NCBI GenBank assembly: GCA_016280895.1
Contig: JAEEHM010000063.1
Span: 5,392 to 69,391 of the forward strand
Length of the DNA: 64,000 nucleotides
Direction of reading: 5' to 3'
Source of the DNA: Bacillota bacterium
GTDB taxonomy: Bacteria; Bacillota_I; Bacilli_A; ML615J-28; CAG-698
In this document: piece by piece, positions 1 through 64,000 of the stretch
Position numbering within the stretch: the stretch's first letter is position 1
How the letters are laid out: every line of letters begins with the position of its first letter
Notes under the pieces: model-generated
Seen by the model: only the letters and a program-made list of their open reading frames with translations
Told to the model about the DNA's origin: nothing
Database searches by the model: none
Made by a program: the position numbers and the translations under genes

Positions 1-336
1 TGGTTTAAAACAAATAAATTAGAAGAGAAATGGTATCAATTCTTAAAAATAAAAAAATGGAAAAAAATAATGCCAACTTATGAAAAAGAATTATTTGATC
101 CAAAACTACATTCATGGGAAGATATTCTAATGGCAATGTGTCAAGCAGAAGTAGTTCATGAAATAATAATGATATTAAGCTATATACCACTTATTTTTTC
201 AATATGGTTCAATGAATTTATTGTGTTTTTAATTACATCAATATTAGCATCTTTGTTGGATTATATTTATGTTATGATGCAAAGATATAATCGTAATCGA
301 ATTATTAGAATAATTAATAAAAATCATTCTATTTAA
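1..336 (+). CDS. 5'-truncated membrane protein; the C-terminus resembles the CrtO-like glycosyl-4,4'-diaponeurosporenoate acyltransferase family
   Basis: The frame is open from nt 1 with no upstream stop, so the ORF enters from outside the window. The C-terminal motif 'MMQRYNRNRI' preceded by a TM segment with AE..HE matches, from memory, S. aureus CrtO '...QRYNRPRL'. Confidence 0.4.
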   Translation, partial: WFKTNKLEEKWYQFLKIKKWKKIMPTYEKELFDPKLHSWEDILMAMCQAEVVHEIIMILSYIPLIFSIWFNEFIVFLITSILASLLDYIYVMMQRYNRNRIIRIINKNHSI

Positions 337-404
337 GTTTTACAAAATAGAATGTTTTTTTTATTAAACGCTAGTATATATTTTATTTTATTTTTCATAA
401 ATAA

Positions 405-433
405 TTGTTGAAATATAAATAATATGGTAAAAT
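405..433 (+). promoter_or_regulatory. Putative sigma-A promoter for the HD-GYP sensor gene
   Basis: TTGTTG (405-410), a 14-nt spacer, then TGgTAAAAT extended -10 (425-433). An AT-rich leader follows, with GGAGAG RBS at 511-516. Confidence 0.3.
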
Positions 434-523
434 ATATACAAAGAACTAAATTGAATTAAAAAGAACAATTAAAGATCATATTTTTTGTTGATTATTTTTT
501 AAAAACACTTATCTGGAGAGCCT

Positions 524-3500
524 ATGAAAAAGAGTTTTTTATTTATTTTGTCCACATTGATTTGTATTGTGGCTATTTTAGCTTTTAAACCAATCAATGT
601 TTATTCTTATATGAGTGATAAGACCGAAATACCTGTTAATTTGGAAGTATCTGGTGCTGAAGCCTTATGTCAAACTGATGATGGCTTTGTTTGGATTGCG
701 CAATATTCAGGTTTGACACGCTATGATTCAAAAGATTTTGTTACATATAAAAGTTTTATTGAAGATGGACAAGAACATTTTATTTTAAATGTTCGTGCGC
801 TCGCTAAAAAGAATAATACTTTATTTATTGCAACTTCATCTGATGTAATTATCCATGAAGATGAATCTTTTTCTTTAGTTAATTATAATTTTGGTGATAT
901 TAGAGATATTATTTACGATGATAATAAGGATTATTTATATATTTCAACTTCAACAAGTGCCTATATTTATGATATAAATACAGAAGAAGTATCTACAATT
1001 CCTTCAACTCTTTCATTGAATATTTCTGATATTGCTTTAGATACTAAAAGAGATAATTTCTATTTCCAAAATGATGTTGGTGTCTTTGATAAAGATGGAA
1101 ATGAAATTTATTTATTCCCTAAATTCTTAGATATTTATTCATATGATGATATTTTATATATGGCAGAAGATGAAGGAATAATTCATCGCTATAACATGGA
1201 TACAAAAGAATTCTTGAGTGATATAACTGTACCAGATCAAGTCAATAAACTACTGTATTCTGAAAAAGATAAAACATTATTTGTGGCTTGTGACTCAATT
1301 GGTTTATATTGTATAGATTTATCAACCGATGAAATGAATGTTTCAATCGCTGATGATTTAGAAAACAAGAGTCAATTGATTGATTTAATGATTGATTATG
1401 AAGGCAATTTATGGTTAGCATCACATTATATTGGTGCATCCGGAGTTTCAATTATTACTAAAAATTCATTAATTGAATTACTACATAGTGATTCAATTTG
1501 GAAAGATTTAAGTCTACCACCTGAATTGGAAAGAAATGTTTATGCAGTAGAAAAGTATGATAATATTCTATACATTGTTGCATCTTCACATATCTATTTA
1601 TATGATATAAATCAAAAGAAAATCTTGCCAGATAATATCATTATGAATACTATTAATGATTATGCTAATCAAAAAACATTAGAAGGTAGAGCAGGTGGAG
1701 ATGAAAATTATACATTCTCTTTTGCACCAAAAGATATTGAAAAATTAAATGATAAAATTTATTTTGCGGTATCAAGTATTGGTATTGTAGAATATGATCC
1801 TGAAAATAATACTGTTAAAATTTATGACATTGATTATATGACAAGTCATATTAATAAACTTGTTGGAAGTCCTAATTTGGAATTAATTAATGTTACAAGA
1901 TCTTTACGAGCTTTTGATGATTATCTTGCTATTGGTTGTAGCCGTGCTTTGATGAAATTTGATGGTACTTCATTTTCGATTTTACAAGTACCTTCAAATG
2001 TTGTCTACATCAATAAAACTAAAGATGGAAAAATATTATATAACACTACAAAGGGATTATTTGTGGTAGATGATGATTTTTCATCATCAGTAGAAATGCC
2101 TACTGAAAAATCAGTTTCAGCAAGTAGATTAAAAACATTAATTGATGGTGATTACATTTATTATAATTTGAATAGTAGATTATATCGTTTAGAAAATGTA
2201 AATGGTGAATATAAATCAAGTGAAATCACAATTCCTTATATTAAAGGTTCTATCGTTGAACTTTCCAAAATTCAACATAAGAAATTAAATGGTGAAATTG
2301 AGGAAAAATATATAATTGCGAGTGAAACACAAATTTATATTGCACCTTCATTAGCAGGTGATACACTTAGAGAATATGAATTTTATGATAAGACAAATGG
2401 ATTACCTTCTATAAAAGCAAACACTTCTGGTTATTATGATGCTGATGCTCAAATATATTATTTCCAAACTATTAATGGCATCTTTACATATGATTTCAAT
2501 GAAAAACATGATATAAAAGTACCTGTTAAGATGGCAGTATCATCTACAGAATTAGATGATAAAAAATATTATGGAAATACTATTCATGTTGAAAAAGGTG
2601 TATATCGTATCGCATTTAACTTATCAGTTTTAGGATTTAGACCTAATAAGGGCTATACAATATATTATAAGCTTGAAGGCGTTGATAATGATTATCATAT
2701 TGCTGATGCTGATAATAGAAGTATTTATTACACTAATATTCCTGGAGGAAGTTATAAATTCAAAGCATATTCTGTTGATGAATATGGTCAATTATCAAAT
2801 GAAGTGACAATCAATATCACAAAAGACAGAAGGATTTATGAACAGGTTTGGTTCTGGATAGTTCTTGCTATCTTGGCACTTGCTTTTGTAGTTGCTGTTA
2901 CTTTCATAATCATTCGTATTAAGACTAAACAATCTTTAAAGAAACAATTAGAATATAAAAATATTACTGTTGAATCAATACAAGCAATTGCCCGTACAAT
3001 CGACGCCAAAGACGAATACACAAATGGTCACTCAATTAGAGTTGGTTATTATTCTAAACAAATTGCGCAAAGCCTTGGCATGAAAGAAGATGATGTTGAT
3101 AATATTTATTACATCGCCCTTCTTCATGATATTGGTAAAATTGCTATTCCTGATAGTATCTTAAATAAACCAGGTAGATTAACTGATGAAGAATTTAAGA
3201 TTATGAAGAGCCACACTACTCGTGGCGCAAAGATCCTAAGAGGTATTTCCACTATCCCCCAAATTATTGAAGGTGCAAAATCACACCATGAAAAATATGA
3301 TGGTTCTGGATATCCTGAAGGACTAAAAGGTGAAGAAATACCATTCGTTGCAAGAATTATTTGTTGTGCCGACTGCTTTGATGCGATGGCTTCAAAACGT
3401 GTTTACAAGGACCCATTCCCACTTGATGATATCATCAGTGAATTTGAACGCTGCAAAGGCACTCAATTTGACCCACATATTGCGGAAGTTGTAGTACAAA

Positions 3501-3607
3501 TGATGAAAAATGGTGTATTAAAACCATATAGTGGTGAAGGAACTTATTTAGGTGAAGATGGAAAGACTCATAGAATTAAAAGGGGTAATTCTGAGGATGA
3601 TGAATAA
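524..3607 (+). CDS. Membrane sensor c-di-GMP phosphodiesterase (HD-GYP) with a large extracytoplasmic Reg_prop beta-propeller / Y_Y_Y ectodomain
   Basis: N-terminal signal-anchor. An approximately 800-aa ectodomain with repeated 'DG.VWIA...GL.RYD'-type propeller blades and a Y_Y_Y-like segment ('YTIYYKLEGVDNDY...GGSYKFKAYSVDEYG'). A second TM ('VWFWIVLAILALAFVVAVTFIII'). Then an HD-GYP domain ('ALLHDIGKI', 'HHEKYDGSGYPEGL'). Confidence 0.8.
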   Translation: MKKSFLFILSTLICIVAILAFKPINVYSYMSDKTEIPVNLEVSGAEALCQTDDGFVWIAQYSGLTRYDSKDFVTYKSFIEDGQEHFILNVRALAKKNNTLFIATSSDVIIHEDESFSLVNYNFGDIRDIIYDDNKDYLYISTSTSAYIYDINTEEVSTIPSTLSLNISDIALDTKRDNFYFQNDVGVFDKDGNEIYLFPKFLDIYSYDDILYMAEDEGIIHRYNMDTKEFLSDITVPDQVNKLLYSEKDKTLFVACDSIGLYCIDLSTDEMNVSIADDLENKSQLIDLMIDYEGNLWLASHYIGASGVSIITKNSLIELLHSDSIWKDLSLPPELERNVYAVEKYDNILYIVASSHIYLYDINQKKILPDNIIMNTINDYANQKTLEGRAGGDENYTFSFAPKDIEKLNDKIYFAVSSIGIVEYDPENNTVKIYDIDYMTSHINKLVGSPNLELINVTRSLRAFDDYLAIGCSRALMKFDGTSFSILQVPSNVVYINKTKDGKILYNTTKGLFVVDDDFSSSVEMPTEKSVSASRLKTLIDGDYIYYNLNSRLYRLENVNGEYKSSEITIPYIKGSIVELSKIQHKKLNGEIEEKYIIASETQIYIAPSLAGDTLREYEFYDKTNGLPSIKANTSGYYDADAQIYYFQTINGIFTYDFNEKHDIKVPVKMAVSSTELDDKKYYGNTIHVEKGVYRIAFNLSVLGFRPNKGYTIYYKLEGVDNDYHIADADNRSIYYTNIPGGSYKFKAYSVDEYGQLSNEVTINITKDRRIYEQVWFWIVLAILALAFVVAVTFIIIRIKTKQSLKKQLEYKNITVESIQAIARTIDAKDEYTNGHSIRVGYYSKQIAQSLGMKEDDVDNIYYIALLHDIGKIAIPDSILNKPGRLTDEEFKIMKSHTTRGAKILRGISTIPQIIEGAKSHHEKYDGSGYPEGLKGEEIPFVARIICCADCFDAMASKRVYKDPFPLDDIISEFERCKGTQFDPHIAEVVVQMMKNGVLKPYSGEGTYLGEDGKTHRIKRGNSEDDE

Positions 3608-3698
3608 TCTCAAAAGAGCACTCAATTCATATTGAATGCCCTTTTTTATTTTTTAATTATGTGTTATAATAGATAAGCGAATAAAGAGGAGAGAAAAA

Positions 3699-4490
3699 AT
3701 GAAAGAATTTTTAGGATTAGAAGGATATAATAGAAGTCCAGAAGGATATATGTCTTGGCAACATTTAACATTTGTTGGCTTACTTATGGCAACAATGGTA
3801 ATACTTGCAATTATTTTTGGTAGAAAAAATAGAAATAAAGATGAAAAAATAAAAAACAAGGTTTTAATTGTATCTGCAATTCTTATCGATTCAATTGAAA
3901 TATTTAAGATTGTTTGTTTGTGCATTAGAGCTACAAATACTGGTGGTTCTATTTCCAAAACAATTCTTATGACATTACCTTTGTTTTTGTGTTCAATTCA
4001 ACTAATTGCGATACCACTTGCCGCCTTTTCTAAAGGAAGAATCAAAGAAGCAGCTTTAGATTTTGTGTTTATTTTTGGTCTTCTTGGTGCTGTAATGGGA
4101 ACAATAGGAGCTGGTCAAAATTATAATGCTTATCCAGTATTAGGTCTTGACAATGTTGCATCTGGCCTAACACATTCAATATCTGGCTTTGCGTCATTAT
4201 ATATTGTGATATCAGGTATGGAAAGTATGAAAAAGGAAAATATCTTAATTACCTTTGGTATTTTAATTTCATTCTGTGTTTTAGCTTTAATCGCTAATCT
4301 TACAATACCATATAATTATATGTTCTTAATGAATCATGATGGTACACCATATGTAATATTCTATAATATGGTTAATGGAAATAAGGTTTTATATCCAATC
4401 ATTGTTGTTGGATTATTCTTAATATATATTGCCGTTTTCTATTGGATATATTTCTTAATCACAAATAAAAAAAAGAAAGATCTTAAATAA
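3699..4490 (+). CDS. Integral membrane protein (about 7 TM; YwaF/TIGR02206-like?)
   Basis: 263 aa, multiple hydrophobic helices. ATG preceded by AGAGGAGAG RBS. Confidence 0.45.
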   Translation: MKEFLGLEGYNRSPEGYMSWQHLTFVGLLMATMVILAIIFGRKNRNKDEKIKNKVLIVSAILIDSIEIFKIVCLCIRATNTGGSISKTILMTLPLFLCSIQLIAIPLAAFSKGRIKEAALDFVFIFGLLGAVMGTIGAGQNYNAYPVLGLDNVASGLTHSISGFASLYIVISGMESMKKENILITFGILISFCVLALIANLTIPYNYMFLMNHDGTPYVIFYNMVNGNKVLYPIIVVGLFLIYIAVFYWIYFLITNKKKKDLK

Positions 4491-4505
4491 TAATAGGTGA
4501 TAAAA

Positions 4506-4856
4506 ATGTTGTTTATATGCTATCCTAAGTGCTCAACATGTCAAAGAGCACAAAAATATTTAGATGAAAATAATATTAAATATGAGCTAAGAGATATAAA
4601 GCTAAATAATCCTACTTATGAAGAATTAAAAAAGTGGTATCAAAATAGTAATTTAGAATTGAAAAGATTCTTCAATACATCAGGACTTTTATATAAAGAA
4701 TATGATTTAAAGAATAAAATCCCTAATATGACAGAGGATGAACAATTGAAATTACTTGCAAGTAATGGTATGCTTGTAAAAAGACCAATACTTGTAAGTG
4801 AGGATAAGATCTTACTTGGTTTTAAAGAAGAGGAATGGAATAAAATAATCAAATAA
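4506..4856 (+). CDS. ArsC/Spx-family thioredoxin-fold protein (YffB-like)
   Basis: N-terminal 'MLFICYPKCSTCQRAQKYLDEN' redox CxxC motif typical of the ArsC/Spx family. The track start GTG at 4497 is replaced by ATG at 4506, 6 nt after AGGTGA. Confidence 0.65.
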   Translation: MLFICYPKCSTCQRAQKYLDENNIKYELRDIKLNNPTYEELKKWYQNSNLELKRFFNTSGLLYKEYDLKNKIPNMTEDEQLKLLASNGMLVKRPILVSEDKILLGFKEEEWNKIIK

Positions 4857-4871
4857 AATAAGGGAAATTAT

Positions 4872-5585
4872 ATGGAAAAAGAAGTAAAAGAAAAATATGA
4901 TAAGTTAGCATCATTTTGGGATTCAGTATTTGCGTGTGATGAAAATGAAATCGAAGAATATAAAAAGAGCATCAAAGGTGATGAATGGAAAGAAATGGCA
5001 CCTTCAAAGAAATTATTTGATGCATGCTTAAGCATCGCAAATTCCAAAAAAGTTTTAGATTATGGTTGTGGTCAAGGCTGGGCAAGTTTAATTATGGCAT
5101 GCTCTGGTTGCATTGATATTACAAGTGTTGATGTATCTAAAAATGCGATTAAAATGCTGAATGTTTATAAAAAACTATTTAATGTTGAAAAGAATATTAA
5201 TGCGATTAATATTGATGATCAATGGTTAAAAGGTGAAGATAGTGATAAATATGATGCTGTTATTTGTTCGAACGTTATTGATGTTTTACCTTTTTCTATT
5301 AGTAAAGAAATCATTAAGGAAATATATAGAATTACTAAGGCTAATTCAACTATCATCTTTAGCATGAATTATTATTTAGATGAAGAAATGCGTGCTAAAA
5401 AAGGGAGTGACATCAATGAAGAAGGTGAATTATTTGTTGATGGAATATTAAGATTACTTAATAAGAGTGATGAAGAATGGACGAATATTTTTACCAAATA
5501 TTTTAAATTAATAAAATTAGAACACTTTGCTTGGCTTGGTGAAAAAGAAGAAAGAAGAAGATTGTTTTATCTGAAAAAAGAATAA
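4872..5585 (+). CDS. Class I SAM-dependent methyltransferase
   Basis: Motif I 'VLDYGCGQGWASLIMA'; acidic motif II downstream. Confidence 0.65.
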   Translation: MEKEVKEKYDKLASFWDSVFACDENEIEEYKKSIKGDEWKEMAPSKKLFDACLSIANSKKVLDYGCGQGWASLIMACSGCIDITSVDVSKNAIKMLNVYKKLFNVEKNINAINIDDQWLKGEDSDKYDAVICSNVIDVLPFSISKEIIKEIYRITKANSTIIFSMNYYLDEEMRAKKGSDINEEGELFVDGILRLLNKSDEEWTNIFTKYFKLIKLEHFAWLGEKEERRRLFYLKKE

Positions 5586-5620
5586 ACTATTAGAATTAAA
5601 ATCTAATAGTTTTTTATTTT
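5584..5620 (+). terminator. Rho-independent terminator
   Basis: 8-bp stem actattag/ctaatagt followed by TTTTTATTTT. Confidence 0.5.
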
Positions 5621-5663
5621 TAAAAATGTGATATAATTATTATATAAGAAAAGGAGAAATATT

Positions 5664-6749
5664 ATGCTAATAGATGGACACATTCATTATGATTACCCAG
5701 GAGATCCTAAAAAGATTCTAAGGGCATTAGAAATTACTAATGCTGACTTTGCATGTATTGAATCACAAATAGATTCTAGAAAAATCAATCAAAATATTGA
5801 TGCTTTATATGCTAAACTTGTGTGTGAAGGAAAGGTTTATGTAGATGGTGCCTTAGATGCATATTTATATTTTCATCATGATAAGATGGATATGATGCCT
5901 AAATATATTGAGAATTTAAGAAAATGTGGTATTGATGGAATTAAAATGATTGAAGGAAAACCGAGTGATCGTAAGAGATTTCCAATTCCTAATTTTGATG
6001 ATCCTTTATATGATCCAACATTTTCTTATTTAGAAAAGGAAGGTATTAATATAACTTGGCATGTCAATGATCCAGAAGAATTTTGGGATGAAGAAAAGGT
6101 TCCATTTTGGGCTAAGCGTAGTGGATGGTTCTATGGTGATGGAACATTCGCAAATAATATTGACCAATATAATCAAGTAGAAAATCTACTTAAAAAACAT
6201 CCTAATTTGAAAATTACTTTTGCACATTTTTTCTTTTTAAGTAATAATTTAAAACACTTAAGTGAATTATTTGATAAATATCCAAACATTAGTGTCGATA
6301 TTACACCAGGTATTGAACTATTTACTAATATGAGTGATAATATTCTTCAAGCAAAACAATTCTTTAATAAATATAGTGATAGAATCCTATATGGCACTGA
6401 TATTTCAATTGAGACAGCATTTACAGGTGATTTAGATGAAGAAGATGCTAAAACAAGAAAAGAATTATGCCACGCATTTTTAAGTGAAAATAAGCATACA
6501 ATAAAAGGTAATCCTAAAGGATTATTAGGTAGTGATGATATTACATTAAATTGTTTGGGCTTAAGTGAGGAAAAGATTGAAGAAATTGAATATAAAAATT
6601 TCTTAAGATTGTATCCTAAATTAAATGAAGTAAATGTGAAAGCATTGCTTGAAGAAATAAAGAAACATCGAGAAAAACTAATTGAATTAAAGCTCAATTA
6701 TAAATTTTTAGATGAATTGGAAGAAAAGATAAAAGAATATGGTAAATAA
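5664..6749 (+). CDS. Amidohydrolase-family metal-dependent TIM-barrel hydrolase
   Basis: N-terminal 'LIDGHIHYDY' metal-binding HxH motif; 361 aa. Confidence 0.55.
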   Translation: MLIDGHIHYDYPGDPKKILRALEITNADFACIESQIDSRKINQNIDALYAKLVCEGKVYVDGALDAYLYFHHDKMDMMPKYIENLRKCGIDGIKMIEGKPSDRKRFPIPNFDDPLYDPTFSYLEKEGINITWHVNDPEEFWDEEKVPFWAKRSGWFYGDGTFANNIDQYNQVENLLKKHPNLKITFAHFFFLSNNLKHLSELFDKYPNISVDITPGIELFTNMSDNILQAKQFFNKYSDRILYGTDISIETAFTGDLDEEDAKTRKELCHAFLSENKHTIKGNPKGLLGSDDITLNCLGLSEEKIEEIEYKNFLRLYPKLNEVNVKALLEEIKKHREKLIELKLNYKFLDELEEKIKEYGK

Positions 6750-8253
6750 AGAAGATGAAATAAGGATAAGAAGAAAGATTGGGCAAGTAATATTTTGTGG
6801 TTTTAATGGCTATCAAATAAGTGAAAATTTAAAGAATTTAATTGATAAATATTATTTAGGTAATATAATCTATTTTACAAGGAATTATCAAAATCCAAAG
6901 CAAATGAAACAATTGAATAAGGATATTTATAGTTTAATAGAGAATAAAACAGGCTATATTCCTTTAACTGCAATTGACCAAGAAGGTGGCAATGTAACAA
7001 GAATGATGAATGATGTTACTTTTCCGCCATCACCAATGTCATGTAGTCAATCCCATATTGAATCTGCATGCTTTGAAATTGGAAAGATAATCGGAAGAGA
7101 TATGATTATGCTAGGCCTTAATTTGAATTTAGCACCTTGCTTAGATATTAACAGTAAAGATCCATATTATGCTAATATCAGACATTATTCATCTGATCCG
7201 GATGAGGTTTGTAAATACACTCATGATTTTATTAAAGGCTTATCATATTATGGTGTTTTATCTTGTTTGAAACATTTCCCTGGTGCTGGTGAAGATGTTG
7301 TTGATACACATTTTAATGCATCTATTCTTACAAGAAGTATCAAAGAAATAGAAGAACATGAATTAATTCCATTCAAATATAATATTGATAGTCCTTGTAT
7401 AATGACAACACATACTATCTTTAAAGCAATCGATGATTTACCATCAACCTTATCATCTAAGGTAATAAAAGGCTATTTACGCGATAAAATGAATTATCAA
7501 GGTATTGTTATTACTGATGCCTTAGAGATGAAAGCAATTGATGATTATTTTGGTGCTGTGAAAGCTTCACTTATGGCTTTAAATGCTGGTGCAGATATGA
7601 TTCTATGTTGTCATGATTATCAAGTTCAAGTAGATACATTTGAATATTTATATGATTGCGTAATAAATGGTTCTTTAAAGGAAAGTACACTTGATGAAAA
7701 AATAGAAAGAATAGCAAAATATAAGAATAAGCTAAGACCATATTTGGATAAATATTTTTATAATGAAGAAGAATATCAAGTAAGTATAGCTGCAAATGAT
7801 TTTTCATATCAAGTAGTAAAAGCATCATTTCAATTAATTAAGGGAATAATGCCAAGTTTAAAGAATAATACTCTATTTTTGGCACCGGAATTATACGCAA
7901 TTAATGGTGCTGAGGATGTTTTTGATGATCGTAGTCTTCCCCAAGCATTAAACGCTAATTTTAAGAATGATGTAATTGTGTTAGATAATAAGGAAAGTAC
8001 AAAGAATAAGATATTAAATTTGTTAGATAAATATGATTCAGTCATTGCGTTTTCATATAATGTTAATATTGATAAAGTTAATGTAGATATAATCAATGAA
8101 GTGAATAATAGAAAAAACACCTTTATTATTTCATTAAAGGGAATGATGGATATCAATTTGTATGATGATTTAAGAAATTATGCTGTTCTATATGAATATA
8201 GTCCTAATTCTATAAGAGTGCTAATTGAATTGTTGAAAAGACCAATTGATTAA
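6739..8253 (+). CDS. Glycoside hydrolase family 3 beta-N-acetylhexosaminidase (NagZ-like), cytoplasmic
   Basis: GH3 N-domain motifs 'KHFPGAGEDVVDTHF' and 'ITDALEMKAI'. No signal peptide. Overlaps the upstream gene by 11 nt. Confidence 0.7.
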   Translation: MVNKEDEIRIRRKIGQVIFCGFNGYQISENLKNLIDKYYLGNIIYFTRNYQNPKQMKQLNKDIYSLIENKTGYIPLTAIDQEGGNVTRMMNDVTFPPSPMSCSQSHIESACFEIGKIIGRDMIMLGLNLNLAPCLDINSKDPYYANIRHYSSDPDEVCKYTHDFIKGLSYYGVLSCLKHFPGAGEDVVDTHFNASILTRSIKEIEEHELIPFKYNIDSPCIMTTHTIFKAIDDLPSTLSSKVIKGYLRDKMNYQGIVITDALEMKAIDDYFGAVKASLMALNAGADMILCCHDYQVQVDTFEYLYDCVINGSLKESTLDEKIERIAKYKNKLRPYLDKYFYNEEEYQVSIAANDFSYQVVKASFQLIKGIMPSLKNNTLFLAPELYAINGAEDVFDDRSLPQALNANFKNDVIVLDNKESTKNKILNLLDKYDSVIAFSYNVNIDKVNVDIINEVNNRKNTFIISLKGMMDINLYDDLRNYAVLYEYSPNSIRVLIELLKRPID

Positions 8254-8268
8254 TTGGGCTTTTTTTAT
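8242..8268 (+). terminator. Putative terminator (AT-rich stem)
   Basis: ccaatt-gatt-aattgg hairpin spanning the stop codon, followed by GCTTTTTTTAT. Confidence 0.4.
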
Positions 8269-8303
8269 GTATACATATTTTTACATTCAAAACTATTATT
8301 TTG

Positions 8304-8312
8304 TGGTATAAT
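8304..8312 (+). promoter_or_regulatory. Extended -10 promoter element (TGgTATAAT) for the cobamide cluster
   Basis: TGGTATAAT sits 22 nt upstream of the ATG at 8334. The 80-nt leader is too short for a cobalamin riboswitch. Confidence 0.45.
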
Positions 8313-8333
8313 ATTAATATTAGAGGATACAAA

Positions 8334-9092
8334 ATGAAAAAAGAAAAATTATATATTTCCACAATAGCTACAAATGATCATGAGTTAGCACTTAATTATA
8401 ATCTAGGCTTAGAGATTGCTGAATATTGTACAGCATACAATATGGATGAGCATTTTGATGAAGTAAGTAAGATAGTCGAAGAAAAGATGAAGGGTATCAA
8501 TAGATTTACCTTCCATGCTCCATTCAATGAATTATGCCCTGCCGCAATTGATCCTAAAATTAAAGAAATTGCGTATATGCGTTATGAGCAAGCATTTAAG
8601 CTGGCTCGCACTTATCAAATAAAGCGCATTATTATTCATTCTGGCTACGTTCCAACTGTATATTTCAAATCATATTTTATCGAACAAGCAGTTGAATTTT
8701 TTAAAAAGATTCTTCAATTTATTGATGAAGATACTATAATATGCTTAGAAAATGTGATGGAAGATGAACCATTTATGCTTAAAGAAATTGTGGAAAAGGT
8801 AAATGATAAAAGATTTGGACTTTGTTTAGACATAGGACATGCTCATGTAGCATCTAAAATTGCTGTCGCAAAATGGTTGGAAGTTGATGCTAAATATATT
8901 TATCATTTCCACATTCATAATAATTATAAAAAATATGATGCTCATAATGGTTTAAGTAAGGGTAGTATCAATTTAAATAAGTTCTTTAAGTTAGCAAATA
9001 CTTTATGTGCTGATGCTACATATACCATTGAAAGCATTGATGCGAAAGATTCAATCGAATATTTAATAAAAAAGAAGATTTTGGAAGATTAA
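8334..9092 (+). CDS. Xylose-isomerase-like TIM-barrel (AP endonuclease 2 superfamily) protein; candidate CbiR-type cobamide remodeling amidohydrolase
   Basis: Sugar-phosphate isomerase/epimerase-like motifs ('IIHSGY', 'LCLENV', 'LDIGHAHV'). Start moved to ATG 8334 (RBS AGAGGA). Lies 2 nt upstream of cobT. Confidence 0.55.
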   Translation: MKKEKLYISTIATNDHELALNYNLGLEIAEYCTAYNMDEHFDEVSKIVEEKMKGINRFTFHAPFNELCPAAIDPKIKEIAYMRYEQAFKLARTYQIKRIIIHSGYVPTVYFKSYFIEQAVEFFKKILQFIDEDTIICLENVMEDEPFMLKEIVEKVNDKRFGLCLDIGHAHVASKIAVAKWLEVDAKYIYHFHIHNNYKKYDAHNGLSKGSINLNKFFKLANTLCADATYTIESIDAKDSIEYLIKKKILED

Positions 9093-9093
9093 T

Positions 9094-10194
9094 ATGGAAA
9101 AATATGAATTTATTGATCGTATAAAAGAAATAAAGAAAATAGATGAAAAAATATTAGCACAAGCAAAATTATATCAAGAAAGCCTTGCTAAACCAATTAG
9201 AAGCTTGGGTGGACTTGAAGAAATTGCAATTCAGATTGCTGGTATTAAAGGAAGCATACATTATGATTTTAATCGCTTTGCACTTATGGTATTCGCATCT
9301 GATAATGGAGTAGTAAAAGAAGGTGTTTCTTCAACTCCACAAAGTGTAACATATAGTCAAAGTATTAATCTTACAAGACATATTACTGGTGCGGCAACAC
9401 TTGCAGGGGAATTTGACTGTGATGTTAGGGTCTATGACCTTGGTGTTATCGGTGATACTTCAAAATCAAATGTCATTCAAAGAAAAATAAGAGAATCTAC
9501 TGATGATATTTTTTTAGGACCAGCAATGACAAGAGAAGAATGCATGAAAGCTATTCAAATTGGCTTTGATGCAATAAAAGATAATAAGGATAATTATGAT
9601 GCCTTCGCATTAGGTGAGATGGGAATTGGAAATACAACAACATCAAGCGCAATTATTGCTGCTTTGACTGGCCTTTCTGTTGAAGAAGTCACTGGAAAGG
9701 GTGCAGGTTTAAGCGAAGAAGCATATAAACATAAAATTGATGTTATAAAACACGCAATAAATATCAACAATGTCAACAAAGATGATGTTTATGATGTAGC
9801 ATCAAAGCTTGGAGGCTTTGATATTTGTGCACTTCTTGGTGCATATCTTGCTTGTGCATATTATCATAAGCTTGCAATTATCGATGGCTTTATATCAGCA
9901 ACAGCTGCATATCTAGCATTTCTTATAAATAAGGATGTTAAAGATTATATGATGGCATCCCATAAATCATATGAAATTGGTTTTATGAAGATAATGAAAG
10001 AGATGGATTTAAATCCATATTTGGATTTAAATATGCGCCTTGGTGAAGGTAGTGGTGCTGTACTTGCAATTTCTTTAATCAAAGCTGCATGTGCAATTGA
10101 AAATAAAATGGGTACATTTAAACAAGCAAACATTAATGACGATTATTTACAAGAATTAAAAATAGGTGACAAATTTAGCGTAAAGGAAAAATAA
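9094..10194 (+). CDS. cobT: Nicotinate-nucleotide--dimethylbenzimidazole phosphoribosyltransferase
   Basis: 'GEMGIGNTTTSSAI' signature; full-length CobT architecture. Confidence 0.85.
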   Translation: MEKYEFIDRIKEIKKIDEKILAQAKLYQESLAKPIRSLGGLEEIAIQIAGIKGSIHYDFNRFALMVFASDNGVVKEGVSSTPQSVTYSQSINLTRHITGAATLAGEFDCDVRVYDLGVIGDTSKSNVIQRKIRESTDDIFLGPAMTREECMKAIQIGFDAIKDNKDNYDAFALGEMGIGNTTTSSAIIAALTGLSVEEVTGKGAGLSEEAYKHKIDVIKHAININNVNKDDVYDVASKLGGFDICALLGAYLACAYYHKLAIIDGFISATAAYLAFLINKDVKDYMMASHKSYEIGFMKIMKEMDLNPYLDLNMRLGEGSGAVLAISLIKAACAIENKMGTFKQANINDDYLQELKIGDKFSVKEK

Positions 10195-10195
10195 A

Positions 10196-10732
10196 ATGAT
10201 AGTATTAGTAAGTGGCGGAGTCAAAAATGGAAAATCAACATATGCTGAAGAATTATGCTTGAAGCTTGCAAATGGGAATAAGCATTATTATTTAGCAACT
10301 ATGCTTCCATATGATGATGAAGATAGAAAAAGAGTGAAGAGACATCAAGAAAATAGAAAAGATAAAAACTTTGACACAATTGAAATTGCGTATGATATCA
10401 GCAAAGTTTTATCAATTAGTGATACTAATAGTACATATTTACTTGATAGTTTGACTGCACTTGTTTTAAATGAAATGTTTAAATATGAAAATAAACTATC
10501 AAATGATGAATTAACAAATAAAATCAACAATGATCTTGATGAACTATGTAAGAATGTAGATAATATCGTTATTGTCACTGATTATATATTTTCAGATGCC
10601 ATATATGTTAGTCAGTTCACTGAAGATTATTTGAAAATATTTGGAAGTGTTTCTTGCCACTTAGCGCAAATATCTGATTGTGTCATTGAATGTGTTTTAG
10701 GATGTCACAAATTTATAAAGGGGAAGATATAA
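10196..10732 (+). CDS. cobU: Adenosylcobinamide kinase / adenosylcobinamide-phosphate guanylyltransferase
   Basis: P-loop 'VSGGVKNGKST'. His-containing middle region 'KRVKRHQENR'. CobU-like C-terminus. Confidence 0.85.
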   Translation: MIVLVSGGVKNGKSTYAEELCLKLANGNKHYYLATMLPYDDEDRKRVKRHQENRKDKNFDTIEIAYDISKVLSISDTNSTYLLDSLTALVLNEMFKYENKLSNDELTNKINNDLDELCKNVDNIVIVTDYIFSDAIYVSQFTEDYLKIFGSVSCHLAQISDCVIECVLGCHKFIKGKI

Positions 10733-10733
10733 T

Positions 10734-11495
10734 ATGAAAAAATTATTTCATGCATTCTTTATGAGCTTAAGCTCTTTTACAAGAATTCCACCCTTATATA
10801 GAGGATGGGATGAAGAAGCAAAGAAATATATGCCACTGATGCTACCATTTGTGGGAGCAATTATCGGTGGATTATATTTCTTACTTGCATATTTATTACA
10901 TTTAACACAATTACCTAATATGTTAATTGCGTTATGCTTATTATTATTCCCTTATTTAATAACAGGCCTAATGCATATGGACGGTTTTTGTGATGTAGTT
11001 GATGCTAAAAATTCATATCGTAGCTTAGAAGAAAAAATAAGAATATTAAAGGATCCTCACATTGGTTCATTTGGCGTTCTATATGCAATATTCTTAATTC
11101 TTATCCATTTTGTGTTACTTTCAGTATTAGATGCAGAAACAAATTATTTATTCTTAATATTTATACCAATTACATCTAGAATAATGTCAGCATTATCACT
11201 TACATTATTTAAGAAAATATCGGTATCTGAGTATAATACAGAAGAAAACAAAAGCTTTAAAACATTTAAAATAATATATTTCATTATTTTATTAATTGCA
11301 GTACTTGCTATCCAATTTATTTTTACTAAATTATACGTGATTGTATCAGCAAGTATTATTGTTCTACATTTACTTGCAACATTAATCGCAAATCACGCAT
11401 TTAAAGGAATAAATGGTGATGTATCAGGATACGCAATTTCTATATCAGAAGCACTATCTTTAATAAGTTTAGTAATAATGCAGGTGATTATATGA
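10734..11495 (+). CDS. cobS: Adenosylcobinamide-GDP ribazoletransferase (cobalamin synthase)
   Basis: Polytopic membrane protein with the 'MHMDGFCDVVDA' CobS motif. Confidence 0.8.
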   Translation: MKKLFHAFFMSLSSFTRIPPLYRGWDEEAKKYMPLMLPFVGAIIGGLYFLLAYLLHLTQLPNMLIALCLLLFPYLITGLMHMDGFCDVVDAKNSYRSLEEKIRILKDPHIGSFGVLYAIFLILIHFVLLSVLDAETNYLFLIFIPITSRIMSALSLTLFKKISVSEYNTEENKSFKTFKIIYFIILLIAVLAIQFIFTKLYVIVSASIIVLHLLATLIANHAFKGINGDVSGYAISISEALSLISLVIMQVII

Positions 11496-11827
11496 TATTA
11501 ATTATTGGTGGCGCATATCAAGGTAAATTAGCATATGCGAAAGAAACATACAATTTAAAGGATGAAGACATTTGTGATGTAAAAGAAGGTCTTGATTTAC
11601 AAAAGAAATGTTTGTATCACGGAGAATATTTAGAATCAATTGATGATATTTTAGATGATTTAAAAGATAAGATTATCATTTTTGAAGATATTTTTTGTGG
11701 GCTTGTTCCAATTGATAAAGAGCTTAGATTGAATAGAGAAAAGAAAGCAATAATTGCAAGTGCATTAGCAAAACAAGCTGATAAGGTAATAAGAATTTAC
11801 TTATCAATTCCTGAGGTGTTAAAATGA
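11492..11827 (+). CDS. Miniature CobU-like protein (N- and C-terminal CobU segments only; degenerate P-loop)
   Basis: 'MILIIGGAYQGKLAYAKE' parallels the CobU P-loop but lacks the Ser/Thr after Lys. The C-terminus 'IFCGLVPIDKELRLNREKKAIIASALAKQADKVIRIYLS' parallels the CobU C-terminus. About 70 central residues, including the guanylyl-His region, are absent. 4-nt overlaps with cobS and cobC. Confidence 0.5.
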   Translation: MILIIGGAYQGKLAYAKETYNLKDEDICDVKEGLDLQKKCLYHGEYLESIDDILDDLKDKIIIFEDIFCGLVPIDKELRLNREKKAIIASALAKQADKVIRIYLSIPEVLK

Positions 11828-12402
11828 AAAGAGTATTTTTAATTAGGCATGGAGAAACCATGGCTAATATCAAACATCAATATTGTGGTTCATCTGATTT
11901 GAGTTTATCAGATGAAGGAAAAGAAAAATTAAAAGACTTGATCTCTTTATATGATGATGTATCAAAGGGTTCTATCTTTATTACATCAGGGATGAAGCGA
12001 GCAAATGAATCACTTAATATACTATTTGGTGATGTTAAAAAAGAAGAATATCCAGGATTAAAAGAAATGGACTTTGGTCCATTTGAACTTAAAACATATG
12101 AAGAATTAAAAGATGATAAGGAATATCAGCTTTGGATACAAGATACTTTCAACAACAAAATAAAAGGTGGAGAAAGTTTTGCAATTCAAAGAAAAAGAGT
12201 CTTATCCGCTTATGATGAGATTATTCAAAAATACAAGAACATTGATAAAGATGTGATTATTCTTGCTCATGGTGGCACAATCTTTCACATCATTGATAAT
12301 TTATTTAAAGAGGGAAAATATGTATATGAAATTCAACCTGCATCAGGACATGCATATGTAATTGATTATACAAAAGAAAAAATATTTTACGAAAAGAGAT
12401 AA
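11824..12402 (+). CDS. cobC: Alpha-ribazole phosphatase (histidine phosphatase family)
   Basis: 'LIRHGET' catalytic RHG motif, and position in the cob operon. Confidence 0.65.
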   Translation: MKRVFLIRHGETMANIKHQYCGSSDLSLSDEGKEKLKDLISLYDDVSKGSIFITSGMKRANESLNILFGDVKKEEYPGLKEMDFGPFELKTYEELKDDKEYQLWIQDTFNNKIKGGESFAIQRKRVLSAYDEIIQKYKNIDKDVIILAHGGTIFHIIDNLFKEGKYVYEIQPASGHAYVIDYTKEKIFYEKR

Positions 12403-12409
12403 AGAACAT

Positions 12410-14194
12410 ATGAAAAAATTATTATTTTCCTTAATTATATTTATTGTTGTTTTTATGTTTGGCTGTAATAATAATAAAACATGTACAATAGATGCAGAAA
12501 ATGTTGACGTATTAGTTGGAGAAAGTTATAAACTTTCCTTAAACACAAATGTGAAAAATCCCCATTTTGTGTATGAAATAGATAATAATATCATTGAAAT
12601 AAAAGATGATGTAATCTACGCAAAAGAAATAGGAATCGCAAATGTAGATGTATCTGTGAAGAATCACGAAGGCAAAGCATCATTTGTGGTAAGAGTATGT
12701 CAAGAAGGACTTACAATATTTGGTTTACATGAACAAGTAATTTTAGAACACCAACAATTAGATTTAGTAAGATTTGGTGTTGATGAGGAAGAGCATATTA
12801 CTTGGAGAAGTAGTAATATTGATGTGGCACGTGTTTCAAATGGTGAGGTTATTCCTAATGGTTTAGGAAAAACTACTGTCACTGCAAAGACTGATATTTA
12901 TTCAGCGACATTTGAACTTGAAATTATTCGCCCAATGCCAAGTGATGTAGAAACAAAGACTGAACTTAGATTTGAAGAATCTTCAAAATATAGTATTGAA
13001 TATAATGTGTTACCAGAATATGCTTTACAAGATGTTAAAATTATTTCATCTAATGATAATTTAATTGTGAATGATGATAACACAATCCTTGCAAACAAAA
13101 AGGGTAGTGCTACATTATCTATTTCCCCTTTAAGCAATGATTCAATTGTGAAAGTAGTAAATGTTGAAATATTTGAAAATAAAGCTCCTGTATTTGAATA
13201 TACAGATGATTATCAAGAAGAATTAGAAATTAATTATAATGATAAAGAAGCACTACTAACAGGTATTAAAGCTATTGATAATGTTGATGGTGATATTACA
13301 GATAAAATCGAATTTGATAATAATCTTATTTGTACATATGGTCGTCAAGAAATAACATTAAAGGTAAAAGATAATAGTGGTAATGTTAGTACAATAAATA
13401 GAATCGTCGATGTAAAATGGAATTACCATACTAAATTTATTGGCCATAGTGGTTCATATTATGGAGTTCCTAATACTGAGGCTGCTTTCTTATATGCTGC
13501 TAAGAACTTACATTATCAAGCATTAGAGTGTGATTTACAAGTTACAAAAGATGGTGTTTATGTAACCAACCATGATTCATTTATTGGTGATTTTGTGATT
13601 AGTGAACATACATATGCTGAACTTCAAGAAATTACCTTGACACGTACCAATTCTGGTTATATTAAATCCTTAGGTCTTGATACAACAGAAAAATACGAAA
13701 GTAAGGTATGTACCTTAGAACGTTATTTAGAAATCTGCAAAACATATGGTTGTGAAGCAGTTATAGAAATAAAAGGATCATCACCTGGACTTTCTAGTTC
13801 AAGTCAAGCAGGAATGCAAAGATTAGTTGATTTTGTGAAAGAAAAAGGAATGTGGGATGACACAATCTTTTTAACATCAACTGTTGCTTGTTTAAAATGG
13901 CTTAGAAATAATGGCTATAATGATGTAAGATGTCAATATTTAGTTAGTTCATGTGAAAGCCAAGATGTATTAAATACATGTATTGAATACAATTTTGATC
14001 TTAGTACTAATGTAACATATGGTGGACCTAATAGTGATGAGTGGCTACAAAAATACCATGATGCTGGTCTTGAAATATCTGTTTGGACTTTTGATATTTA
14101 CACAAAATATGAAGTAGGACAAGCATGGATTGACAAGGGTGTTGAATATATTACCTGTGATTGGTATGTAATGGAAGAAATGAATTTAAAATAA
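12410..14194 (+). CDS. Surface lipoprotein with three Big_2 Ig-like domains, a DUF5011-like Ig domain and a C-terminal glycerophosphodiester phosphodiesterase (GDPD) domain
   Basis: Lipobox 'VFMFGC'. Big_2-like repeats. GDPD motifs 'FIGHSGSYYGVPNTEAAF...ECDLQVTKDGVYVTNHD'. Start moved to ATG 12410. Confidence 0.7.
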   Translation: MKKLLFSLIIFIVVFMFGCNNNKTCTIDAENVDVLVGESYKLSLNTNVKNPHFVYEIDNNIIEIKDDVIYAKEIGIANVDVSVKNHEGKASFVVRVCQEGLTIFGLHEQVILEHQQLDLVRFGVDEEEHITWRSSNIDVARVSNGEVIPNGLGKTTVTAKTDIYSATFELEIIRPMPSDVETKTELRFEESSKYSIEYNVLPEYALQDVKIISSNDNLIVNDDNTILANKKGSATLSISPLSNDSIVKVVNVEIFENKAPVFEYTDDYQEELEINYNDKEALLTGIKAIDNVDGDITDKIEFDNNLICTYGRQEITLKVKDNSGNVSTINRIVDVKWNYHTKFIGHSGSYYGVPNTEAAFLYAAKNLHYQALECDLQVTKDGVYVTNHDSFIGDFVISEHTYAELQEITLTRTNSGYIKSLGLDTTEKYESKVCTLERYLEICKTYGCEAVIEIKGSSPGLSSSSQAGMQRLVDFVKEKGMWDDTIFLTSTVACLKWLRNNGYNDVRCQYLVSSCESQDVLNTCIEYNFDLSTNVTYGGPNSDEWLQKYHDAGLEISVWTFDIYTKYEVGQAWIDKGVEYITCDWYVMEEMNLK

Positions 14195-14267
14195 TATCAA
14201 ATAATTTGAAAATATAAAAGAAAACGGGTATAATAATTACATCGTATTTAGAAAGGAAGGTAGCAAT

Positions 14268-15734
14268 ATGCCTTGTACAACACTATTAGTCGGAAAGAAT
14301 GCAAGTTATGATGGATCAACAATGATGGCAAGAAATGAAGATTCTGGTTCAGGAAGTTTCACAGCCAAAAAATTTATTGTTGTTAATCCTAATGAACAAG
14401 TAAAGGAATACAAATCAGTTATTTCCAAAATAAAAATTACTTTACCAGATAATCCTCTTCGTTATACTGCAATGCCAAATGCGTTAAATGATGAAGGTAT
14501 TTGGGGAGAAGCTGGAATTAATGAACTTAATGTCGCAATGAGTGAAACTGAAACTATTACATCTAATCCACGTGTATTGGGTGCTGACCCACTTGTAAAG
14601 AGTGGAATCGGTGAGGAAGATATGCTAACAATCGTACTTCCATATATCAAAAGTGCAAGAGAAGGTGTAAAACGTTTAGGTGAATTACTTGAAAAATATG
14701 GTACTTATGAAATGAATGGTATCGGTTTTCAAGATGTAAATGAAATATGGTGGTTAGAATCAATTGGTGGACATCATTGGATAGCTAAAAGAGTTCCCGA
14801 TGATGCTTATGTAGTTATGCCAAATCAACAAGGAATCGATTTCCTTGATTTAAAAGATGCATATTCTAAACAAGAAAACAATATGTGTTCTAGTGATTTA
14901 ATTGATTTCATTAGAACAAATCATCTTGATTTAGATTTAAATGCAGTTAAATTAGAAGAAAACACTAATTTCAACGTAAGATTTGCGTTTGGTAGTCATA
15001 GTGATTCAGATCATTCATATAATACACCAAGAGCTTGGTATATGTTGAAATATTTCAACCCTAACACATATAAGTGGGAAGGTGAAGATGCATACTATGG
15101 ACCTGAAAGTGATAATCTTCCTTGGATGATGGTTCCAGAAAGAAAGATAACAGTAGAAGATGTTAAATATGTATTATCATCTTATTATCAAGGAACTAAG
15201 TATAATCCATATTCTAATAGAACTGATGATAAATATAGAGGTATGTATCGTGCAATAGGTATTAATCGTAATAACTTTGTTGCGTTAACACAATTAAGAC
15301 CTTATATGAAAAAAGAAATTATGGCTATTGAATGGATTGCATGTGGTTCAAATGCTTTCAATGAATTTGTTCCTTTCTATGCAAATGTAACTAAAACACC
15401 AGATTATTTAGCTAAAACAAGTGCTCTTGTTACTACTGAGAATTTCTATTGGGTAAATAGAATAATTGGTGTTATGGTAGATGCACATTATCCAAAAACA
15501 ATAGCAGAAATAGATGCATATAAATTAAAAATGGCATCAACATCACATAACTTAATTAAAAAGTTTGATAAAGAGTTTAATGAGGGAAATGTAAAAGATG
15601 TTAATGCATATTTAGAAAAATGTAATGAAGAATTAGCTAAGAATGCTAAAAAACTAACATATAAAGTATTAGACAAGGTATTATATTTAGCATCATTAGA
15701 AATGAAAAATGGTTTTTCAAGAGGAGATGCTTAA
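14268..15734 (+). CDS. C69-family dipeptidase
   Basis: N-terminal 'MPCTTLLVGKNASYDGSTMMARNEDS' with the nucleophile Cys after Met, typical of peptidase C69. Confidence 0.8.
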   Translation: MPCTTLLVGKNASYDGSTMMARNEDSGSGSFTAKKFIVVNPNEQVKEYKSVISKIKITLPDNPLRYTAMPNALNDEGIWGEAGINELNVAMSETETITSNPRVLGADPLVKSGIGEEDMLTIVLPYIKSAREGVKRLGELLEKYGTYEMNGIGFQDVNEIWWLESIGGHHWIAKRVPDDAYVVMPNQQGIDFLDLKDAYSKQENNMCSSDLIDFIRTNHLDLDLNAVKLEENTNFNVRFAFGSHSDSDHSYNTPRAWYMLKYFNPNTYKWEGEDAYYGPESDNLPWMMVPERKITVEDVKYVLSSYYQGTKYNPYSNRTDDKYRGMYRAIGINRNNFVALTQLRPYMKKEIMAIEWIACGSNAFNEFVPFYANVTKTPDYLAKTSALVTTENFYWVNRIIGVMVDAHYPKTIAEIDAYKLKMASTSHNLIKKFDKEFNEGNVKDVNAYLEKCNEELAKNAKKLTYKVLDKVLYLASLEMKNGFSRGDA

Positions 15735-15795
15735 AAATTATTTATTGAATAATTGATTTTCTTGTGTTATAATCATTGCATTAGGAGAGCTTATT

Positions 15796-16995
15796 ATGAA
15801 CTTTTTAAATATTTTGCCGTATAAAGATCTATATTTTCTTCAAATAGATATATGTTGCATAGTACTATTATTATTTGTGTTAATAAAATGGTCTAGGCAA
15901 AAAAAGGATATATCTACAGGAAGTACACTTATAAGATTAGCTATTACTTCATCGATAATCTTTTGCGTAAGTGATTCAATCGCTGGTGTTTTGGAAGATT
16001 ATGTGTTTAGTGGTTCGGCAATTATAATGTATATTTCTAATATAATATATTATCTATCAGTATTATTGATTGCGGTATTTTGGATGCAGTATTCAATGTT
16101 GAAAATTGGTGCTAATGTCGTCAATAATAAAAAGAGGAATGCTTTATTATTGATTCCAGCAATCCTATTTGCGATATTATTATTTTCGACACCATTTACT
16201 CATTGGATTTTTAAAATCGATCTAGATACTTGTGCATATTCAAGAGGACCATTAGTATTTCTACATTGGATTTCAACATTGTTTTATGTAATATATGGAG
16301 TTGCAATAATTGTACAAGCAATCAGTAAAGAAAGAAATAGGGTAAGAAAAGCGGAATTCAGATCATTATTATGGTTTCCTATTCCACCAATGATTGTTTT
16401 GGTTCTTCAAATATTCTTAGCAGGAGTATCTATTGTTCAATTTGGTTTAACATTCTCTATTCTCCTTCTATATGTAGAAGAACAAAGCTCAATGGTTCAA
16501 ACTGATGATTTAACAAAATTAAATAATAGAAGAAGTCTAGATATTTATATAGAAACTAGCTTAAGTCATGTTTCTTCAGCTATTGATTTCACTTTCTTAA
16601 TGATTGATATCAATCACTTTAAAGAAATTAATGATAATTATGGCCATCTAGTTGGTGACCAAGTATTGAAAAGTTTTGCAGAAATTTTAAAAGCATCTTG
16701 TGAAGAGAGCCAAAAGCGTTTATTCTTATGTCGTTATGGTGGAGATGAGTTCTTGATTGTTGGTAAAAATGTTAAGGACGAAGATGTTGAAAATATTAAA
16801 GAATATATTGCAAATAACATGCAAGAAAAGATTGTTTTAGAAGATTTTGATTTCAATGTATCTGCTAGTATTGGTGTAGCAAGAGGAACATGTCAAGACT
16901 TTGAAGATGTTGAACATTTGATTCGTGTTGCTGATGAAGACATGTATGAAGAAAAAAAGAATTTCCGTAATAAGGAAATTAGAAAACAAAAATAA
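15796..16995 (+). CDS. Membrane-anchored diguanylate cyclase (GGDEF domain)
   Basis: About 6 N-terminal TM helices, then a GGDEF domain ('RYGGDEFLIV', 'DINHFKEINDNYGH'). Confidence 0.8.
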   Translation: MNFLNILPYKDLYFLQIDICCIVLLLFVLIKWSRQKKDISTGSTLIRLAITSSIIFCVSDSIAGVLEDYVFSGSAIIMYISNIIYYLSVLLIAVFWMQYSMLKIGANVVNNKKRNALLLIPAILFAILLFSTPFTHWIFKIDLDTCAYSRGPLVFLHWISTLFYVIYGVAIIVQAISKERNRVRKAEFRSLLWFPIPPMIVLVLQIFLAGVSIVQFGLTFSILLLYVEEQSSMVQTDDLTKLNNRRSLDIYIETSLSHVSSAIDFTFLMIDINHFKEINDNYGHLVGDQVLKSFAEILKASCEESQKRLFLCRYGGDEFLIVGKNVKDEDVENIKEYIANNMQEKIVLEDFDFNVSASIGVARGTCQDFEDVEHLIRVADEDMYEEKKNFRNKEIRKQK

Positions 16996-17024
16996 GGTAT
17001 TCTTATATTATATATAAGAAAAAG

Positions 17025-17055
17025 TAAAAAAGGACTCGATTGAGTCCTTTTTTAA
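17025..17055. terminator. Bidirectional rho-independent terminator (GGDEF gene + / rpmB -)
   Basis: aggactc-gatt-gagtcct 7-bp GC-containing stem flanked by an A-run and a T-run. Confidence 0.75.
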
Positions 17056-17067
17056 CTTAAACTAAAA

Positions 17068-17259
17068 TTAAGCACGTTTTACTAAACCAGAACGTAAAGC
17101 ACGTGTAGAAACATACACTTTCTTTACTTTACCATCTTCATCGATGATTCTTACTTTTTGTAAGTTGGCTTTCCAAGTTCTTCTTGTAGCCTTTAATGAG
17201 TGAGGACGGTTGTTACCAGTTGATGTACCTAATCCAGTTACATAACATTTACGAGCCAT
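17068..17259 (-). CDS. rpmB: 50S ribosomal protein L28
   Basis: '[34 protein letters not shown]' is canonical L28. AGGAGG RBS. Confidence 0.9.
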
Positions 17260-17367
17260 AATGACCTCCTATAAAACCTAAACTATTATAACATATTATT
17301 TGAAAAATAGCAATAATTATTTTTTATTTTCACATTTTTTTGGCCTTCTTTAGTTTTTAAAAATGTC

Positions 17368-17396
17368 TTGCATTTTACTACTGTTTGTGATATAAT
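17368..17396 (+). promoter_or_regulatory. Sigma-A promoter for yloV
   Basis: TTGCAT (17368-73), 17-nt spacer, TGaTATAAT (17388-96). A 5'UTR hairpin tatccc/gggata lies at 17410-17428. Confidence 0.55.
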
Positions 17397-17478
17397 ATTT
17401 AAGTAATATTATCCCTTTATAGGGGATACTTATTGTTTATCAATTAATACTTATTTTAATTGATTGTGGAGGAATTTT

Positions 17479-19176
17479 ATGGCAATTACTATGATAGATG
17501 GCACCTTGTTTAAGGCATTGATCATAAATGGTGCTGCTAATTTGAAAGCTAATTATCAATATGTTGACTCTTTAAATGTATTTCCTGTACCTGATGGAGA
17601 TACTGGAACAAATATGAAAATGACAATCGAAGGTGGTATTAATGAAATTAGTACTATCGACGAAAAAAATATTTTTGAATTAACAAAAAAATTATCTCGT
17701 GGAATGTTGATGGGAGCCAGAGGTAATTCAGGTGTTATCCTATCTCAATTATTCAGAGGTTTCAATAAGGGTTGTAAAGACCAAACAAAATTAAATGCAA
17801 TGGGTTTGGCTCAAGCTTTTCAATCTGGTGTTGAACAAGCATATAAAGCAGTAACAAAACCTGCTGAAGGAACAATATTAACAGTTGCTAGAGAAGCATG
17901 CGATAAGATGAAATTAATTTCTTATTCAAAAATGCCAATTGTTGAATTCTTTGAAGAATATTTAGCTGAAGCTAAAAGATCATTAGAAAATACACCTAAT
18001 TTACTTCCTGTGTTAAAAGAGGCAGGAGTAGTAGATAGTGGTGGTGCTGGATATGTTTGTATCATTGAAGGTATGCTTAAAGCATTAAAGGGCGAAATGA
18101 TTTCTTTAGATGAAACTGAAAAGAAAGATTTTGAAACACATATCGCTCAATTTACAGTTAATACACAAACTCAAAATAATGAATTTGGTTATTGCACAGA
18201 ATTCTTAGTTGAATTAGATAAAGAAAGAATTGGTTGTGAACTTGCTGATTTTAGTGAAAAAACAATTCTTGATCGTATCTCTCCACTTGGAAATTCAATT
18301 GTTATTTTAAAAGATGAAAATGTTGTTAAATGTCATATTCATACTTTAAAACCAGGTGTAGTATTAAATATTGCACAAGAATATGGTGAATTCATAAAAT
18401 TAAAAATTGAAAATATGTCAATTCAACATTCACAATTACAACAAGTATCTCCAAATGAAGCTACTCATGAAGGACAAACAATTGTTCCTGAAAAACCTAA
18501 GAAACCAGAACTTAGAAGCAAATATTCAGTTGTATCTGTAGCTTCTGGTGAAGGCTTAACAGCAACATTTAAAGAAATGGGTGTTGATTATGTTGTAAGT
18601 GGCGGTCAAAGCATGAATCCTTGTACTGAAGATTTCATTAATGGCTTTGATACATTAAATGCAGAAAATATTATTGTTTTCCCTAATAATAAGAATATTT
18701 TACTTGCTGCTAAACAAGCTGCAAAAATATATACAGAAAGCAATGTAATTGTTATTCCAACATCTTCAATTGCTGAAGGTTTCTCAGCATTAACAATGTT
18801 AGATTTAAATGATGAACCTGAACAATTAGTTCAAAACTTAGAAGAAATCATTAAAAATGTAACTAGTATGTCAGTAACTTATGCTATTAGAAATACTAAA
18901 TTAGGCGATGTTGAAGTTCATAAAGATGATTACATTGGTATAATGAATGGTAAAATTGTTACATCTAATAAACGTAGATATGATACAGTTAAAAACTTGT
19001 TAAAACAAGCTAAAGTTAATGAAAAAGATATAATCACTATTATATATGGAAAAGATGTTCCAGAAAAGACTGCTAACGAATTCGCAAAATATGTTAAGAA
19101 GACATATACTAATATCGAAATCGAAGTCATTAATGGTGGCCAAGACGTTTATAGCTATATAATCGCTCTTGAATAA
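17479..19176 (+). CDS. yloV: DAK2-domain fusion protein YloV
   Basis: N-terminus 'VFPVPDGDTGTNM...GARGNSGVILSQLFRGF' matches the YloV/DAK2 family. Start moved to ATG 17479, 6 nt after GGAGG. Confidence 0.85.
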   Translation: MAITMIDGTLFKALIINGAANLKANYQYVDSLNVFPVPDGDTGTNMKMTIEGGINEISTIDEKNIFELTKKLSRGMLMGARGNSGVILSQLFRGFNKGCKDQTKLNAMGLAQAFQSGVEQAYKAVTKPAEGTILTVAREACDKMKLISYSKMPIVEFFEEYLAEAKRSLENTPNLLPVLKEAGVVDSGGAGYVCIIEGMLKALKGEMISLDETEKKDFETHIAQFTVNTQTQNNEFGYCTEFLVELDKERIGCELADFSEKTILDRISPLGNSIVILKDENVVKCHIHTLKPGVVLNIAQEYGEFIKLKIENMSIQHSQLQQVSPNEATHEGQTIVPEKPKKPELRSKYSVVSVASGEGLTATFKEMGVDYVVSGGQSMNPCTEDFINGFDTLNAENIIVFPNNKNILLAAKQAAKIYTESNVIVIPTSSIAEGFSALTMLDLNDEPEQLVQNLEEIIKNVTSMSVTYAIRNTKLGDVEVHKDDYIGIMNGKIVTSNKRRYDTVKNLLKQAKVNEKDIITIIYGKDVPEKTANEFAKYVKKTYTNIEIEVINGGQDVYSYIIALE

Positions 19177-19182
19177 AGAACA

Positions 19183-19210
19183 AAGGGCAATGTAAATTGC
19201 CCTTTTATTA
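19183..19210 (+). terminator. Rho-independent terminator
   Basis: aagggcaat-gtaa-attgccctt followed by TTATT. Confidence 0.7.
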
Positions 19211-19228
19211 TAATTGAAAGGAGTTAAT

Positions 19229-21268
19229 ATGACTGAATTAAGCAAAGTACCCTATTTATCTGCTAAGCAAGTAAGCTTATTTAAAAAGAATAATATTAAT
19301 ACAGTCATTGACTTGTTATATAGTTTCCCCTCAAGATTTGAAGATTACACAATAGTAGCATTTGATGATGTTTTAGATCTAACAAAGGTTGTTACTATTG
19401 CTGGTATTGTTCAAAGTAAAGCAACAGTAATGAATTTAAAAACATCACTTACTATGATGAATTTCTTTGCTGATGTTGATGGTAATGTTATTAAAGTCAC
19501 AATCTTTAATCGACAATTTCTAAAAACAAAAATTCATTATGGAAAATATGTAAGACTTACTGGTAAATTTGATGCTAATAAGAAAAGATTTACTGCAAGT
19601 GAAATTGCATTTGATGAATTTGATAATCCAATTACACCAATCTTTAATCTTAAAGGAATTGATGATAAAAAAATATTAGAATTAAAAGAAAAATTATACG
19701 AAGATTATGAAGATGAAATAAAAGAAGAATTACCTGCATATGTTCGTAATAAATATAATTTAATTCCAATTAAAGCTGCTATTAGAAATATAAATATTCC
19801 TGAGGAAATGAATGATACTTATAAAGCAATTCGTAGAATTAAATTTGAGGAATTGTTGAAGCATCAATTAAAAGTACGTTATATGTTCTACCGTCGAAAG
19901 AACAATCCTGAAGGAGTAAAGATAGATTATAATAAAGAAAAGGTACAAGCATTTATTGATAGATTACCTTTTAAATTAACAGTTGATCAAAATAAGGCAC
20001 TTGATGATATATTAGGTGATATTTCATCAACATATAAAATGAATAGATTATTGCAAGGTGAGGTTGGTAGTGGTAAAACTGTAGTTGCTGCAATTGCATT
20101 ATATGCAGTTGTAACTGCTGGTTATCAAGGTGCTATTATGGTACCAACTGAAGTTTTATCTTTCCAACATTATAAAACATTTAGTGATTTCTTTGGTAAG
20201 ATGTTTAATGATGAAGAAGTAAAAGTTGCTTTGCTTACATCTTCGGTTAGTCCAAAAGATAAGAAAGCAATTCTTGAGGGTTTAGAGGATGGTTCAATAG
20301 ATATTGTTGTAGGTACACATTCATTGATTCAAAAAGATGTTTCATTCCATCGATTAGGTCTTGTAGTTACTGATGAAGAGCATCGTTTTGGAGTTAAGCA
20401 AAGAGTATCGATGGTTGGTAAGGGATATTTAATTGACCATTTAAAAATGTCGGCTACACCAATTCCTAGAACTCTAGCTATTAGCTTGTTGGGTGAAAGT
20501 GATATTTCTATCATCAAAACACTTCCAGGTAATAGAAAAGAAGTTATCACAAAATATGTGAAAAAATCATCAAATGCTGATGTAATTGAACATATTAAGG
20601 GACAACTTGCATTAGGACATCAAGCTTATTTTATTACACCTACTATTGAACAAAGCGAAACACTTGATATTGAGAATGCACTACAAATATTTGAACGCGT
20701 TAAAATCGCATTTAAAGGTATTGCGAAAGTAGGCTTAATTCATGGTAAGTTAAAAACTGAAGAAAAAGAGGCAGTAATGAAAGCTTTCTATGATAATGAG
20801 ATTCAGTTATTAGTTGCTACTTCAGTAATTGAGGTTGGTGTCAATGTAGTTAATGCGACTACAATGGTAATACTAGATGCTGATCGTTTTGGTATTTCAC
20901 AGCTTCACCAAATGCGAGGTCGTGTTAGAAGAAGTGATGCACAAGCATATTGCTTCTTAGTTAGTGATAGTGAAGTTGAATCTTCTATTAAAAGACTTAA
21001 ATTAGTTGAATCTACAAATGATGGTTTCCAATTAGCAGAAGAAGACTTACTAATTAGAGGACCTGGTGAAATATTTGGTGAAAAACAAAGTGGAAATCAA
21101 ATGTTTAAGATGGCAGATATTGTTGTTGATAGTGACATTTTAGATGAAGCAAACATTTGCGCAAACGAAATGATTGATTCTAAACAATTATTTGAAAATG
21201 AAGAATATAAAGTATTATTTGATATAGCAGAAGCTAATTATCAAGCTAAGAAAGAAATGATAGAATAA
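19229..21268 (+). CDS. recG: ATP-dependent DNA helicase RecG
   Basis: Wedge domain plus helicase motifs 'GEVGSGKT', 'DEEHRFG' and 'TATPIPRT'. RBS AAAGGAG. Confidence 0.9.
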   Translation: MTELSKVPYLSAKQVSLFKKNNINTVIDLLYSFPSRFEDYTIVAFDDVLDLTKVVTIAGIVQSKATVMNLKTSLTMMNFFADVDGNVIKVTIFNRQFLKTKIHYGKYVRLTGKFDANKKRFTASEIAFDEFDNPITPIFNLKGIDDKKILELKEKLYEDYEDEIKEELPAYVRNKYNLIPIKAAIRNINIPEEMNDTYKAIRRIKFEELLKHQLKVRYMFYRRKNNPEGVKIDYNKEKVQAFIDRLPFKLTVDQNKALDDILGDISSTYKMNRLLQGEVGSGKTVVAAIALYAVVTAGYQGAIMVPTEVLSFQHYKTFSDFFGKMFNDEEVKVALLTSSVSPKDKKAILEGLEDGSIDIVVGTHSLIQKDVSFHRLGLVVTDEEHRFGVKQRVSMVGKGYLIDHLKMSATPIPRTLAISLLGESDISIIKTLPGNRKEVITKYVKKSSNADVIEHIKGQLALGHQAYFITPTIEQSETLDIENALQIFERVKIAFKGIAKVGLIHGKLKTEEKEAVMKAFYDNEIQLLVATSVIEVGVNVVNATTMVILDADRFGISQLHQMRGRVRRSDAQAYCFLVSDSEVESSIKRLKLVESTNDGFQLAEEDLLIRGPGEIFGEKQSGNQMFKMADIVVDSDILDEANICANEMIDSKQLFENEEYKVLFDIAEANYQAKKEMIE

Positions 21269-21277
21269 GGAGTTTAT

Positions 21278-22312
21278 ATGACTGATACTACACGTATTAA
21301 ACTTGCTGTTGATGCTATGGGTGGAGATTTTGCCCCTAAAGAAATAGTTAAAGGCGTCAATTTAGCAATCAAAAACAATCCTAATTTAGAATTAGTATTA
21401 TATGGTGATGAAAGTCAAATAAAGGAATATTTAGAAGAAAATGAACGTGTTTCTATTGTTCATTGTAGTTCAAAATTAGATATGGGAGTTAAGGATCCTA
21501 TTAGAGAAATCAGAACAAACAAAGATTTATCACTTTCAAAAGCATTTCAAGCAGTTCATGATCACGAATGTGCTGGTGCTGTAACATGTGGCCCTACTCA
21601 AGGAGTTGTTGTAGCAGCTCATATGATTGTTAAAAAAGTGCCAGGAATGCAAAGAATTGCCTTGTGTCCAATTATGCCAGAATTTGGTGGAAAGAGTAGA
21701 TTACTATTAGATGTTGGTGCTAATGTTGAACTTAGACCTGAACATATTGTGCAAATAGCTCATTTTGCATCTGTTTATTTAAAGGAATCTAATGGAGTAG
21801 AAAATCCTTTAGTTGGTTTAGTAAACATTGGTTCTGAACCAGGTAAGGGAAGAGAAGTAGATAAAGAAACTTATGAAGCATTAAAGAATGATCCACAAAT
21901 TAATTTCTTCGGAAATATTGAACCAAAAGAAATGTTCTTTAGTGATTGTGATATTTTAGTAACTGATGGTTATTGTGGTAATCTTGTATTAAAAACATTA
22001 GAAGGTACTGCAAAAGCTGTTGGTAAAGAATTAGAGAAAGCAATTAAATCTTCATTTTGGTCTTCTTTAGGCTATGTATTATTTATGAAAGGTGCGATGA
22101 AGAAGTTCAAGAAAAAAGTATCTGGCGATGATGTCGGTGGTGCCTTATTATTTGGTGTCGATGGTGTTATTGTTAAGAGCCATGGTTCATCAAATGCATA
22201 TACTTTCAGCAAAGCTATTGAAAGATGTGCAATGGGTGTTCGCGGAAATTACGTTGAAGTCATGAAACAAAGACTTAGCGCAGAATCTTCTGATCAAAAT
22301 CAAGATAAATAA
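21278..22312 (+). CDS. plsX: Phosphate acyltransferase PlsX
   Basis: 'KLAVDAMGGDFAP' N-terminus; full-length PlsX. Confidence 0.9.
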   Translation: MTDTTRIKLAVDAMGGDFAPKEIVKGVNLAIKNNPNLELVLYGDESQIKEYLEENERVSIVHCSSKLDMGVKDPIREIRTNKDLSLSKAFQAVHDHECAGAVTCGPTQGVVVAAHMIVKKVPGMQRIALCPIMPEFGGKSRLLLDVGANVELRPEHIVQIAHFASVYLKESNGVENPLVGLVNIGSEPGKGREVDKETYEALKNDPQINFFGNIEPKEMFFSDCDILVTDGYCGNLVLKTLEGTAKAVGKELEKAIKSSFWSSLGYVLFMKGAMKKFKKKVSGDDVGGALLFGVDGVIVKSHGSSNAYTFSKAIERCAMGVRGNYVEVMKQRLSAESSDQNQDK

Positions 22313-23010
22313 TGAAGATAAGCGAAGAATTTAAAAATCAGTTTGATGTACTTGCAAAAAAACTACAAATAAGCTATAAGAATATCAATCTTTATTATGA
22401 AGCTTTTATTCATCCTTCTTACGCAAATGAGAAGAAATTAAATGTAGATTATGAAAGATTAGAATTCTTAGGAGATGCAATTCTTGACTTTTTAGTTGGA
22501 GAATATTTATACAAAACTTATAATTACAATGAAGGAAATATGACTAAGATTAGAGCGGAATATGTTTGTGAGCAAGCAAATTCCGAATACGCAATTGAGA
22601 TGGGTCTTAATGAACTCATCTTGGTTGGTAATGGGGCAAGAAAAGCAAATGAACATAAAAGAGATTCAGTTTTAGGAAATGTGTTTGAATCTTTTTTAGG
22701 TGCTTTATACTTAGATCATGATATGGATTATGTAAGAGAGATTCTAAAAATATGGGTATTTCCAAAAATCAAAGAATTGAAAAATGAATTCTTCATGGAT
22801 TATAAAACAAAATTACAAGAATACATGCAAGCTGAAAGGGGAGAAAATCCCACTTATGTAATTGTGAAAGAAAGTGGACCACCTCATGATAAAACATTTG
22901 AAGCTGTTGTAATGGCTGATAATGTGAAACTTGGAAGTGGTATTGGAAAGAAAAGAAAAGATGCGGAACAAGCAGCCGCAAAAGAAGCATTAGATAAACT
23001 CGCAAAATAA
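22312..23010 (+). CDS. rnc: Ribonuclease III
   Basis: 'ERLEFLGDAILD' catalytic signature plus a C-terminal dsRBD. 1-nt overlap (TAATG) with plsX. Confidence 0.9.
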   Translation: MKISEEFKNQFDVLAKKLQISYKNINLYYEAFIHPSYANEKKLNVDYERLEFLGDAILDFLVGEYLYKTYNYNEGNMTKIRAEYVCEQANSEYAIEMGLNELILVGNGARKANEHKRDSVLGNVFESFLGALYLDHDMDYVREILKIWVFPKIKELKNEFFMDYKTKLQEYMQAERGENPTYVIVKESGPPHDKTFEAVVMADNVKLGSGIGKKRKDAEQAAAKEALDKLAK

Positions 23011-23024
23011 TAAGAGGAGGGCAT

Positions 23025-23654
23025 ATGTCTCAATATTACACATTGCTGGTAAATGGCAAGTTAGATTTTGAAGAATTATTATTAGAAAAATATACTTTAA
23101 TAGGTTTAGATGAGGCAGAATGCATCCTACTTATTAAGCTAAAAAAGATATTAAAAGACAACAAGCACACAAATGAAGTTGCTTTAATTAAATCACTACA
23201 TGAAGAAATGACTTTATCAGAAAAAGACTTAAGTGAAAAAATATTGAAGCTAATTAATTCTGATTACATTACTCTTGATGAAGAAAATGAAGGCTTTACT
23301 TTAAATGGTACTTTTAAAAGACTTTCTTATTTATATGATAGTGAAGAAGAAAACACTAATAAAGAAGAGAATATCACTGATTTAAAAAAATGTGCTTCTT
23401 TAATTGAAAAAGAATGTGAACACTTATTAAGTCCTACTGAACTTGAAGTTATCAAACATTGGATAGAAGTGGACAAGTTCTCTTTTGATGAAATAAAAGA
23501 AGCGACATTAAATGCAGTAAGTCATAAGAAGAAAAGTGTTAAGTACATTGATGTCTTTTTAAACAAGGATAAAGAAAAGAAGATAAGCCCAAGCATCGGT
23601 GAAAACGATGAATTAAGTGAGCTTTTTAAATCAGCAATTTATGGAAAAAAATAA
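23025..23654 (+). CDS. DnaD-like replication initiation/primosome protein (tentative)
   Basis: An acidic 209-aa protein with C-terminal 'ELEVIKHWIEVDKFSFDEIKEATLNAVS' resembling the DnaD/DnaB_2 DDBH2 domain. Sits immediately upstream of nth, as dnaD does in B. subtilis. Confidence 0.45.
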   Translation: MSQYYTLLVNGKLDFEELLLEKYTLIGLDEAECILLIKLKKILKDNKHTNEVALIKSLHEEMTLSEKDLSEKILKLINSDYITLDEENEGFTLNGTFKRLSYLYDSEEENTNKEENITDLKKCASLIEKECEHLLSPTELEVIKHWIEVDKFSFDEIKEATLNAVSHKKKSVKYIDVFLNKDKEKKISPSIGENDELSELFKSAIYGKK

Positions 23655-24267
23655 AGCTTATGAAATCCTAAACAAGCTTAAAGAGATGTATCCAGATGCT
23701 AAATGTGAGCTTAATTATTCATCAGCATTTGAACTATTAGTTGCCGTTTCACTGTCAGCACAAACTACTGATAAAAGAGTAAATATGGTGACAGCTGAAT
23801 TGTTTAAAAGATACAAGGATGCCAGTGAACTAGCTGAGGCTAATTATTCAGATGTATATGAAATACTTAAAAGCTTAGGACTTGCGACAACAAAAAGCCA
23901 AAATCTTATCGCATTAAGTAAAAAACTAGTAGAAGTTTATAAAGGAAAAGTTCCTAGCACAAGAGATGAATTATGTACTCTTCCTGGTATTGGTAGAAAG
24001 AGCGCCAATGTAGTACTTTTAGAATATTTCAAAAAACCGGCTTTAGCTGTTGATACTCATGTTAAAAGATGCGCAAATCGACTGGGATTAAGTGAAGAAG
24101 ATGATGTTTTAAAAATAGAAAAGGATTTATGTTCTTTGTTTAATGAAGAAGATTATTATTCATTGCATCACTCTTTAATCTTTTTTGGAAGATATTTTTG
24201 TAAATCTGTAAATCCAGTTTGTGATAAATGTCCTTTCATTAATATTTGTAAAATAAAAAGACCTTGA
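23641..24267 (+). CDS. nth: Endonuclease III
   Basis: HhH-GPD 'LVAVSLSAQTTDKRVN'. [4Fe-4S] cluster 'CKSVNPVCDKCPFINIC'. Start set to ATG 23641 by N-terminal length comparison with Bacillus Nth; it overlaps the upstream gene by 14 nt. Confidence 0.9.
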   Translation: MEKNKAYEILNKLKEMYPDAKCELNYSSAFELLVAVSLSAQTTDKRVNMVTAELFKRYKDASELAEANYSDVYEILKSLGLATTKSQNLIALSKKLVEVYKGKVPSTRDELCTLPGIGRKSANVVLLEYFKKPALAVDTHVKRCANRLGLSEEDDVLKIEKDLCSLFNEEDYYSLHHSLIFFGRYFCKSVNPVCDKCPFINICKIKRP

Positions 24268-24282
24268 TAGGTCTTTTTCTTT
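24256..24282. terminator. Bidirectional terminator (nth + / rqcH -)
   Basis: aaaagacc-ttgata-ggtctttt hairpin; the nth stop lies in the loop. Confidence 0.6.
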
Positions 24283-25846
24283 ATGATAACTTTGCATGTT
24301 TATTAATATAATCAATTGATGGATCAGCATATGCAGTTTTTTCATGAGTATAGATTACATTAGAACCTAATTCTCCTTTTATTTTCTTTACCCATTTTAT
24401 TTGGGTGTAGTCAACACAGACATGAACTGATTCTCTTGCTTTAGAATAATATGCTGCAATATTAGCTGCTATTTGAATGCTTTTCTCATTTAATTGTCCA
24501 ACTAAGATAACATGAGAACCAGCTATGCTTTTAGCGTGGAACCAATAATCACCTTGATGCGCAAATTCATGAGTTAAATAATTATTTTGAACATTGTTTT
24601 TGCCGAAATAATAAATATTATTATCAGAATCTATATATTTAGCCAAATGAGGTTTTGTTTTCTTGGTAGCTGATTTTCTTAATCCTAATTCAATCATTAT
24701 TTCTTTTAAATCACCTATTTTAGAATAATCAAGATATGTGATATTATCACTATAATACTCTATTTGTTTCTCAGTTTCTTTTATTTGATTACCTAAATTA
24801 TCAATTGTTCGTTTGTTCTTTTTTATTTTATTATAATAAGCCTCAATATTCTCACTTGCTTTTAATTTTGGATTCAAAGGAATAGTGATATTTTCTTGAG
24901 TTTCATAATCTATTAAATCGATTTTATCAGTATATGGTTTAATTAAATAGAAATTAGCTTTTAATAAATTAGCATATTTTTCTAAAGTTTCATTGTTTTT
25001 CGCATTCTCTAATTCTATTTTTTGTTTTTCTAATTTGTTTTTGGCTTTTTCTAATTCTTTGTTTAAATATTTCTTTGTGTTAATTAAATCTTGACTTTCA
25101 CTTGTTTGTTTTTGAATATCCTCATAATAATATTCTAATAATTCAGAGAGGCTATTAAAATAAATCCTTTCTCCATATATTGTTTTTAAATCAGTGTAAT
25201 AAAAAATATATTTATCATTTTTTATTAATACTGGCTTTATTTCATATTTTAAGAAGGCATTAAGTCCAACTTCTCTAATTTCTTGGCTTGCTTGTTTTGA
25301 TAAACCTTGTAATAGTGAAGGATCAAGATTATCAGCTTGTTTATATGGATTTAATTTGTCATCCTTTAGTGCTTCGTATTTAATACCTGTTTTTATTAAA
25401 TGGGCATCAGTTAAATATGATTTTTTCACAGCTTCTAAAATGATATCATCATTATTAGTTACAATTAGATTGCTGTTTTTACCCATCAGTTCCAAATACA
25501 ATTTGTATTTAAGGACGTATCCTAAATCATCAATACCATCTAGGCTGATAATGACAAGTCGATCATTTTCAAATTGAGAAATATCAGTAATGACTGCCGA
25601 TTGTAGATGCTTTGAAAAATAATTTGCAAGAATCGCATTTGATGCTAAGAATTCCTTATCAGACATGCGAATATGTGCATGAGAAGGACTTACTGATATT
25701 AAAAATGTTTTTTTATTTGATAAATAAAAAGCATAATCAGTATCATTAATTGGAATGATTTTATGTATTTTCTTGCCTATAACATCATCTTTTATTTCAT
25801 TTATTAAATTGTGTAAGAATAAACCATCTAATGCCATATCTTTCAC
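24281..25846 (-). CDS. rqcH: Ribosome quality-control protein RqcH (FbpA/NFACT family)
   Basis: NFACT-N N-terminus 'MALDGLFLHNLINEI'. Central coiled coil. NFACT-R 'DYWFHAKSIAGSHVIL'. Confidence 0.7.
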   Translation of the reverse strand: MKDMALDGLFLHNLINEIKDDVIGKKIHKIIPINDTDYAFYLSNKKTFLISVSPSHAHIRMSDKEFLASNAILANYFSKHLQSAVITDISQFENDRLVIISLDGIDDLGYVLKYKLYLELMGKNSNLIVTNNDDIILEAVKKSYLTDAHLIKTGIKYEALKDDKLNPYKQADNLDPSLLQGLSKQASQEIREVGLNAFLKYEIKPVLIKNDKYIFYYTDLKTIYGERIYFNSLSELLEYYYEDIQKQTSESQDLINTKKYLNKELEKAKNKLEKQKIELENAKNNETLEKYANLLKANFYLIKPYTDKIDLIDYETQENITIPLNPKLKASENIEAYYNKIKKNKRTIDNLGNQIKETEKQIEYYSDNITYLDYSKIGDLKEIMIELGLRKSATKKTKPHLAKYIDSDNNIYYFGKNNVQNNYLTHEFAHQGDYWFHAKSIAGSHVILVGQLNEKSIQIAANIAAYYSKARESVHVCVDYTQIKWVKKIKGELGSNVIYTHEKTAYADPSIDYINKHAKLS

Positions 25847-25954
25847 CTTTTAAATTATTATAACATAGTTTTCATATTTTTTCACAAAAATATATTTTTT
25901 TCTTTTATTTTTTATTGCTTTGTAGTATAATATATGCAAGTAGGAGATAAGTGC

Positions 25955-26590
25955 ATGAAATTAGATAATAGAGGATTACTTATAGTTATTTCTGGACCAA
26001 GTGGTGTTGGAAAAGGAACTGTCCGTAAAGCGCTATTTGAAAGAAAAGGACATGATTTAGTATATTCTGTTTCTATGACAACTAGACAACCTCGTGCTGG
26101 TGAAGTAGAAGGAAAAGATTATTATTTTGTTTCAAAAGAAGAATTTGAAGAAAGAATTAAAGAAGGAAAATTTTTAGAGTACACAAAATTTGTAGGTAAT
26201 TATTATGGTACTCCTCTAGATCGAGTTGAAGAACAACTAGATTTAGGAAAAGAAGTAGTACTTGAAATAGAAGTTGAAGGGGCTAAGCAAGTAAGAAAGA
26301 AAATGAAAGATGCTATCTTTATTTTCATTGCTCCACCAACAATGGCTGATTTAAAAGCAAGACTTACAAGTAGAGGTACTGAAAGCGAAGAAATAATTAA
26401 AGAAAGATATCAAAAAGCATGTCGAGAAATCGGACTTGCATATTTGTATAATTACATTGTAGTAAATGATACAGTAGAAAATGCAGCTGATAAAATTATC
26501 GCTATTATCAGAAGTGAACATGCACGCACAATACGTAGTATTTCCGGATATAAGAAATTATTAGAGGAGGCAAATAATGAACATGACTAA
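25955..26590 (+). CDS. gmk: Guanylate kinase
   Basis: '[12 protein letters not shown]' P-loop. Start at ATG 25955, after AGGAGA. Confidence 0.9.
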
Positions 26591-26792
26591 TGAGAATGAT
26601 GGAATTAGATATCCATCAATCGACCAATTATCTAAAAAGACTGACTCAAAATATAAATTAGTAATTGGTGCTGCAAAACGTGCTAAAGAAATAAACGCTG
26701 GCGATGAAGTTTTAGTTAAAAATCCTAAAAGTAAAAAAGCCATCGGTGAAGCACTAGAAGAAATTCTTGAAGATGATGTTATTATAAAATAA
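26577..26792 (+). CDS. rpoZ: DNA-directed RNA polymerase subunit omega
   Basis: '[28 protein letters not shown]' is typical RpoZ. GAGGAGG RBS. 14-nt overlap with gmk. Confidence 0.8.
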
Positions 26793-26802
26793 TAATTACT
26801 AG

Positions 26803-26834
26803 AAAAACTAATCATAGATGTGATTAGTTTTTTC
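26803..26834 (+). terminator. Rho-independent terminator
   Basis: aaactaatca-tagatg-tgattagttt followed by TTTT. Confidence 0.65.
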
Positions 26835-26899
26835 AATTATTATTCTTTATATTTAGCTTAAAATATGGTAAAATAAGATACAAGAAGGAGGTTAAAGCG

Positions 26900-29194
26900 A
26901 TGAATACATACGCAAAGGTTATTGTTGATATTAAAAATGATTTTTGTAATGATGGATTTGATTATTCTATTCCAGAATCTTTAAAAGAATTCGTTGGTGT
27001 GGGAAGCCGTGTTCTTGTTCCTTTTGGAAATCAAGATTTATTGGGATATGTACTTGAAATCAAAGAAACATCTGAATATGCAAGTAATGTCAAGGATATT
27101 AAAGAAGTCTTAGATTATGAAAAAGAATTAACTTCATCACAAATCGAGATTGCTAAATATATCACAGATAGATATTATGTAAGCATGGTAAGTGTATTAG
27201 AACTTATGATTCCTTCATTCTTAAAAGGACAAAAAAGAAAATATATTGAAGTTAAGGATTATGATAAATTATCACCATCACTAGCTTTATTATTTAATGG
27301 TAAGAAAAGATTTCCAATTGATAAGCGAATAGAGGCTGTATATGAAGATATTAAGAAAGAAATCAAAAAAGAAAACATTACTTTAAATTATGATCTTTAT
27401 ACCTATGGAAATGGTAAAAAGAGAAAAGAATATTATGTTGGTAGTGATGATATCGTTGATTTTAAGAGTCAAAAAAGAAAATATATTTATGAATATGTAA
27501 AAGAAAATCCAAATGTAAGTGAAGATAATATCATCACATATTTAGATTGTACTTATAATCTAATTAGAGAAATGTGTAAGGATAAAACATTGAAATATCA
27601 TGAAGTACCTATTATTTATGATGAAAATCAGGCTTTAGAAAATATAAGTACTTATAAATGGTCATATGATGATACATTAACTTTAAATAGATTTTTAGGA
27701 TCTAAGAAAAAGAAATTCTTACTTCATTCCAACAAAGAAGATTTCAAGATTAATTTCTACATTAAGATTATTGAAGAAAGTAAGAAAAAGGGACTTCCTG
27801 TCCTTATTACTTGTCCAACAATAATGTTGGAAGAAGAAATATTAATGTACTTAAAACGTTATTTAAAAGGCTATAAGATTTATGGTAATAGTAGTAAAAA
27901 TACTAAAAAAGATCGTTATGAAGTCTTCATGAATGCGAAATATGATAATTTAGATTGTTTGGTTACAACACATAGTGGTCTATTTATGCCATTTGAAAAA
28001 TTAGGTGCAATAATTGTTGTTGATGAAGAAAATCCAAATTATATCAATGAGAATTATCCTTATTATAATGGAATTGATGTTTTAGAAAAAATGTCGGAAA
28101 TATATGATGCATATTTCATAATGACATCAATATCTCCATCAATTGATACATATTATAAAGCTAATAAGGGTGAATATGAATTAATAAGTGCCAATGAGAG
28201 TAGATTTGGAAAGAATTTTGAAATCATTGACATGAAGGAAGAAATCTTAAATGGTAGTAGTTCTAATATCAGTGATACACTAAAAAAAGCGATGACATCA
28301 GAACTTGAAAAAGGACATCAAATAATGTTGCTTGTATCTAATAAAGCATATCTAGGTCTTATGCGATGTAGAAATTGTGGTAGAGTTTTAAGATGCCCTG
28401 ATTGTAAATTACCGCTTATTTATTTTAAGAGTAAAGATTATGCAACTTGTAATTATTGTGGCTATAAATTACATGATTATCACACATGTCCAACATGTGG
28501 TGGTGAAATGATGGGACTTTCTTATGGTGAAGAGAAAATATCAGAAGAAATTCAAGAAATGTTTCCAGATAAACATGTATTAGATGTAAATGCAAGTTTA
28601 ATGAATAAACAGGAAGATTACACAAAGGCCTTAAATGATATTGAAGAGAATAATGTAGATATAATCATTGGAACTAATATTTTATCTAAACGTATTAAAA
28701 GTGATAATATCAAATTAGTCGCAATCATTAATGCCGATATGTATTTAAATTCTAATGGCCATAAAGCGAACGAACAAACATTTAACTTAGTTTCCAAATT
28801 AAACAACAAAGAACATGTTATTGTTCAATCATTTTATCCAGAAAATAGAGTTTTAAATTTAGCTGCGATTGATGATTATGATACATATTTTGAAGAAGAA
28901 TTAGAAAATCGTAAAATATTAGGATATGATCCATTTATGGAAATTAATCGTGTCACATTTACTGGTGATTTTAAAGAAATATATCATGCTGCTAATTATT
29001 TTAAGAAGTTCTATACTAAGGCTGTCAATGAGAATTGTTTAGGCCCAAGCTATGATAGTAAGGTAAGAGGTACTAAATTAATCTTGAAGCATAATGACTT
29101 TGATAAGGTAAAATATATTGTGAAAGACACAAAAGAAAAATTTAAAAATTTACGTGTTTTAGTAAATTATGAAAGAAATCCAAAGGTGATATAA
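26900..29194 (+). CDS. priA: Primosomal protein N' (PriA) homolog with degenerate helicase motifs I/II
   Basis: Cys-rich Zn ribbon 'CRNCGRVLRCPDCKLPLIYF...CNYCGYKL...CPTCGG' and PriA length/architecture. Where Walker A would be ('FLLHGVTGSGKTE') the sequence reads 'FLLHSNKEDFKIN'. Motif II reads 'VVDEENP'. Confidence 0.75.
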   Translation: MNTYAKVIVDIKNDFCNDGFDYSIPESLKEFVGVGSRVLVPFGNQDLLGYVLEIKETSEYASNVKDIKEVLDYEKELTSSQIEIAKYITDRYYVSMVSVLELMIPSFLKGQKRKYIEVKDYDKLSPSLALLFNGKKRFPIDKRIEAVYEDIKKEIKKENITLNYDLYTYGNGKKRKEYYVGSDDIVDFKSQKRKYIYEYVKENPNVSEDNIITYLDCTYNLIREMCKDKTLKYHEVPIIYDENQALENISTYKWSYDDTLTLNRFLGSKKKKFLLHSNKEDFKINFYIKIIEESKKKGLPVLITCPTIMLEEEILMYLKRYLKGYKIYGNSSKNTKKDRYEVFMNAKYDNLDCLVTTHSGLFMPFEKLGAIIVVDEENPNYINENYPYYNGIDVLEKMSEIYDAYFIMTSISPSIDTYYKANKGEYELISANESRFGKNFEIIDMKEEILNGSSSNISDTLKKAMTSELEKGHQIMLLVSNKAYLGLMRCRNCGRVLRCPDCKLPLIYFKSKDYATCNYCGYKLHDYHTCPTCGGEMMGLSYGEEKISEEIQEMFPDKHVLDVNASLMNKQEDYTKALNDIEENNVDIIIGTNILSKRIKSDNIKLVAIINADMYLNSNGHKANEQTFNLVSKLNNKEHVIVQSFYPENRVLNLAAIDDYDTYFEEELENRKILGYDPFMEINRVTFTGDFKEIYHAANYFKKFYTKAVNENCLGPSYDSKVRGTKLILKHNDFDKVKYIVKDTKEKFKNLRVLVNYERNPKVI

Positions 29195-30123
29195 TGAAAA
29201 TAGTATTTTTAGGAACACCAGAATTTGGTGTTGACATTTTAAATGCACTCATTTTAAAGCATGAGGTGGTATTAGTTGTTACCCAACAAGATAAATTAGT
29301 TGGAAGAAAACAAGTAATTACTGCTCCCCCAGTAAAAGTAAGAGCACAGGAATTAGGTATTGAAGTATTTCAACCAGCATCAATTAGAAAAGAATATGAA
29401 TATATTATCAATAATTTTGAATATGATTTAATTGTAAGTGCTGCATATGGTCAAATAGTTGGAATGAAGTTACTTAATAGTCCTAAATATCGTTCAATCA
29501 ATGTGCATGCATCCCTACTTCCAAAGGGACGTGGTGGTGCCCCTATTCAAAGAGCCATTATGAATGGCGATAAGGAAACTGGCATTAGTATTATGTACAT
29601 GGAAAAGGGTATGGATACTGGTGATGTATTAGCCCAAGAAAAAATGGAAATATTAGATACTGATACTAAAGAATCTTTATTTAAGAAGCTTGGTGCCTTA
29701 GGTGCTAAAATGATTAATGACACAATCGATAAAATTGAAAAAGGTGACATCAATCCGATCAAACAAGATGAAAATCTTGCTACATATACTTATGCCCTTA
29801 CTAAAGAAGATGAAATATTAGATTTTAATAAGGAAGCAAGATTAGTATCATGTCAAGTTCGTGGCCTTGGTGATATTGGTGCTACATTTAAAATTGATGA
29901 TGTTTCATATAAAATTTATTCAGTAGAAGTAATTAATAAAGAACATAATAATAAGGCTGGTGAAATAATAGATGTGACTAAGAAATATTTTGATGTTGCT
30001 TGCAAACAAAATATCATAAGAATCAGCGAAATTAAGCCAGAGGGAAAGAATCTAATGAAAGTTTCTGATTTTATTAATGGTAAAGGTAGAAATATCTTAA
30101 TAAAATCAAAAATAATTGGCTAG
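29194..30123 (+). CDS. fmt: Methionyl-tRNA formyltransferase
   Basis: 'KIVFLGTPEFG', 'HASLLPKGRGGAPIQ'. 1-nt overlap with priA. Confidence 0.9.
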   Translation: MKIVFLGTPEFGVDILNALILKHEVVLVVTQQDKLVGRKQVITAPPVKVRAQELGIEVFQPASIRKEYEYIINNFEYDLIVSAAYGQIVGMKLLNSPKYRSINVHASLLPKGRGGAPIQRAIMNGDKETGISIMYMEKGMDTGDVLAQEKMEILDTDTKESLFKKLGALGAKMINDTIDKIEKGDINPIKQDENLATYTYALTKEDEILDFNKEARLVSCQVRGLGDIGATFKIDDVSYKIYSVEVINKEHNNKAGEIIDVTKKYFDVACKQNIIRISEIKPEGKNLMKVSDFINGKGRNILIKSKIIG

Positions 30124-30185
30124 ATTTAAAGAAATATTTTAATAAATATGTTATAATATAATATATAAATAAAGGAGGCTTACTT

Positions 30186-31076
30186 ATGCAAAAAAAACCA
30201 GTAGTAGCAATAATGTATGACTTTGATAAAACACTATGTACTACCGATATGCAAGATTATTCATTTATACCAAGTGTTAATATGACAGCTCCTGATTTTT
30301 GGGGATTAACAAAAGAATTCACTGATAAATATCAAGTTGAAAAAATATTAGCTTATATGTATATTATGATTAAGACTGCAAAGGATAACAATATTAAATT
30401 AACAAAATCTTTTCTTAAGAAGATGGGTGAGAATATTGAATATTTTCCTGGTGTTATCGATTGGTTTAAAAACATCAATGCGTATGGAGAAAGCTTAGGA
30501 GTTAAGGTTGAACATTATGTTATCTCTTCAGGTACTAAAGAAATCATCGAAGGCAGCAAAATCGCTAAAGAATTTACGCAAATATTTGGTTGTGAATTCC
30601 ACTTTGATAAAGATGAGGATGGCGATTTAGTTGCATCATGGCCTAAACTTACAATCAATTACACTCAAAAAACGCAATTTGTGTTTAGAATTAGTAAGGG
30701 TGTAAAGAAGATAACTGAAGATGATAAGGTTAATATGCGTATGGATAAGGAACAAAGACATGTTCAATATCAAAATATGATTTATATTGGCGATGGAATT
30801 ACTGATATCCCATGTATGCAACTTGTGAAAGACAAGGGTGGAATATCAATTGCGGTATTCAATAATAAAAAGAAAATTAATGCGAAACAATTATTTAAAG
30901 ATGATCGTGTTAACTTTATTTGCGAAGCTAATTACGAAGAAGGTAGTGAAATGAGTAATATTGTGAAAGATCAAATTACAAGAATAGCTATCAGTGAAAG
31001 ATTAGTCAAAGAAAAATTAAAACAGGTTAAGAAATATGGAAAACCTGATGTAAAGGAAGTAAAACAAAATGTTTAA
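30186..31076 (+). CDS. HAD-superfamily hydrolase
   Basis: Motif I 'YDFDKTL'; motif IV 'IGDGITDIP'. RBS AAAGGAGG. Confidence 0.6.
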   Translation: MQKKPVVAIMYDFDKTLCTTDMQDYSFIPSVNMTAPDFWGLTKEFTDKYQVEKILAYMYIMIKTAKDNNIKLTKSFLKKMGENIEYFPGVIDWFKNINAYGESLGVKVEHYVISSGTKEIIEGSKIAKEFTQIFGCEFHFDKDEDGDLVASWPKLTINYTQKTQFVFRISKGVKKITEDDKVNMRMDKEQRHVQYQNMIYIGDGITDIPCMQLVKDKGGISIAVFNNKKKINAKQLFKDDRVNFICEANYEEGSEMSNIVKDQITRIAISERLVKEKLKQVKKYGKPDVKEVKQNV

Positions 31077-31476
31077 AAAGGCAGATAAAAATGAATTAAA
31101 AACTTGGTTTTTCGGATCAGTATTGATGTTTATCATCTCATTACTTGTTGGTATTATCCAAGTTGGTAATATTATTCAAAATGGATTTTCAGTAGGTTCA
31201 TTAATACTTGCAATTATCTTCTTAGGTCTTGCTTTATTGTTTGCGATGTTCATAATTAGAATTATTCAAGCATATCGTACATATGATGTTAGAAAGCTAG
31301 AACGTGAACAAAAAGAAAGAGAAGAAAAAGAAAAAGAAGAAGAAATGTTAAGATTAAAGCATGAACAAGAAAAGAATGAGATGGAAGAAATTAGAAGAAG
31401 AGAAGCTGAAAAGCAAAGAATTAATATGGAAGAATTAGCTAAGACTAAGGAAGCCAAGGAAGAAGAGGAAGAATAA
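31069..31476 (+). CDS. Small membrane protein with a charged E/K-rich coiled-coil tail
   Basis: Two TM helices, then 'EREQKEREEKEKEEE...KEAKEEEEE'. 8-nt overlap with the upstream gene and 1-nt overlap with the downstream gene. Confidence 0.45.
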   Translation: MFKKADKNELKTWFFGSVLMFIISLLVGIIQVGNIIQNGFSVGSLILAIIFLGLALLFAMFIIRIIQAYRTYDVRKLEREQKEREEKEKEEEMLRLKHEQEKNEMEEIRRREAEKQRINMEELAKTKEAKEEEEE

Positions 31477-31715
31477 TGTCAATTTTTTCAAAAACAAAAG
31501 AATATAAAGTATCTATTGAAGGAATGAAATGTGAACATTGTGCTGCAAATGTTGAAAAAACATTAAAAGCAATCAAAGATATTAAAAAAGTAAATGTTGA
31601 TTTAGCAGGTAAGATTGCAATTATTTCTGTAAAAACAAAAGATCTTGATGCTTTATTTGCTGATGTAAAAGCAAAAATTTCCGAAATTGGCTTTGCAGTA
31701 ACAAATATAGAATAA
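31476..31715 (+). CDS. Heavy-metal-associated (HMA) domain protein, CopZ-like metallochaperone
   Basis: 'GMKCEHCAANVEKTL' MxCxxC metal-binding motif; 79 aa. Confidence 0.75.
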   Translation: MSIFSKTKEYKVSIEGMKCEHCAANVEKTLKAIKDIKKVNVDLAGKIAIISVKTKDLDALFADVKAKISEIGFAVTNIE

Positions 31716-31716
31716 G

Positions 31717-32148
31717 ATGGAAAATAAAAAATTACACATTTTAGTAAGTGCTTGTCTATTAAAAGATAATTGTAAATACAATGGTGAAAATAATTACAAC
31801 AAAGAAGTATATGACTTTGTGAAAGAGCACGACTATGTGAAAATATGCCCTGAATTAATGGCTGAACTTCCAGTCCCAAGACCTAAAATGGAAATGAAGG
31901 ATGGGAAGCTAATAAGAATTGATGGCAAAGATTTAAGTGATAATATGGAAATAGCTATATCTAAATTAGAAAAGCTAATAGAAAATGAACACTTTGATCT
32001 TGCCATTTTAAAATCTAAAAGTCCTAGCTGTGGATATAAGAATATTTATGATGGAACTTTTTCTAAAAAAATAGTAGAGGGAAATGGTTTTGCATGTGAA
32101 TGCTTATTAAGACACAATATAAAAATATTAACTGAATTAGATTTTTAA
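31717..32148 (+). CDS. DUF523 family protein (TudS-like [4Fe-4S] protein)
   Basis: 'ILVSACLLKDNCKYNGE' with the conserved Cys pattern of DUF523; 143 aa. Confidence 0.55.
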   Translation: MENKKLHILVSACLLKDNCKYNGENNYNKEVYDFVKEHDYVKICPELMAELPVPRPKMEMKDGKLIRIDGKDLSDNMEIAISKLEKLIENEHFDLAILKSKSPSCGYKNIYDGTFSKKIVEGNGFACECLLRHNIKILTELDF

Positions 32149-32160
32149 CTAGGAGAGAGT

Positions 32161-33576
32161 ATGAAAATATCAATAGTTGGTGGGGGAATTAGTGGTCTTG
32201 TTTGTGGAATTTATTCTTTAAAGAATAATGATGATGTTACTATTTATGAAAAGAATGATACTTTAGGTGGAATAAATCAATATAATTATTTCAATAATTA
32301 TTTTATTTATGATAAGGATATTCCTTTCTATGAAGAAATAGGAATTAAGGATTTAGCTTGTTTAAACATAAATAATGATGAAAATGATTATTTAATCAAT
32401 TATAAGGATTTATATTTATACAAAGATATCAATAAATTAGAAAAACATTTAAAAGAAAGAGATATTAATTCTTCAAAAACAATCGATTCTTTTATCAAGG
32501 ATATTCAAAGTGCATATCAATATTTAATCAACTATGATGAGCCAATTGATTTATTATCTTTCACTAAAAAAACAAAATTTATTTTGTCACGGGGAAAAAG
32601 CAATAAAATATTAAATAAGCATAATAAAGAAAATATTAGAGAATATCTTGATATGTTTAAAGATGATGATCTTAAAATCTTATTAAGATCAGTCCTTCCT
32701 TCAGATTATCCTGCTGCTTATTTATTGATTTTTATTGCATACTACCAAATGGGTAAAATCATAAAAATCAAGAATAAAAATGAAATAATAAACGCATTAC
32801 AAAATAAATACACAAGCCTTGGTGGAAAAGTAAAATACGGAACTGAAATTCTTAAATTTACATACAAAAGATCAAAGATAGTTGGTATGTGGACAAACAG
32901 TGATAAATATATTGAAACTGATGTATGTATTTGCACAAACGATCCATATAATGTGTTTAAAAAAATCTTAGAAGGAAAACATGATGATCGTAAATATACA
33001 TTAAGATATGAAGAATATAAGAAATATCCAATGTATTCATATTTATCTTTTGTGTATGAGTTGAAATCACCAATTAATTTAGCACACGATTTTATTCTTG
33101 ATATTAATAAAATGAAAATTGCTGCTAGCACTCATTCATATTTAAAGATATCTGTAAATGAGAACTTATTAAATGTAAATATAAGATTAAATAATGATGA
33201 TTATTTCTTCTTTAAAGTTATGGCTAAGAATCCAAAAGTATATGATAATGAGATTACAAATATTAGCCAAAGCCTTCAAAAAACAATCATTAGATCATTA
33301 AAGAATTTATATGATGATGAAGATTTGGATGTTAAATTATCATTAGCCTCATATCTTGATCCATTAATGATTGAGAAGAAGTTCAATCATTATCAAGGAA
33401 ATGTGAGTGGCTTTGGCATTATCCCAGGTAATGAAAGACATATCAGTGATGGTAGATTATCAGGATTAAATGCATTGTATTTAGCATCTAAACATAATGC
33501 TTGTCCTGCTCATTTGTTATCGGAAATGATAGAAGCTAAAAATGTAGTATTAAGAATGGAAAAAGACCTCAAATAA
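32161..33576 (+). CDS. FAD/NAD(P)-binding oxidoreductase (amine oxidase / phytoene desaturase-like)
   Basis: N-terminal Rossmann 'KISIVGGGISGLVCGIY...YEK'. RBS AGGAGAG. Confidence 0.55.
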   Translation: MKISIVGGGISGLVCGIYSLKNNDDVTIYEKNDTLGGINQYNYFNNYFIYDKDIPFYEEIGIKDLACLNINNDENDYLINYKDLYLYKDINKLEKHLKERDINSSKTIDSFIKDIQSAYQYLINYDEPIDLLSFTKKTKFILSRGKSNKILNKHNKENIREYLDMFKDDDLKILLRSVLPSDYPAAYLLIFIAYYQMGKIIKIKNKNEIINALQNKYTSLGGKVKYGTEILKFTYKRSKIVGMWTNSDKYIETDVCICTNDPYNVFKKILEGKHDDRKYTLRYEEYKKYPMYSYLSFVYELKSPINLAHDFILDINKMKIAASTHSYLKISVNENLLNVNIRLNNDDYFFFKVMAKNPKVYDNEITNISQSLQKTIIRSLKNLYDDEDLDVKLSLASYLDPLMIEKKFNHYQGNVSGFGIIPGNERHISDGRLSGLNALYLASKHNACPAHLLSEMIEAKNVVLRMEKDLK

Positions 33577-33592
33577 TGAGGTCTTTTTTTGT
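33561..33592. terminator. Bidirectional terminator
   Basis: aaagacctc-aaataat-gaggtcttt with a T-run; the stop codon lies in the loop. Confidence 0.75.
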
Positions 33593-33597
33593 GTCTT

Positions 33598-34395
33598 TTA
33601 TTTGATTGATGCATGATATAGCACATTATCTAATCTTACTGGTTGAAGATTTTCATCAATACCATATACTTGATTATTAAATGTGTCATCAACCATTAAG
33701 CCAGATGTTCTAAATGTACCAGTGAAATCAACTGTAAATAATGTTGTTTCTTCACTAATTACATCACTTAACATAATTGTTGCTATTACATAATCATCTT
33801 TTATTTCAAAATCAAAGATACCATTTAGATTTGCGTTCTTAAGTGCATTAGAAATTGTCATTACATCTTTATTGCACTTATATTTGAATTGTAGTGCTTT
33901 AACGCCACTTGATTTTTCAAGAATGAAATTAATCTTGTTTTGGTTTAAATCACGGATAGCTTTTATTACAGCACCATGTGAACCATCTTTATTTAAGTCT
34001 TGGTCTAATAATGCAGAATCTACTAGGTGAACAATATAATTCATGCCAAATAATTCACCATTCCATTCATAAACGATATAGATTCTTGGATTACCTGCTT
34101 TTTTAAGCTTATTTAAATCTGATTCTTCCAACATTGATTCTTCAAGTGGAACAACTCTACTTGTATTATCAGTATATGTTACTAAGAACTTAACCATATC
34201 AAGAGTAAACTCATCATATTCAAATCTTTGTTCTTGATATTCTTCAATTGCACTTATTTCATATACTCTCTTACTTGACCAATCTATTTCAGGATCATTT
34301 TTATCATCAGGTGTTTTATCCTTACCACACGCAAATAGGGAAATAGATAAGATAAGAGTGAAGATAAATATAAATATTTTCTTTAAATTATTCAT
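33598..34395 (-). CDS. Lipoprotein of unknown function
   Basis: Lipobox 'SLFACG'. AGGAGG RBS overlaps the upstream gene's stop, so the two genes are co-transcribed on the minus strand. Confidence 0.6.
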   Translation of the reverse strand: MNNLKKIFIFIFTLILSISLFACGKDKTPDDKNDPEIDWSSKRVYEISAIEEYQEQRFEYDEFTLDMVKFLVTYTDNTSRVVPLEESMLEESDLNKLKKAGNPRIYIVYEWNGELFGMNYIVHLVDSALLDQDLNKDGSHGAVIKAIRDLNQNKINFILEKSSGVKALQFKYKCNKDVMTISNALKNANLNGIFDFEIKDDYVIATIMLSDVISEETTLFTVDFTGTFRTSGLMVDDTFNNQVYGIDENLQPVRLDNVLYHASIK

Positions 34396-34404
34396 ATTTG
34401 CCTC

Positions 34405-36651
34405 CTACTTATATACAGGACGAATTACAAGATCGCCTGTGATATATTTTCCATTATCTGTATAATACAAGAAATCAGCATCACTGATATTTGGAAGTTC
34501 AATACTAGCACCAAATGGAAGTTTAGTAGTAGAAGCAATACTTCCATCCTTATTAAGGATTGTTACTGTGAATAATTTTGCTTCTGTTAATTCACTAATC
34601 TTATTACCCGCGAATTCATAAATAAGAATAGCATCACCAACATCAACACTTCCATCCTTATTTAAATCTAATAATGTTTTTTCATTATTCTTGAATTGAT
34701 ATGATGCTTGAATTGATTTAAATAATGCTTTAACATCTTCATCATTAATGCTACCATCATAATTAGCATCACCAGCAAGTAGATAAATAGTAGTCTTTTC
34801 AAATACAATATTTCCACTTTCATTTAATGCTTGAATCTTGTATGTAGAATTTAAATTAGTGCTAGCTTTATTGATTTCATATTTTTGATTAGAAGAAGAG
34901 ATTTCTTCAACTAATGTATCATCTTGATAAATCTTGTATTTCTTAACTACATCATTCTTTAATTCTTGGTTCCAAGATAATACTAATTTATCATTATTAG
35001 GACTAGCTTTGAAAGAATCAAATGTGCCATAATCACCATAAGTACCAAATGTGTAATCAGCATTTTTAACTGTTCCATCAACATAATCAATAACTAACTT
35101 ATAATTATATGTTGTATTAGGATTTAAGTTTTCGACTGTTAAGAAAGATGTACCATATTTTGCAGGATATTCAACTGCAATAATATTGTTGCTATCATCA
35201 TATAATCTAATCTTACTAATGTATTCAGCATATGCTGGAGAAAAGTCAATATAAGTTTTTGTACCATTATTTGATGCTTTTAAAGTATCAAGAATAGAAT
35301 CTTTCTTATCTGCCCAATTTACTTGACGTTTTGCTTTTATTTCATAAGTGTCTTTAACATCACCATTTGTGTCAAATAATTCACCCTTAATTCCATTTGG
35401 AGTAACTGTATATCTTGTACAACCACTATAATTAGCAAGTCTATTTGGATCATCAGCTACATCATCAATACGAATTGCGTAGTATTCAGGATCTTTACGA
35501 TCAGTAATAGTACGATATCTATCACCAATTTGTGGACAACCTACATACATTGTACCTTGATTATCTTCATCATAGATTTTTCCTTCATAGATGAATTTAC
35601 TACGATAATATACATGGTGGTCACCAGCTAAAGCTAAATCTACACCATATCTATCAAATAATTGATACCATTGATTATAGTTTGAAGTATATGGACCAGA
35701 ATGTTCACCAGTTAATGCGTTCATCCAAGGATAGTGCTCCATAACGATTAAATATTGGAATCTACCTTCGTTTTCACTAACTATTTTTCCAAACCATTCT
35801 TTTTGAGCTGCTAAAGTATGAGAATAACCAGCAGCAAGTGAGTCCAACATTACAAACATAACACTGTTGTAAATGAACCAATAAGAACTATCTAGTGGAT
35901 TTCCAATACCATTATCTGGATGTGTAAATACTGATTCAAAGAATCTGTTGTCAATATTTACACTTGAATCTGGATATTGATTATGACTACCATAATAGTC
36001 ATGGTTACCAGTAGTAGAAGCAAATACCTTACTTGAGAAGAAATTAATCTTTGAGTTCATAACTTGATAATTATCATATGAACCACCATAACTTACGTTA
36101 TCACCACTTGATACAACTAAGTCAAAATTGAAATTTGCTTTTTCTAATTGACTAACAAACTGATTTACATATGTATAACGAGTTTGACAAGAATCAACCT
36201 TATAAGTATGGAAATCACCAATCCATAAGAAGTTAAAGTTTCCAGCAGTACCTGCTGTCTTACAAGTATAAGCCTTTGATGTTGTAGTGCCACACTTAAT
36301 ACGATAACGATATCTTGTATCAGGGATTAAATCTTTTATTGATACTTTAAATTCATAAAATGATATTTTATCATATTCGTAAGAAGTATTATCATAAACA
36401 CCACTTGCTTTTATTTCAATTGCGTTTTTGAAGGTAGTATCAGAATCTAATGTCCAATAAAGAGTACCTTCTGGATAATTACTATGCCATGCTACCATTA
36501 ATTCAGTAGAAGCATCTTCGCCAGCCCATGTCCATACCATTTCCACAGGAGCAATAGCTGCATTGACCTTCGCACTAATAGTAATTAGAAATGCAATTAA
36601 AATGAATGAAAGATATATAAAGATTTTCTTTATATATGTAATTTTTTTCAT
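34405..36651 (-). CDS. Secreted purple-acid-phosphatase-like metallophosphoesterase with FN3-like domains and a dockerin-like (type I) Ca-binding module
   Basis: Signal peptide. PAP motifs 'IGDFH', 'SGDNVSYGG', 'GNHDYYG', 'VMEHYP', 'GDHHVYY'. Dockerin duplicate 'GDANYDGSINDEDVKALF' / 'DLNKDGSVDVGDAILI'. Confidence 0.75.
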   Translation of the reverse strand: MKKITYIKKIFIYLSFILIAFLITISAKVNAAIAPVEMVWTWAGEDASTELMVAWHSNYPEGTLYWTLDSDTTFKNAIEIKASGVYDNTSYEYDKISFYEFKVSIKDLIPDTRYRYRIKCGTTTSKAYTCKTAGTAGNFNFLWIGDFHTYKVDSCQTRYTYVNQFVSQLEKANFNFDLVVSSGDNVSYGGSYDNYQVMNSKINFFSSKVFASTTGNHDYYGSHNQYPDSSVNIDNRFFESVFTHPDNGIGNPLDSSYWFIYNSVMFVMLDSLAAGYSHTLAAQKEWFGKIVSENEGRFQYLIVMEHYPWMNALTGEHSGPYTSNYNQWYQLFDRYGVDLALAGDHHVYYRSKFIYEGKIYDEDNQGTMYVGCPQIGDRYRTITDRKDPEYYAIRIDDVADDPNRLANYSGCTRYTVTPNGIKGELFDTNGDVKDTYEIKAKRQVNWADKKDSILDTLKASNNGTKTYIDFSPAYAEYISKIRLYDDSNNIIAVEYPAKYGTSFLTVENLNPNTTYNYKLVIDYVDGTVKNADYTFGTYGDYGTFDSFKASPNNDKLVLSWNQELKNDVVKKYKIYQDDTLVEEISSSNQKYEINKASTNLNSTYKIQALNESGNIVFEKTTIYLLAGDANYDGSINDEDVKALFKSIQASYQFKNNEKTLLDLNKDGSVDVGDAILIYEFAGNKISELTEAKLFTVTILNKDGSIASTTKLPFGASIELPNISDADFLYYTDNGKYITGDLVIRPVYK

Positions 36652-36679
36652 ATATTTATCACTTCTCCTTTATGTATTT

Positions 36680-36708
36680 ATTATATAATAAGTAAAGAAA
36701 AAATGCAA
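36680..36708 (-). promoter_or_regulatory. Minus-strand promoter for the PAP-like operon
   Basis: On the minus strand: TTGCAT (plus 36703-08), 17-nt spacer, TATAAT (plus 36680-85). The -35 is embedded in the inverted repeat TGCAAtcgtTTGCA (36704-36717). Confidence 0.4.
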
Positions 36709-36762
36709 TCGTTTGCAGAACTTTATCTAAAATAATTCCTATATACGAACAATTTTATATAA

Positions 36763-36791
36763 TTGACTAATATTAACTTAAGTGCTATAAT
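36763..36791 (+). promoter_or_regulatory. Sigma-A promoter for NUDIX-pepF
   Basis: TTGACT (36763-68), 17-nt spacer, TGcTATAAT (36783-91). ATG at 36810. Confidence 0.6.
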
Positions 36792-36809
36792 AAACAAGAA
36801 GGTTAAAAT

Positions 36810-37379
36810 ATGGAAGAATATTGGGATGTCTATGATATTAATAGACAAAAAACAGGTAAAATAATTAAAAGAGGCCAAAGATTAAATGATGATGAATATC
36901 ATCTCTTTGTTCAGGTGTGGTTAATAAATAAAGAAGGACTATTCTTATCACAAGAAAGGTCTGAGAATATTTCTTGGCCCTTAATGTGGTGCGCTAATGG
37001 TGGCAATGCGAAAATGGGAGAAGATGCTTACACCTGTGCAAGAAGAGAGGTATTAGAAGAATTAAAGATTGATATTAATGGTCTTGATGGCTTTATGTTT
37101 GATAGTAGTACATATTTTGAAGATAATCAAAATTATTTCTGTGATTCTTTTGTGTATGTAATAGATAAAGATATTAAGGATATTGATTATCAAAAAGAAG
37201 AAATTAAGTCCTTGAAATATATGAATATGAAAGAAATAAAGGATTTAATGAAAGAGAAAATCTTCTTTACCTATGAAGAAGATTATCTTGATTTATTAGA
37301 AAGAATTGCAAGTGATGTAAGGAATAATAAATTTAATAAAAATAATTATAAGAAAGAAGGCAATAAAAATGAAATTTGA
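36810..37379 (+). CDS. NUDIX hydrolase
   Basis: Nudix box 'GGNAKMGEDAYTCARREVLEELKI'. Confidence 0.7.
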   Translation: MEEYWDVYDINRQKTGKIIKRGQRLNDDEYHLFVQVWLINKEGLFLSQERSENISWPLMWCANGGNAKMGEDAYTCARREVLEELKIDINGLDGFMFDSSTYFEDNQNYFCDSFVYVIDKDIKDIDYQKEEIKSLKYMNMKEIKDLMKEKIFFTYEEDYLDLLERIASDVRNNKFNKNNYKKEGNKNEI

Positions 37380-39072
37380 TGAAATTAAGTATGAAAGATT
37401 AGATTTACAAGCAATTAAAAAAAGAGGAATTGAACTTGAAAAACAATTAAGAAATGCGAAATCATATGAAGAAGCTAAATCAATATTAAAAGAGATTGAC
37501 ACATTCATGGCTGATGATTTTATGACACCTATGTCATATCTTCATATTAAAAATACTATTGATACATCTGATAAGTTTTATGAAGATGAAGTTAAATACT
37601 ACAATAAAAAAATGCCGATGTTTATTGGTTTAATGAGAAAACTAAACAAGGATTTAGTTGAATCTCCTTTTAAAGAAGAATTCATTAAAGATGGATATTC
37701 AATTAAGATTAAGAGTGCTGAGGTTAGCTTACGTCAAAATAAATTGTCTGTTGCTTTACTTTCTATGAAAGAATCCGATTTAAAAATGCAATATTCAAAA
37801 ACAGTTGCTCAAGCAAAGACTAATTTCATGGGTAAAGAATTAAACTTCTATGGCTTACTTAAGGAAATGCAAAATGAAGATAGAGAAATTAGAAAGCAAG
37901 CATTAAATGCTTGGTCTAATTTATATGAATCAATTGCGGATAAATTAGATGAAATTTATGATAAATTGATTGTAAATAGATGTAAGCAAGCAAAGAGATT
38001 AAAATATGATTCTTATGTTAAGCAAGTATATGATGCAAGAGGTATCTTCGATTATAATAGAGAAGATCTTAAGAAATTCAAAGATGCAATCGTGAAATAT
38101 GTTGTACCAGTATGTGCTAAATTAAATGAAGAAAGAAGAGAAAGATTAGGTCTTGATCATCTATATTTCTATGATGAAAGCTTATTCTATAAAGAAGGTG
38201 CTTTAGTGCCACAAGGAACAACAGAAGAATTAATTGAAAAAGCTTATCAAATGTATAGTGAATTAAGCCCAGAAACAAAAGAATTCTTTGCGTTTATGAA
38301 AGAAAATAATTACTTTGATTTAGAGACTAAACCAAATAAACGTGGTGGTGGTTATTGTACAAGCTTACCAAAATATAAGGCACCATTTATTTTCTCTAAC
38401 TTCAATGGCACAAGTGCTGATGTTGATGTATTAACACATGAGGCAGGACATGCATTTGCAGCATATACTGGCTTTAGAAATGAAGAAGATCCTTATGCTC
38501 AAGACAATATGACAATGGATGTTGCGGAAATGCATTCAATGTCTATGGAACATTTTGCGTATCCATATATGGAGAAATTCTTTGGCGATAAGGCTGCTAA
38601 ATATCGTCTAATGCACCTAGAAGATGCTTTAATGACTATCCCATATTTATGTGCAGTCGATGAATTCCAAGGACAAGTATTTGAAAACCCAAGCTGTAAT
38701 AGTAAAGAAAGAAGAGAAATGTGGCACCGTATTGAAGAAAGATTCTTGCCATGGAGAGATTATGCTGACAATAAGTTCTTAAATGAAGGTGGCTTCTGGA
38801 TGCAAAAACAACATATCTTCCTATTCCCATTCTATTATATTGATTATGCTATCGCACAAATTGGTGCTTTCCAATTCTACAAAAAAGAAGTTAATAATCA
38901 TGAAGAAGCTTGGAAAGATTATTATAAATTATGTCAAATTGCTGGTAAACAAGGATATTTTGATACTATCAAATTAGTAAATGTAAAGAGTCCATTTGAA
39001 GAAGACACAATTAAAGAAATAGTGGATTTTGTATGTGAAAGAATTGAAGTATTAAAAAAGGATGTTGAATAA
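37369..39072 (+). CDS. pepF: Oligoendopeptidase F (M3B family)
   Basis: 'HEAGHAF' zinc motif; about 565 aa M3B architecture. Confidence 0.8.
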   Translation: MKFDEIKYERLDLQAIKKRGIELEKQLRNAKSYEEAKSILKEIDTFMADDFMTPMSYLHIKNTIDTSDKFYEDEVKYYNKKMPMFIGLMRKLNKDLVESPFKEEFIKDGYSIKIKSAEVSLRQNKLSVALLSMKESDLKMQYSKTVAQAKTNFMGKELNFYGLLKEMQNEDREIRKQALNAWSNLYESIADKLDEIYDKLIVNRCKQAKRLKYDSYVKQVYDARGIFDYNREDLKKFKDAIVKYVVPVCAKLNEERRERLGLDHLYFYDESLFYKEGALVPQGTTEELIEKAYQMYSELSPETKEFFAFMKENNYFDLETKPNKRGGGYCTSLPKYKAPFIFSNFNGTSADVDVLTHEAGHAFAAYTGFRNEEDPYAQDNMTMDVAEMHSMSMEHFAYPYMEKFFGDKAAKYRLMHLEDALMTIPYLCAVDEFQGQVFENPSCNSKERREMWHRIEERFLPWRDYADNKFLNEGGFWMQKQHIFLFPFYYIDYAIAQIGAFQFYKKEVNNHEEAWKDYYKLCQIAGKQGYFDTIKLVNVKSPFEEDTIKEIVDFVCERIEVLKKDVE

Positions 39073-39076
39073 AAAA

Positions 39077-39110
39077 ATAGAGATATCAATTAATTGATAT
39101 CTCTTTTATA
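39077..39110 (+). terminator. Rho-independent terminator
   Basis: agagatatcaat-ta-attgatatctct 12-bp stem, then TTTTAT. Confidence 0.75.
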
Positions 39111-39140
39111 TATGCAAATAATCTATTCTATGGTATAATA

Positions 39141-39404
39141 TTATTGACGTAAATTACGAAATTCTTGGTCTATTTCTACCTCGTTTAAATCTTTGTAGAT
39201 ATAAAAACGAGCAAGATTAAAATGTTCTTTGAAGGCTTCTTTTGTGATGTAATATTTTATATTTTGGTTTATTACTAAAATATTCCCATCACTTGCTTTA
39301 GCGTAAATTGAAGAAGCTTCTCCATATGGCCTTGATATCAATAAATAATTATCAAGTAATTTAATAGCTATTTCGTAAGATTTAATTTCTTGTAATTCAT
39401 TCAT
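39141..39404 (-). CDS. Hypothetical small protein (87 aa)
   Basis: Clean ORF on the minus strand. The track TTG start is replaced by an internal ATG ('MNELQEIK...'). Weak RBS. Confidence 0.35.
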   Translation of the reverse strand: MNELQEIKSYEIAIKLLDNYLLISRPYGEASSIYAKASDGNILVINQNIKYYITKEAFKEHFNLARFYIYKDLNEVEIDQEFRNLRQ

Positions 39405-39521
39405 ATTATCATCTCTTTCATTTCTTGATTTATTATACACCTTTTTATAAATCTTGAAAAGAGATAATAAAAAACACAAATTAATAATAGGAAATATTTA
39501 AAAAGTAATTAAGGAGGATTT

Positions 39522-39755
39522 ATGGTTCAAACTATCATTACTATTTGGTTTTTTGTCTTATTCATACCAGGTATTTATTTATTCTATAAATTGATGCAAT
39601 GCTTTGATTGGGAGAAGTGCTTGAAAAAAGGACAAACAGCGAGTTTTAAAATCTTTTATACGCTCTTATCAATCATCTTATCTTTTCTATTCGCTTATGC
39701 TTTCACATCAGTATTTGAAAGAATTTATGAATTTATTAGTAATAGTGTAAAATAA
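39522..39755 (+). CDS. Small membrane protein (77 aa, 2 TM)
   Basis: AAGGAGG RBS 7 nt upstream; two hydrophobic helices. Confidence 0.45.
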   Translation: MVQTIITIWFFVLFIPGIYLFYKLMQCFDWEKCLKKGQTASFKIFYTLLSIILSFLFAYAFTSVFERIYEFISNSVK

Positions 39756-39779
39756 AAACGGGATTTTTCAATCTCGTTT

Positions 39780-40421
39780 TTATTGTTTTTTATATTTAAT
39801 TGCGTTTAAGATATTAAACACAATTGTAATTATTACTGTCACTAAAGCAACAATAATAAGTTTAATACTAAACTTATTTTCAAAAAGTACTGAAATAAAA
39901 CTAATTCCATAATTAAGGATAAATGCATAAAAGATAAATGCAAATATGATAATTGTACAAGCAAGAACTTTATTTAAAATTTTGTACTTGCTTAAATATA
40001 AAGCATAAAAGCTACCAATTGAGAAACATGCAATATGAATTAAGCCATTCACAATTAATAAAACTAATAATGAACTTGTTGCTACATATTGAACAATAGC
40101 ATTTTGTGCTATGAATAATAATTCAACAAAGCAAACATTTATTAGATTAAAGATTAATGATGATAGCCAGAATGTATGTTTATCATGCTTTAGTGAATCA
40201 TATGATCTACCTACTACAGTGAAATTATAATAACCATAGAAGAAGGAATATACAAATTCAATTAAGAAATATGATACAAAAGTTGTAATAACTAGAGCTC
40301 TAAAATCAGGAATTACTTTCGGAATAAGTTCTAATATTACACAAACTACACAAAATACTAAATTAAGTAGAAATGGTAATAGACAAGACTTCAATTGAAG
40401 TTTTATTGTTTGTAGTAACAT
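39780..40421 (-). CDS. Polytopic membrane protein (ABC-2-type permease-like, about 6 TM)
   Basis: 213 aa, highly hydrophobic. Its RBS AAAGGAGA is embedded in the last codons of the upstream ATPase-like gene, indicating translational coupling. Confidence 0.5.
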   Translation of the reverse strand: MLLQTIKLQLKSCLLPFLLNLVFCVVCVILELIPKVIPDFRALVITTFVSYFLIEFVYSFFYGYYNFTVVGRSYDSLKHDKHTFWLSSLIFNLINVCFVELLFIAQNAIVQYVATSSLLVLLIVNGLIHIACFSIGSFYALYLSKYKILNKVLACTIIIFAFIFYAFILNYGISFISVLFENKFSIKLIIVALVTVIITIVFNILNAIKYKKQ

Positions 40422-40422
40422 A

Positions 40423-41307
40423 TTACATTTTCTCCTTTATTTCTCTTAAATTGATTAAATAAATGAAGATGTTGTGAACAGGAACTTCAGATATTTTAAT
40501 TAAGTATTTTTGGAACTTTCTTATTTCGTCCTTTGAAAGCTTTTGGTGAACACAAACTGTTAATGTTTTTCCTCTTTCTTCAACTCCAAGCATTTTTACA
40601 CCTGCAAGTAAGGATTTTAATACTTCGGTTTTTCCACTTAGATAACGGAAATTTGCTTTTATTTCTTCCATTGTGAAATGTGCAAATAAACTTCCCTTAT
40701 CAAAGAATAATACTTTATCAATTAAATATGCGATTTCATCTACAAAAGTAGTAGAAATGATAAAAGTACGTGGATATATTTCATGATGCTTGTATAAGAA
40801 GTTAAAATAATCATATCTATCTTTAATATCAGCCTCAGATAGAGGATTCTCAAAGATAGTTACATTAGCTCTACTTGCAAGTCCTAAAATACCAATGAAG
40901 ATTGATTTTTTGGATTTATTTAAAGAACTATATGTAGTTTTTAATTCAATACCAAAATGTTTGATTAATTCATATGCATAAGCAGTATCCCATTTAGGAT
41001 AAAAATCAGACATAATCTTAAATATTTGGCTGATCTTCATAGTAAGTGGGAAGGTAGTATCTTTCGCAATAAAACAAATTCTTTCATTCATTTCATTGTT
41101 GCCGAAAAGAAGCTCTCCATCAATCCATACATTTCCTTCATCAGCCTTATTCTTAGCACAAATAAGATTTAGAAGTTCATGTTGATAATATTCATTCTTT
41201 TCAACAAGTGCATATATTTGATTATCTAAAAAATTGTAGGAAAAGTTTTTAATGATATTTTCGTTATTACTTTTTTTAACTAAGTTTTCGCAAATTAAAA
41301 CACTCAT
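40423..41307 (-). CDS. ABC-transporter ATP-binding-fold protein with degenerate Walker A, signature and Walker B (predicted non-catalytic)
   Basis: The ABC NBD collinear pattern is retained ('...WIDGELL...', 'LNKSKKSIFIGILGLASRANVTIFENPLSEAD'). The Walker A position reads 'EKNEYYQHE'. The LSGGQ position reads 'LNKSK'. The Walker B position reads 'IFENP'. Confidence 0.5.
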   Translation of the reverse strand: MSVLICENLVKKSNNENIIKNFSYNFLDNQIYALVEKNEYYQHELLNLICAKNKADEGNVWIDGELLFGNNEMNERICFIAKDTTFPLTMKISQIFKIMSDFYPKWDTAYAYELIKHFGIELKTTYSSLNKSKKSIFIGILGLASRANVTIFENPLSEADIKDRYDYFNFLYKHHEIYPRTFIISTTFVDEIAYLIDKVLFFDKGSLFAHFTMEEIKANFRYLSGKTEVLKSLLAGVKMLGVEERGKTLTVCVHQKLSKDEIRKFQKYLIKISEVPVHNIFIYLINLREIKEKM

Positions 41308-41403
41308 AAAATTCTCCTTTCCTAAATGTCTAATTTATTATACTAGAAAATGATATTTTTTTCAAGTATTAGCAAGATAAATAAAAAAGAATAAAATTTT
41401 CTT

Positions 41404-41997
41404 TTATTCTTTTATTTTTATGCTACCCTTTGTTGCTTTAACGAGTTCATTTTTAATATCATCGTATAAATTCTCTTGAATTTCATATGTAAAGAAGGCT
41501 TTATCAGTAAATTCTTTATTTATCTCTTTAAACCTTTCCATTATTTTCATACATTCATTTATATAATTATATTCACAATAAAAGCTAATATTAGTCATTT
41601 TTTCAATCTTTATCTTTTCGATGATATTAATTACATCACTGGCAGCTTTTGAATATGCTCTAACAAGACCATTAGCACCTAATTTAATACCACCGAAATA
41701 TCTAGTAACGACACATAGCACATTTACAAGCTCATTTTTGCATAAAACATCATAGATGACAATACCTGCTGTTTTACTAGGTTCACCATCATCAGAATAT
41801 TTGATTATATCTATATCATTATCCTTGATGATATATGAGTAACAATTATGAGTAGCATCATAATATTTTTTTCTAATTTCCTTTAATGCTTCTTTGCATT
41901 CATCTAAAGAAGATATTGGAATTAGAGTTGTTATGAATCTACTTTTTTTAATTTCATATTCAATTGTGTAGCTTTTATTAATAGTGTATGCAGTCAT
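41404..41997 (-). CDS. yigZ: IMPACT-family protein YigZ
   Basis: UPF0029 motifs 'IKKSRFI', 'ATHNCYSYI', 'GEPSKTAG', 'VVTRYFGGIKLG'. Confidence 0.8.
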   Translation of the reverse strand: MTAYTINKSYTIEYEIKKSRFITTLIPISSLDECKEALKEIRKKYYDATHNCYSYIIKDNDIDIIKYSDDGEPSKTAGIVIYDVLCKNELVNVLCVVTRYFGGIKLGANGLVRAYSKAASDVINIIEKIKIEKMTNISFYCEYNYINECMKIMERFKEINKEFTDKAFFTYEIQENLYDDIKNELVKATKGSIKIKE

Positions 41998-42123
41998 AAT
42001 TTTATCCCCGTTATAATTATATCTTAAATTATCTAATTTTTAAAGAATTTTTAGTGCATTTTTAGCTTAAATAGTGTATAATATATTAAAAGTGTATCTT
42101 TTTTAAAGTTCGGAGGAAAATTT

Positions 42124-43737
42124 ATGCAAAGCGTTTATTTAAGTAAGGGAAGAGAATTATTGAAATTATTGATTAATAATGGCTTTGAAGGATATTTTGT
42201 TGGTGAATGTGTTCGTAATACAATTATGAACATTGATTTTTCACGTGCAGATATTGTAACAAACGCAAGTATTGATGACTTAAAAAGGATTAATAATTAT
42301 ATCTTTAATGATAGTGCTACATATATTGACTCTAACACAATTAAGGTTGTTTATAATGATTATGATTTTTATTTTAAATCATTTTCTTCACTTGATAATC
42401 AAATGAGTGATAATCGTACTAAGTTAACAAAGCATTATTCTAGTAATCTATTAGATGAACTTGCAACACGTGATTTTACGATTGATGCTATTGCGATGAG
42501 TTATAGTGGTAAGGTAACAGATGCATATAATGGTGTAGATGATATAAAAGCAAAACGTATTAGAACTATTTCTAATCCAAAGATTAGATTTAATAATTAT
42601 CCACTTGAAATATTAGAAGCAATAAAATTAGTTGGTGAATTAAAATTCCAAGTATCTGATAAGACTTATCAAGCAATGGTTAAAAAATCAAAGCTTTTAA
42701 TTAGCCAAAATAAAGAAGAAATATTTAATTACATGGATAGTATTTTACATGCTAAATACACTAAAAAAGCTATGGCTTATTTAATGAGTAGAGGCATATA
42801 TAAAAATATTCCTTCTCTTGATAAGGGTATAAAAGCAATCTCAAGGTCAAATAAAGATATTAGTATTGAAGAATTGTTGCTTGCAAGCTTTGTGTTAAAT
42901 GGTGAAATTGATAATGATTATTTAACATATATTGAAGATAGAGAAATATTTGAAGAAATCTTTAATTTAGCTCTTGCCCAAAAGAAGGGTATATATGAAC
43001 CATTCACACTATTTAAGAATGGTGAAAATGTTGCAACTGAAGCTAATTTCATCAATTATTTAATTGGTCGTGACCATATTAGAGCGAAAGCTATTAGTAA
43101 AGATTATAATGAACTTAAGATTAAATCATATGATGATTTAGCTTATGATATTAATGATGTTTGTAGAATCACAAATTTAGATCAAGAAAATGACGCAATT
43201 AAAGAAATAATTGATAATGTTGTGTTAAATATATTAAGTGAAACATTAAGAAATGATCATGATGAAATTGAAAGATTCATTTTAAAAGAACTAACTACTA
43301 AGGGTATTTATTTCGATATTGAAAGAAAAGAAGAAAAAGAAGTAGTAAAAAGAGATGATGATGAAGTAATTCAATCGAGTATCAATGCTGATTACACACC
43401 ATCATATAATTTAAGTGATGATGAAATGGCTATTTCTGAATCAATGAAGGAAGATGAAAGTGATCCTGATGCTGATTTAACTAATCATCGTCTAAGGATA
43501 TTAGAAGAAAGATTAGATGAACAAGATCGCTTACTTCAAGAAAAGACAGAAAGATTACAAGAATTAGAGAATCAAAAGATATTAGAAAGTACCCAAAAAT
43601 TAGTTAATGCTGGTTTGGATGCAATTAAGCATGATAGTCAATTAGCATCAATGATTAAAAATGTGGATGAATTCGAATTAGAATATCGTAATTTTGTTGT
43701 TGAATATTTAGAAAAGGAAAAGATGAATAATGAATAA
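42124..43737 (+). CDS. CCA-adding-enzyme/poly(A)-polymerase head-domain protein with a degenerate catalytic motif and a long coiled-coil C-terminal extension
   Basis: 'GYFVGECVRNTIMNIDFSRADIVT' versus the canonical 'FVGGAVRD....GDVDIAT'. The 'RDFTIDAIAM' motif is retained. 'TFRTE' reads 'KSFSS'. About 250 extra C-terminal residues with acidic coiled-coil character. Confidence 0.6.
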   Translation: MQSVYLSKGRELLKLLINNGFEGYFVGECVRNTIMNIDFSRADIVTNASIDDLKRINNYIFNDSATYIDSNTIKVVYNDYDFYFKSFSSLDNQMSDNRTKLTKHYSSNLLDELATRDFTIDAIAMSYSGKVTDAYNGVDDIKAKRIRTISNPKIRFNNYPLEILEAIKLVGELKFQVSDKTYQAMVKKSKLLISQNKEEIFNYMDSILHAKYTKKAMAYLMSRGIYKNIPSLDKGIKAISRSNKDISIEELLLASFVLNGEIDNDYLTYIEDREIFEEIFNLALAQKKGIYEPFTLFKNGENVATEANFINYLIGRDHIRAKAISKDYNELKIKSYDDLAYDINDVCRITNLDQENDAIKEIIDNVVLNILSETLRNDHDEIERFILKELTTKGIYFDIERKEEKEVVKRDDDEVIQSSINADYTPSYNLSDDEMAISESMKEDESDPDADLTNHRLRILEERLDEQDRLLQEKTERLQELENQKILESTQKLVNAGLDAIKHDSQLASMIKNVDEFELEYRNFVVEYLEKEKMNNE

Positions 43738-44683
43738 TAATCTAAAAAAAATACAAGATTGTCAAGCTTTAGAAGAAGTAACATTAGTACTACGACTTTC
43801 TGATGTCCAAATTAAGAAGACTAATACTAATGTAGATTATGCAAGTATGATTGCGTATGATGGTAGTGATAAAATAGAAGCAAAAATTTGGAAGTTCACT
43901 GATGATATGCGTGAAAAATTAAAAAGCGGTGAAGTCTATGTAGTGAATGGAAGAATGAAGGATTATCAAGGAAAATTGCAACTGAATATCACTGATATTC
44001 GCCAAGTGGATGGTAGCGATGATGTTAATTTAGATGATTTTTATGATAAAGCAAAGCTATCAAGAGAAGAATTAGCTAATAGAATTAATGATTATTACGC
44101 TAAGATCCAAAATGATTATTTAAAGAATATCACTAGTGTTTTATTGAAAAGACATTTTAAGAATTTCTTTGATTATCCTGCAGCTGTAACAATGCATCAT
44201 AATTATTATCAAGGACTTGCATATCATACATATTCAATGTTGAAATTAAGTGATGCATTTATTGAACTTTATCCATTTATTAATAAAGATTTAATTTATA
44301 GTGGAATCATTTTACATGATTTAGGTAAGATTATGGAACTCAGTGGCCCTAAGGGCACTGAATATACAAAGGCAGGAAAGCTTCTTGGTCACATTTCAAT
44401 TGGTGCTAATGAAGTTTATGCTACTGCCTGTGAGCTTGGAATAGAAAAGACAGAAGAGGTATTGAATTTACTTCATATCATCTTGTCTCACCATGGTGAA
44501 TTAGAATATGGTTCACCTAAACAGCCAGCAACTGTTGAGGCTGAAGTTGTTCATTTGTTGGACTTCTGTGATTCACGTATGGCCTCTTTAGAGCCGGAAA
44601 TTTTGAAGGCTAAGAAGGGTGAATATACTGGTCCATTGTCTGCATTTGAACGTCGCAATTTCTATATTCCCGATATTGATTAA
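43730..44683 (+). CDS. yhaM: 3'-5' exoribonuclease YhaM (OB-fold + HD domain)
   Basis: N-terminal OB fold. HD domain 'ILHDLGKI', 'ILSHHGELEYGSPKQPATVEAEVVHLLD'. 8-nt overlap with the upstream gene. Confidence 0.8.
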   Translation: MNNNLKKIQDCQALEEVTLVLRLSDVQIKKTNTNVDYASMIAYDGSDKIEAKIWKFTDDMREKLKSGEVYVVNGRMKDYQGKLQLNITDIRQVDGSDDVNLDDFYDKAKLSREELANRINDYYAKIQNDYLKNITSVLLKRHFKNFFDYPAAVTMHHNYYQGLAYHTYSMLKLSDAFIELYPFINKDLIYSGIILHDLGKIMELSGPKGTEYTKAGKLLGHISIGANEVYATACELGIEKTEEVLNLLHIILSHHGELEYGSPKQPATVEAEVVHLLDFCDSRMASLEPEILKAKKGEYTGPLSAFERRNFYIPDID

Positions 44684-44822
44684 AAAAAGTATAAATAATT
44701 ATTAAAAAAATGCTAATTTTGTCGCAAAATAATTAAAATAATGATTGAAAAAAAAGCAATTTTTATGTATAATATATATGTTGACAAAAAAATACGTTAT
44801 ATAATTTTAAGGAGAGATAAAG

Positions 44823-47800
44823 ATGAAAAGTAAAATATTATTGAAACGTACTTTGCCTATTATTATCGCATTATTTGTGATAGTAGTGGTAGCCCTTGTA
44901 GCTACAGTGGTAACTTTAGATAAAAAGACACCTAGCTTATCAAAGGCATTAGGAGAAGAAAACTATTTAACATACACAAATAATGGTGTTACTATCTCCA
45001 TGACAAATAATGATGTATATGACTTATTACGTGATACAAGTTATGGTGCATCATCAACTGTCACTCAATTAGTTCGTATGATCGATGAAGGTCTATTAAC
45101 TAATGGAGAAAAGAATTATTTAAATTCTGTTGATAATGAAAAGGTAAGAGAAAGACTTGAATATGCAATTCTTGGCTATGAATTTGCTGATTATCAAAAA
45201 GCAAATAAAACAAGCTTTGAACTTGCAGCTAAAAAAGCAAACAAGACATTCGATGAATATCTTGCTGACAAAATTGCAGATCTTATCAAAGAATTTAGTG
45301 ATAATTTCTTAACTGCAAATGGTATCAAAGTAGAAGCTGACGATATTACATTCGATAGCACTAAGATTACTTGCAAAACTACTGCTGATGTTTTTAAATA
45401 TTATGCATTAGAAGAAGCTAAATATTTATATGCTAGAGATTATTTAGAAAAGACATATTCTGAAGATTTAAAAGCATATGCTGAATATTTAGAAGCTAAA
45501 GAAGCATATGATAAATATACAGCTGCTCTTGCTAGATATGAAGCTGACTTAGCTAAATGGAAGGAAGCAAACAAAAAGACTCGTGGTGATAAACCAGTTA
45601 AGAATGATTACATTTCTTTATACACTGTAAGAGAAGAACCAAAAGAAGTTAGTGCTCCTGCTATTACTGAAACTACAGTTTCTAACAAATATGCTAGCAA
45701 CAATGTAGATAAATTCTGGGCTGTTGTTATTAATTATTCTTCAGTAGCTGCTGCTAAAACAGCATTAAGTCAAAATGGTTATATCTTTGAAGATAATAAA
45801 TTTAAAACAAGTGCTGGTGTAGAATTAACAGATGATGAAGTAGTTCAAATGTACATTAAGCTTTATAATCAATATTATCAAAACTTAGGTAAAGATGCAT
45901 TAACTACTGCTGCATTCACTCCTGATTGGACTGATGAAGATAGTGAATTCTATTTCACTGCATCTGATTTATTATCTCGTGGTATTTACTCTAAGAATTC
46001 TACTAACAATGTGTATAATTATGAAAGTGGTTATGCTTATAATGACAAATTAACTTCTTGCTTATACTTAGTTGTTGCTAGAAATAAGGCTAATACTTGG
46101 GATGAATATCTAAAAGCACAAGATAAGAAATATTATGAAACTGAATTTTATACTTCAGTACTTGCTGAATTATTAGATGATGCTACAAATGCAACATTTA
46201 TTAACAAAGCACTTGCTACTTTAAGAGCAGATTCTGATTTATTAATTTATGATACAGTTTTAGAACAACTTTATATGGCTGCATATGAATCAGATTATAA
46301 AGCTACTAAGAAGTCTTCTTCAAGTGCTGTTGCATCTTATAAGGTAAATGGTAAGAAGTATGAAATTAGTGCTGATGATTTGTTCAAAGCACTTGCTAAT
46401 ACACAATATGGCGTTTCATCTTTCATGTATAAATATCAATACAATTGGATGTTCTTAGAAGCTACTGATAAAGATGGTAACTTATTAAATAAATATGTTG
46501 ATTATAAAGCATATTTAGAAGGCACATCATACAAGAAAGCATCTAAGGATGAAACAATGTATAAAGATGCTAAAGCATATGTTGACAACTTAAAGACTAA
46601 CTTCAAGGCTAATGCTTATGCTAATGAAGATGGTTCTGGTTACAACAAGAAATATGGTTGGGAAGCATTCATTCGTGATTATTATTATGATAATTACAAT
46701 GTTGAATTAAAGAATGAAGATGATTTAATGGTCTTCTATGTATATCAAAAATTAATGGATGAATACCAAGCATCAGTTACAAAGATTACTTTAGATACAT
46801 GGGAAAATGTATATAAGATTTATATGGCTAAAACTGCTAGTGAATACATGAGTATTTCAGCAGAAGAATTATACATCAAATTATTTGATGCTAAAGGTAG
46901 TAAGGTTGATCCTATTAATTGGACAGCTGAACAAGTTGCAAAAGCAAAAGCTTTATATGATGAAGTATTATCTGCATTAACAAAGATTCAAGAAAGTGAA
47001 ATTTCTGCTTTCTTAAGCGGTTTGGAAACTGCATTTGATAATGCTCCTAAGGCTATTGATGGTGCTTACACTGGTGATTATGCATACAATTATGTTTATA
47101 ATGTAGGCGATGGAACACAAATTACAATCAATGTTTCTGAATATAAATCATATGGCTTTGATGTAACATCTACATCTGCAACATTCACTAATACAAGCGG
47201 TGATGCTTACTTAAAATATGCTGCACGTCAAGTTTGGAAGAGCTTAATGGGCGAATTAATTAATGGTAAAGCTGTATCTGAACTTGTTGTTTATGATACA
47301 ACATTCACTCCAAAAGATTATTATGGCATTGGTAATGGTAATTACTTAGCTGCTTCTGAAGGTTTCGTAGTATTAGCATTTACAAGTGCAAACTACTCTT
47401 CATATTTCAAGACAGTTGGTACAACATCAGCTTCATCTGAAGCAAAGACGAGAATCCATGCTTTAATGGCTTCTTATGAAGAATTACATGCTGGTGATGC
47501 TGGCTTTGAATCATTCGAAAAATTATATGCTGAATGGGTTAAGGCTGATGATAAGACTGCTAGTGAAGCTAAGATTTTAGATGTATTTAAGACTAAATTA
47601 GCTCTTGATGATGTAAGTGCATTTACAGATGTTGAAGATTTCTTCACTACATATGTAAATGATAGAATCGCATTTATTGCATTCCCTGAACTTCAATATG
47701 TATTAATGTATCTATACGATCAATCAAAGAAAAACGAAGATGATTATGTATCACTTAGTGATTTATATAGTGATTATAAAGATGCACTAAAAGATAATGA

Positions 47801-48422
47801 AGGCTTAGATGCTGCAAAAGAAGCAATTATGAAGATTGTTGATAAATATATTAATGATTCTTCATTAAATGTTGAATTCCCAACATTTGATGCATTCTTA
47901 CCTTACTTAAAGAATTATGCTGATTCTGATACATCTGCTTATTATAAAGCAAGTGTAACAAATTGGTTCACAACTTATTCTTCAAGTAATTCTACATTAG
48001 TTTATGGCAATTTTGCATCAACAACTTATGCTAATAGAGAAATGTTTAAGACATTACTTGCTAACTTAAATGCTAATTTCCAAGCAAGTGAAACAGTTAA
48101 AGATGTTATGAATAAATTAGTTGAAACATCAATTGATAATGCTACAAGTTCATTAACTTATTTAGCATTCACAAATGGTGATAAAGCTGCAGTTGAAAGC
48201 TTATTAAATGCCGTTCTTGCAATTAAAGATTTCGACTTAAGCGATGAAAATGTATTAGATGTATTATTTACTTATGGTAATGAGTACAGTGCTGAAAAAA
48301 CAACTTTCACAGCAGTTATGGGTGCTTTAAGCACATATGCAAAAGCTCAATATAATGCTTTAAATGCAGAAGATAAAGCAGAACTTGCTGATCTTGCTAC
48401 AGCTGCTGGTTTAGTTGATTAA
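44823..48422 (+). CDS. Giant (1199 aa) N-terminally membrane-anchored extracytoplasmic protein, paralog 1; SurA_N/PpiD-like region after the TM. Function unknown.
   Basis: Short cytoplasmic N-terminus, one TM ('LPIIIALFVIVVVALVATVVTL'), then 'NGVTISMTNNDVYDLLRDTSYGASSTVTQLVRMIDEGLL' (SurA_N-like). Ala/Tyr/Lys/Asp-rich. RBS AAGGAGAG. Confidence 0.7.
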   Translation: MKSKILLKRTLPIIIALFVIVVVALVATVVTLDKKTPSLSKALGEENYLTYTNNGVTISMTNNDVYDLLRDTSYGASSTVTQLVRMIDEGLLTNGEKNYLNSVDNEKVRERLEYAILGYEFADYQKANKTSFELAAKKANKTFDEYLADKIADLIKEFSDNFLTANGIKVEADDITFDSTKITCKTTADVFKYYALEEAKYLYARDYLEKTYSEDLKAYAEYLEAKEAYDKYTAALARYEADLAKWKEANKKTRGDKPVKNDYISLYTVREEPKEVSAPAITETTVSNKYASNNVDKFWAVVINYSSVAAAKTALSQNGYIFEDNKFKTSAGVELTDDEVVQMYIKLYNQYYQNLGKDALTTAAFTPDWTDEDSEFYFTASDLLSRGIYSKNSTNNVYNYESGYAYNDKLTSCLYLVVARNKANTWDEYLKAQDKKYYETEFYTSVLAELLDDATNATFINKALATLRADSDLLIYDTVLEQLYMAAYESDYKATKKSSSSAVASYKVNGKKYEISADDLFKALANTQYGVSSFMYKYQYNWMFLEATDKDGNLLNKYVDYKAYLEGTSYKKASKDETMYKDAKAYVDNLKTNFKANAYANEDGSGYNKKYGWEAFIRDYYYDNYNVELKNEDDLMVFYVYQKLMDEYQASVTKITLDTWENVYKIYMAKTASEYMSISAEELYIKLFDAKGSKVDPINWTAEQVAKAKALYDEVLSALTKIQESEISAFLSGLETAFDNAPKAIDGAYTGDYAYNYVYNVGDGTQITINVSEYKSYGFDVTSTSATFTNTSGDAYLKYAARQVWKSLMGELINGKAVSELVVYDTTFTPKDYYGIGNGNYLAASEGFVVLAFTSANYSSYFKTVGTTSASSEAKTRIHALMASYEELHAGDAGFESFEKLYAEWVKADDKTASEAKILDVFKTKLALDDVSAFTDVEDFFTTYVNDRIAFIAFPELQYVLMYLYDQSKKNEDDYVSLSDLYSDYKDALKDNEGLDAAKEAIMKIVDKYINDSSLNVEFPTFDAFLPYLKNYADSDTSAYYKASVTNWFTTYSSSNSTLVYGNFASTTYANREMFKTLLANLNANFQASETVKDVMNKLVETSIDNATSSLTYLAFTNGDKAAVESLLNAVLAIKDFDLSDENVLDVLFTYGNEYSAEKTTFTAVMGALSTYAKAQYNALNAEDKAELADLATAAGLVD

Positions 48423-48434
48423 GGAGTGATAGAT

Positions 48435-51400
48435 ATGAATAGTAAATCAATATTTAAACGTATCTTACCAATATTAATTGCATTAGTAGTCATTTTAATT
48501 GCTGCTATCGTTGGCGCAATTGTGACTAGTGCTAAGAAAGTACCTGGCTTTTCTGATAAAACTTATGGTAAAGAAGCATTCATTACATATACAACAGCTG
48601 ATGGAACTGAAATTAAATTAAGTAGAAATGAAGTATATAATGCTTTAAGAGGAACATCTTCTGAACAAAGTGTTATTACAAGTACTACTGTAAATGAAAT
48701 TCTTAATTTAGTTGATGCTGATTTACTTGCTGATTATGTAAGCAATGTTAATGAAAATGATGTATTTGAATTAATCGCAAAAGCTGTTTTCTCTTCTACA
48801 TTAGATTCTTATATCAAAACAAATGAAGATACTTTCAAAGTAGAAGCACATAAAGAGGGCAAAGCATACCGTACATATCTAAACGAAAAGATTGATGAAA
48901 AAATCAAAGAATTCGTAGATTCATTAAAATATAGCTATGGTTTCGAAGGTGCTGTATCTGAATTCTCTTATAAGAATGATAGTAATGAATATTATTATGT
49001 TCAAGAAAATGGTGCAGATAAATTAGATGATGATGGTGAAAAGATTTACCAATTAAAGGTAGCTACAAATTCTAAGGTTTATGCTTATTATGCATTAGAA
49101 CAAGCTAGAACTGATTATGCTAAAAAATTAATCAAAGAAGAATATGAAGAAGATTTCAAAGCTTATCTTCAATATTTAGAAGATTTAGAAGCATACAATG
49201 ATTATCTAGAAGCAGTTAGTGATTATGAAGAAGCTTTAGCTGATTGGAAGAACACTAAGGATGGTTCAAAACCTAAGAAGAGTGATTACTACACAAGCAA
49301 GGTAAGTGAACCTGCAGTAGTTGAAGAACCTTTAAATGGTGCTTTAGATGAAGATGCAATCAAAAAGCTTTATGAAGAAGATAATTATGCTAAATTCTGG
49401 GCAATTATCACAAGCTTTGATTCACAAGCAAAAGCTGAAGAAGCATTATTACAATATGGTGTTGTAATTGCTGAAAATGCTAGTGGTGATAATAGATGGT
49501 TCCACTATGGTGTAACAGATTTTGCTGGTGCTAGTGCTGAAGATAAAGCATTAATCGCTGCTTATAATTTCACTACTAAGGGTGATACTACTGTCATTAC
49601 TGATGATGATTATTATAATTTATTAACTACAGATGAAGAATTATACAACAAAGATGCTGCTAAAACTTCAACTGAAAAGACTGGTTTAGTTCTTGCAACA
49701 AAGGAAAACCCAGATTCAAGAACTGGTGCTTATGAATTAACAGAAGCAGAAGTTAAGGATATTATTGTTAAATTATATAATCAAAATAATCAATATGATG
49801 CAAGCAAACAATTAACAAATGCTGATTATGATCCAAGTGCAACTGATGCCACTTATGATGAAAATAGTAAGTTATATTACACTGAATCTAAATTAACATC
49901 ATTAGGTTTATATTCTAAGGGAACAAGCTCTAATAAATTCTATAAATTCTCTGATTCTTCAACATTTGAAAATGCTGAAATTTACACAAATGCTATTATT
50001 TCATCTAACAGCAAATATTATATCTATTTAATTTTAGATAAAAAAGATGATGTTGAAGATTGGGATGATTATCTAGATGGTAAGAAGTATTATGAATCTC
50101 AAATTTACCTTGATAATAAAGATGAATTATTAGAAGATCAAGCTACTGCTACTTATACTAAGAAAGCTATTGCTAAATTAAGATTAGCAAACAACATCAA
50201 ATTCTATGATGAAATCTTAGAAGCTAATTATATGGCTAATTATACTTCTGATTATAAAGCTAATAAGAAGTCAAGCAAGACTGTTTTAGCTTCATATGAA
50301 GTAAATGGTACTAAGAAAGAAATCACAGTTGATGCTTTATGGGCTAAACTTGCTCCTTATTATGGAGTTTATGCTACAGTTGACCTAATCCAATATGAAT
50401 GGGTATTCTTAGAAGCAGCTGATGCTGATGGTAAATTATTCAATCAATATGTTGATTATAATAAATATTTAAGTGGTAAGAAGTTATCTAAGTGCATTTT
50501 AGATAATGACAAAGCTAAGAAGATGTATGAAAATGTTAGCAATTATGTTGAAAACGTTAAGTACTATTTCTCAGTTGGTTATTATGAATCATATGGATAT
50601 CCAAGTTCATATGGTTGGAAGAACTTCATTAATGATTATTATGCAACATATTATAATGTAAGATTAAATAATGTAGATGATTTAAAATTATTCTTCATTA
50701 ATCAACAAATCATTACTGAATATAGTAACTATGTTTCTAAAGTTACAGCTGAAAATTGGGAAAAAGCTTATTTAACATATGCTGGTAAGACATTAAGTGA
50801 ATATATCAATACAAAAGGTATTCATTTATTAATCTCTCTTCCAGATGTTGAAAAGAACGAAAAGAACAATTCAAGTTCTAACTTCTTAGATCCTACTAAA
50901 TGGACTGATGCACAACTTGCTGCTGCAGAAGAATTATATGATGCAGTTCTTGCATTACTTGCACAAGTTGATGAAAGTGAAATTTCAACAGTATTAAATG
51001 GAATTGTTACTGCATTTGATAATGCTCCACTTCCACTTACTGATGGCACTACTCCAAATATAAGCTATACTAAGGAAACATTAGGCGGAACTGAAGTTGT
51101 TGATTATCTATTTGATTATAAATATGAATACTATAAAGATGGTGCTCTTGCTCCACTTGCAAGTATTGATGTTGCTAAATATAAAGCAATGGGCTTCAAA
51201 TTAACTTGTGAAGATTTAACAGTTACAACTGGTACAATGGTTTCAGAATTTGAAGATGCTGTTCGTCAAATTTGGAATAGTCAATTAGATAAATTAGTTG
51301 TTGATGGAAGCAATAGTGATGTTGTTATCTATGATCATACATTTACAGCTCCTGAATACAAGAACTATAATGAAGAAACAAGTGCTGAATCTGTTGTTAA

Positions 51401-52214
51401 CAACAATGGTACTAATACATATTTAGCTACTACATTTGGTCTTCATGTATACGTAAATCAATCTTCTGATTTAAGTGCTTACTTTACTACAAATGCTGAT
51501 GGTGATAAGGTATTTACTGAAATTCCTGACATCAAATATGTTCAAATGTATGTATATGATAAGAACGAAGCAAATGAAGAAGATTATGTAGCACTTGCAA
51601 CTTTATATAAAGATTATAAAGAAGCAAAAGAAGATAATGATGAAAAGAGAACTGCTGACTTAAAAGCAAAGATTGAAGCAGCAAATGAAAAATTAGGCTT
51701 TGGCTTATCATTTGATGAATTCTATGCTTTACTTGAAGAATATGCTGGCGATAATGCAAGCTATGTTAGCACTCAACTTTCAACATACTTCACAGTTTAT
51801 AGCCAAGCATCACAAACTTCAAATGCAAGTTATTCAATGGTATTTGGTGATTATGTAAGCTCTACATATTATCATTTATGTTACATGAGTGACTTCTTAG
51901 ATAAGATTAATGCTTCTAAAGTTAGCCTTGCTGATGGTGATGAATTCAAGTCATTACTTAAAGATTATGTTGGCTACTTCAAAGATACATATTATAAATC
52001 ATTTGCGTCAGCAAATTATTTAGATGGTAACGCTGAAGGCTTAGAAGGATTATTAGATGCTTTAGCATGTGTTAAGGGCGTAACAGCTTATGACAATGTG
52101 GCAGGAAGCGCTATGACTGCACTTAAGAATTTTGCAACTAGTGCATACAATGCATTATCAGCTGAAGATCAAGCTAAGTTAGATGCAAAAGCTACTGCTG
52201 CAGGAATTAAATAA
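48435..52214 (+). CDS. Giant (about 1259 aa) N-terminally membrane-anchored extracytoplasmic protein, paralog 2
   Basis: Collinear homology with the upstream gene, for example 'KFWAIITSFDSQAKAEEAL' vs 'KFWAVVINYSSVAAAKTAL', and 'YTSDYKANKKSSKTVLASYEVNGTKKEITVDAL' vs 'YESDYKATKKSSSSAVASYKVNGKKYEISADDL'. Start at ATG 48435, 8 nt after AAGGAG. Confidence 0.7.
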   Translation: MNSKSIFKRILPILIALVVILIAAIVGAIVTSAKKVPGFSDKTYGKEAFITYTTADGTEIKLSRNEVYNALRGTSSEQSVITSTTVNEILNLVDADLLADYVSNVNENDVFELIAKAVFSSTLDSYIKTNEDTFKVEAHKEGKAYRTYLNEKIDEKIKEFVDSLKYSYGFEGAVSEFSYKNDSNEYYYVQENGADKLDDDGEKIYQLKVATNSKVYAYYALEQARTDYAKKLIKEEYEEDFKAYLQYLEDLEAYNDYLEAVSDYEEALADWKNTKDGSKPKKSDYYTSKVSEPAVVEEPLNGALDEDAIKKLYEEDNYAKFWAIITSFDSQAKAEEALLQYGVVIAENASGDNRWFHYGVTDFAGASAEDKALIAAYNFTTKGDTTVITDDDYYNLLTTDEELYNKDAAKTSTEKTGLVLATKENPDSRTGAYELTEAEVKDIIVKLYNQNNQYDASKQLTNADYDPSATDATYDENSKLYYTESKLTSLGLYSKGTSSNKFYKFSDSSTFENAEIYTNAIISSNSKYYIYLILDKKDDVEDWDDYLDGKKYYESQIYLDNKDELLEDQATATYTKKAIAKLRLANNIKFYDEILEANYMANYTSDYKANKKSSKTVLASYEVNGTKKEITVDALWAKLAPYYGVYATVDLIQYEWVFLEAADADGKLFNQYVDYNKYLSGKKLSKCILDNDKAKKMYENVSNYVENVKYYFSVGYYESYGYPSSYGWKNFINDYYATYYNVRLNNVDDLKLFFINQQIITEYSNYVSKVTAENWEKAYLTYAGKTLSEYINTKGIHLLISLPDVEKNEKNNSSSNFLDPTKWTDAQLAAAEELYDAVLALLAQVDESEISTVLNGIVTAFDNAPLPLTDGTTPNISYTKETLGGTEVVDYLFDYKYEYYKDGALAPLASIDVAKYKAMGFKLTCEDLTVTTGTMVSEFEDAVRQIWNSQLDKLVVDGSNSDVVIYDHTFTAPEYKNYNEETSAESVVNNNGTNTYLATTFGLHVYVNQSSDLSAYFTTNADGDKVFTEIPDIKYVQMYVYDKNEANEEDYVALATLYKDYKEAKEDNDEKRTADLKAKIEAANEKLGFGLSFDEFYALLEEYAGDNASYVSTQLSTYFTVYSQASQTSNASYSMVFGDYVSSTYYHLCYMSDFLDKINASKVSLADGDEFKSLLKDYVGYFKDTYYKSFASANYLDGNAEGLEGLLDALACVKGVTAYDNVAGSAMTALKNFATSAYNALSAEDQAKLDAKATAAGIK

Positions 52215-52219
52215 TAAAA

Positions 52220-52279
52220 ATAGACTAAATCAAAAGATAATTCTTTAAAGATTATTCTTAATGATTTAGTCTTTTTTTA
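52220..52279 (+). terminator. Strong rho-independent terminator ending the giant-paralog operon
   Basis: 11-bp outer stem agactaaatca / tgatttagtct with an inner hairpin, then TTTTTTT. Confidence 0.75.
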
Positions 52280-52313
52280 AGATTTTATGGTATAATAAGT
52301 CAAGAGGTGGAAA

Positions 52314-53417
52314 ATGACAATAATTAATCCTATTTTTAAATCAAATTACAAAAAATTTATTGCGAAATACAATATGGTTGGTTCAAATGTATTGGTTTGT
52401 GATAAAGATGGCAATTATGAAGCTTGTACTACAGGCTTTGCATCTTTAGAAAAGCAAGAAAAAACAAAAAAGAATAGTATTTATCGTATAGCCTCAATTT
52501 CTAAAGTAGTAGTTGCTATTGGCCTTTTAAAATTAAAAGATAAGGGACTAGTTGATATTGATGCAGATATTTCTAAATATTTGGGCTTTATTGTGAGAAA
52601 CCCATACTTCCCAACTGTTAAAATTACACTTAGAATGATTATGAGTCAATCATCTAGTATTAATGATAATGTGTATGATAGGGCTAATGCTACTGATGAT
52701 TATATTAAACTACAAGATATTTTAGAAAACAATGAATCATTTAATCAAACTGAACCGGGTAAAGAATTTGATTATTCTAATCTTGGTTGTGGAATCTTGG
52801 CTTGTGTAATAGAAAAAATCACAAATAAGTATTTTACTGAATATATTAAAGAAGAAGTATTATTACCACTTTCTATTCATAGTGGCTTTAGATTAGAAGA
52901 TTTAAAATATCCAGATCGTTTAGTTAGCCATTATTTATATAATCCAGAAACAACAGGCTTTACTTTATTCCGTGACTATGATAAATTCAAAGAAGTACAA
53001 TGCTTACGCTATCCACTAGGTGATAATTATCGTGGTGTTGCCGGTGGTTTATACATATCATCACTTGATTTATATAAGATTATGCAAGTTTTAATGCATA
53101 AGGGAATATATAAAGATATTAGAATTTTAAATGAAGAAACAGTAGAAGAAATGGAAAGAGTAAATTGGGAAGGTAAATGTGCAGATCCAACTTATAAGAA
53201 GAAAGGACTTCAATTAATAATCATGGATGAATTTACAATTTCTCCTTTATATGGCCATTTTGGAAATGCATATGGACTTAGAAGCTTTATGTTATATAAT
53301 GATCAAGGCGGTATGATTTTCTTATGTAATGGCGCTAATTTCTTAAATGATGTTGAACATATGACTGTTCTTCAAAAAGATATTATTGAATTTATTGTGA
53401 AAGAAACAAAATTATAA
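52314..53417 (+). CDS. Serine hydrolase of the beta-lactamase/transpeptidase superfamily
   Basis: 'YRIASISKVVVAIGLL' SxxK active-site motif. TGGTATAAT promoter at 52288-96. RBS AGAGGTGG. Confidence 0.6.
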   Translation: MTIINPIFKSNYKKFIAKYNMVGSNVLVCDKDGNYEACTTGFASLEKQEKTKKNSIYRIASISKVVVAIGLLKLKDKGLVDIDADISKYLGFIVRNPYFPTVKITLRMIMSQSSSINDNVYDRANATDDYIKLQDILENNESFNQTEPGKEFDYSNLGCGILACVIEKITNKYFTEYIKEEVLLPLSIHSGFRLEDLKYPDRLVSHYLYNPETTGFTLFRDYDKFKEVQCLRYPLGDNYRGVAGGLYISSLDLYKIMQVLMHKGIYKDIRILNEETVEEMERVNWEGKCADPTYKKKGLQLIIMDEFTISPLYGHFGNAYGLRSFMLYNDQGGMIFLCNGANFLNDVEHMTVLQKDIIEFIVKETKL

Positions 53418-53419
53418 AG

Positions 53420-53450
53420 CAAAAGCACCTCATTTGAGGTGCTTTATTCT
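53420..53450. terminator. Bidirectional terminator
   Basis: aaagcacctc-attt-gaggtgcttt followed by ATT; convergent genes. Confidence 0.8.
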
Positions 53451-55027
53451 TATAATAAGCCAGATAATGAAATCTTAATATAGCCCTTTGTTGAAGAAGA
53501 ATACAAACCAACTTCTGTAGAAGATGATTTTTCCACTAAAGCATTAAATACAGGACTATCTGTAAGTAATTTAGTAAAATTGAAATTGATTTTCTTATTA
53601 ATACTATCTGCTCCAATCCATTCTTCATCCTTTAGTGCTTCATTTAAGAAATTAAGAATTGCGCTTATTTGATCATCCTTTAAATTGATTTCACCAAGTA
53701 CTACTGATGTAACATCAGTAGATATTTGTAGTCCATCAGAACCACTTGCGTTTGCGACACATTTTAAGGCTATTTGATAACCATTAATATTGACAGTGAT
53801 GATGATTTCTAATTTATCATCACTTATTTTAGCATATATTGATTCTAAATATAAATATGATATTTTATGCTTATCATTTTCAATACGTGAGAAAGCATAA
53901 GAAATACCAATAGCACCAGTAGAGAATAAGATGTTTGTGAAATCATCTTCATAAATCTTAATATCTAAGCTTGGAGATAATAAATCATGAATGCTTGGGC
54001 TTTGTTCAGAAATGATTTCCAACATTGATTTTTGTGGTACTTCTAATATACCATCATATGTTGTGTTAGAATAAATACCAATTGAAGATAAATTTAATTC
54101 TTTGATGAAGTCATATTTTCCTTCTTCATCTTTTTTACTTACATTTTTCCATCCTCTTACTAAATAATCAAAAGTAAGTCCACAATTTTTATAATCAATA
54201 ATATTATTATCAAGTAATGATTCAACATCAGTTTTTACTTTATCATAATCAAATGAATAAGGAATATCATAAAAAGTACTTGAATCATAAGCTAATTTTT
54301 CTAAGTGAGCATCAAGACCTAATTCATGGTTAGAAGATATGATTTTAATTAATTCATTTTCAAAGATAATATCAACTAAGCATGCATATAAATCCTTATT
54401 TGGATCATCTTTCATCATATTCAAGACTGTTTCAGATGCTTGGTCTTTGTTGATGCTGACTTTTAAGTTTTGTAAATCAAGGTCAATAATGATTCCTTTT
54501 TTATCTAAATCTTCTTTAATATCATCTTCATTTAATACACCTTTAGCAAGAGTAGATATTAAGCCTCTTTTCGCATTTAATTTACCTACGCTTGCGTTAT
54601 TGATTTGTAGGTAAATATTATCACCATCATCTTTGAATGTGAAACCACCTTTTAAAGAAGATGGGAAGCCTAAGACCTTGAAATGAATTGATGCTTGCAT
54701 ATTTGCGTTTTCATCTATTTCAAGATTAGCACCTCTAATTGTCATTTTATCTTTAAATGTTTCATTTAAAGTGTTTGTAAGTGCTTGAAGTAAATAATTG
54801 ATCTCGTCTTCACTTAATGATGCATCCACAATTTTAGTTTCTTTTGTGTCTTTTAAAGCGTTTGACGCAATAGAATTTACTTCATAATTTAAATCATTAG
54901 AGTATTCTTTGTATTTGTTGTCCTTATAAGAATTATCATAAATCAATGCAACTACAATACCTAAGATTAATAAAATTATTAAAATAATTATCCCAATTAC
55001 AATAAATAATCTTTTAAAAAGCTTCAT
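53450..55027 (-). CDS. N-terminally membrane-anchored extracytoplasmic protein of unknown function (525 aa)
   Basis: 'LFIVIGIIILIILLILGIVVALI' signal-anchor, then a hydrophilic domain. No recognisable catalytic motifs. Confidence 0.5.
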   Translation of the reverse strand: MKLFKRLFIVIGIIILIILLILGIVVALIYDNSYKDNKYKEYSNDLNYEVNSIASNALKDTKETKIVDASLSEDEINYLLQALTNTLNETFKDKMTIRGANLEIDENANMQASIHFKVLGFPSSLKGGFTFKDDGDNIYLQINNASVGKLNAKRGLISTLAKGVLNEDDIKEDLDKKGIIIDLDLQNLKVSINKDQASETVLNMMKDDPNKDLYACLVDIIFENELIKIISSNHELGLDAHLEKLAYDSSTFYDIPYSFDYDKVKTDVESLLDNNIIDYKNCGLTFDYLVRGWKNVSKKDEEGKYDFIKELNLSSIGIYSNTTYDGILEVPQKSMLEIISEQSPSIHDLLSPSLDIKIYEDDFTNILFSTGAIGISYAFSRIENDKHKISYLYLESIYAKISDDKLEIIITVNINGYQIALKCVANASGSDGLQISTDVTSVVLGEINLKDDQISAILNFLNEALKDEEWIGADSINKKINFNFTKLLTDSPVFNALVEKSSSTEVGLYSSSTKGYIKISLSGLL

Positions 55028-55125
55028 TTAATAAATCCTTCTTTCTTATATAATATTTATTTCCCTATATAATATTATATCACTTTTTTGTGAAAAAGAT
55101 AATTATAATTTGTAAATATGTTTCA

Positions 55126-55154
55126 TTGAAAATGGATGTATATTATGGTATAAT
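55126..55154 (+). promoter_or_regulatory. Sigma-A promoter for yycJ-like/rlmH
   Basis: TTGAAA (55126-31), 17-nt spacer, TGgTATAAT (55146-54). Confidence 0.55.
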
Positions 55155-55182
55155 AATAAATAGTTAAAAGGATATAAGACAT

Positions 55183-55974
55183 ATGAAATTTCAAGTAATA
55201 TCAAGTGGTTCTGGTGGTAATATCACATACATTGAAAGTGATAAAACTCGTATATTATTAGATGCTGGAATCACTTTAAAAGAATTCTCAAAGCGTGTGG
55301 ATATTGATTTAAGCACAATTGATGCAATTGTGATTACTCATGATCATGGCGATCATACAGGAAGTTTGATGCCATTTTTACATAAGACTAATGCAGTTTT
55401 ATATATAAATAAGGATGTATTAGAATATTTAGTTAAACAAAAACATTTTGATTTTAGTGGTATTAAAGTCCAATATATTGAAAATAATAAGAAATATCTA
55501 ATTAATGATATTACAATATTCACAATGGAATTATCCCATGATGCAGTTAATTGTAACGGCTTTATATTCTCAAGTGGAAAAGAATCATTAGCATATGTTA
55601 CTGATACTGGTTTAGTACCATTAGTTTATATGAAATTATTATCTAAAGTAGATACTTTAATAATAGAAGCTAATCATGATATTGAGATGTTGAATGAAAG
55701 TAATCGTCCTTGGTTTTTAAAACAAAGAATTCTATCATTTAAAGGACATCTTTCTAATATAACATGTGGTGAAGTTTTAAATAAATTATTAGAGGAGAAA
55801 AAAATAAGTCAAGTAGTGCTTGCGCATTTATCACAGGAATGCAATAAAGAAGAAATTGCGATTGATACAGTAATGTCTTTAATTGAAGGTGATTATTTAC
55901 CTAAATTTGTGATTGCGAAACAATTTGAAGCACTTGACTTAATGGATGTATTGGTGAAAAATAATGAAAATTAA
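55183..55974 (+). CDS. MBL-fold metallo-hydrolase, YycJ/WalJ-like
   Basis: 'FQVISSGSGGNITYIESDKTRILLDAG', 'ITHDHGDHTG'. Located immediately upstream of rlmH, as in the Bacillus yycJ...rlmH region. Confidence 0.65.
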   Translation: MKFQVISSGSGGNITYIESDKTRILLDAGITLKEFSKRVDIDLSTIDAIVITHDHGDHTGSLMPFLHKTNAVLYINKDVLEYLVKQKHFDFSGIKVQYIENNKKYLINDITIFTMELSHDAVNCNGFIFSSGKESLAYVTDTGLVPLVYMKLLSKVDTLIIEANHDIEMLNESNRPWFLKQRILSFKGHLSNITCGEVLNKLLEEKKISQVVLAHLSQECNKEEIAIDTVMSLIEGDYLPKFVIAKQFEALDLMDVLVKNNEN

Positions 55975-56425
55975 GGTCATTACAGTTGGTAAAATCAAAG
56001 AAAAATATTTCACTGATGCTATTTTAGAATACACAAAAAGATTGAGCACAATGTGCGATTTAAATCTAATTGAAGTCAAAGAAGTAAATTTTGATGATAT
56101 TAATCGAAATATAAATGATGAAGGCAAAAATATTTTAGATAAGGTAGATAACAATGACTATCTAATCACCTTAGAAATTAAGGGAAAAGAATTAGAAAGT
56201 ACTGAGCTTGCTGCATTTATTGAGAATCATTATACCTTTGATTCACGCGTTTTAACATTCGTGATTGGTGGTTCTAATGGTTTGAGTGAAGAAGTGATAA
56301 AAAGAAGTAATATGCACTTATCATTTGGACGTTTTACCTATCCTCATCAATTAATGAGAGTGATTCTTCTTGAACAAATCTATCGTTCAATGATGATTAT
56401 TAATAATAAAGCATATCATAAATAA
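55964..56425 (+). CDS. rlmH: 23S rRNA (pseudouridine1915-N3)-methyltransferase RlmH
   Basis: '[16 protein letters not shown]...' SPOUT family, 153 aa. 11-nt overlap with the upstream gene. Confidence 0.85.
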
Positions 56426-56435
56426 GGAGAAAACA

Positions 56436-58403
56436 ATGTTTGATTTAGTCACTAAATTTAAACCAACTGGTGATCAACCAGAAGCAATTAAAAAATTATG
56501 TGAAAATATCAAAAATGGCATGAAAAGACAGACCTTACTAGGTGCTACTGGTACAGGTAAGACCTTCACCATTGCGAATGTTATAAAAGAAGTAGGAAAG
56601 AAAACCTTAGTTCTTTCACATAATAAGACACTAGCTGGTCAATTATATGCTGAATTAAAAGCCTTCTTTCCGAATAATCGGGTAGAATATTTTATTTCAT
56701 ATTATGACTATTATCAACCAGAAGCCTATGTTGCAAGTAAAGACTTGTATATTGAAAAAGATGCATCAATTAATGATGATATTGATCAACTAAGAAATAG
56801 TGCTGTTGCAAGCCTACTGACAAGTGATGATGTTATTGTAGTAAGCTCTGTTTCTTGTATTTATGGTATTGGTGATCCCATTGATTATAAAGAAAATATC
56901 TTAGCTTTATCAACAAATACTACATATAACAGAAGTGCATTACTTGAAAGATTAGTTAAGATGCAATATGAAAGAAATGATTATGAACTTAAAAGAGGAT
57001 CATTTCGAGTAAAGGGTGAAATTGTTGATATAATACTTTCAACACAAAGAGATGAAGCGATTAGACTTGAATTCTTTGATGATGAATTAGAACATATTAA
57101 AGTAATTGATGCTATCACATATAAAGCTAAAAAATCCTTAGATTCAATTCTTTTATATCCTGCTAGTATCTTTAATGTATCTGATGAAAAATTAAAAGAA
57201 GGTATTAGAAGAATTGAAGAAGAATTAAAAGAAAGAATTCAATTTTTTAAAGATAATAACAAATTCTTAGAAGCCGAACGTATCGAACAAAGAACTCGTT
57301 ATGATTTAGAGATGCTAAAAGAAGTGGGAATGTGCAGTGGAATTGAGAATTATTCCAGACATTTATCACTACGTGGTGAAGGAGAAACTCCTTATACTTT
57401 GATGGATTTCTTTGGCGATGATTATTTATTGATTGTTGATGAGAGTCATGTTACTATTCCTCAGGTTAGGGGTATGTATAATGGCGATAGAAGTCGGAAA
57501 GAAAATTTAGTGGAATATGGTTTTAGATTACCATCAGCTTTAGATAATCGACCACTTAGATTTAATGAATTTGAAGATAAAATTGATAAATGTATCTATT
57601 TAAGTGCTACACCTCAAGAATATGAAAAGAAGGTAAGTGGTGCTATTGTTGACCAAATCATTAGACCAACGGGATTACTTGACCCAATAGTTGAAGTGAG
57701 AAAATCACAAGGTCAAATTGATGATTTAGTTAAAGAAGTATATAGTCGCATTAAAAAACATGAACGTGTTTTAATAATGGCCTTGACTATCAAGATGAGT
57801 GAAGAACTAACCAAATATTTAAAAGAATTAGATATTAAAGTTGCATACCTACATTCAGAGATTAAATCTCTAGAAAGAATGGAAATCATTAGGGATTTAA
57901 GAAAAGGTAAATATGATTGTTTGGTAGGTATAAATCTACTTAGAGAAGGCCTAGATATTCCAGAAGTATCTTTAATATGTATTTTAGATGCTGATAAGGA
58001 AGGCTTCTTAAGAAGTGAAACAAGCTTAATTCAAATTATTGGTCGTGCTGCTAGAAATGAAAATGGTAAGGTCATTATGTATGCTGATTCGATCACTGAA
58101 TCAATGGAACATGCTATCGTAGAAACAATGCGCCGTAGAATGGTTCAAGAAGAATATAATAAGAAACATAATATCATTCCTAAAACTATCGTAAAAGAAA
58201 TAAGCGATGGCATCGTAATGAAATTAGATGAAAATAAAGAAGAAGCTGTTACAGTTGATTTTAGTGACATCAATAATATGAATAAATTAGAAAAGAAGAA
58301 ATTAATTGAAAAATTAGAAAAAGATATGTATAAGGCTGCTAAAGAACTTAACTTTGAAGAAGCAATGGCCTTACGTAATCTTATTTTTGAATTAAAGGCA
58401 TAA
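56436..58403 (+). CDS. uvrB: Excinuclease ABC subunit B
   Basis: '[12 protein letters not shown]', beta-hairpin, helicase motifs, C-terminal UVR domain '[18 protein letters not shown]'. Confidence 0.95.
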
Positions 58404-58405
58404 TT

Positions 58406-59551
58406 ATGGAAAAGAAAAAGAAAGTAATTGTAGGATTATCGGGTGGAGTTGATTCCGCGGTATCTGCTTTATTATTAAAAGAACAAGGATATGAAGTTGA
58501 AGGAATGTTTATGAGAAACTGGGATTCCTTCATGAACAATGATGTTTTAGGAAATCCTAATGATTTTAATGATGTTTGTCCACAAGAAAAAGATTATATG
58601 GATGCTTTAAAAACAGCAGAAATACTCGGTATTAAATTACATCGTGTTGATTTTGTGGATGAATATTGGAATAATGTATTCTCATATTTTCTAGATGAAT
58701 ACAAACATTATCGTACTCCTAATCCTGATATCTTATGTAATAAAGAAATAAAATTCAAATGTTTCTTAAAAGAAGCAGAAAAATTAGGCTGTGATTATAT
58801 TGCGATGGGACATTATGCAAGAATAATTCATGATGGTAATAAACATCATTTGCTGAAAGGGATTGATAAGAATAAGGATCAAACTTATTTCTTATGTCAA
58901 TTGTCACAAAGCCAAATTGAAAAAGCCTTATTTCCAATTGGTGATTTAGAAAAGAAGGAAGTAAGAAAGATTGCAGCTGATAATAATATCAATGTTGCTA
59001 ATAAGAAAGATTCTACTGGTGTATGTTTTATCGGAGAAAGAAATTTCAAAGAATTTTTGAAGAATTATTTACCAGCAAAAGAAGGACTTATGAAGACATT
59101 AGATGGAAAAGTTGTTGGCAAACATGATGGTATTATGTATTATACCATTGGTCAACGCCATGGTCTTGCTATCGGTGGACCAGGAGATGCATGGTTTGTA
59201 ATTGGCAAGATTGCGAAAGAAAATGTGCTTCTTGTTGGTCAAGGTGATGACCAAGAATATTTATATTCTAATCGTTGTTTGATTAACCGCATTAATATAT
59301 TAGAAGAAGATATTAAAGATAAGCTTGATAATAATGAAACAGTAAAATTAGCTGCTAAATTTAGATATCGTCAAGCTGATGTTGAAGTATGGGTAAAGAA
59401 ATTCAATGATGAATATTTAGAAGTATCATATCCATCTAAATCAAGAGCAGTAACACCAGGACAAGAATGTGCCTTATATTTGGGCGATTATTTGGTCGGT
59501 GGTGGCACTATTGATAAAGTTTATATGAATGATGATTTAAGGAAATATTAG
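58406..59551 (+). CDS. mnmA: tRNA-specific 2-thiouridylase MnmA
   Basis: PP-loop 'VIVGLSGGVDSAVSA' and the catalytic Cys region 'NPDILCNKEIKF'. Confidence 0.9.
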   Translation: MEKKKKVIVGLSGGVDSAVSALLLKEQGYEVEGMFMRNWDSFMNNDVLGNPNDFNDVCPQEKDYMDALKTAEILGIKLHRVDFVDEYWNNVFSYFLDEYKHYRTPNPDILCNKEIKFKCFLKEAEKLGCDYIAMGHYARIIHDGNKHHLLKGIDKNKDQTYFLCQLSQSQIEKALFPIGDLEKKEVRKIAADNNINVANKKDSTGVCFIGERNFKEFLKNYLPAKEGLMKTLDGKVVGKHDGIMYYTIGQRHGLAIGGPGDAWFVIGKIAKENVLLVGQGDDQEYLYSNRCLINRINILEEDIKDKLDNNETVKLAAKFRYRQADVEVWVKKFNDEYLEVSYPSKSRAVTPGQECALYLGDYLVGGGTIDKVYMNDDLRKY

Positions 59552-59559
59552 GAGTATAT

Positions 59560-61956
59560 ATGGAATTTCAAGGAAGTGTAAAAAAGATAAACTACTATAA
59601 TCAAGAAAACGGATACGGAATAGTAAGAGTTGAAGTTAGTAATGAAACAATGAATAGAATCATTCAAGAAATTGAAGATGATTCTTTCTATGGAAATACG
59701 ATTGTAGTCGTTTCTACTTTTACGACACTTCCTTTTATTGATCAATCATATGACTTTAGTGGTAAATTTGAATATTCAAAATATGGACTTCAATTTAGAA
59801 GTGACAAAACTGTTAAAACAATTTCTCAATCTGAAGATGGAATTGTAGCTTATTTATCTTCTAATTTATTTAAAGGAATTGGACCGAAAATAGCAAAAAA
59901 GGTTTATGATGAATTAGGTGATGATGCTTTAAAGGAAATCTTAAAAGACAAAGCTGCACTTGATAATGTGAATATCACCAACAAACAAAAAGATATTATT
60001 TATGATACTTTAAAAGAATATTATCAAGAAGAAGAATCTTTAGTTGAATTATTATCCTTAGGCTTAAGCTTAAAAATGGCAAGTAGAATAATCAAAGCAC
60101 TTGGTGAAAGAGCTATTTCTACTGTTAAAGAAAATCCTTATACCTTAATTGAAAAGGTGGAAGGCATTGGTTTTTTAAGAGCTGATGAAATTGCGTTAAA
60201 GATGGGACTTGATAAGAGAAGCCCATATCGTATTAAAGCTCTTATTATCAATACCTTAGAAGAAGCAATTTATAATATGGGTGATACTTATATGAATAAA
60301 AATAATTTATTCATTGAATGTTGCCGTATTGCGAATAAAGATGAAAATATTATTGATCATGATGATTTTATCTCTTATATAAATGAGCTTGCTAACGATA
60401 AAAAGATCTTAGTAGATAATGAAGAAAATGTATATGATGTAAGACTTGCATTTCAAGAAAATGAAATCGCAAAAATAATTGTGGAACATTTAAATAAAGA
60501 GATTAATAATCCATATAGCGATGATAAAATCTTGTATGAACTTTCTCATTTAGAAGAAGATTTTCATATTGAATATAATGAGATGCAAAAGGCAGCAATT
60601 ATTAATGCACTAAAAGAGAATATTTCAATTATTACTGGTGGGCCTGGTACAGGTAAATCTACAATCGTAAAAGCAATCATTGAAATATATAAGAACCTAA
60701 TGCCAAGTGAAAAGCAAGATATTATCAATAGTCGTATTAAATTAGTAGCACCAACTGGTCGTGCTGCGAAACGTTTAAGAGAATTATGCTATCATGATGC
60801 ATCTACTATTCATAAACTGCTTGGTTATACTGGTCATTTATTTACTGTTGATAATGTTGATGCTGACATTATCATTATCGATGAGTTTAGTATGGTAGAT
60901 ATTTCTTTAGCTTATCATTTATTTAAAGCGATTAGTGATGATACGAGAATCATTATTGTGGGTGATAGTGACCAATTACCTGCTGTTGGTGCCGGTGATA
61001 TTTTAAATGATTTGATTTTATCAAAAGAAGTATCTGTAACAAAGCTTTCTAAAATCCATCGTCAAGCTAAAGATAGCACAATTATTTCTTTGGCTCATGA
61101 TATTAATCAAGGCTTTTTACCTCCTGATTTGAAAGAACTAAAGAAGGATAGAAAATTTATTGCATGTAGTGATGATAATATCATCTCACTTGCTTTAAAA
61201 ACAATCGATTTATATTTGAATCAACAGCATTTACATGATGGCGATGATGATAATTTTGAAGCTTATTTAAAAGAAAAAGAAATACTTGTTAATGATATTC
61301 AAGTATTAGTACCAATGTATAAGGGAAGCGTTGGAATAGATGCTTTTAATCACCATTTACAGGAACATTTTAATCCGAAAACTAAACTTAATGATAAAGA
61401 AATTGTGTACGGTAATAAGAAATATCGTATGTATGATAAGGTCATTCAACTTGTGAATCGCAGCGAAAAGAATGTAATGAATGGTGATATTGGTTATGTT
61501 AATGGCTTTATTGAAAAAGATGATAGTATTGTAGGACTTAAGGTTAGATATAATTTTGGTGATGTTGAATATGAAATTGATGAACTTGATGATATAAGTT
61601 TAGCTTATGCCATTTCTATTCATAAAGCTCAAGGTAGTGAATTTAAATTAGTCATTGTACCTTTTAGTTTCAAATATTATATTATGCTTAAGAAAAAATT
61701 GATCTACACAGCAATTACTCGAGCAAAGAAATATCTAATTATGCTTGGTAATATTGATGCTATTAGAAAAGGTATTGTATCGATTGAAGAAAAAAGACAT
61801 ACAAAATTACAAGAGCGCATAAAAACTTTAATCAATAATCCAAACGCAATTTTGGATGCTGATAGTGCTTTTGATAAGATTGTGCTAGAAAATGAAATAG
61901 AAAAAGATATTAGTCCATATGATTTTATGGATGAAGGAATGATTGAAAATAAATAA
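59560..61956 (+). CDS. recD2: ATP-dependent RecD-like DNA helicase (RecD2)
   Basis: HhH N-domain; 'ITGGPGTGKST', 'IIIIDEFSMVD', 'VGDSDQLPAVGAG', 'ISIHKAQGSEF'. Confidence 0.85.
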   Translation: MEFQGSVKKINYYNQENGYGIVRVEVSNETMNRIIQEIEDDSFYGNTIVVVSTFTTLPFIDQSYDFSGKFEYSKYGLQFRSDKTVKTISQSEDGIVAYLSSNLFKGIGPKIAKKVYDELGDDALKEILKDKAALDNVNITNKQKDIIYDTLKEYYQEEESLVELLSLGLSLKMASRIIKALGERAISTVKENPYTLIEKVEGIGFLRADEIALKMGLDKRSPYRIKALIINTLEEAIYNMGDTYMNKNNLFIECCRIANKDENIIDHDDFISYINELANDKKILVDNEENVYDVRLAFQENEIAKIIVEHLNKEINNPYSDDKILYELSHLEEDFHIEYNEMQKAAIINALKENISIITGGPGTGKSTIVKAIIEIYKNLMPSEKQDIINSRIKLVAPTGRAAKRLRELCYHDASTIHKLLGYTGHLFTVDNVDADIIIIDEFSMVDISLAYHLFKAISDDTRIIIVGDSDQLPAVGAGDILNDLILSKEVSVTKLSKIHRQAKDSTIISLAHDINQGFLPPDLKELKKDRKFIACSDDNIISLALKTIDLYLNQQHLHDGDDDNFEAYLKEKEILVNDIQVLVPMYKGSVGIDAFNHHLQEHFNPKTKLNDKEIVYGNKKYRMYDKVIQLVNRSEKNVMNGDIGYVNGFIEKDDSIVGLKVRYNFGDVEYEIDELDDISLAYAISIHKAQGSEFKLVIVPFSFKYYIMLKKKLIYTAITRAKKYLIMLGNIDAIRKGIVSIEEKRHTKLQERIKTLINNPNAILDADSAFDKIVLENEIEKDISPYDFMDEGMIENK

Positions 61957-62008
61957 AAGCAGAAAATGAGTTTCAAGTAGTAGAAATTTATTTACTTTTT
62001 ATCATTTT

Positions 62009-62019
62009 TGTGATATAAT
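62009..62019 (+). promoter_or_regulatory. Extended -10 element (TGtGATATAAT) for yebC
   Basis: TGaTATAAT at 62011-19, 43 nt upstream of the ATG. RBS AAAGGAAG. Confidence 0.45.
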
Positions 62020-62061
62020 AACTTGTAAAAATTTATGTGATGTAAGAAAGGAAGTATATTT

Positions 62062-62784
62062 ATGGGAAGAGCACATGAAGTTCGTGCAGCATCAATGGCT
62101 AAAACAGCTGCTGCAAAAAGTAAACTAAACGCTAAATGGAGTCGTGCAATCTATGTTGCCGCAAAATCTGGTATCCCTGATCCTTCTGTAAACCAAGCAT
62201 TAAAGAAAGAAATTGAAAAAGCTAAGAGAGAACAAGTTACAGCTGATACTATTAAAAAGGCTATTGAAAAAGCTAAGGGTGGAGTTGGTGAAAACTACGA
62301 TCCTGAAAGATATGAAGGCTTTGGACCTGCAAATTCAATGTGGATTATTGATTGCTTAACTGATAATCATAATAGAACATTAACTGCTATTCGTACTGCA
62401 TTTGCACGTGTTGGTGGAAATTTAGGTGCTAGTGGTAGTGTTGTACATATGTTTAAGAATCAAGCTATCTTCAGTTTTGAAGGAAGTGATCCAGATAGCT
62501 TTATGGAATTGTTATTAGAAAATGATTGTGATATCGAAGATGTTCAAGAAGATGAAGGTATTATTTCTATCTTTGCACCTGCTACTGAATATGGAAAAGT
62601 AAAAGATGTATTAGATCAAAATTATCCAGAAATGAATTATCTAGAAGATCATACTACATGGACTCCAAGCACATATGTAAAGCTTGAAGATGAACACGAC
62701 AAACAAAAATTCGAACGCTTTATGGAAATGCTTGATGAAGATGATGACGTTCAAAACGTATATCATAATATCGAATTAGAATAA
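62062..62784 (+). CDS. yebC: YebC/PmpR-family transcriptional regulatory protein
   Basis: 'MGRAHEVRAASMAKTAAAKSKL...' canonical YebC N-terminus; 240 aa. Confidence 0.9.
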   Translation: MGRAHEVRAASMAKTAAAKSKLNAKWSRAIYVAAKSGIPDPSVNQALKKEIEKAKREQVTADTIKKAIEKAKGGVGENYDPERYEGFGPANSMWIIDCLTDNHNRTLTAIRTAFARVGGNLGASGSVVHMFKNQAIFSFEGSDPDSFMELLLENDCDIEDVQEDEGIISIFAPATEYGKVKDVLDQNYPEMNYLEDHTTWTPSTYVKLEDEHDKQKFERFMEMLDEDDDVQNVYHNIELE

Positions 62785-62792
62785 GAGATTTA

Positions 62793-62828
62793 AAAAAGCT
62801 TAAGTGTTTCCCATTTAGGCTTTTTTCA
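62793..62828 (+). terminator. Rho-independent terminator
   Basis: aaaaagcttaa...ttaggcttttt stem (one G-U pair), then TTTTTT. Confidence 0.55.
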
Positions 62829-62852
62829 ATCTTAAGGAATAAAAGGTAAATT

Positions 62853-64000
62853 ATGATTATAAAAAATGTTAATGAAATAAATAAAGAATATGATGTCATC
62901 GTCGTTGGTGCTGGTCCTATGGGCTATTTCACATGCTACGAGTTGATGCAAAAAAGTCCTAATCTAAAGGTATTATTAATCGATAAGGGTAATGATATTT
63001 ATCATAGAAATTGCCCAATTTTAGCGAAGAAAATCACTCAATGTCCAAAAGATATGTATGGAAATAGTGGTTGTAAACCAGCTTGTTCCATAACATCAGG
63101 CTTTGGTGGTGCTGGAGCATATTCTGATGGAAAATTCAATATCACTAATGAATTTGGTGGATGGATGGATGAATACATCGATCGTGATGAAGTATTAGAT
63201 TTAATCAATTATGTCGATGAAATAAATTTAAAACATGGTGCTCCAACTGAAATCACTGATCCTGATACTAAAGCAGTCTTAGAAATTGAAAAGAAGGGTA
63301 TCGCAGTTGGCTTAAAATTACTTAGAAGTAGAGTTAGACACTTAGGTACTGAAATCAATTTAAAAGTATTAAAGAGTATATTTGAAGAATTAAATGAAAA
63401 AATTGACTTCTTATTTGGTAGTGCTGTTGAAGATATTTTAGTAAGTGATAATAAAGCATGTGGTGTTATTGTTAAAGGAAAAGAATTAAAATCTAAATAT
63501 GTTGTTTTAGGTATTGGCCGTGGTGGTTCTGATTGGTTAGCAGCTACTCTTACAAAACATGGCGTTAAAGTCAAAAACAATCGTGTAGATATTGGCGTTA
63601 GAGTAGAAACAAACGATATTATTATGGATGAAATAAATAAGAATCTATATGAAGGTAAATTCATCTATAATACTTCAGTAGGTACACAAGTAAGAACATT
63701 CTGCTCAAATCCAAGTGGACATGTCGTTATTGAAAATTGGAATGGTATAATGTTGTGTAATGGCCATGCATACCATGATGAACAATTAGGTAGTAGAAAT
63801 ACTAACTTTGCATTACTTGTTTCACATACATTTGATGAACCATTTAGAGATGCTAATGAATATGCACGTCAAATCTCACATTTAGCTAATAAGCTTTCTG
63901 GTGGCGCTGTTATTGTACAAAAATTTGGCGATATTATTAAAGGTAGAAGAAGCACTGCAAAAAGAATTGCGGAAGGCTTTGTAACACCAACATTAAAAGA
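62853..64000 (+). CDS. FAD-dependent oxidoreductase (COG2509-like), 3'-truncated at the window end
   Basis: 'YDVIVVGAGPMGYFTCYEL' Rossmann motif. The frame stays open to nt 64000. The track missed it because there is no stop. The 63209..63664 minus-strand ORF is spurious. Confidence 0.65.
   Translation, partial: MIIKNVNEINKEYDVIVVGAGPMGYFTCYELMQKSPNLKVLLIDKGNDIYHRNCPILAKKITQCPKDMYGNSGCKPACSITSGFGGAGAYSDGKFNITNEFGGWMDEYIDRDEVLDLINYVDEINLKHGAPTEITDPDTKAVLEIEKKGIAVGLKLLRSRVRHLGTEINLKVLKSIFEELNEKIDFLFGSAVEDILVSDNKACGVIVKGKELKSKYVVLGIGRGGSDWLAATLTKHGVKVKNNRVDIGVRVETNDIIMDEINKNLYEGKFIYNTSVGTQVRTFCSNPSGHVVIENWNGIMLCNGHAYHDEQLGSRNTNFALLVSHTFDEPFRDANEYARQISHLANKLSGGAVIVQKFGDIIKGRRSTAKRIAEGFVTPTLK

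Follow-up and report, generated by a model that had tools for sequence, protein, structure and literature searches.

Six co-oriented, tightly packed genes on the forward strand (positions 8334-12402) of the 64-kb stretch of DNA analysed here, hereafter the window, form a nucleotide-loop assembly operon with a gene for an AP-endonuclease-2 TIM-barrel protein at its head. We think it reasonably likely that this operon represents a self-contained module for cobamide lower-ligand exchange, in which the TIM-barrel protein acts like CbiR; its substrate, the bond it cuts and the purpose this serves in the cell are what we infer from the data below. The operon is composed as follows:

8334..9092, + strand: TIM barrel, 252 aa (PF01261, E 3.6e-20)
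9094..10194, + strand: cobT, 366 aa (PF02277, 386.6 bits; TIGR03160, 377.8 bits, above the cutoff of 319.3)
10196..10732, + strand: cobU, 178 aa (PF02283, 105 bits)
10734..11495, + strand: cobS, 253 aa (PF02654, 143.5 bits)
11492..11827, + strand: mini-CobU, 111 aa (PF02283, 21.5 bits, below the gathering score of 27)
11824..12402, + strand: cobC, 192 aa (PF00300, 106 bits; best NCBIfam match TIGR03162, ribazole_cobC)

An earlier note on this DNA had proposed these six genes, and each open reading frame lies on the + strand exactly where it had been placed, with the PF01261 match bearing out an AP-endonuclease-2 barrel at the operon head. The near-touching or overlapping arrangement described there holds as well, the intergenic distances in gene order being 1, 1, 1, -4 and -4 nt; only the gap between the TIM-barrel gene and cobT, given as 2 nt, measures 1 nt. 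Judged by these profile matches, the cobT product is a nicotinate-nucleotide:base phosphoribosyltransferase, which would activate the new lower ligand to its alpha-riboside phosphate, the full-length cobU product is the predicted adenosylcobinamide kinase/cobinamide-phosphate (Cbi-P) guanylyltransferase and the cobS product the predicted cobamide-5'-phosphate synthase (adenosylcobinamide-GDP ribazoletransferase). The cobC-like histidine phosphatase, which reaches 109 bits against TIGR03162 (alpha-ribazole phosphatase) and thus stays below the cutoff of 162.9, is probably the alpha-ribazole-phosphate/cobamide-5'-phosphate phosphatase. Pfam scans of the other open reading frames of at least 100 aa, leaving aside those nested in a longer opposite-strand frame, detected no cbi/cob ring genes, as had been claimed, and neither a BtuFCD-type transporter nor a B12-dependent enzyme within the 64-kb window.

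In the mechanism that we propose, the TIM-barrel protein would be a cytoplasmic, metal-dependent phosphodiesterase that, like CbiR, acts on an imported complete cobamide. Hereby, it would hydrolyse the P-O3' bond between the aminopropanol phosphate and the alpha-riboside, leaving Cbi-P and releasing the unwanted base as its free alpha-riboside; endonuclease IV performs the same leaving-group chemistry at an abasic site. The guanylyltransferase activity of CobU would then convert Cbi-P to Cbi-GDP, CobT would turn the preferred base into its alpha-riboside phosphate, CobS would join this to Cbi-GDP and CobC would remove the 5'-phosphate. This predicted CbiR-like reaction, from cobamide to Cbi-P and alpha-riboside, fits the genes downstream of the TIM barrel exactly, and the same genes would also allow plain cobinamide salvage. 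Besides CbiR, the other dedicated cobamide-remodelling enzyme is CbiZ (adenosylcobinamide amidohydrolase). Here, too, an imported cobamide is cut to a corrinoid intermediate that nucleotide-loop enzymes rebuild, often with a link to transport. However, CbiZ has an unrelated fold and cleaves an amide bond to give cobyric acid, so that CbiB and CobD are needed, both of which are missing from the cassette.

The relationship to CbiR was evaluated through the NCBIfam profile NF041277. CbiR is the top NCBIfam match of the window protein (39.3 bits, E 5.1e-10; cutoff 105), and residues 42-242 align nearly colinearly with model positions 46-245 of 249, the domains therefore being of equal size. Among 150 family representatives the same model is the commonest match (134 of 150) and the strongest, with a top score of about 85 bits, so that 0 of 150 attain the cutoff. 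Since the window protein and all representatives score below this cutoff, the family is a separate one, probably a sister of CbiR with a CbiR-like predicted activity, rather than certified CbiR. The CbiR-type enzyme suggested by the earlier note is thus backed by the closest curated family, the cob linkage and a complete endonuclease-IV-type metal site, whereas its score falls short of membership. Like CbiR of Akkermansia muciniphila (Amuc_1679), the protein is an AP-endonuclease-2 TIM barrel some 250 residues long with conserved metal-binding His, Asp and Glu, and both genes are co-oriented beside cobT/cobU/cobS/cobC, often by a transporter; apart from its lower scores, the TIM-barrel family differs in heading a fixed six-gene cassette that includes mini-CobU. 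The protein, which RefSeq calls "TIM barrel protein", belongs to a large, currently unnamed family found mainly in Oscillospiraceae and other gut Clostridia.

Each of the nine metal-binding residues of endonuclease IV, mapped on an Nfo sequence verified against 1qtw, has a counterpart in the TIM barrel (H61, H102, E139, D166, H169, H193, D202, H204 and E233); these are invariant in 118 of 118 close members and, across 118 more distant ones, 91-100% conserved. Only four of the nine positions are in use in the sugar isomerases and epimerases that share this fold. The nine-ligand site fits phosphodiester hydrolysis rather than sugar isomerisation, and it would serve a DNA AP endonuclease or a phosphomonoesterase equally well. 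A role as isomerase or epimerase of sugars or sugar phosphates, perhaps with the ribosyl part of the lower-ligand nucleotide as its target, is barely plausible to us. 'Sugar phosphate isomerase/epimerase' is among the database names, Foldseek matches the AF2 model (pLDDT 94.9) to epimerases at E ~1e-8, similar to the endonuclease IV values, and a fructoselysine 3-epimerase model is weakly matched by 59 of the 150 representatives (best E 2.4e-11). The existing names, however, are generic Pfam-level labels, and in an HMM comparison with CbiR and isomerases/epimerases, as the earlier note had suggested, CbiR came out best, if below cutoff, while no isomerase/epimerase NCBIfam model matched the TIM barrel at E <= 0.01. 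Moreover, the family profile ranks endonuclease IV structures in the PDB above every epimerase (E > 0.009), and the invariant H61, H102, H169, D202 and H204 correspond to the two additional metal sites of endonuclease IV, which have no equivalent in isomerases and epimerases.

The closest solved structures are MJ1311 (PDB 3wqo, 'D-tagatose 3-epimerase-like protein') and TTHB071 (PDB 3ayt/3ayv), with 109 and 44 bits against the family profile and Foldseek TM values of 0.72-0.79. Their His, Asp and Glu motifs match those of the TIM-barrel family, in MJ1311 across the whole alignment and in TTHB071 within an alignment that ends before the last Glu. Unlike the cassette gene, that for TTHB071 is followed by surE and lies outside any cob operon. 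A fragment of MJ1311 gets similar scores from epimerase, CbiR and endonuclease IV models.

The genomic context was examined in one genome per species, which gave 282 genomes with a relative, of which the best 80 loci were inspected. In about 57 of these 80, cob genes lie directly downstream of the TIM-barrel gene on the same strand, 42 of them with the complete cobT-cobU-cobS-mini-cobC set and full flanks; in 8 a cob operon is divergently adjacent, in 10 no cob gene is near and about 5 are too short to judge. The TIM-barrel gene hence adjoins these genes in about 65 of the 75 informative species genomes. With unrelated genes flanking this same gene order in dozens of species-level genomes, its recurrence far exceeds what chance would produce. 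In a neighbour-joining tree, orphan members fall among the cob-linked ones, and the linkage is weaker in more distant relatives such as P0233. In P0177 (619 aa), the TIM barrel is fused to a complete CobT, followed in its cassette by CobU, CobS and mini-CobU; P0171 from another 50% cluster carries a TIM-CobT fusion too, placing the fusion in two independent clusters. In 28 of 72 loci the TIM-barrel gene is preceded on its own strand by one for an ECF S-component, which touches the TIM-barrel start codon in 16 of these 28; of cbiR homologues, 25% adjoin transporters (Mok et al., PMC7733943).

This context also bears on the idea that the protein is a compact endonuclease-IV-like AP endonuclease of DNA repair which merely shares an operon with cob genes. 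The fold and the complete nine-ligand trinuclear site of endonuclease IV (Nfo; PDB 1qtw, 5zhz, 8axy) are kept, as would be its chemistry, phosphodiester hydrolysis with a sugar 3'-O leaving group. Furthermore, endonuclease IV models are the second commonest NCBIfam match (86 of 150 representatives), MJ1311 is listed as the predicted endonuclease IV homologue of its organism (PMC2770678), a UDG-family glycosylase gene touches the TIM-barrel gene in loci L037 and L046, and one TIM-RecQ fusion adjoins an RNase T-type exonuclease. Nevertheless, we regard this explanation as quite improbable: the cob adjacency, the CobT fusions and the translational coupling to the ECF S-component are hard to reconcile with it, just two of the 72 loci, from a single lineage, show the UDG linkage, and the RecQ fusion is confined to one 4.6-kb contig. 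Compared to endonuclease IV, the TIM barrel is also about 30 residues shorter, shows hhalign gaps in three loop regions and scores far below the model cutoff (22 versus 129.65 bits).

It is possible, if rather unlikely, that the enzyme serves the nucleotide-loop pathway on another phosphoester, as a salvage or proofreading phosphatase or diesterase for alpha-ribazole-5'-phosphate, cobamide-5'-phosphate, Cbi-GDP or an ECF-imported precursor. Synteny, fusions and the transporter link tie the TIM barrel to the pathway and leave the bond itself unspecified, the protein falls outside the curated CbiR family, and endonuclease IV enzymes have 3'-phosphatase and 3'-diesterase activities too. In addition, cobC has no match in the cassettes L015, L042 and L045 and is absent from those of Vescimonas and L090, where the TIM-barrel enzyme could therefore substitute for it. 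Against this, CobC and the TIM barrel occur together in most cassettes (the 42 complete ones), so that redundancy would be the rule, and among characterised families the best profile match is CbiR rather than any phosphatase. The cob operon also occurs without the TIM-barrel gene in other genomes, which argues against an essential core step and is as expected if remodelling, the reading we prefer, is an add-on to core assembly.

Mini-CobU, a family of at least 666 proteins, occurs in nearly every cassette and in operons that have no TIM-barrel gene as well, a distribution that marks it as a conserved accessory of such operons. Its AF2 model (pLDDT 94.4) has CobU structures as sole significant structural matches, and its profile matches residues 1-18 and 120-180 of 1c9k. 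Like CobU/CobP (PDB 1cbu, 1c9k, 7tm8, 9vio), it keeps the core fold with the first strand, the P-loop position and the C-terminal GxVP...R.[FW]R..GR motif; unlike them, it is missing about 100 residues from its centre, the guanylyl-His among them, its degenerate P-loop (GGAYQGKL) has no Ser/Thr, and it is always paired with a full-length CobU. Alignment of the latter to solved CobU, together with conservation over 63 cassette orthologues, reveals an intact P-loop (GGVKNGKS) and a conserved His in RVKRH, which we take to be the guanylylated one, while SDYIYSDA replaces the canonical C-terminal motif. Because each protein keeps a complementary half of the canonical CobU signature, our guess is that the two form a mixed oligomer.

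The intergenic leader before the TIM barrel is 80 nt long (8254-8333), as the earlier note had it, and its view that no cobalamin riboswitch is present agrees with an Rfam scan in which no family reached its gathering score anywhere in the window and nothing credible appeared in the leader even at E <= 10. The following signals were read from the sequence around it:

8242..8266, + strand: weak terminator-like hairpin (CCAATT/AATTGG, 4-nt loop, then GC and seven T)
8304..8312, + strand: tentative extended -10 promoter element (TGgTATAAT)
8322..8327, + strand: ribosome-binding site (AGAGGA), 6 nt 5' of ATG 8334

The hairpin, which a pattern scan omits because its stem holds just two G-C pairs, overlaps the stop codon of the upstream GH3 gene and may, tentatively, insulate the cassette from upstream transcription. 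The -10 element was likewise omitted owing to its poor -35 region, as no good hexamer lies at 17 nt and TTTACA (8280-8285) is 21 nt off; it would tentatively give a 5' UTR of about 15-20 nt. The ribosome-binding site and an N-terminus conserved in homologues support ATG 8334 as start of the TIM barrel, not the upstream TTG 8301.

In the published BLAST survey with Akkermansia CbiR as seed, homologues came mostly from Chlorobi, Chloroflexi and Proteobacteria (Mok et al. 2020, PMC7733943). Its few Firmicutes all had weak E-values, with none beside cob genes, and the Clostridia family of the TIM barrel is not included (PMC7733943). If the TIM barrel indeed acts like CbiR, the cassette would represent lower-ligand remodelling that is so far undescribed in the hundreds of gut Clostridia species carrying it.

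The cassette consists of six forward-strand genes, all present as the earlier note had described them from the sequence alone. It is headed by a TIM barrel protein of the AP endonuclease 2 type (TIM enzyme).

Features of the cassette and its leader
8242-8266: weak hairpin and T-run (tentative; read by eye, absent from the pattern-scan calls)
8304-8312: extended -10 element TGgTATAAT in the leader (tentative; likewise read by eye and absent from those calls)
8334-9092, forward: TIM barrel, 252 aa; PF01261
9094-10194, forward: cobT, 366 aa; TIGR03160 at 377.8 bits, above the equivalog cutoff of 319.3
10196-10732, forward: cobU, 178 aa; above the Pfam threshold
10734-11495, forward: cobS, 253 aa; above the Pfam threshold
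11492-11827, forward: mini-CobU, 111 aa; 21.5 bits, below the Pfam gathering score of 27
11824-12402, forward: cobC, 192 aa; above the Pfam threshold

Since the six genes are spaced by 1, 1, 1, -4 and -4 nt, we regard them as translationally coupled. The start codon of the TIM gene (ATG at 8334) has the sequence AGAGGA just 5' of it (8322-8327) and agrees with the conserved N-terminus of the homologues. As the spacer between TTTACA and TATAAT measures 21 nt, only the extended -10 element is claimed as promoter. Pfam scans of the other ORFs in the window, whose GC content is about 29%, returned only housekeeping, DNA-repair and surface proteins, and no corrin-ring gene, B12 transporter or B12-dependent enzyme; Rfam scans found no family in the window and none in the leader at E ≤ 10. 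This confirms what had been read from the sequence, namely that corrin-ring genes and a cobalamin riboswitch are absent; the leader does span 80 nt. No riboswitch precedes the cassette in the nine relatives examined either. At two loci in other genomes (L012, 11921-12129, and L018, 11926-12133, both reverse) a cobalamin riboswitch of about 90 bits is found on the opposite strand, about 1 kb past the cassette end, where it would control genes other than the cassette. In the window, a gene for a surface or secreted protein with Ig-like domains and a glycerophosphodiester phosphodiesterase (GDPD) domain (12410-14194, forward) begins about 8 nt past the cobC stop with no terminator called in between, and may be co-transcribed with the cassette; this adjacency is not kept in other genomes. 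Two giant adjacent ORFs (44823-48422 and 48426-52214, forward; 1199 and 1262 aa) match no Pfam-A family at E ≤ 1e-4. The same is true of 53450-55027, 33598-34395, 39780-40421, 40423-41307 and 63209-63664 (all reverse) and of 31069-31476 (forward).

The sole Pfam family of the TIM barrel is PF01261 (73 bits, gathering score 31), and all PDB structural neighbours of its AF2 model (pLDDT 94.9) fall within the AP endonuclease 2/xylose-isomerase-like superfamily. The earlier note had called the enzyme CbiR-type, after the cobamide-remodelling phosphodiesterase of Akkermansia muciniphila (Amuc_1679, WP_081429195.1). CbiR (NF041277) is indeed its top NCBIfam match (39.3 bits, E 5.1e-10), nearly colinear between residues 42-242 and model positions 46-245 of 249. 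Models of endonuclease IV (Endo IV) alone come after it, at E ≥ 6e-5. The CbiR equivalog cutoff of 105 bits is nevertheless missed, so that NCBI's rule does not make the enzyme a CbiR; the note's functional idea holds up for the most part, but the fitting label is CbiR-like. The same applies to the family at large. Ten members taken as a sample reach 32-56 bits with the CbiR model, which is the commonest and strongest match among 150 representatives (134 matches, followed by Endo IV models with 86). Their best E-value of 5.4e-24 corresponds to about 85 bits, as estimated by the E-to-bits scale of other CbiR-model matches, and thus none of them attains the cutoff.

A word-indexed search returned 1,205 homologues, and an exhaustive profile search 526 clusters (50% identity) at E ≤ 1e-30 and 2,055 at E ≤ 1e-10. 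The nearest match among species-level genomes is 54% identical, and a 98% match is present in the Logan assembly of SRR27787412. Where family members have database names, these are 'sugar phosphate isomerase/epimerase' or 'TIM barrel protein', and the RefSeq name in the cultured Vescimonas fastidiosa MM35 (WP_212821499.1) is of the same generic kind; tblastn on annotated plasmids returned no record bearing the name CbiR. The 255-aa TIM barrels of Geobacterales (locus L087, 5824-6591, on pIAE1 of Trichlorobacter lovleyi, and proteins P0271-P0390) are likewise all annotated as sugar phosphate isomerases. With 75.6 bits on the CbiR model, the T. lovleyi homologue falls short of the cutoff by less than the window's family does. 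At L087, the sole Geobacterales locus examined, the gene is flanked by a potassium channel gene and galE, with no adjacent cob genes, and a homologue search from the T. lovleyi protein returned only another sub-threshold Geobacterales family, also called 'sugar phosphate isomerase'.

In a Foldseek search with the AF2 model the nearest structures are MJ1311 (3wqo) and TTHB071 (3ayv), both uncharacterised, followed by epimerases mixed with Endo IV. Neither of the two was kept as a reference. TTHB071 was rejected as a structural proxy with cob context, as surE follows it and the nearest cob gene lies about 5 kb off on the other strand; MJ1311 was rejected as a functional anchor, its fragment scoring roughly alike on epimerase, CbiR and Endo IV models. 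Fold alone leaves the chemistry undecided, and the metal ligands help here. We mapped them by hhalign of the family profile to E. coli Endo IV (Nfo; the sequence used is identical to 1qtw) and by HMMER alignments to Endo IV structures from M. tuberculosis and S. aureus. In these alignments the TIM barrel has all nine residues of the trinuclear metal site of Endo IV.

Metal ligands of Endo IV and the aligned residues of the TIM family
Endo IV H69: H61
Endo IV H109: H102
Endo IV E145: E139
Endo IV D179: D166
Endo IV H182: H169
Endo IV H216: H193
Endo IV D229: D202
Endo IV H231: H204
Endo IV E261: E233

None of the nine ligands varies among 118 close homologues, and in 118 representatives further off their conservation is 91-100%. 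Of these positions, isomerases and epimerases of the TIM fold employ just the equivalents of E145, D179, H216 and E261. The other five invariant residues therefore speak for a trinuclear phosphoesterase of the Endo IV type. That the protein is instead a sugar isomerase or epimerase, for which generic names and fold similarity are all that can be adduced, is highly improbable given these five positions and the lack of any match to such an NCBIfam model at E ≤ 0.01. Searched against PDB sequences, the family profile scores 109 bits on MJ1311, 44 bits on TTHB071 and 35 and 24 bits on Endo IV, and reaches epimerases only at E > 0.009. The Endo IV ligand set would equally suit a DNA AP endonuclease, and MJ1311 has been listed as a predicted Endo IV homologue (PMC2770678). 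However, the TIM barrel is about 30 residues shorter than Endo IV, and with 22.4 bits on TIGR00587 it remains far from the Endo IV cutoff of 129.65 bits. In the hhalign alignment gaps fall in three loop regions, and the N-terminal third is unaligned.

The genomic neighbourhood, too, speaks against a repair enzyme. One genome per species was scanned, which gave 282 genomes with a relative, and the best 80 loci were analysed, cob neighbours being scored by tblastn with the six window proteins. Nearly all of these loci stem from gut MAGs of Oscillospiraceae, Faecousia, Sporobacter, Christensenellales and other Clostridia; two are labelled Synergistaceae. At about 57 of the 80, as in the window, co-oriented cob genes lie immediately 3' of the TIM gene, and 42 of these, with full flanks, carry the entire cobT-cobU-cobS-mini-cobC set; among the cob-linked loci cobT is missing in two and cobC has no match in a few. 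The TIM gene stands head-to-head with the cob operon at eight of the 80 loci, cob genes are absent from the available flanks at ten, and about five were too short to score. Genes flanking the cassette are unrelated from genome to genome. Furthermore, TIM and CobT are fused in two representatives belonging to separate 50% clusters; one of these fusions was confirmed in a cassette, followed by CobU, CobS and mini-CobU.

An ECF transporter (tandem ATPase and PF07155/PF12822 S-component) is encoded upstream on the same strand at 28 of the 72 loci with enough upstream sequence, and in 16 of these 28 the S-component gene runs up to or over the start codon of the TIM gene. Examples are L009 (3859-7004), L084 (4375-6990) and L096-L098, sometimes as a single fused 871-aa protein. 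Possible substrates are a corrinoid, a lower-ligand base and alpha-ribazole. A Cys-rich PF04071 (zf-like) ORF of about 88 aa occurs at L096 (2353-2619) and also at L040, L054, L057, L058, L063, L066 and L075; it was counted in seven loci, in six of them directly past the TIM gene or between TIM gene and cobT. The window has neither the transporter nor this ORF. The only hints of an association with DNA repair are a UDG-superfamily glycosylase gene abutting the TIM gene in one Christensenellales-like lineage (L037, 6495-7001, and L046; 2 of 72 loci) and one TIM-RecQ fusion beside an RNase T-type exonuclease (L091, 1853-4513) on a single 4.6-kb metagenomic contig. Against the pervasive cob and ECF linkage and the CobT fusions, we hold a DNA AP endonuclease to be very unlikely.

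A cob operon of this type also occurs without the TIM gene, which is thus an optional head on a core nucleotide-loop module. Orphan TIM members are scattered among the cob-linked ones in a neighbour-joining tree and therefore form no separate functional subfamily. Linkage to cob genes weakens in more distant family members: P0233 has none, and P0201 adjoins an S-component-like gene and a DUF4430 protein, a domain which we take to be of the B12-binding type. In Oscillospiraceae loci with the homologue P0015 (L002-L005), the TIM gene is preceded, at a distance of about 160 nt, by a co-oriented gene for a 396-aa PF01996 (F420-0:gamma-glutamyl ligase) protein (6649-7839, forward). The cassette of Vescimonas fastidiosa (L086, on pMM35_01, NZ_AP023416.1) is without cobC, and an NMT1/THI5-type ABC transporter is encoded after it. 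A ribosomal-protein/secY/rpoA core operon lies directly upstream of the cassette, and for this 861-kb 'plasmid' a chromid or a section of the chromosome is the likelier identity.

The family of the fifth cassette gene, mini-CobU, counts at least 666 proteins of typically 120 aa, which pipelines automatically name as the full bifunctional enzyme. The mini-CobU profile covers Salmonella CobU (1c9k) at residues 1-18 and 120-180 only, and about 100 central residues are absent, the guanylyl-His region among them. The P-loop reads GGAYQGKL, without the Ser/Thr of the Walker A pattern GxxxxGK[ST]. By these features and its sub-threshold Pfam score, mini-CobU does not qualify as a CobU/CobP bifunctional kinase-guanylyltransferase. 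Its AF2 model (pLDDT 94.4) significantly matches CobU structures only. In 63 cassettes the full-length CobU keeps the P-loop and the conserved His of RIRRH, presumably the guanylylated position, and a conserved SDYIYSDA stands where the canonical C-terminal NEVGxGxVP is expected. Mini-CobU retains the C-terminal motif DIFCGVVP...R.WR..GR. As judged from these motifs, the canonical CobU signature is divided between CobU and mini-CobU in complementary parts. CobU is a trimer, and a mixed oligomer of both proteins is therefore a reasonable guess. Literature searches for a truncated CobU paralogue returned nothing relevant. Together, mini-CobU and the variant CobU raise a well-defined question of structure and function for a long-studied enzyme.

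From ligand set and gene context we infer that the TIM enzyme probably cleaves the phosphodiester of the cobamide nucleotide loop. Hydrolysis would yield cobinamide-phosphate (Cbi-P) and an alpha-riboside, with the ribose 3'-O as leaving group and the same bond polarity as in Endo IV cleavage 5' to an abasic site. CobU would then guanylylate Cbi-P, CobT would activate a new base, CobS would condense the two and CobC would dephosphorylate the product, so that the downstream cob genes would supply exactly the steps required after the cleavage. The context evidence fits action on another phosphoester of the same pathway just as well as CbiR-type cleavage. Yet the operon can do without the TIM gene, and CobC mostly co-occurs with this gene, and we consider such an alternative target unlikely.

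CbiR itself hydrolyses cobamides to Cbi-P and alpha-ribazole, is sensitive to oxygen and EDTA, and has been mutated at residues including D228 (PMC7733943). The survey of Mok et al. defined the family by BLAST recovery from A. muciniphila CbiR and a place in the CbiR clade, and listed 282 homologues, mostly from Chlorobi, Chloroflexi and Proteobacteria (PMC7733943). The few Firmicutes in its Table S1 all have weak E-values and none lies beside cob genes (PMC7733943), so the window's family was evidently missed. Likewise, neither the family nor its cob association in Clostridia was found in the CbiR literature searched. Going by model scores and the survey listing, the window's family is related to CbiR yet separate. 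The cassette is predicted from its genes to work as CbiR remodelling does; however, its head enzyme is no member of the curated family, which it fails by threshold, and its family has its centre in another phylum and sits in a fixed cassette of its own, to which one more conserved component belongs.

Which B12 analogue a given gut microbe can use depends on cobamide structure, and remodelling enzymes therefore shape dependencies among microbes and the accumulation of particular analogues. To our knowledge, a single phosphodiesterase family, CbiR in Akkermansia, has been characterised so far. Tentatively, and with less confidence than for the cleavage as such, we suggest an unrecognised second family of cobamide-cleaving phosphodiesterases in hundreds of species of Oscillospiraceae and other Clostridia from the guts of humans and animals. 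It would act in a fixed, often ECF-fed cassette, in which CobU activity is split between a motif-replaced CobU and a mini-CobU of 110-120 aa supplying the motif. If so, a TIM barrel with the nine Endo IV ligands heading cobT-cobU-cobS-mini-cobC would serve as an annotation rule, and Vescimonas fastidiosa MM35 as a cultured test organism. A separate, unannotated family would then do the job of CbiR in at least 282 species-level genomes, mostly of gut Clostridia, and genome-based predictions of cobamide salvage and dependence would change for a major gut lineage. Lower-ligand remodelling would thus be commonplace in a dominant gut lineage and not a speciality of Akkermansia.

Follow-up and report, generated by a model that had tools for sequence, protein, structure and literature searches.

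Cohesin-dockerin pairs are known chiefly for holding cellulosomes together. In Clostridium perfringens, both modules are carried by secreted glycosidases and build enzyme-enzyme complexes. To our knowledge, the cohesin-dockerin modules of Archaeoglobus fulgidus have no assigned cargo, neither of these two cases is a lipoprotein-phosphatase operon, and most of the predicted non-cellulosomal modules are without a known partner or function. The type-I pairs of Clostridium thermocellum include those of the single-cohesin surface anchors OlpA and OlpC (3ul4 and 4dh2) and the CipA-Xyn10B pair (1ohz and 2ccl). In Cellulosilyticum lentocellum, the adjacent genes for ClcC and ClcD encode one cohesin and one dockerin, respectively, and formation of the heterodimer has been verified experimentally; with a CBM in ClcC and with ClcD being a GH5 cellulase, the two form a minimal cellulosome-like system aimed at cellulose (PMC13487519).

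Here, we describe two neighbouring genes in a 64-kb stretch of DNA (the window), encoding a purple acid phosphatase (PAP)-like enzyme with a dockerin and a putative lipoprotein with a diverged cohesin module. We consider it likely that these proteins form a dedicated 1:1, lipid-anchored cohesin-dockerin pair displaying a phosphoesterase on the cell surface.

Organization and linkage of the two genes

The junction between the enzyme and lipoprotein genes (Table 1) reads ...AAG TAG GAGG CAAAT ATG, with the stop codon of the enzyme gene, at positions 34405-34407, overlapping the Shine-Dalgarno sequence. The genes are separated by 9 nt and share a reading frame. The initial annotation had placed the ribosome binding site (RBS) of the lipoprotein gene over this stop codon. 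Reading of the sequence confirmed this, and the TAGGAGG overlap recurred in four related loci (L004, L006, L008 and L009). The overlap indicates that the two genes are probably translationally coupled. The terminator-like hairpin closing the operon is common to the operon and a convergent gene (32161-33576, plus strand) and was the sole terminator-like site in the region 33300-37000. A promoter scan upstream of the operon detected 28 sites relative to an expectation of 28.1, i.e., chance level, and neither Rfam families nor tRNAs were detected in scans covering the window. The arrangement TTGCAT-17-TATAAT at 36708-36680 was noticed by eye; no promoter is claimed.

Table 1. Positions of the features of the enzyme and lipoprotein genes in the window
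Feature	Position	Strand	Basis
PAP-like metallophosphoesterase gene with dockerin	34405..36651	-	ORF, Pfam domains, AF2, Foldseek
Predicted signal peptide of enzyme, residues 1-31	36559..36651	-	Sequence reading, AF2
PAP N-terminal beta-sandwich domain, residues 36-132	36256..36546	-	PF16656, kidney-bean PAP alignment
Binuclear metallophosphoesterase catalytic domain, residues 138-440	35332..36240	-	PF00149, ligand conservation, PAP fold
Two fn3-like beta-sandwich spacers, residues ~447-540 and 541-622	34786..35313	-	Pfam, AF2 strands
Type-I dockerin, residues 624-684, two Ca loop + helix repeats	34600..34782	-	PF00404, PDB, AF2
C-terminal small beta domain, residues 690-748, degenerate Flg_new/Listeria-Bacteroides-repeat-like	34408..34584	-	Homologue alignment, AF2
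Operon junction: TAG stop, AGGAGG RBS, 5-nt spacer, lipoprotein ATG	34396..34407	-	Sequence reading
265-aa putative lipoprotein gene, Ig-like spacer and cohesin-like module	33598..34395	-	ORF, homologues, AF2
Predicted lipoprotein signal peptide and lipobox, residues 1-23	34327..34395	-	Lipobox LFA-C23
Ig-like (Big_3-like) spacer, residues 44-125	34021..34266	-	AF2, weak Big_3
Diverged cohesin module, residues 142-262	33610..33972	-	Foldseek, PF00963, profile, hhalign
Terminator-like hairpin closing two-gene operon	33556..33592	.	Terminator scan, sequence reading

In all nine of the related loci with enough DNA, the lipoprotein gene immediately followed the PAP gene, and this adjacency was kept at identities down to 38-46% and in differing neighbourhoods. 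In a second lineage, represented by P0045, P0056 and P0088, the gene for the cohesin lipoprotein is located ~10 kb from the dockerin-PAP gene of the same genome; these genes are on opposite strands and are not co-transcribed. Dockerin-less PAP relatives (P0058 and P0063) had no cohesin-lipoprotein neighbour. Both families are small, with 21 cohesin-type clusters and approximately 30 dockerin-PAPs, and share a taxonomic range. The window contained a single dockerin and a single cohesin-like module. The locus does not have the make-up of a cellulosome: only one cohesin was present, a CBM was lacking and the phosphoesterase was the sole dockerin protein found.

These distributions bear on whether the two modules, even if real, are mutual partners. 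The dockerin could instead bind another cohesin protein, such as a scaffoldin or wall anchor encoded elsewhere in the genome, and the cohesin could bind another dockerin or have another role, for example in capturing substrate or maturing an enzyme. The separation and opposing orientation of the lineage 2 genes would fit with this, as would the giant unannotated surface-type ORFs near the lineage 2 PAP genes and a view that covers 64 kb of this genome and ~20-kb pieces of its relatives. We regard this explanation as unlikely because the two genes stay side by side in all nine lineage 1 loci across varied neighbourhoods and their stop/RBS overlap is conserved, because no further dockerin or cohesin signal was detected in the window and the related loci examined, and because the families are alike in their small size and taxonomic range.

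Dockerin of the enzyme

A type-I dockerin had been proposed initially from a duplicated Ca-binding repeat near the C-terminus of the enzyme. A search with Dockerin_1 (PF00404) upheld this proposal, matching residues 626-676 with 26.3 bits against a curated cut-off of 22.9. The repeats, DANYDGSINDED and DLNKDGSVDVGD, are in tandem and have ~22 residues each, with a 12-residue Ca loop followed by a helix. Both loops have canonical ligands at positions 1, 3, 5, 9 and 12 (D-N-D-N-D and D-N-D-D-D, respectively), and the double Ca loop was kept in 28 of 28 full-length enzyme orthologues. Helices were present in the AF2 model at residues 637-648, 655-661 (the linker) and 671-681. The only PDB sequences matched by the enzyme when searched alone were C. 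thermocellum dockerins, of Xyn Y and GH48 (2ccl_B, 1ohz_B and 2y3n_B; E value of 1.3e-4 for 2ccl_B), and the enzyme family profile matched PDB dockerins with E values of 5e-5 to 6e-4. A word-indexed search for other carriers of this dockerin type, with a profile of the dockerin (A4), yielded just five very small EF-hand/dockerin-like proteins; as it missed the PAPs themselves, it has no bearing on the existence of other cargoes.

Helix 3 of the dockerin differs by lineage, with VD(I/V)GDAIL in one and VNFADATI in the other. The two repeats are asymmetric, having DE versus VG at positions 10 and 11, and this asymmetry is suggestive of a single binding mode.

Lipoprotein and its cohesin-like module

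The 265-aa protein (26 homologues; AF2 pLDDT of 86.5) has the lipobox MNNLKKIFIFIFTLILSISLFA-C23, the Cys of which was invariant in 25 of 25 homologues, and is predicted from its sequence to be an exported and lipidated bacterial lipoprotein. The relatives in lineage 2 have the lipobox LAGC, LFGC or LVGC. The Ig-like spacer was modelled by AF2 as a beta domain with a pLDDT of >90. Big_3 was matched weakly in 5 of 25 family members, and the family profile gave a weak Ig-like match to 2l7y in the PDB.

The C-terminal half of the lipoprotein is a diverged cohesin-fold domain. This domain (residues 142-262) had a pLDDT of >90 in the AF2 model and superposed on solved cohesins, with a flattened beta-sandwich (jelly-roll) fold. 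In a Foldseek search of the PDB with the lipoprotein model, cohesins accounted for 42 of the best 50 matches, the best being to 6kgc_A (E value of 2.7e-5; TM(target) of 0.60). These cohesin matches were moderate, with TM scores of ~0.5-0.6, TM(target) values of up to 0.62 and identities of 10-18%. Als adhesins were also among the matches, with an rmsd of ~13 A.

No domain was matched in a Pfam scan of the window's own lipoprotein, including Pfam Cohesin at an E value of ≤1, and single-sequence and family-profile searches of PDB sequences detected no cohesin, returning weak matches to signal peptides and to the Ig-like 2l7y. The cohesin was unseen by sequence search and, hence, structure and profile-profile methods were needed. 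PF00963 was nevertheless the most frequent Pfam family among the lipoprotein family members, with sub-threshold matches to the same region in 11 of 25 homologues (13-22 bits versus a cut-off of 24.1) and a match above this cut-off in a distant member, P0088 (28.4 bits). A search of 1.84 billion proteins with the family profile (A3) detected P0090, which has seven Pfam cohesins (E value of 8e-5), and P0094, which has four (E value of 6.7e-4); the matches fell within the cohesin modules of these proteins. Ig-like repeat proteins of the Big_1 and HYR types were matched by this profile at similar E values. Alignment of the family with canonical cohesins by hhalign gave a probability of 75.8% (E value of 2.3e-5) over 76 columns, in register. 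Among all ORFs obtained by six-frame translation of the window and 21 loci, a canonical-cohesin HMM matched only lipoprotein orthologues, and the window's own lipoprotein was not among these. The ORF for a GH3 enzyme (6733-8250) was considered as a cohesin candidate with the cohesin-family HMM (E value of 0.05) and was dismissed since it is a GH3.

A second explanation is that the lipoprotein domain is a generic Ig- or CBM-like beta-sandwich, that the repeats of the enzyme are a structural Ca2+ module and that the lipoprotein is unrelated to the enzyme and simply co-transcribed with it. This would account for the missing Pfam Cohesin match in the window's lipoprotein, for an hhalign probability that is not higher over a short alignment, and for the Big_1, HYR and Als matches. 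We consider it quite improbable, as cohesins dominate the best 50 Foldseek matches whereas the Als superpositions have a poor rmsd, the sub-threshold PF00963 matches are in one register with one member above the curated cut-off, and the canonical-cohesin HMM finds the lipoprotein family alone in the window and the 21 loci searched. Furthermore, the occurrence in two lineages of a cohesin-like domain near the only dockerin of the region is hard to attribute to chance.

The initial annotation had suggested the lipoprotein as a possible partner or anchor of the enzyme, and this suggestion is strengthened by the C-terminal cohesin-fold domain and by co-occurrence with the dockerin enzyme in two lineages. 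Both a dockerin and a cohesin, whose joint absence had been named as counterevidence, were found, since the dockerin passes the Pfam threshold and the lipoprotein domain is cohesin-like.

PAP fold, domain layout and export signal of the enzyme

The 748-aa ORF encodes a PAP-like, dockerin-bearing protein that is predicted to be secreted, and its AF2 model had a pLDDT of 88.5 and a pTM of 0.78. A PAP fold, consisting of an N-terminal domain and a metallophosphoesterase domain, was confirmed. Pur_ac_phosph_N (PF16656) matched residues 40-132 with 39 bits (cut-off of 30), in a domain that aligned with residues 35-130 of kidney-bean PAP in the profile comparison, and Metallophos (PF00149) matched residues 140-348 with 53.7 bits. 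The family profile matched kidney-bean PAP with an E value of 3.9e-27, and the best Foldseek matches of the model were plant PAPs (E value of 4e-23; TM of 0.72). The assignment of a PAP-like enzyme in the initial annotation is hence borne out.

All five of the PAP motifs quoted in that annotation were located, as GD146FH148, GD184NVSY188, GN216H217D, VMEH306 and GD344HH346 (within GDHHVY), and the metal-ligand positions D146, D184, N216, H306 and H346 were invariant in 40 homologues. The PAP metal ligands stood up only in part: six of seven were kept on alignment (D146, D184, Y188, N216, H306 and H346), while the full set (GDxG/GDxxY/GNH(D/E)/VxxH/GHxH) was absent from the enzyme due to replacement of the first His of GHxH by Asp344. 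Motif V is thus GDxH versus the PAP consensus of GHxH, and Asp was present in place of this His in 33 of 40 homologues. In motif I the sequence is GDFH, and one inserted residue precedes the Tyr in motif II. Because of Asp344, the GDFH motif and this insertion, the enzyme is classed as PAP-like and non-canonical, and the status of a true purple (Fe-Tyr) PAP stays putative because of the His-to-Asp change in motif V.

Between the catalytic domain and the dockerin, fn3 matched residues 551-613 with 23.7 bits, slightly below the cut-off of 25, and the family profile matched the fn3 module of NagJ (2w1n). The further domain that had been noted after the dockerin was present as a tail of ~60 aa, which aligned with PF09479 (Flg_new) of more distant homologues; PF09479 and a GYTFxGW motif were found in P0045-P0056 in columns homologous to this tail. 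PF09479 gave no Pfam match on the tail of the enzyme itself, which was modelled as beta strands with a pLDDT of ~90. An NCBIfam scan of the enzyme and lipoprotein yielded nothing useful.

The N-terminus of the enzyme forms a hydrophobic helix in the AF2 model (residues 6-26) followed by AKVNA|A, and residues 27-32 were of low confidence. This A-x-A-type sequence is likely a signal peptidase I site at which the protein would be cleaved, in keeping with the signal peptide assigned initially. That this long helix is an uncleaved signal anchor, with the cohesin-dockerin contact regulating, orienting or oligomerising the enzyme, is very improbable, as a VNA|A site right after the helix and then a disordered segment is the typical Sec/SPI layout and a dockerin would be redundant in an enzyme that was already anchored.

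Proposed system

The domain identities, folds, operon structure and co-occurrence described above were computed, and from them the two-gene pair is most likely a minimal non-cellulosomal system for pinning a phosphatase to the cell surface. In the following scheme, export and lipidation, the binding itself with its stoichiometry, the substrate and the physiological role are inferred. The two genes would be transcribed together and probably translationally coupled. The enzyme would leave the cell via Sec, with removal of its signal peptide, while the lipoprotein would be exported, lipidated at Cys23 and remain in the outer leaflet of the cytoplasmic membrane, where a short disordered linker and the Ig-like spacer would keep its single cohesin away from the membrane. 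The Ca2+-loaded type-I dockerin of the enzyme would bind this cohesin one-to-one, such that the binuclear-metal, PAP-fold phosphoesterase would be held at the cell surface and extended outward by its two fn3-like spacers. The surface enzyme may then cleave phosphate esters, candidates being nucleotides, sugar phosphates, phytate-type compounds and phosphodiesters, with the products freed beside the cell's own transporters.

We further favour, with somewhat less assurance, the view that this pair is a previously undescribed, self-contained cassette of uncultured rumen/gut Bacilli, in which a single lipid-anchored cohesin, too diverged for domain databases to detect, and the dockerin of a PAP-like enzyme have co-evolved as a one-to-one pair, with two lineage-specific interface variants. 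As partner, cargo and anchor are all legible in one two-gene operon, the pair offers a directly testable case in which a non-cellulolytic gut bacterium would use a cohesin and a dockerin to display a phosphate-ester hydrolase on its membrane. Diverged cohesins slip past Pfam, as no domain is annotated in the lipoprotein of the window or in the majority of its homologues, and hence the spread of such systems may be underestimated. If the proposed scheme is true, cohesin-dockerin biology would widen to membrane-tethered scavenging of nutrients (phosphate). The small and apparently dedicated pairs of the two lineages are also possible orthogonal protein-assembly parts.

Comparison with known systems

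Plant PAPs (kidney bean, 1kbp/4dsy; sweet potato, 1xzw; lupin PPD1, 3zk4; wheat phytase, 6git) are the closest fold relatives of the enzyme, sharing the N-terminal beta-sandwich, the binuclear core and the Asp, Asp, Tyr, Asn, His and His ligands. Unlike these proteins, to which it is only ~16-18% identical, the enzyme keeps the generic DxH histidine in motif I, has the insertion in motif II and the Asp in place of the first His of GHxH, and carries an ~300-aa C-terminal extension comprising the two fn3-like domains, dockerin and Flg_new-like tail.

Non-cellulosomal matches were to the cohesin of A. fulgidus (2xdh) and to the cohesins of the C. perfringens GH84/GH33 toxin complex (2jh2, 2vo8 and 2w1n); as with these modules, the present pair places cohesin-dockerin interactions beyond plant-cell-wall degradation. 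The cohesins and dockerins of C. thermocellum were among the best structural and sequence matches. As in that species, the dockerin is in the C-terminal region of the enzyme and has two Ca repeats, and as with OlpA and OlpC, a one-cohesin surface protein would be able to hold a single enzyme on the cell. The systems differ in that a lipid-modified Cys would take the place of SLH repeats as the anchor here, a phosphoesterase replaces a glycoside hydrolase as the cargo, a dedicated two-gene operon is present without a scaffoldin or CBM, and the cohesin of the window's lipoprotein is too diverged for Pfam. ClcC/ClcD provides a precedent in which neighbouring genes likewise specify a cohesin protein and a dockerin enzyme, one of each. 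The pair described here differs from ClcC/ClcD in having a putative lipoprotein as the cohesin carrier and a PAP-like phosphoesterase as the enzyme.

Gene arrangement of the window

The chromosomal DNA of the window is AT-rich (GC content, ~28%) and carries housekeeping genes, among them those for RecG, PriA, UvrB, RecD2 and FakA; scans of all 64 kb found neither tRNA genes nor any Rfam family at gathering score. The cumulative GC skew climbs steadily, consistent with nearly all genes being on the plus (leading) strand. The ORFs of the enzyme and lipoprotein are on the minus strand, flanked by plus-strand genes. Their junction reads AAG-TAG-GAGG-CAAAT-ATG, such that the enzyme stop codon overlaps the lipoprotein Shine-Dalgarno sequence. 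This overlap and a terminator-like hairpin after the lipoprotein gene indicated a two-gene operon, bearing out the co-transcription proposed in the initial annotation.

A divergent NUDIX hydrolase gene lies upstream of the purple acid phosphatase (PAP)-like gene, an arrangement shared by related loci L004, L006 and L021 and absent from L001; a functional connection with nucleotide-derived substrates is conceivable, though unsupported. Elsewhere in the same 64 kb, a protein combining a GDPD glycerophosphodiester phosphodiesterase domain with an N-terminal beta domain is possibly a second enzyme that scavenges phosphoesters outside the cytoplasm. One of the few other minus-strand genes encodes a protein that has a transmembrane segment at its N terminus and matches no Pfam family.

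Features of the window
Feature	Coordinates	Strand	Description
GDPD protein gene	12362-14194	+	610 aa
Terminator-like hairpin	33556-33592		3' of lipoprotein gene
Lipoprotein gene	33598-34395	-	ORF, 265 aa
Dockerin/EF-hand-like loop	33973-34005		lipoprotein residues 131-141
Enzyme gene	34405-36651	-	ORF, 748 aa
Motif V	35614-35622		enzyme residues 344-346
NUDIX hydrolase gene	36810-37379	+
Transmembrane protein gene	53450-55027	-	525 aa

The enzyme: a PAP-like protein with a dockerin

Pfam searches of the enzyme detected Pur_ac_phosph_N (residues 40-132; 39 bits against a cut-off of 30), Metallophos (residues 140-348; 53.7 bits) and fn3 (residues 551-613; 23.7 bits). Among PDB sequences, a profile of 40 enzyme homologues (A2) matched kidney-bean PAP (E = 3.9e-27), and plant PAPs were the top Foldseek matches of the AlphaFold model (pLDDT 88.5, pTM 0.78; 4dsy, E = 4e-23, TM 0.72). 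All five motifs described initially were present, and the metal-ligand positions D146, D184, N216, H306 and H346 were invariant in the 40 sequences. The first His of the PAP GHxH motif, however, is replaced by Asp344 in the enzyme, and by Asp in 33 of 40 sequences overall. The generic DxH histidine is retained in motif I, as in 34 of 40 members, and a one-residue insertion precedes the Tyr; Tyr188 was kept in 30 of 40 sequences. Because of these three departures from canonical PAPs, the enzyme is, as judged from its sequence, PAP-like rather than a strict PAP by the ligand test. A motif V of GDxH, against the PAP/MPE consensus GHxH, combined with a DxH motif I is an unusual predicted ligand set for a PAP-fold enzyme.

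The dockerin-like module noted initially was confirmed by a Pfam Dockerin_1 match (residues 626-676; 26.3 bits against a cut-off of 22.9). Dockerins were the only PDB sequences matched by the enzyme sequence alone (2ccl_B, E = 1.3e-4), and several were also matched by A2. The region forms three helices in the AlphaFold model (637-648, 655-661 and 671-681), and both repeats contain the canonical Ca ligands, which were kept in all 28 of the 28 full-length orthologues. Across the window and the related loci examined, the double Ca-loop motif and dockerin HMM matched only PAP orthologues. The final ~60 residues align to the Flg_new (PF09479) domains found in homologues that are more distant.

The lipoprotein: a candidate cohesin

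The lipoprotein matched no Pfam or NCBIfam family and, as a single sequence or family profile, no PDB sequence. All 25 of its homologues belonged to MAGs of uncultured 'Bacilli bacterium', mostly rumen-derived, and retained the lipobox Cys; the window protein is itself the most diverged member. In the AlphaFold model (pLDDT 86.5), an Ig-like domain (44-125) is followed by another beta-sandwich (142-262). Cohesins made up 42 of the model's best 50 PDB matches by Foldseek, which included C. acetobutylicum CohA2 (6kgc, E = 2.7e-5), the non-cellulosomal A. fulgidus cohesin 2xdh, and OlpC, OlpA, CipA, ScaB and ScaC. Cohesin (PF00963) was the commonest Pfam family across the members (11 of 25; best E = 2.1e-4), with residues ~142-215 always aligned to profile positions 21-100, and the distant member P0088 scored 28.4 bits, above the Pfam cut-off of 24.1.

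A profile of this domain (A3), run against 1.84 billion representative proteins without word filters, retrieved 21 proteins in all. Beyond its own family, it matched a protein of 1005 aa that contains seven Pfam cohesins and a dockerin (P0090; E = 8e-5) and next a 734-aa protein with four cohesins (P0094; E = 6.7e-4), in both within cohesin modules. The A3 search also touched Big_1 and HYR repeat proteins. Comparison of A3 by hhalign with verified cohesins (CipA Coh2/7/9 plus P0090 and P0094 modules) gave a probability of 75.8% (E = 2.3e-5) and an alignment in register, GVKALQFKY lying opposite GIANCDFVF. Among all six-frame ORFs of the window and 21 loci, lipoprotein orthologues were the sole matches to an HMM built from these canonical cohesins. 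These profile and model comparisons provide evidence that the domain at 142-262 is a strongly diverged cohesin.

A dockerin/EF-hand-like loop, DQDLNKDGSHG, directly precedes this module. In lineage 1 (the window and the adjacent-gene loci), its D131, L134 and N135 never vary; lineage-2 relatives lack them. Ca binding by the loop is uncertain because the 12th acidic ligand is missing.

Gene linkage and proposed mechanism

In all related loci that extend far enough upstream (L001-L004, L006-L009 and L021), the gene directly 5' of the lipoprotein gene is a dockerin-PAP gene. This adjacency persisted to 38-46% identity and in syntenic (NUDIX ... NAD-binding oxidoreductase) and non-syntenic (YibE_F ...) neighborhoods alike; the TAGGAGG overlap was usually kept, and all PAPs of these loci kept the dockerin. 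The dockerin-PAPs of lineage 2 (P0045-P0056), which have a canonical Flg_new tail and the dockerin sequence VNFADATI in place of VD(I/V)GDAIL, have no adjoining lipoprotein gene; however, a lipoprotein of the same architecture is encoded ~9.5-10 kb upstream on the opposite strand, beside the same MatE/ABC genes. The dockerin-less PAP relatives P0058 and P0063 (Treponema) had no such lipoprotein neighbor.

The simplest reading, which we consider probable and which infers binding, export, stoichiometry and substrate, is a one-to-one surface-display device. The lipoprotein would be lipid-anchored in the membrane and present a single cohesin, onto which the secreted enzyme would dock through its Ca-dependent dockerin and so act on phosphate esters at the cell surface. 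It is unlikely that both modules are real but have different partners. Less likely still is a generic beta-sandwich accompanied by a purely structural Ca module. An uncleaved signal anchor in the enzyme, making its contact with the lipoprotein regulatory, is very improbable.

Giant ORFs (L014, 17096-22316; L020, 19093-22304) of >3300 and >3800 aa, running off their loci, lie a few kb from lineage-2 dockerin-PAP genes. No Pfam domain is on record for them, and neither HMM detected a cohesin in the part within the loci.

Comparison with known systems

Non-cellulosomal cohesins and dockerins are widespread, and the window pair is therefore no surprise in principle. The system has a single cohesin and neither a CBM nor a glycoside hydrolase, and is not a cellulosome. 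A full-text literature search found no report of a purple acid phosphatase or metallophosphoesterase linked in this sense to a dockerin, and no description of lipoprotein-borne cohesins of this kind. The pair would work as do OlpA and OlpC of C. thermocellum, surface anchors with a single cohesin, and resembles ClcC/ClcD of C. lentocellum, a demonstrated heterodimer (PMC13487519), in being encoded by adjacent genes. It differs in its predicted anchor, a lipid in place of SLH repeats, in its cargo, a putative phosphoesterase, and in the much greater divergence of its cohesin. The window pair represents an unusually complete and testable example of non-cellulosomal cohesin-dockerin use.

Follow-up and report, generated by a model that had tools for sequence, protein, structure and literature searches.

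A selected and very probably inactive derivative of the CCA-adding enzyme is encoded with the exonuclease gene yhaM in uncultured gut Bacilli

The gene directly upstream of yhaM in the stretch of DNA analysed here (64 kb in all, hereafter the window) very probably encodes a catalytically dead derivative of the CCA-adding enzyme, which arose in place from an ancestral cca, has been maintained by selection, and is co-encoded with the 3'-5' exonuclease YhaM. We refer to its product as pseudo-CCA. The features on which the argument draws are as follows.

41404..41997, minus strand: yigZ, an IMPACT-family gene and the divergent upstream neighbour (UPF0029/Impact_N 1.3e-37 in Pfam; IMPACT_YIGZ 162 bits in NCBIfam; synteny)
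42061..42123, plus strand: likely operon promoter and ribosome-binding site, as read from the sequence, with an extended -10 element, TGTATAAT, and the sequence GGAGG 8 nt ahead of the start codon ATG
42124..43737, plus strand: pseudo-CCA gene, 537 aa, with a class-II CCA-adding-enzyme fold lacking the catalytic residues and a C-terminal extension
42124..42573, plus strand: head domain, residues 1-150 (1MIV alignment and family alignments; dN/dS 0.049)
42574..43299, plus strand: neck, body and tail, residues 151-392 (AF2 pLDDT mostly >90; Foldseek; weak Pfam matches)
43300..43464, plus strand: acidic linker, residues 393-447, predicted to be disordered (pLDDT <50 at 404-447; dN/dS 0.22)
43465..43734, plus strand: C-terminal helical module, residues 448-537 (AF2 helices; invariant residues; dN/dS 0.098)
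43713..43737, plus strand: coupling junction, comprising the Shine-Dalgarno-like run AAAGGAAAAG and the overlap ATGAATAA
43730..44683, plus strand: yhaM, for a 3'-5' exonuclease composed of an OB fold and an HD domain (Pfam, PRK13480, PDB 9h3f; HD dyad intact)
44823..52214, plus strand: two tandem N-terminally anchored giant proteins of 1199 and 1262 aa (synteny; no family assigned by search)

The initial annotation had recognized a Pol-beta-like nucleotidyltransferase head in the upstream reading frame, and this is borne out by a Pfam match to the PolyA_pol head (PF01743, E 1.4e-15), and by an NCBIfam alignment to PRK13299 ('CCA tRNA nucleotidyltransferase') that spans the whole protein, at a score of 168.7 bits, below the 290-bit equivalog cutoff. 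PolyA_pol_RNAbd and tRNA_NucTran2_2 are matched weakly (Pfam). In Foldseek searches, the AF2 model aligned with the Bacillus stearothermophilus CCA enzyme (1MIV) over 405 columns (E 1.9e-20), with a TM score on the target of 0.73 for 1MIV, and 0.73-0.77 over 1MIV and 6Q52. The head, neck, body and tail architecture of a class-II CCA enzyme is therefore complete by Pfam, AF2 and Foldseek, and as residues 150-392 constitute an ordinary neck, body and tail (AF2; Foldseek to 1MIV), the C-terminal extension, previously put at some 250 aa, is really ~145 aa (residues 393-537). In CCA enzymes the body and tail hold the acceptor and T-arm of the tRNA, and the head pocket receives its 3' end; in the predicted structure of pseudo-CCA, this tRNA-binding architecture is retained in both the body/tail and the head pocket.

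The catalytic site, by comparison, is largely dismantled. Residue correspondence was taken from an HMMER alignment to 1MIV, with which two MAFFT alignments agree. In motif A, the G26-G27 loop of 1MIV is G27-E28 in pseudo-CCA and D31 is N32, and the DxD dyad has lost D40 to R41 and kept D42 as D43, such that pseudo-CCA reads R41-A42-D43. The third catalytic carboxylate, E79, is Y83; the RRD of motif B has lost its first arginine (R110 to T115, giving T115-R116-D117); and the EDxxR template of motif D (E153/D154/R157) has become N158/Y159/E162, within the remnant R155-F156-N-N158-Y159-P-L-E162. Retained are 'RDFTIDAIAM' and motif C (D133, G137, D140). The same replacements are found in relatives down to 34% identity, family alignments giving G[ED] and [RK]x[DE] in motif A and an aromatic or aliphatic residue in place of E79 in all members, T/S/N/C/L at the first arginine of motif B across the family, and loss of the EDxxR template in every member. 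As the metal-binding carboxylates, the GG loop and the EDxxR template are gone, pseudo-CCA should be unable to add nucleotides. The initial annotation had reported loss of Gly-Gly and of the first Asp of the DxD, and retention of 'RDFTIDAIAM', all of which hold; the degeneracy exceeds what it listed, extending to the third carboxylate and the whole of motif D. The check that it had set beforehand, realignment in search of a shifted DxD pair, yielded none in the HMMER alignment to 1MIV or in either MAFFT alignment.

Pseudo-CCA is under strong purifying selection. Approximately 30 sequence clusters that share these substitutions occur in uncultured low-GC gut and rumen Bacilli with the reading frame intact, and dN/dS for the protein as a whole is 0.107; by region, it is 0.049 for the head, 0.098 for the C-terminal module and 0.22 for the linker, on which constraint is weakest. 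The comparable figure for YhaM is 0.062, and identity across family loci is 34-86% for pseudo-CCA versus 63-92% for YhaM, indicating that pseudo-CCA evolves much faster. Shared derived substitutions, together with a conserved new C-terminal module, extend across lineages at 34-90% identity. Further, the head has acquired family-specific invariants (E28, K-H-Y-S at residues 103-106, and AMSxSGKxTD), which indicates that a function is retained in altered form.

Searches for a second cca returned none within their scope. A tblastn search with canonical CCAs against the window and 130 fetched loci found one homologue per locus, and a GTDB scan found a single match in each of six family-bearing MAGs, using patterns which are family-biased and could miss a divergent cca. 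The WGS prefixes of the MAGs carrying the family are JAZLLM01, CAKOMG01, CAZFAM01, CANQVC01, CANQVW01 and JAFSVH01. Two low-GC canonical CCAs (P0057 and P0027), considered as candidates for the second gene, belong to unrelated lineages with a cca-dnaD-nth arrangement; the window carries rnc-dnaD-nth without cca. A search for tRNA genes came up empty in the window, throughout the family loci and across the 10 kb that follow the window on its 3' side, and the sole tRNA returned by a metagenome scan seeded with the first gene of the window lay on a 52%-GC contig (L050) from another lineage, and was discarded. An Rfam scan of the 64-kb window gave no match at the gathering threshold.

Two alternatives to an inactive but selected protein can be weighed against these data. 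That pseudo-CCA is a pseudogene or, as the initial annotation had allowed, a duplicate of cca undergoing decay, can be given practically no credence: loss of the catalytic residues and evolution faster than that of YhaM are all that speak for it, and it is refuted by a dN/dS of 0.11 (0.05 in the head), by a frame that is intact in ~30 clusters, and by identical derived substitutions that recur family-wide down to 34% identity and are shared, with the conserved new module, at 34-90% identity. It is also very improbable that pseudo-CCA retains tRNA nucleotidyltransferase activity through an unconventional active site, formed for example by E28, D43 and D38, and serves as the only cca of the genome. 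The absence of a second cca from the window and every family locus is consistent with such a role, as is the lack, in the six family-bearing GTDB MAGs, of a second match to NNG[FY]E[GA][YF]F, a pattern of many related intact CCAs. Moreover, the head is strongly constrained, and in the family alignment E28 and D43 are invariant or nearly so and position 38 is mostly acidic, leaving a small chance that these residues could form a non-canonical metal site. However, two of the three catalytic carboxylates are replaced, D40 by arginine or lysine and E79 by an aromatic side chain; also replaced, in every member, are the GG loop, R110 and E153/D154/R157; the glutamate now in the GG loop would be expected to repel the triphosphate; and the NCBIfam score lies far under the equivalog cutoff.

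The position of the gene points to its origin. Sister lineages (L036/L037, L130, L017 and L019) carry an intact 389-aa cca at the same locus, with yigZ divergent and followed by cca-pulA-yhaM, and these intact CCAs are the best canonical matches to pseudo-CCA (E 1e-35, versus 1e-23 for the next canonical enzyme). Pseudo-CCA consequently looks like an in-place, positional descendant of the ancestral cca, and its earlier designation as a paralog is unsupported. The yigZ gene, whose eukaryotic relative IMPACT is translation-related, is a conserved neighbour of pseudo-CCA and, in sister lineages, of the intact cca (L001-L016, L017, L036, L130), and a block of ~12 genes is syntenic across the pseudo-CCA family. 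Downstream of yhaM, one or two copies of the giant-protein gene are conserved across loci; the giant proteins have no match in Pfam, NCBIfam or PADLOC, the last of which also returned no match for pseudo-CCA, yigZ or the ABC-like pair. A promoter-like site is located ahead of the giant-protein genes (44745-44773), which probably have their own promoter, and their membership of the pseudo-CCA/yhaM unit is uncertain.

The extension that distinguishes pseudo-CCA from canonical enzymes consists of an acidic, disordered linker and a leucine-zipper-like helical module. The linker differs in length and sequence between lineages and bears a short conserved motif, [DE]EV[IL]xxxxN[AS]DY (family alignment). 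In the module, AF2 predicts helices at residues 448-503 (56 residues), 505-510 and 514-531, the longest of which has leucine-zipper spacing (Leu 457/464/471/478). The longest run of invariant residues in pseudo-CCA is found here, the module invariants being L460, E461, R463, L464, Q467, L471, E473, K474, E480 and E482. Among 1.84 billion representatives the module had only 16 matches, nearly all in the pseudo-CCA family, and comparison with Pfam and PDB revealed no homology, with chance-level L1 matches only. On one contig (L129), which may be an assembly artefact, a TIR domain replaces the CCA-like body, and the last ~70 residues of the module still precede yhaM. An anti-phage defence reading raised by this fusion was rejected: PADLOC returned nothing for pseudo-CCA and the neighbours named above, and for YhaM only generic Cas3-HD similarity.

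Identification of the downstream gene as yhaM, made in the initial annotation, is upheld. Its product has OB (1.7e-8) and HD (1.8e-8) matches in Pfam, is matched by PDB 9h3f at E 1.8e-72, and conserves the HD dyad within 'ILHDLGK'. As the alignment to PRK13480 covers the full length (6-315 of 317) but scores 317.9 bits, below the 460-bit equivalog cutoff, this is a divergent YhaM. Activity of the Bacillus subtilis enzyme requires H193/D194; YhaM assembles as a hexamer, and its substrate binding depends on the OB domain (PMC12107432).

As reported earlier, the end of pseudo-CCA overlaps the start of yhaM by 8 nt (ATGAATAA, 43730-43737), and the Shine-Dalgarno-like run AAAGGAAAAG lies just upstream. 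Pseudo-CCA is likely transcribed together with yhaM, from a promoter that is itself a reading of the sequence, as a consensus promoter scan did not list the site at 42061..42123. In all 11 family loci compared, yhaM lies directly 3' of pseudo-CCA, and in 10 of the 11 the genes overlap, by 1-26 nt. In lineages with an intact cca, the unrelated pullulanase gene pulA lies between cca and yhaM with the same 8-nt overlaps, and the cca-yhaM linkage predates degeneration of the catalytic site. The intervening pulA makes adjacency weaker evidence of physical partnership than first assumed, and as the linkage is ancestral, operon membership and overlap are no proof of partnership. The conserved adjacency of pseudo-CCA and yhaM may simply reflect conserved gene order.

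YhaM is a poorly understood exonuclease which has been implicated in the 3' trimming of mRNAs, the activation of sRNAs, ribosome stability and the uptake of DNA, and the B. subtilis enzyme is among the exonucleases able to trim CCA-containing tRNA precursors. Our best, though tentative, reading is that pseudo-CCA may be a non-catalytic tRNA 3'-end-binding subunit which acts with YhaM. The initial annotation had proposed a non-catalytic RNA 3'-end module of this kind, a proposal that gains from the degenerate homologue, the tRNA-binding architecture and the co-encoding, and loses some of the weight it had placed on adjacency. Pseudo-CCA would still bind the 3' ends of tRNA or tRNA-like molecules, as a dimer formed probably via the leucine zipper, and would work with the hexameric YhaM. 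It might present 3'-extended or damaged tRNAs to the exonuclease for trimming or, alternatively, cap the mature CCA end and so stop trimming there. Contact with YhaM would likely be made by the C-terminal module or by the conserved motif in the linker.

A non-catalytic role that is independent of YhaM is somewhat unlikely. Pseudo-CCA might then, for instance, chaperone or sequester tRNA, sense tRNAs that are uncharged or damaged, or serve as a scaffold, and its position beside yhaM would be an inheritance from the ancestral cca-pulA-yhaM operon that says nothing of mechanism. Consistent with such a role, sister lineages with intact cca already have this gene upstream of yhaM, with pulA between and 8-nt overlaps; the whole neighbourhood is syntenic; and the upstream yigZ/IMPACT gene is an equally conserved neighbour. 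Against this, loss of pulA brought about a direct overlap of pseudo-CCA with yhaM that 10 of 11 lineages retain, and on contig L129, with the above caveat that it may be an assembly artefact, it is the module that remains in front of yhaM. Improbable, in our estimation, is a role as regulator or inhibitor of YhaM and not as substrate adaptor, in which the acidic linker would mimic nucleic acid in the OB fold and the dead body would act as a tRNA-sensing switch. The linker is strongly acidic and disordered with a conserved short motif, the gene overlap suggests matched expression, and the OB domain is needed for substrate binding by YhaM (PMC12107432); yet this reading is pure conjecture, and the linker, besides varying in length and sequence between lineages, is under less constraint than any other part of the protein (dN/dS 0.22).

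Comparison with known systems places the proposed tRNA 3'-end-binding subunit in context. With class-II CCA-adding enzymes (1MIV; Planococcus 6Q52; PRK13299), pseudo-CCA shares the four-domain fold over ~390 residues, motif C, the RDFTINA core of motif B, and the genomic locus of the intact cca in sister lineages. It differs in lacking D40, E79, the GG loop, R110 and EDxxR (1MIV numbering), in its additional 145 aa, and in a score of 169 against the 290-bit cutoff, and on these sequence features does not appear to be a functional member of that family. The split CC-adding and A-adding enzymes and poly(A) polymerase I (PcnB) likewise derive from the class-II scaffold with changed head and neck, but retain the catalytic carboxylates and are still polymerases, whereas the pseudo-CCA family has lost those carboxylates. 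Next to YhaM/Cbf1 (PDB 9h3f, 9o7t), the product of the downstream gene is an ordinary YhaM, complete in length and with both the OB and the HD domain. In the RNase-PH-like ring of the eukaryotic exosome, and in NF45/NF90, inert enzyme folds serve RNA binding or scaffolding and another subunit performs catalysis; the logic is the same by analogy, although folds and lineage are unrelated and a pseudo-CCA complex is hypothetical. In the literature searched, we found no dedicated protein partner for YhaM, no paper connecting it with a homologue of CCA enzymes, and no account of a CCA enzyme that is inactive in this way.

To our knowledge, the CCA-adding enzyme is considered nearly universal, and catalytic wherever it occurs. 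A dead derivative that is conserved and under selection would be a clear bacterial instance in which this scaffold has been put to new use in RNA recognition alone. That the gene occupies the ancestral cca locus raises the question of whether a free-living or gut bacterium can live without CCA addition, and the presence or absence of an intact cca elsewhere in these genomes decides how surprising pseudo-CCA is. At its most far-reaching, and as a conjecture that we consider unlikely, an order-level lineage of gut Bacilli would be devoid of any active CCA-adding enzyme, its single cca having been turned in place into a dead, dimeric tRNA-binding subunit which guides or limits YhaM at tRNA 3' ends, with CCA encoded in all of its tRNA genes. 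If so, this lineage would join the small number of bacteria that neither add nor repair CCA, and a new machine made of two proteins would trim or survey its tRNA 3' ends. More broadly, if pseudo-CCA does partner YhaM, it would be the first dedicated specificity factor for this exonuclease, and would suggest how exonucleolytic maturation of tRNA 3' ends gains precision in reduced Gram-positive genomes.

The protein encoded directly upstream of yhaM, pseudo-CCA, is a CCA-adding-enzyme homologue which retains the fold, has lost catalysis-related residues and has gained a new C-terminal module; its gene, which is under strong selection, is co-transcribed with yhaM and overlaps it. GC content in the window is ~28% and the genes read well under code 11, with both ORFs exactly where the initial annotation had placed them:

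42124-43737, + strand, pseudo-CCA, 537 aa
43730-44683, + strand, yhaM, 317 aa

The 8-nt overlap previously described between the pseudo-CCA stop and the yhaM start is also present (ATGAATAA), and a Shine-Dalgarno-like run (AAAGGAAAAG) lies just 5' of it. 5' of the pseudo-CCA ORF, the sequence reads as an extended -10 (TGTATAAT) together with GGAGG as ribosome-binding site. No terminator was seen between the two genes, and a separate promoter-like site lies 3' of yhaM (44745-44773).

Pfam finds the PolyA_pol head in pseudo-CCA (1.4e-15), with weak matches to the two CCA-enzyme domains that follow it; the protein aligns end to end with the NCBIfam CCA tRNA nucleotidyltransferase model PRK13299 at 169 bits, below the cutoff of 290. 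An AlphaFold2 model built from an 87-sequence alignment (mean pLDDT 84; residues 1-392 mostly >90) was placed by Foldseek on the CCA enzymes of B. stearothermophilus and Planococcus over ~390-405 columns (E ~1e-20; TM 0.73-0.77 on target). Model and coverage together delimit the canonical part to approximately the first 392 residues, so that the extension, once put at ~250 aa, is in fact ~145 aa. Catalytic residues were compared with those of the B. stearothermophilus enzyme (1MIV) in a HMMER alignment and in two MAFFT alignments with intact CCAs, all three of which agree:

GG loop (triphosphate binding): G26-G27 in 1MIV, G27-E28 in pseudo-CCA
Motif A: D31, now N32
Metal-binding dyad: D40, now R41
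Metal-binding dyad: D42, kept as D43
Third carboxylate: E79, now Y83
Motif B: R110, now T115
Motif D nucleotide template: E153, D154 and R157, now N158, Y159 and E162

The degenerate motif A of the initial annotation is thus borne out, and E79, R110 and the motif D template are lost as well; motif C survives, as does the RDFTINA core. None of the three alignments restores a DxD pair, and an acidic residue five positions N-terminal of D43 is conserved in part of the family only. Judged from these residues, nucleotide addition by pseudo-CCA is very unlikely.

The extension has an acidic stretch, predicted to be disordered, at residues 404-447, where a short motif, [DE]EV[IL]xxxxN[AS]DY, is conserved. 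Residues 448-503, where invariant positions are packed more densely than anywhere else in the protein, are modeled as a single long helix with leucines at 457, 464, 471 and 478 (leucine-zipper spacing), followed by two shorter helices. Querying 1.84 billion representative proteins with the C-terminal region returned only 16 sequences, nearly all of them full-length family members or fragments. One exception, P0144 (178 aa), has an N-terminus which appears HTH-like by eye, without a Pfam match, and a C-terminal region similar to the module (E 8e-4 in that search), which suggests that the module is a portable oligomerization or interaction domain. The other, P0136, is a 356-aa TIR-domain protein whose last ~70 residues are nearly identical to the module of P0013-type pseudo-CCA; it is encoded on a 1.3-kb contig (L129 1-1292, JGI Ga0451939_1094591) directly 5' of yhaM, with the usual 14-nt overlap, and either the contig is an assembly chimera or a TIR domain has truly taken the place of the CCA-like body.

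A protein search recovered 21 family clusters (520-556 aa, 99% down to 37% identity), all 21 with the extension; the next matches are intact 389-aa CCAs with 27-29% identity to pseudo-CCA. In a scan of one genome per GTDB species, the family turned up in six MAGs and no others, all of them uncultured 'Bacilli bacterium' from gut or rumen samples (human, rabbit, goat and further sources), although one of the six (CAZFAM01) carries the record title 'Bacteroidales'. Exhaustive searching with the C-terminal region brought in a few more members. The alignments show the same substitutions in every member (G[ED], VRN and [RK]x[DE], with E79 and EDxxR gone), together with new family-specific invariants (E28, a K-H-Y-S motif and AMSxSGKxTD). 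Compared with a relative of 86% identity, the window gives a dN/dS of 0.107 for pseudo-CCA overall, 0.049 for its head domain, 0.098 for the C-terminal module and 0.062 for YhaM. The low ratio and the family-wide substitutions and invariants refute the earlier alternative of a decaying copy of cca, to which we give practically no credence.

Downstream lies a YhaM that is divergent but otherwise normal, with OB and HD domains (Pfam), a full-length match to the NCBIfam YhaM model PRK13480 (318 bits) and similarity to the structures solved for YhaM of B. subtilis and S. aureus (~1e-72), including a conserved HD dyad. YhaM assembles into Mn/Mg-dependent hexamers, and its OB domain is required for substrate binding (PMC12107432). 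Across the family, YhaM identity is 63-92%, against 34-86% for pseudo-CCA.

All 11 independent family loci share one order, namely divergent yigZ/IMPACT, pseudo-CCA, yhaM and a giant anchored protein, with the pseudo-CCA and yhaM ORFs overlapping by 1-26 nt in 10 and separated by 14 nt in the remaining one. Of the canonical CCAs, those that match pseudo-CCA best, intact and 389 aa long, occupy the same locus in their own genomes (comparison loci L036/L037 and L130), in the order DUF1146, divergent yigZ, cca, pulA, yhaM; consecutive genes of that operon overlap by 8 nt in L130 (4259-8184), and by 8 and 26 nt in L036 (2865-7045). The pullulanase there has a PulA_N1/CBM_48/alpha-amylase architecture; the operon is an odd but conserved combination of genes for tRNA, glycan and RNA decay. 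In an Erysipelotrichales MAG the order is cca, a 676-aa gene, yhaM, and an Acholeplasmatales MAG has an intact cca adjoining yigZ. Because intact cca holds this locus in other lineages, pseudo-CCA is best seen as the positional descendant of the ancestral cca, and the term 'paralog' used initially is unsupported. The cca-yhaM linkage predates catalytic loss; given this, and the unrelated gene within the intact-lineage operon, adjacency is only moderate evidence of physical partnership. Elsewhere in the window, a housekeeping block (17464-26590) comprises fakA, recG, plsX, rnc, dnaD, nth, rqcH (NFACT, minus strand) and gmk; two further Bacilli lineages of low GC (L038, L125) have an intact cca directly 5' of dnaD-nth, where the window has rnc instead.

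Other genes of the window include:

39780-40421, - strand, multi-pass membrane protein, 213 aa, paired with the following
40423-41307, - strand, degenerate ABC-ATPase homologue, 294 aa (PDB 4yer, 1e-6; NCBIfam PmtA, 52 bits against a 350-bit cutoff)
44823-48422 and 48426-52214, + strand, giant tandem paralogues, 1199 and 1262 aa, both membrane-anchored at the N-terminus
524-3607, + strand, Reg_prop/Y_Y_Y sensor repeats joined to an HD-GYP-type HD_5 domain, 1027 aa

The 294-aa protein has no Pfam ABC_tran match, its expected Walker-A stretch seems by eye, without residue alignment, to read 'EKNEYYQHE', and yet its conservation across the family loci is 64-74%; this may be the neighborhood's second pseudoenzyme. 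The giant paralogues have no match in Pfam, NCBIfam or PADLOC, and each family locus retains one or two copies immediately 3' of yhaM. No defense-system signature was found. The closest full-length relatives of the HD_5 protein include one on a 52%-GC contig (L050), a hint that the gene has spread horizontally.

We tentatively propose that pseudo-CCA may be a non-catalytic tRNA 3'-end binder acting with YhaM. It would still recognize the acceptor/T-arm and 3' end of tRNA, dimerize via its leucine zipper, and act together with YhaM, either presenting 3'-extended or damaged tRNAs for trimming or capping the CCA end such that trimming stops. Such a mechanism is plausible in that B. subtilis YhaM belongs to the exonucleases which can trim tRNA precursors containing CCA. 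A non-catalytic role independent of YhaM is somewhat doubtful, regulation of YhaM by pseudo-CCA improbable, and residual or novel catalysis more improbable still, as the catalytic set is wholly lost. Our full-text literature searches turned up neither a paper linking YhaM to a CCA-enzyme homologue nor a description of a catalytically dead bacterial CCA enzyme.

Neither the window nor any fetched locus yielded a second cca, and no second match came from the six family-bearing MAGs in a GTDB scan designed for another question. The 64-kb window, and likewise ~10 kb past its 3' end in a strain-level relative (L039), contained no tRNA gene or Rfam family at gathering threshold. Searches for tRNA genes of this lineage retrieved none, the only tRNA found lying on an unrelated 52%-GC contig. 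Even as the sole homologue, pseudo-CCA would point to a lineage without CCA addition rather than to activity, because its catalytic set is completely lost, and the finding would be of far greater interest should this lineage prove to be without any active CCA enzyme.

Follow-up and report, generated by a model that had tools for sequence, protein, structure and literature searches.

Two adjacent genes, A and B, in the window that we analyzed (the whole stretch of 64,000 nucleotides) probably encode enlarged, double-module members of the PrsA/SurA/PpiD superfamily, which would serve as membrane-anchored extracytoplasmic folding factors. PrsA-type foldases are secretion factors that are essential or relevant to virulence in Gram-positive bacteria, and they serve as drug and vaccine targets and as tools for industrial secretion. 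The mechanical list of open reading frames placed B at 48426..52214 with a GTG start (1262 aa). The true start of B is the ATG at 48435, giving 1259 aa, since an AAGGAG lies 8 nt upstream of it and the protein collection holds the 1259-aa form only; the gap between A and B is therefore 12 nt. Composition-adjusted BLASTP of A against B returned three collinear HSPs that spanned nearly the full length, with E-values of 9e-100 (37% over 618), 5e-49 (35% over 358) and 9e-25 (30% over 277). A and B are true diverged paralogs in the same orientation, as the preliminary description of this DNA had proposed, and all the peptide pairs quoted there were found in the sequence. The features of the locus are collected in Table 1.

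Table 1. Features of the A-B locus (positions are those of the window; aa, residues of the respective protein)
Feature	Position	Strand	Remarks
Promoter candidate, sigma-70-like	44745..44773	+	TTGAAA-17 nt-TATAAT; 11/12 positions match; includes TGTATAAT at 44766
Shine-Dalgarno AGGAG of A	44810..44814	+	8 nt 5' of ATG
Gene A	44823..48422	+	ATG start, 1199 aa; double-module PrsA-like, second parvulin domain without His/Met/Phe/His motif
A TM helix, aa 10-31	44850..44915	+	N-in/C-out signal anchor, no lipobox Cys
A N1, beta-hairpin-helix (aa 47-69) and helical foldase segment	44955..45668	+	60-residue helix aa 189-248; secondary structure of model
A P1, degenerate parvulin-fold domain, aa 283-425	45669..46097	+	no catalytic His
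A C1, helices closing module 1, aa 426-487	46098..46283	+	family motif L-R-x-E-x-x-L-x-I-Y-D-x-x-L-E
A N2, second beta-hairpin-helix (aa 502-525) and helical segment	46323..46847	+	secondary structure; hhalign N1 vs N2
A P2, degenerate parvulin-derived domain, aa 676-858	46848..47396	+	E682 for His1, V849 for His2, MVxEF lost
A C-terminal extension, mostly helical, aa 859-1199	47397..48419	+	low pLDDT; no Pfam or PDB sequence match
Shine-Dalgarno AAGGAG of B	48421..48426	+	overlaps stop codon of A
Gene B	48435..52214	+	1259 aa; double-module PrsA-like, ancestral parvulin motif kept
B TM helix, aa 10-32	48462..48530	+	sole hydrophobic segment
B N1 foldase segment, aa 45-305	48567..49349	+	N1 profile matches B 38-239, E 6.2e-23
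B P1, degenerate parvulin-fold domain, aa 306-538	49350..50048	+	fold deduced from the homologous A P1
B C1 helices, aa 539-600	50049..50234	+	A/B alignment
B N2 segment, aa 615-790	50277..50804	+	starts VLASYEVNGTKKEITVDALW
B P2, parvulin domain with insertions, aa 791-1012	50805..51470	+	H797, M935, F939, G1002, H1004
B C-terminal helical region, aa 1013-1259	51471..52211	+	first helix is the post-parvulin helix
Intrinsic terminator	52215..52280	+	11-bp outer stem AGACUAAAUCA/UGAUUUAGUCU, then U7

The pair had been described as carrying its own promoter region and a strong terminator, and both elements were located. Since promoter-like matches were not enriched over shuffles in the surrounding AT-rich DNA, we regard the promoter as a candidate only. 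The terminator hairpin folded at -19.5 kcal/mol (z = -5.9); a consensus scan missed it because its stem is AT-rich. An Rfam scan of the window returned zero matches. The single N-terminal TM helix reported earlier for each protein was confirmed, since one hydrophobic segment (residues ~10-32) was found in both A and B with a basic N-tail before it. A lipoprotein signal peptide with a lipobox Cys was absent from A and B, in which the 22-residue TM helix contains no Cys. Elsewhere in the family, a classical lipoprotein signal like that of PrsA was detected in 15 of 51 representatives, members that had escaped the preliminary description.

The homology to PrsA was established with family profiles and a structural model. 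The N1 profile matched residues 38-214 of A with an E-value of 4.6e-30, and its two best hits among PDB sequences were both PrsA: 4wo7 of B. subtilis (E 0.0012), in which the match lies at the start of the mature protein, and 6vj4 (E 0.041). The whole-family profile again gave 4wo7 as its best PDB match. With the P2 family profile, the best matches were PrsA1 (6xd8, E 2.1e-5) and a PpiC-type protein (2m08, E 7.4e-5), with Par14 and Pin1 next. The P2 domains of both proteins matched the family parvulin profile, at E 1e-51 for B and, with a profile built without A, at E 5.8e-24 for A. Against PDB sequences the P1 and N2 profiles gave noise only, and we therefore assigned P1 by its fold and N2 by secondary structure and its similarity to N1. 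Parvulin chaperones were the only structural matches of the first alpha/beta domain (P1 of A), which was modelled with high confidence. N1 and N2 both open with a beta-hairpin-helix, the element that is swapped in PrsA dimers (PMC12524980), and hhalign aligned the two segments at E 5e-4 with a probability of only 31%. The same comparison of P1 with P2 gave no detectable similarity, so there is no sequence evidence for these domains as recent duplicates. The C1 helices appear, by sequence inspection, to resemble the helix at the C-terminal end of the PrsA NC domain. B P1 carries an insertion of ~100 aa (aa ~350-440) that is common to the single-copy orthologs.

Curated domain models did not recognize the proteins. 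None of the Pfam/NCBIfam models (Rotamase, SurA_N and others) reached E = 1 on A or B, and the scans also gave no relevant match for all 13 close homologs, for excised and insertion-trimmed P2 fragments and for the L004 ortholog. Among the 51 family representatives, Rotamase_3 was found in one only, as a weak match (E 0.0038). A full-length profile of the close homologs had zero matches in the PDB, and a Foldseek search of the PDB with the whole A model gave none that was significant, the best being SurA (E 0.77) and LIC12922 (E 1.1). The whole-chain A model had a pTM of 0.40, and its inter-domain arrangement is therefore not reliable. The C-terminal extension makes up ~25% of each protein (250-340 residues) and has no family match, so that the outcome which the preliminary description had named as refuting it, a known family covering the full length, did not occur. 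No domain or fold match was found to a phage tail or host-recognition protein, a polysaccharide lyase, or an S-layer protein or adhesin, and the genes lie in a housekeeping neighbourhood; these assignments were rejected.

The preliminary description reported neither a parvulin nor a catalytic signature, and this is untrue for B. Its P2 domain carries a recognizable motif that is split by insertions, GIH797LLIS ... GTM935VSEF939EDA ... FGLH1004VYV. B has an intact parvulin domain, A a degenerate one. Also overlooked were the arrangement of each protein as two PrsA-like modules and the additional, fully degenerate parvulin-fold domain in the N-terminal half of both. The His/Met/Phe/His motif was kept in B and the single-copy orthologs and lost in all nine A-type orthologs (9/9). 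Across the family, His1 was conserved in 40/51 representatives, Met in 39/51, Phe in 45/51 and His2 in 48/51. Family members do not conserve the Asp/Cys position found in the active sites of parvulins, which leaves the catalytic competence of B uncertain. Despite the loss of its motif, A is under purifying selection: dN/dS was 0.25-0.34 for A and 0.15-0.26 for B, in both cases above the neighbouring genes.

An exhaustive search with a profile from a 10-sequence alignment uncovered a wider family that the preliminary description had missed, comprising 161 clusters at 50% identity, with 111 representatives at E <= 1e-10 and with position-specific invariant residues. All the relatives came from MAGs of uncultured 'Bacilli bacterium', in which those that are named are labelled 'hypothetical protein', and a GTDB scan yielded only two distant single-copy orthologs. 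The gene directly followed cca-yhaM in 5/5 relatives examined, within a conserved housekeeping neighbourhood of cca, yhaM, rlmH and uvrB. According to an earlier study, yhaM is the direct neighbour of prsA in L. monocytogenes and in S. aureus, and lies close to it in B. subtilis (PMC3921577). No account of giant or double-module PrsA-like proteins turned up in literature searches. The family is unrecognized by current domain libraries, and our assignment offers a concrete annotation for ~160 protein clusters in uncultured Bacilli.

The closest known systems are the PrsA/PpiC lipoproteins of Bacillota (B. subtilis PrsA, 4WO7; E. faecium PpiC, 9IBN; S. pneumoniae PrsA, 5TVL). Like these, A and B are predicted to be extracytoplasmic and membrane-tethered, and have a beta-hairpin-helix and a helical NC foldase domain with an inserted parvulin-type PPIase domain and closing C-terminal helices. 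B shares the His...MxxxF...GxH parvulin motif, and the gene context next to yhaM and the lipoprotein signal of many family members are also PrsA-like. Unlike PrsA, which has one module per chain and forms a homodimer, A and B have two modules per chain and are about four times longer; neither is a single module of ~270-340 aa that curated PrsA, Rotamase or SurA_N models would catch. The first of their parvulin-fold domains has degenerated fully, P2 holds insertions of 50-100 aa, a TM helix replaces the lipid anchor and a long C-terminal region is added. No new kind of system is revealed. The PrsA architecture can evidently be fused into such a double-module chain, switch between lipid and TM anchors, and duplicate into pairs in which the motif survives in just one copy. 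E. coli SurA (N-P1-P2-C) is a soluble periplasmic chaperone, has ~430 aa and serves the outer-membrane-protein pathway of diderms, whereas A and B are TM-anchored and come from Bacilli; its parvulin domains are consecutive, whereas in A and B a closing helix, followed by a linker and another N-type segment, keeps P1 apart from P2. The SurA-like proteins PEB4, HP0175 and LIC12922 are periplasmic, single-module proteins of diderms with 250-310 aa, and share 7-12% sequence identity.

Canonical PrsA works as a homodimer formed by domain swapping, with two NC and two parvulin domains in its bowl. Since this is a dimeric two-module bowl, we infer that one giant chain of A or B could rebuild it as a single-chain pseudo-dimer. 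From the N-in TM anchor each chain runs through module 1 (a beta-hairpin-helix, the helical NC-type foldase segment, degenerate P1 and closing helices), a short Lys/Ser linker, module 2 (a second beta-hairpin-helix, a helical segment, parvulin P2 and a closing helix) and a long helical tail. Such a bowl may be tethered beside the Sec exit site, where proteins that have just been exported would be held and folded. In B, which like the single-copy orthologs keeps the parvulin motif, P2 is predicted to have retained proline binding and PPIase activity. A would be transcribed together with B and is predicted to act as its chaperone-only (pseudo-PPIase) partner or as a specialized paralog. The proteins offer a natural test case of whether a single chain can form the bowl of the PrsA dimer, and a source both of parvulin domains that carry large insertions and of pseudo-PPIases that have lost their activity naturally.

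We considered whether A and B could be translocon-associated holdases of the PpiD type, TM-anchored and catalytically irrelevant, that dock on SecYEG or YidC and take the emerging chains, instead of general foldases of the PrsA type that work after translocation. E. coli PpiD is anchored in the inner membrane and shares with A and B the single N-terminal TM anchor and the extracytoplasmic body. However, PpiD has one parvulin domain in ~620 aa and no detectable sequence similarity to A and B, whose sequence-level matches are to PrsA; the synteny differs from that of PpiD and is that of prsA; and no YfgM-like partner was seen beside the genes. Many members of the family are lipoproteins, and the strong family-wide conservation of the parvulin motif argues that the motif matters. 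We find the holdase reading rather unlikely. A PpiD/PrsA-like, duplicated and membrane-anchored chaperone was one of two proposals in the preliminary description and is supported by structure, profiles, synteny and anchor; the other, a novel surface-protein family, is not needed.

More improbable still is that the two are structural or adhesive envelope proteins (surface layer or scaffold) that recycle parvulin-like and helical modules and have no folding clients. Their very large size, Tyr content (9.0% and 9.5% in the two proteins) and strongly acidic character would fit such a role, as would the long helices, the unmatched C-terminal extension, the raised dN/dS and the Big_2 Ig-like domains in one relative. 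Against it, no repeats, cell-wall anchor, S-layer-homology or adhesin domains were found, all the structural neighbours are chaperones, the catalytic-type motif is kept in 40-48 of the 51 representatives, and the genes hold a conserved position among housekeeping genes. A last possibility is that the resemblance of A to B, for which the preliminary description had itself considered a purely compositional origin, and the PrsA-like matches are both artefacts of proteins rich in Ala, Tyr, Lys and Asp from an AT-rich genome. In its favour are the low G+C content of the window (29%), the skewed amino-acid usage of the two proteins and several marginal E-values among the supporting matches (those of the N1 and whole-family profiles), but this explanation has a negligible chance of being correct: it is refuted by the collinear HSPs of composition-adjusted BLASTP (E 9e-100), by the family search with its invariant residues, and by independent structure-based matches that converge on one superfamily.

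Pairs of the double-module genes in which one copy has an intact and the other a degenerate P2 motif were detected in three lineages, namely A/B here, L009 with a lipoprotein copy and a TM-anchored copy, and L010 with the reciprocal arrangement. We tentatively suggest that a low-GC clade of uncultured Bacilli may have swapped the homodimeric PrsA for a single-chain pseudo-dimer with two modules and a dead first parvulin, which was repeatedly duplicated into pairs of intact-P2 and degenerate-P2 copies; we consider this scenario possible but doubtful. If true, it would suggest that the two copies have to assemble with each other, as an obligatory and asymmetric hetero-assembly, into an extracytoplasmic folding chamber much larger than any known PrsA, SurA or PpiD.

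Composition-adjusted BLASTP of the two giant proteins, A against B, gave collinear matches over nearly the full length (E 9e-100, 5e-49 and 9e-25) at 30-37% identity. The preliminary description had taken the two ORFs for diverged paralogs, and this comparison bears it out since composition is excluded as the cause; the idea that A and B are a compositional artefact was refuted. Both proteins are acidic with ~9% Tyr, and each carries one hydrophobic segment (aa ~10-32) preceded by a basic N-tail. The true start of B is almost certainly the ATG at 48435 because an AAGGAG, overlapping the stop codon of A, lies 8 nt 5' of it and because the only form of B in the public protein collection is that of 1259 aa. 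The terminator hairpin and the 12-nt gap between A and B support a two-gene operon.

Features of the A-B gene pair and of the paralog pairs in two distant relatives
Feature	Position	Remarks
Promoter candidate TTGAAA-17-TATAAT	44745-44773	candidate only, since such sites are as frequent in shuffles
ORF A	44823..48422	1199 aa; co-oriented with B
ORF B	48426..52214	as in the ORF listing, GTG start; co-oriented with A
P1 insertion of B	49482-49754	B aa ~350-440
Terminator hairpin followed by U7	52215-52280	-19.5 kcal/mol, z -5.9; ends the A-B unit
A TM	aa 10-31	single anchor
A N1	aa 45-282	beta-hairpin-helix 47-69; long helix 189-248
A P1	aa 283-425	degenerate parvulin fold
A C1	aa 426-487	closing helices; family motif LRxExxLxIYDxxLE
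A linker	aa 488-500	Lys/Ser-rich
A N2	aa 501-675	beta-hairpin-helix 502-525
A P2	aa 676-858	parvulin-derived
A extension	aa 859-1199	helical, low confidence
L009 family paralogs	3447-6089 and 7001-9445
L010 family paralogs	7001-9664 and 10576-12996

Neither Pfam nor NCBIfam models matched A or B. Despite this silence of the curated models, five independent lines of evidence converge on the PrsA/SurA/PpiD superfamily. The P2 region has the family consensus FSVxGxHLLI ... AFxxAP ... GTFxNGxMVxEFxxAxKxIW ... TxFGYHVYVN, and its profile (31 sequences) matched PrsA1 (6xd8, E 2.1e-5) and a PpiC-type PPIase (7.4e-5) in the PDB, followed by other parvulins, Par14 and Pin1. By these profile matches P2 is a parvulin domain, carrying 50-100 aa of insertions. 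The best PDB match of the N1 profile was B. subtilis PrsA (4wo7, E 0.0012), with a second PrsA (6vj4, E 0.041) behind it; the alignment '...ykvTnkevYeeLkksyGltvlldlidkeLL' falls on the very start of mature PrsA in 4wo7, which also came first with the whole-family profile (E 0.055). A classical lipoprotein signal, such as ...LIACGG or ...VIGCGD, opens the sequence of 15 of 51 family representatives; the anchor of 10 more contains A-V-S-C, and that of A, B and 24 others is a TM helix lacking Cys.

Word-indexed searches returned close relatives only, none of them named or with a Pfam domain. An exhaustive profile search identified 161 cluster representatives at E <= 1e-3 (58 of them at E <= 1e-30), most of which were 800-1100 aa long and matched profile positions ~270-860; those that the sources name are all called 'hypothetical protein [Bacilli bacterium]'. 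The locus order cca - yhaM-like (OB + HD) - giant gene(s) - (beta-lactamase-like) - MBL-fold - rlmH - uvrB is kept even among relatives at just 30-70% identity. In L. monocytogenes and S. aureus, prsA2 and prsA, respectively, adjoin yhaM, and B. subtilis prsA lies near yhaM (PMC3921577); the giant genes occupy exactly this prsA position. The A+B pair is found in closer relatives of the window (loci L001 and L005-L007) and a single copy in more distant genomes (L002/L003, L004 and L008). The L004 MAG (CAZFAM010000001.1), titled 'uncultured Bacteroidales bacterium', has the Bacilli-type cca - yhaM - giant PrsA-like - MBL - rlmH - uvrB block with an ortholog of 1207 aa, and the Bacteroidales label of this bin is probably wrong.

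Each chain looks like two tandem PrsA-type modules. The N1 and N2 sub-alignments matched each other by hhalign with E 5e-4 at a probability of just 31%, and no mutual similarity was detectable between P1 and P2. Since the PrsA dimer forms a bowl of two NC domains and two parvulin domains (PMC12524980), a giant chain of two such modules would naturally be read as a single-chain pseudo-dimer; the structure model had a pTM of 0.40, at which inter-domain geometry is unreliable.

The parvulin motif positions His1, G-x-M-V-x-E-F and G-x-His2 were retained in B (H797, M935, F939 and H1004), in 8/8 further B-type orthologs and in all four single-copy orthologs. In A and in all eight of the other A-type orthologs, which share 60-90% identity with A, His1 is replaced by Glu or Gln and His2 by Val, and MVxEF is lost. 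Family-wide, His1 is conserved in 40, Met in 39, Phe in 45 and His2 in 48 of the 51 representatives, A alone having Val at His2. Because P2 of A still matched a family parvulin profile built without A (E 5.8e-24), it is, as judged from sequence, a decayed parvulin domain and not another domain type. A ~100-aa insertion in the degenerate P1 is common to B and the single-copy orthologs and absent from A, which has ~70 extra residues C-terminal to P2 (aa ~865-935). Purifying selection acts on A (dN/dS 0.25-0.34) and on B (0.15-0.26), less tightly than on the flanking yhaM-like and beta-lactamase-like genes (0.06-0.18). These values are approximate owing to high dS and an AT-rich genome.

A and B would thus be membrane-tethered extracytoplasmic foldases or holdases, and we hold this assignment of superfamily and function with good confidence. 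B would contribute a PPIase-competent P2 and A would be a chaperone-only paralog, although whether B is active and A inactive is an even call. As the genes are co-transcribed, A may also enter a hetero-assembly with B, which we consider doubtful. A PpiD-like holdase docked at the translocon overlaps with this explanation; its sole point in favor is the TM anchor, a type that PpiD shares with A and B. A structural surface protein is unlikely. SurA likewise has two parvulin domains of which the first is inactive, but its domain order and cellular context differ. The nearest known family is PrsA, from which A and B depart in size, the single-module architecture, the lipid anchor and detection by curated models, while homology to PrsA and the likely mode of action are supported. 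Double-module PrsA-like proteins did not turn up in the literature searched. The family does not constitute a new type of system. Its use is in annotation, and it is of moderate interest to specialists in protein folding and secretion.

In the two more distant lineages L009 and L010, the MBL-fold gene lies between two family paralogs, one TM-anchored (~880 aa) and one a lipoprotein (~810 aa), whose P2 parvulin motifs have decayed reciprocally. In L009 the TM copy is intact, and in the lipoprotein copy His1 has become Gln and MVxEF is damaged; L010 shows the reverse, with His1 changed to Gln in the TM copy and the lipoprotein copy intact. Together with A/B this makes three cases of an intact and a degenerate partner, a suggestive but anecdotal pattern. 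A SpoIIID homolog beside the conserved block in distant relatives (L008:1568-1825, L010:1333-1599) points to sporulation in at least some members of this uncultured Bacilli clade.

The remainder of the window is an ordinary housekeeping chromosome (fakA, recG, rqcH, priA, mnmA, recD2). Near A and B, past the beta-lactamase-like gene, 53450-55027 (-) encodes a protein of 525 aa that starts with a TM helix and has no Pfam match; its position is kept in L001, L005 and L007. Two genes without a strong family match at 39780-41307 (-) encode a 294-aa ABC-ATPase-like protein, on whose orthologs Pfam ABC_tran is weak or absent, and a 213-aa polytopic membrane protein; both are kept in every relative, upstream of the Impact_N - cca - yhaM block. 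A 1027-aa protein with a Y_Y_Y domain and an HD-GYP-type HD_5 domain (524-3607, +) is probably a c-di-GMP phosphodiesterase sensor. A purple-acid-phosphatase-like metallophosphoesterase (34405-36651, -; also L001:1-1914) carries a type I dockerin domain, a hint that this organism has a cohesin-dockerin system for surface display.
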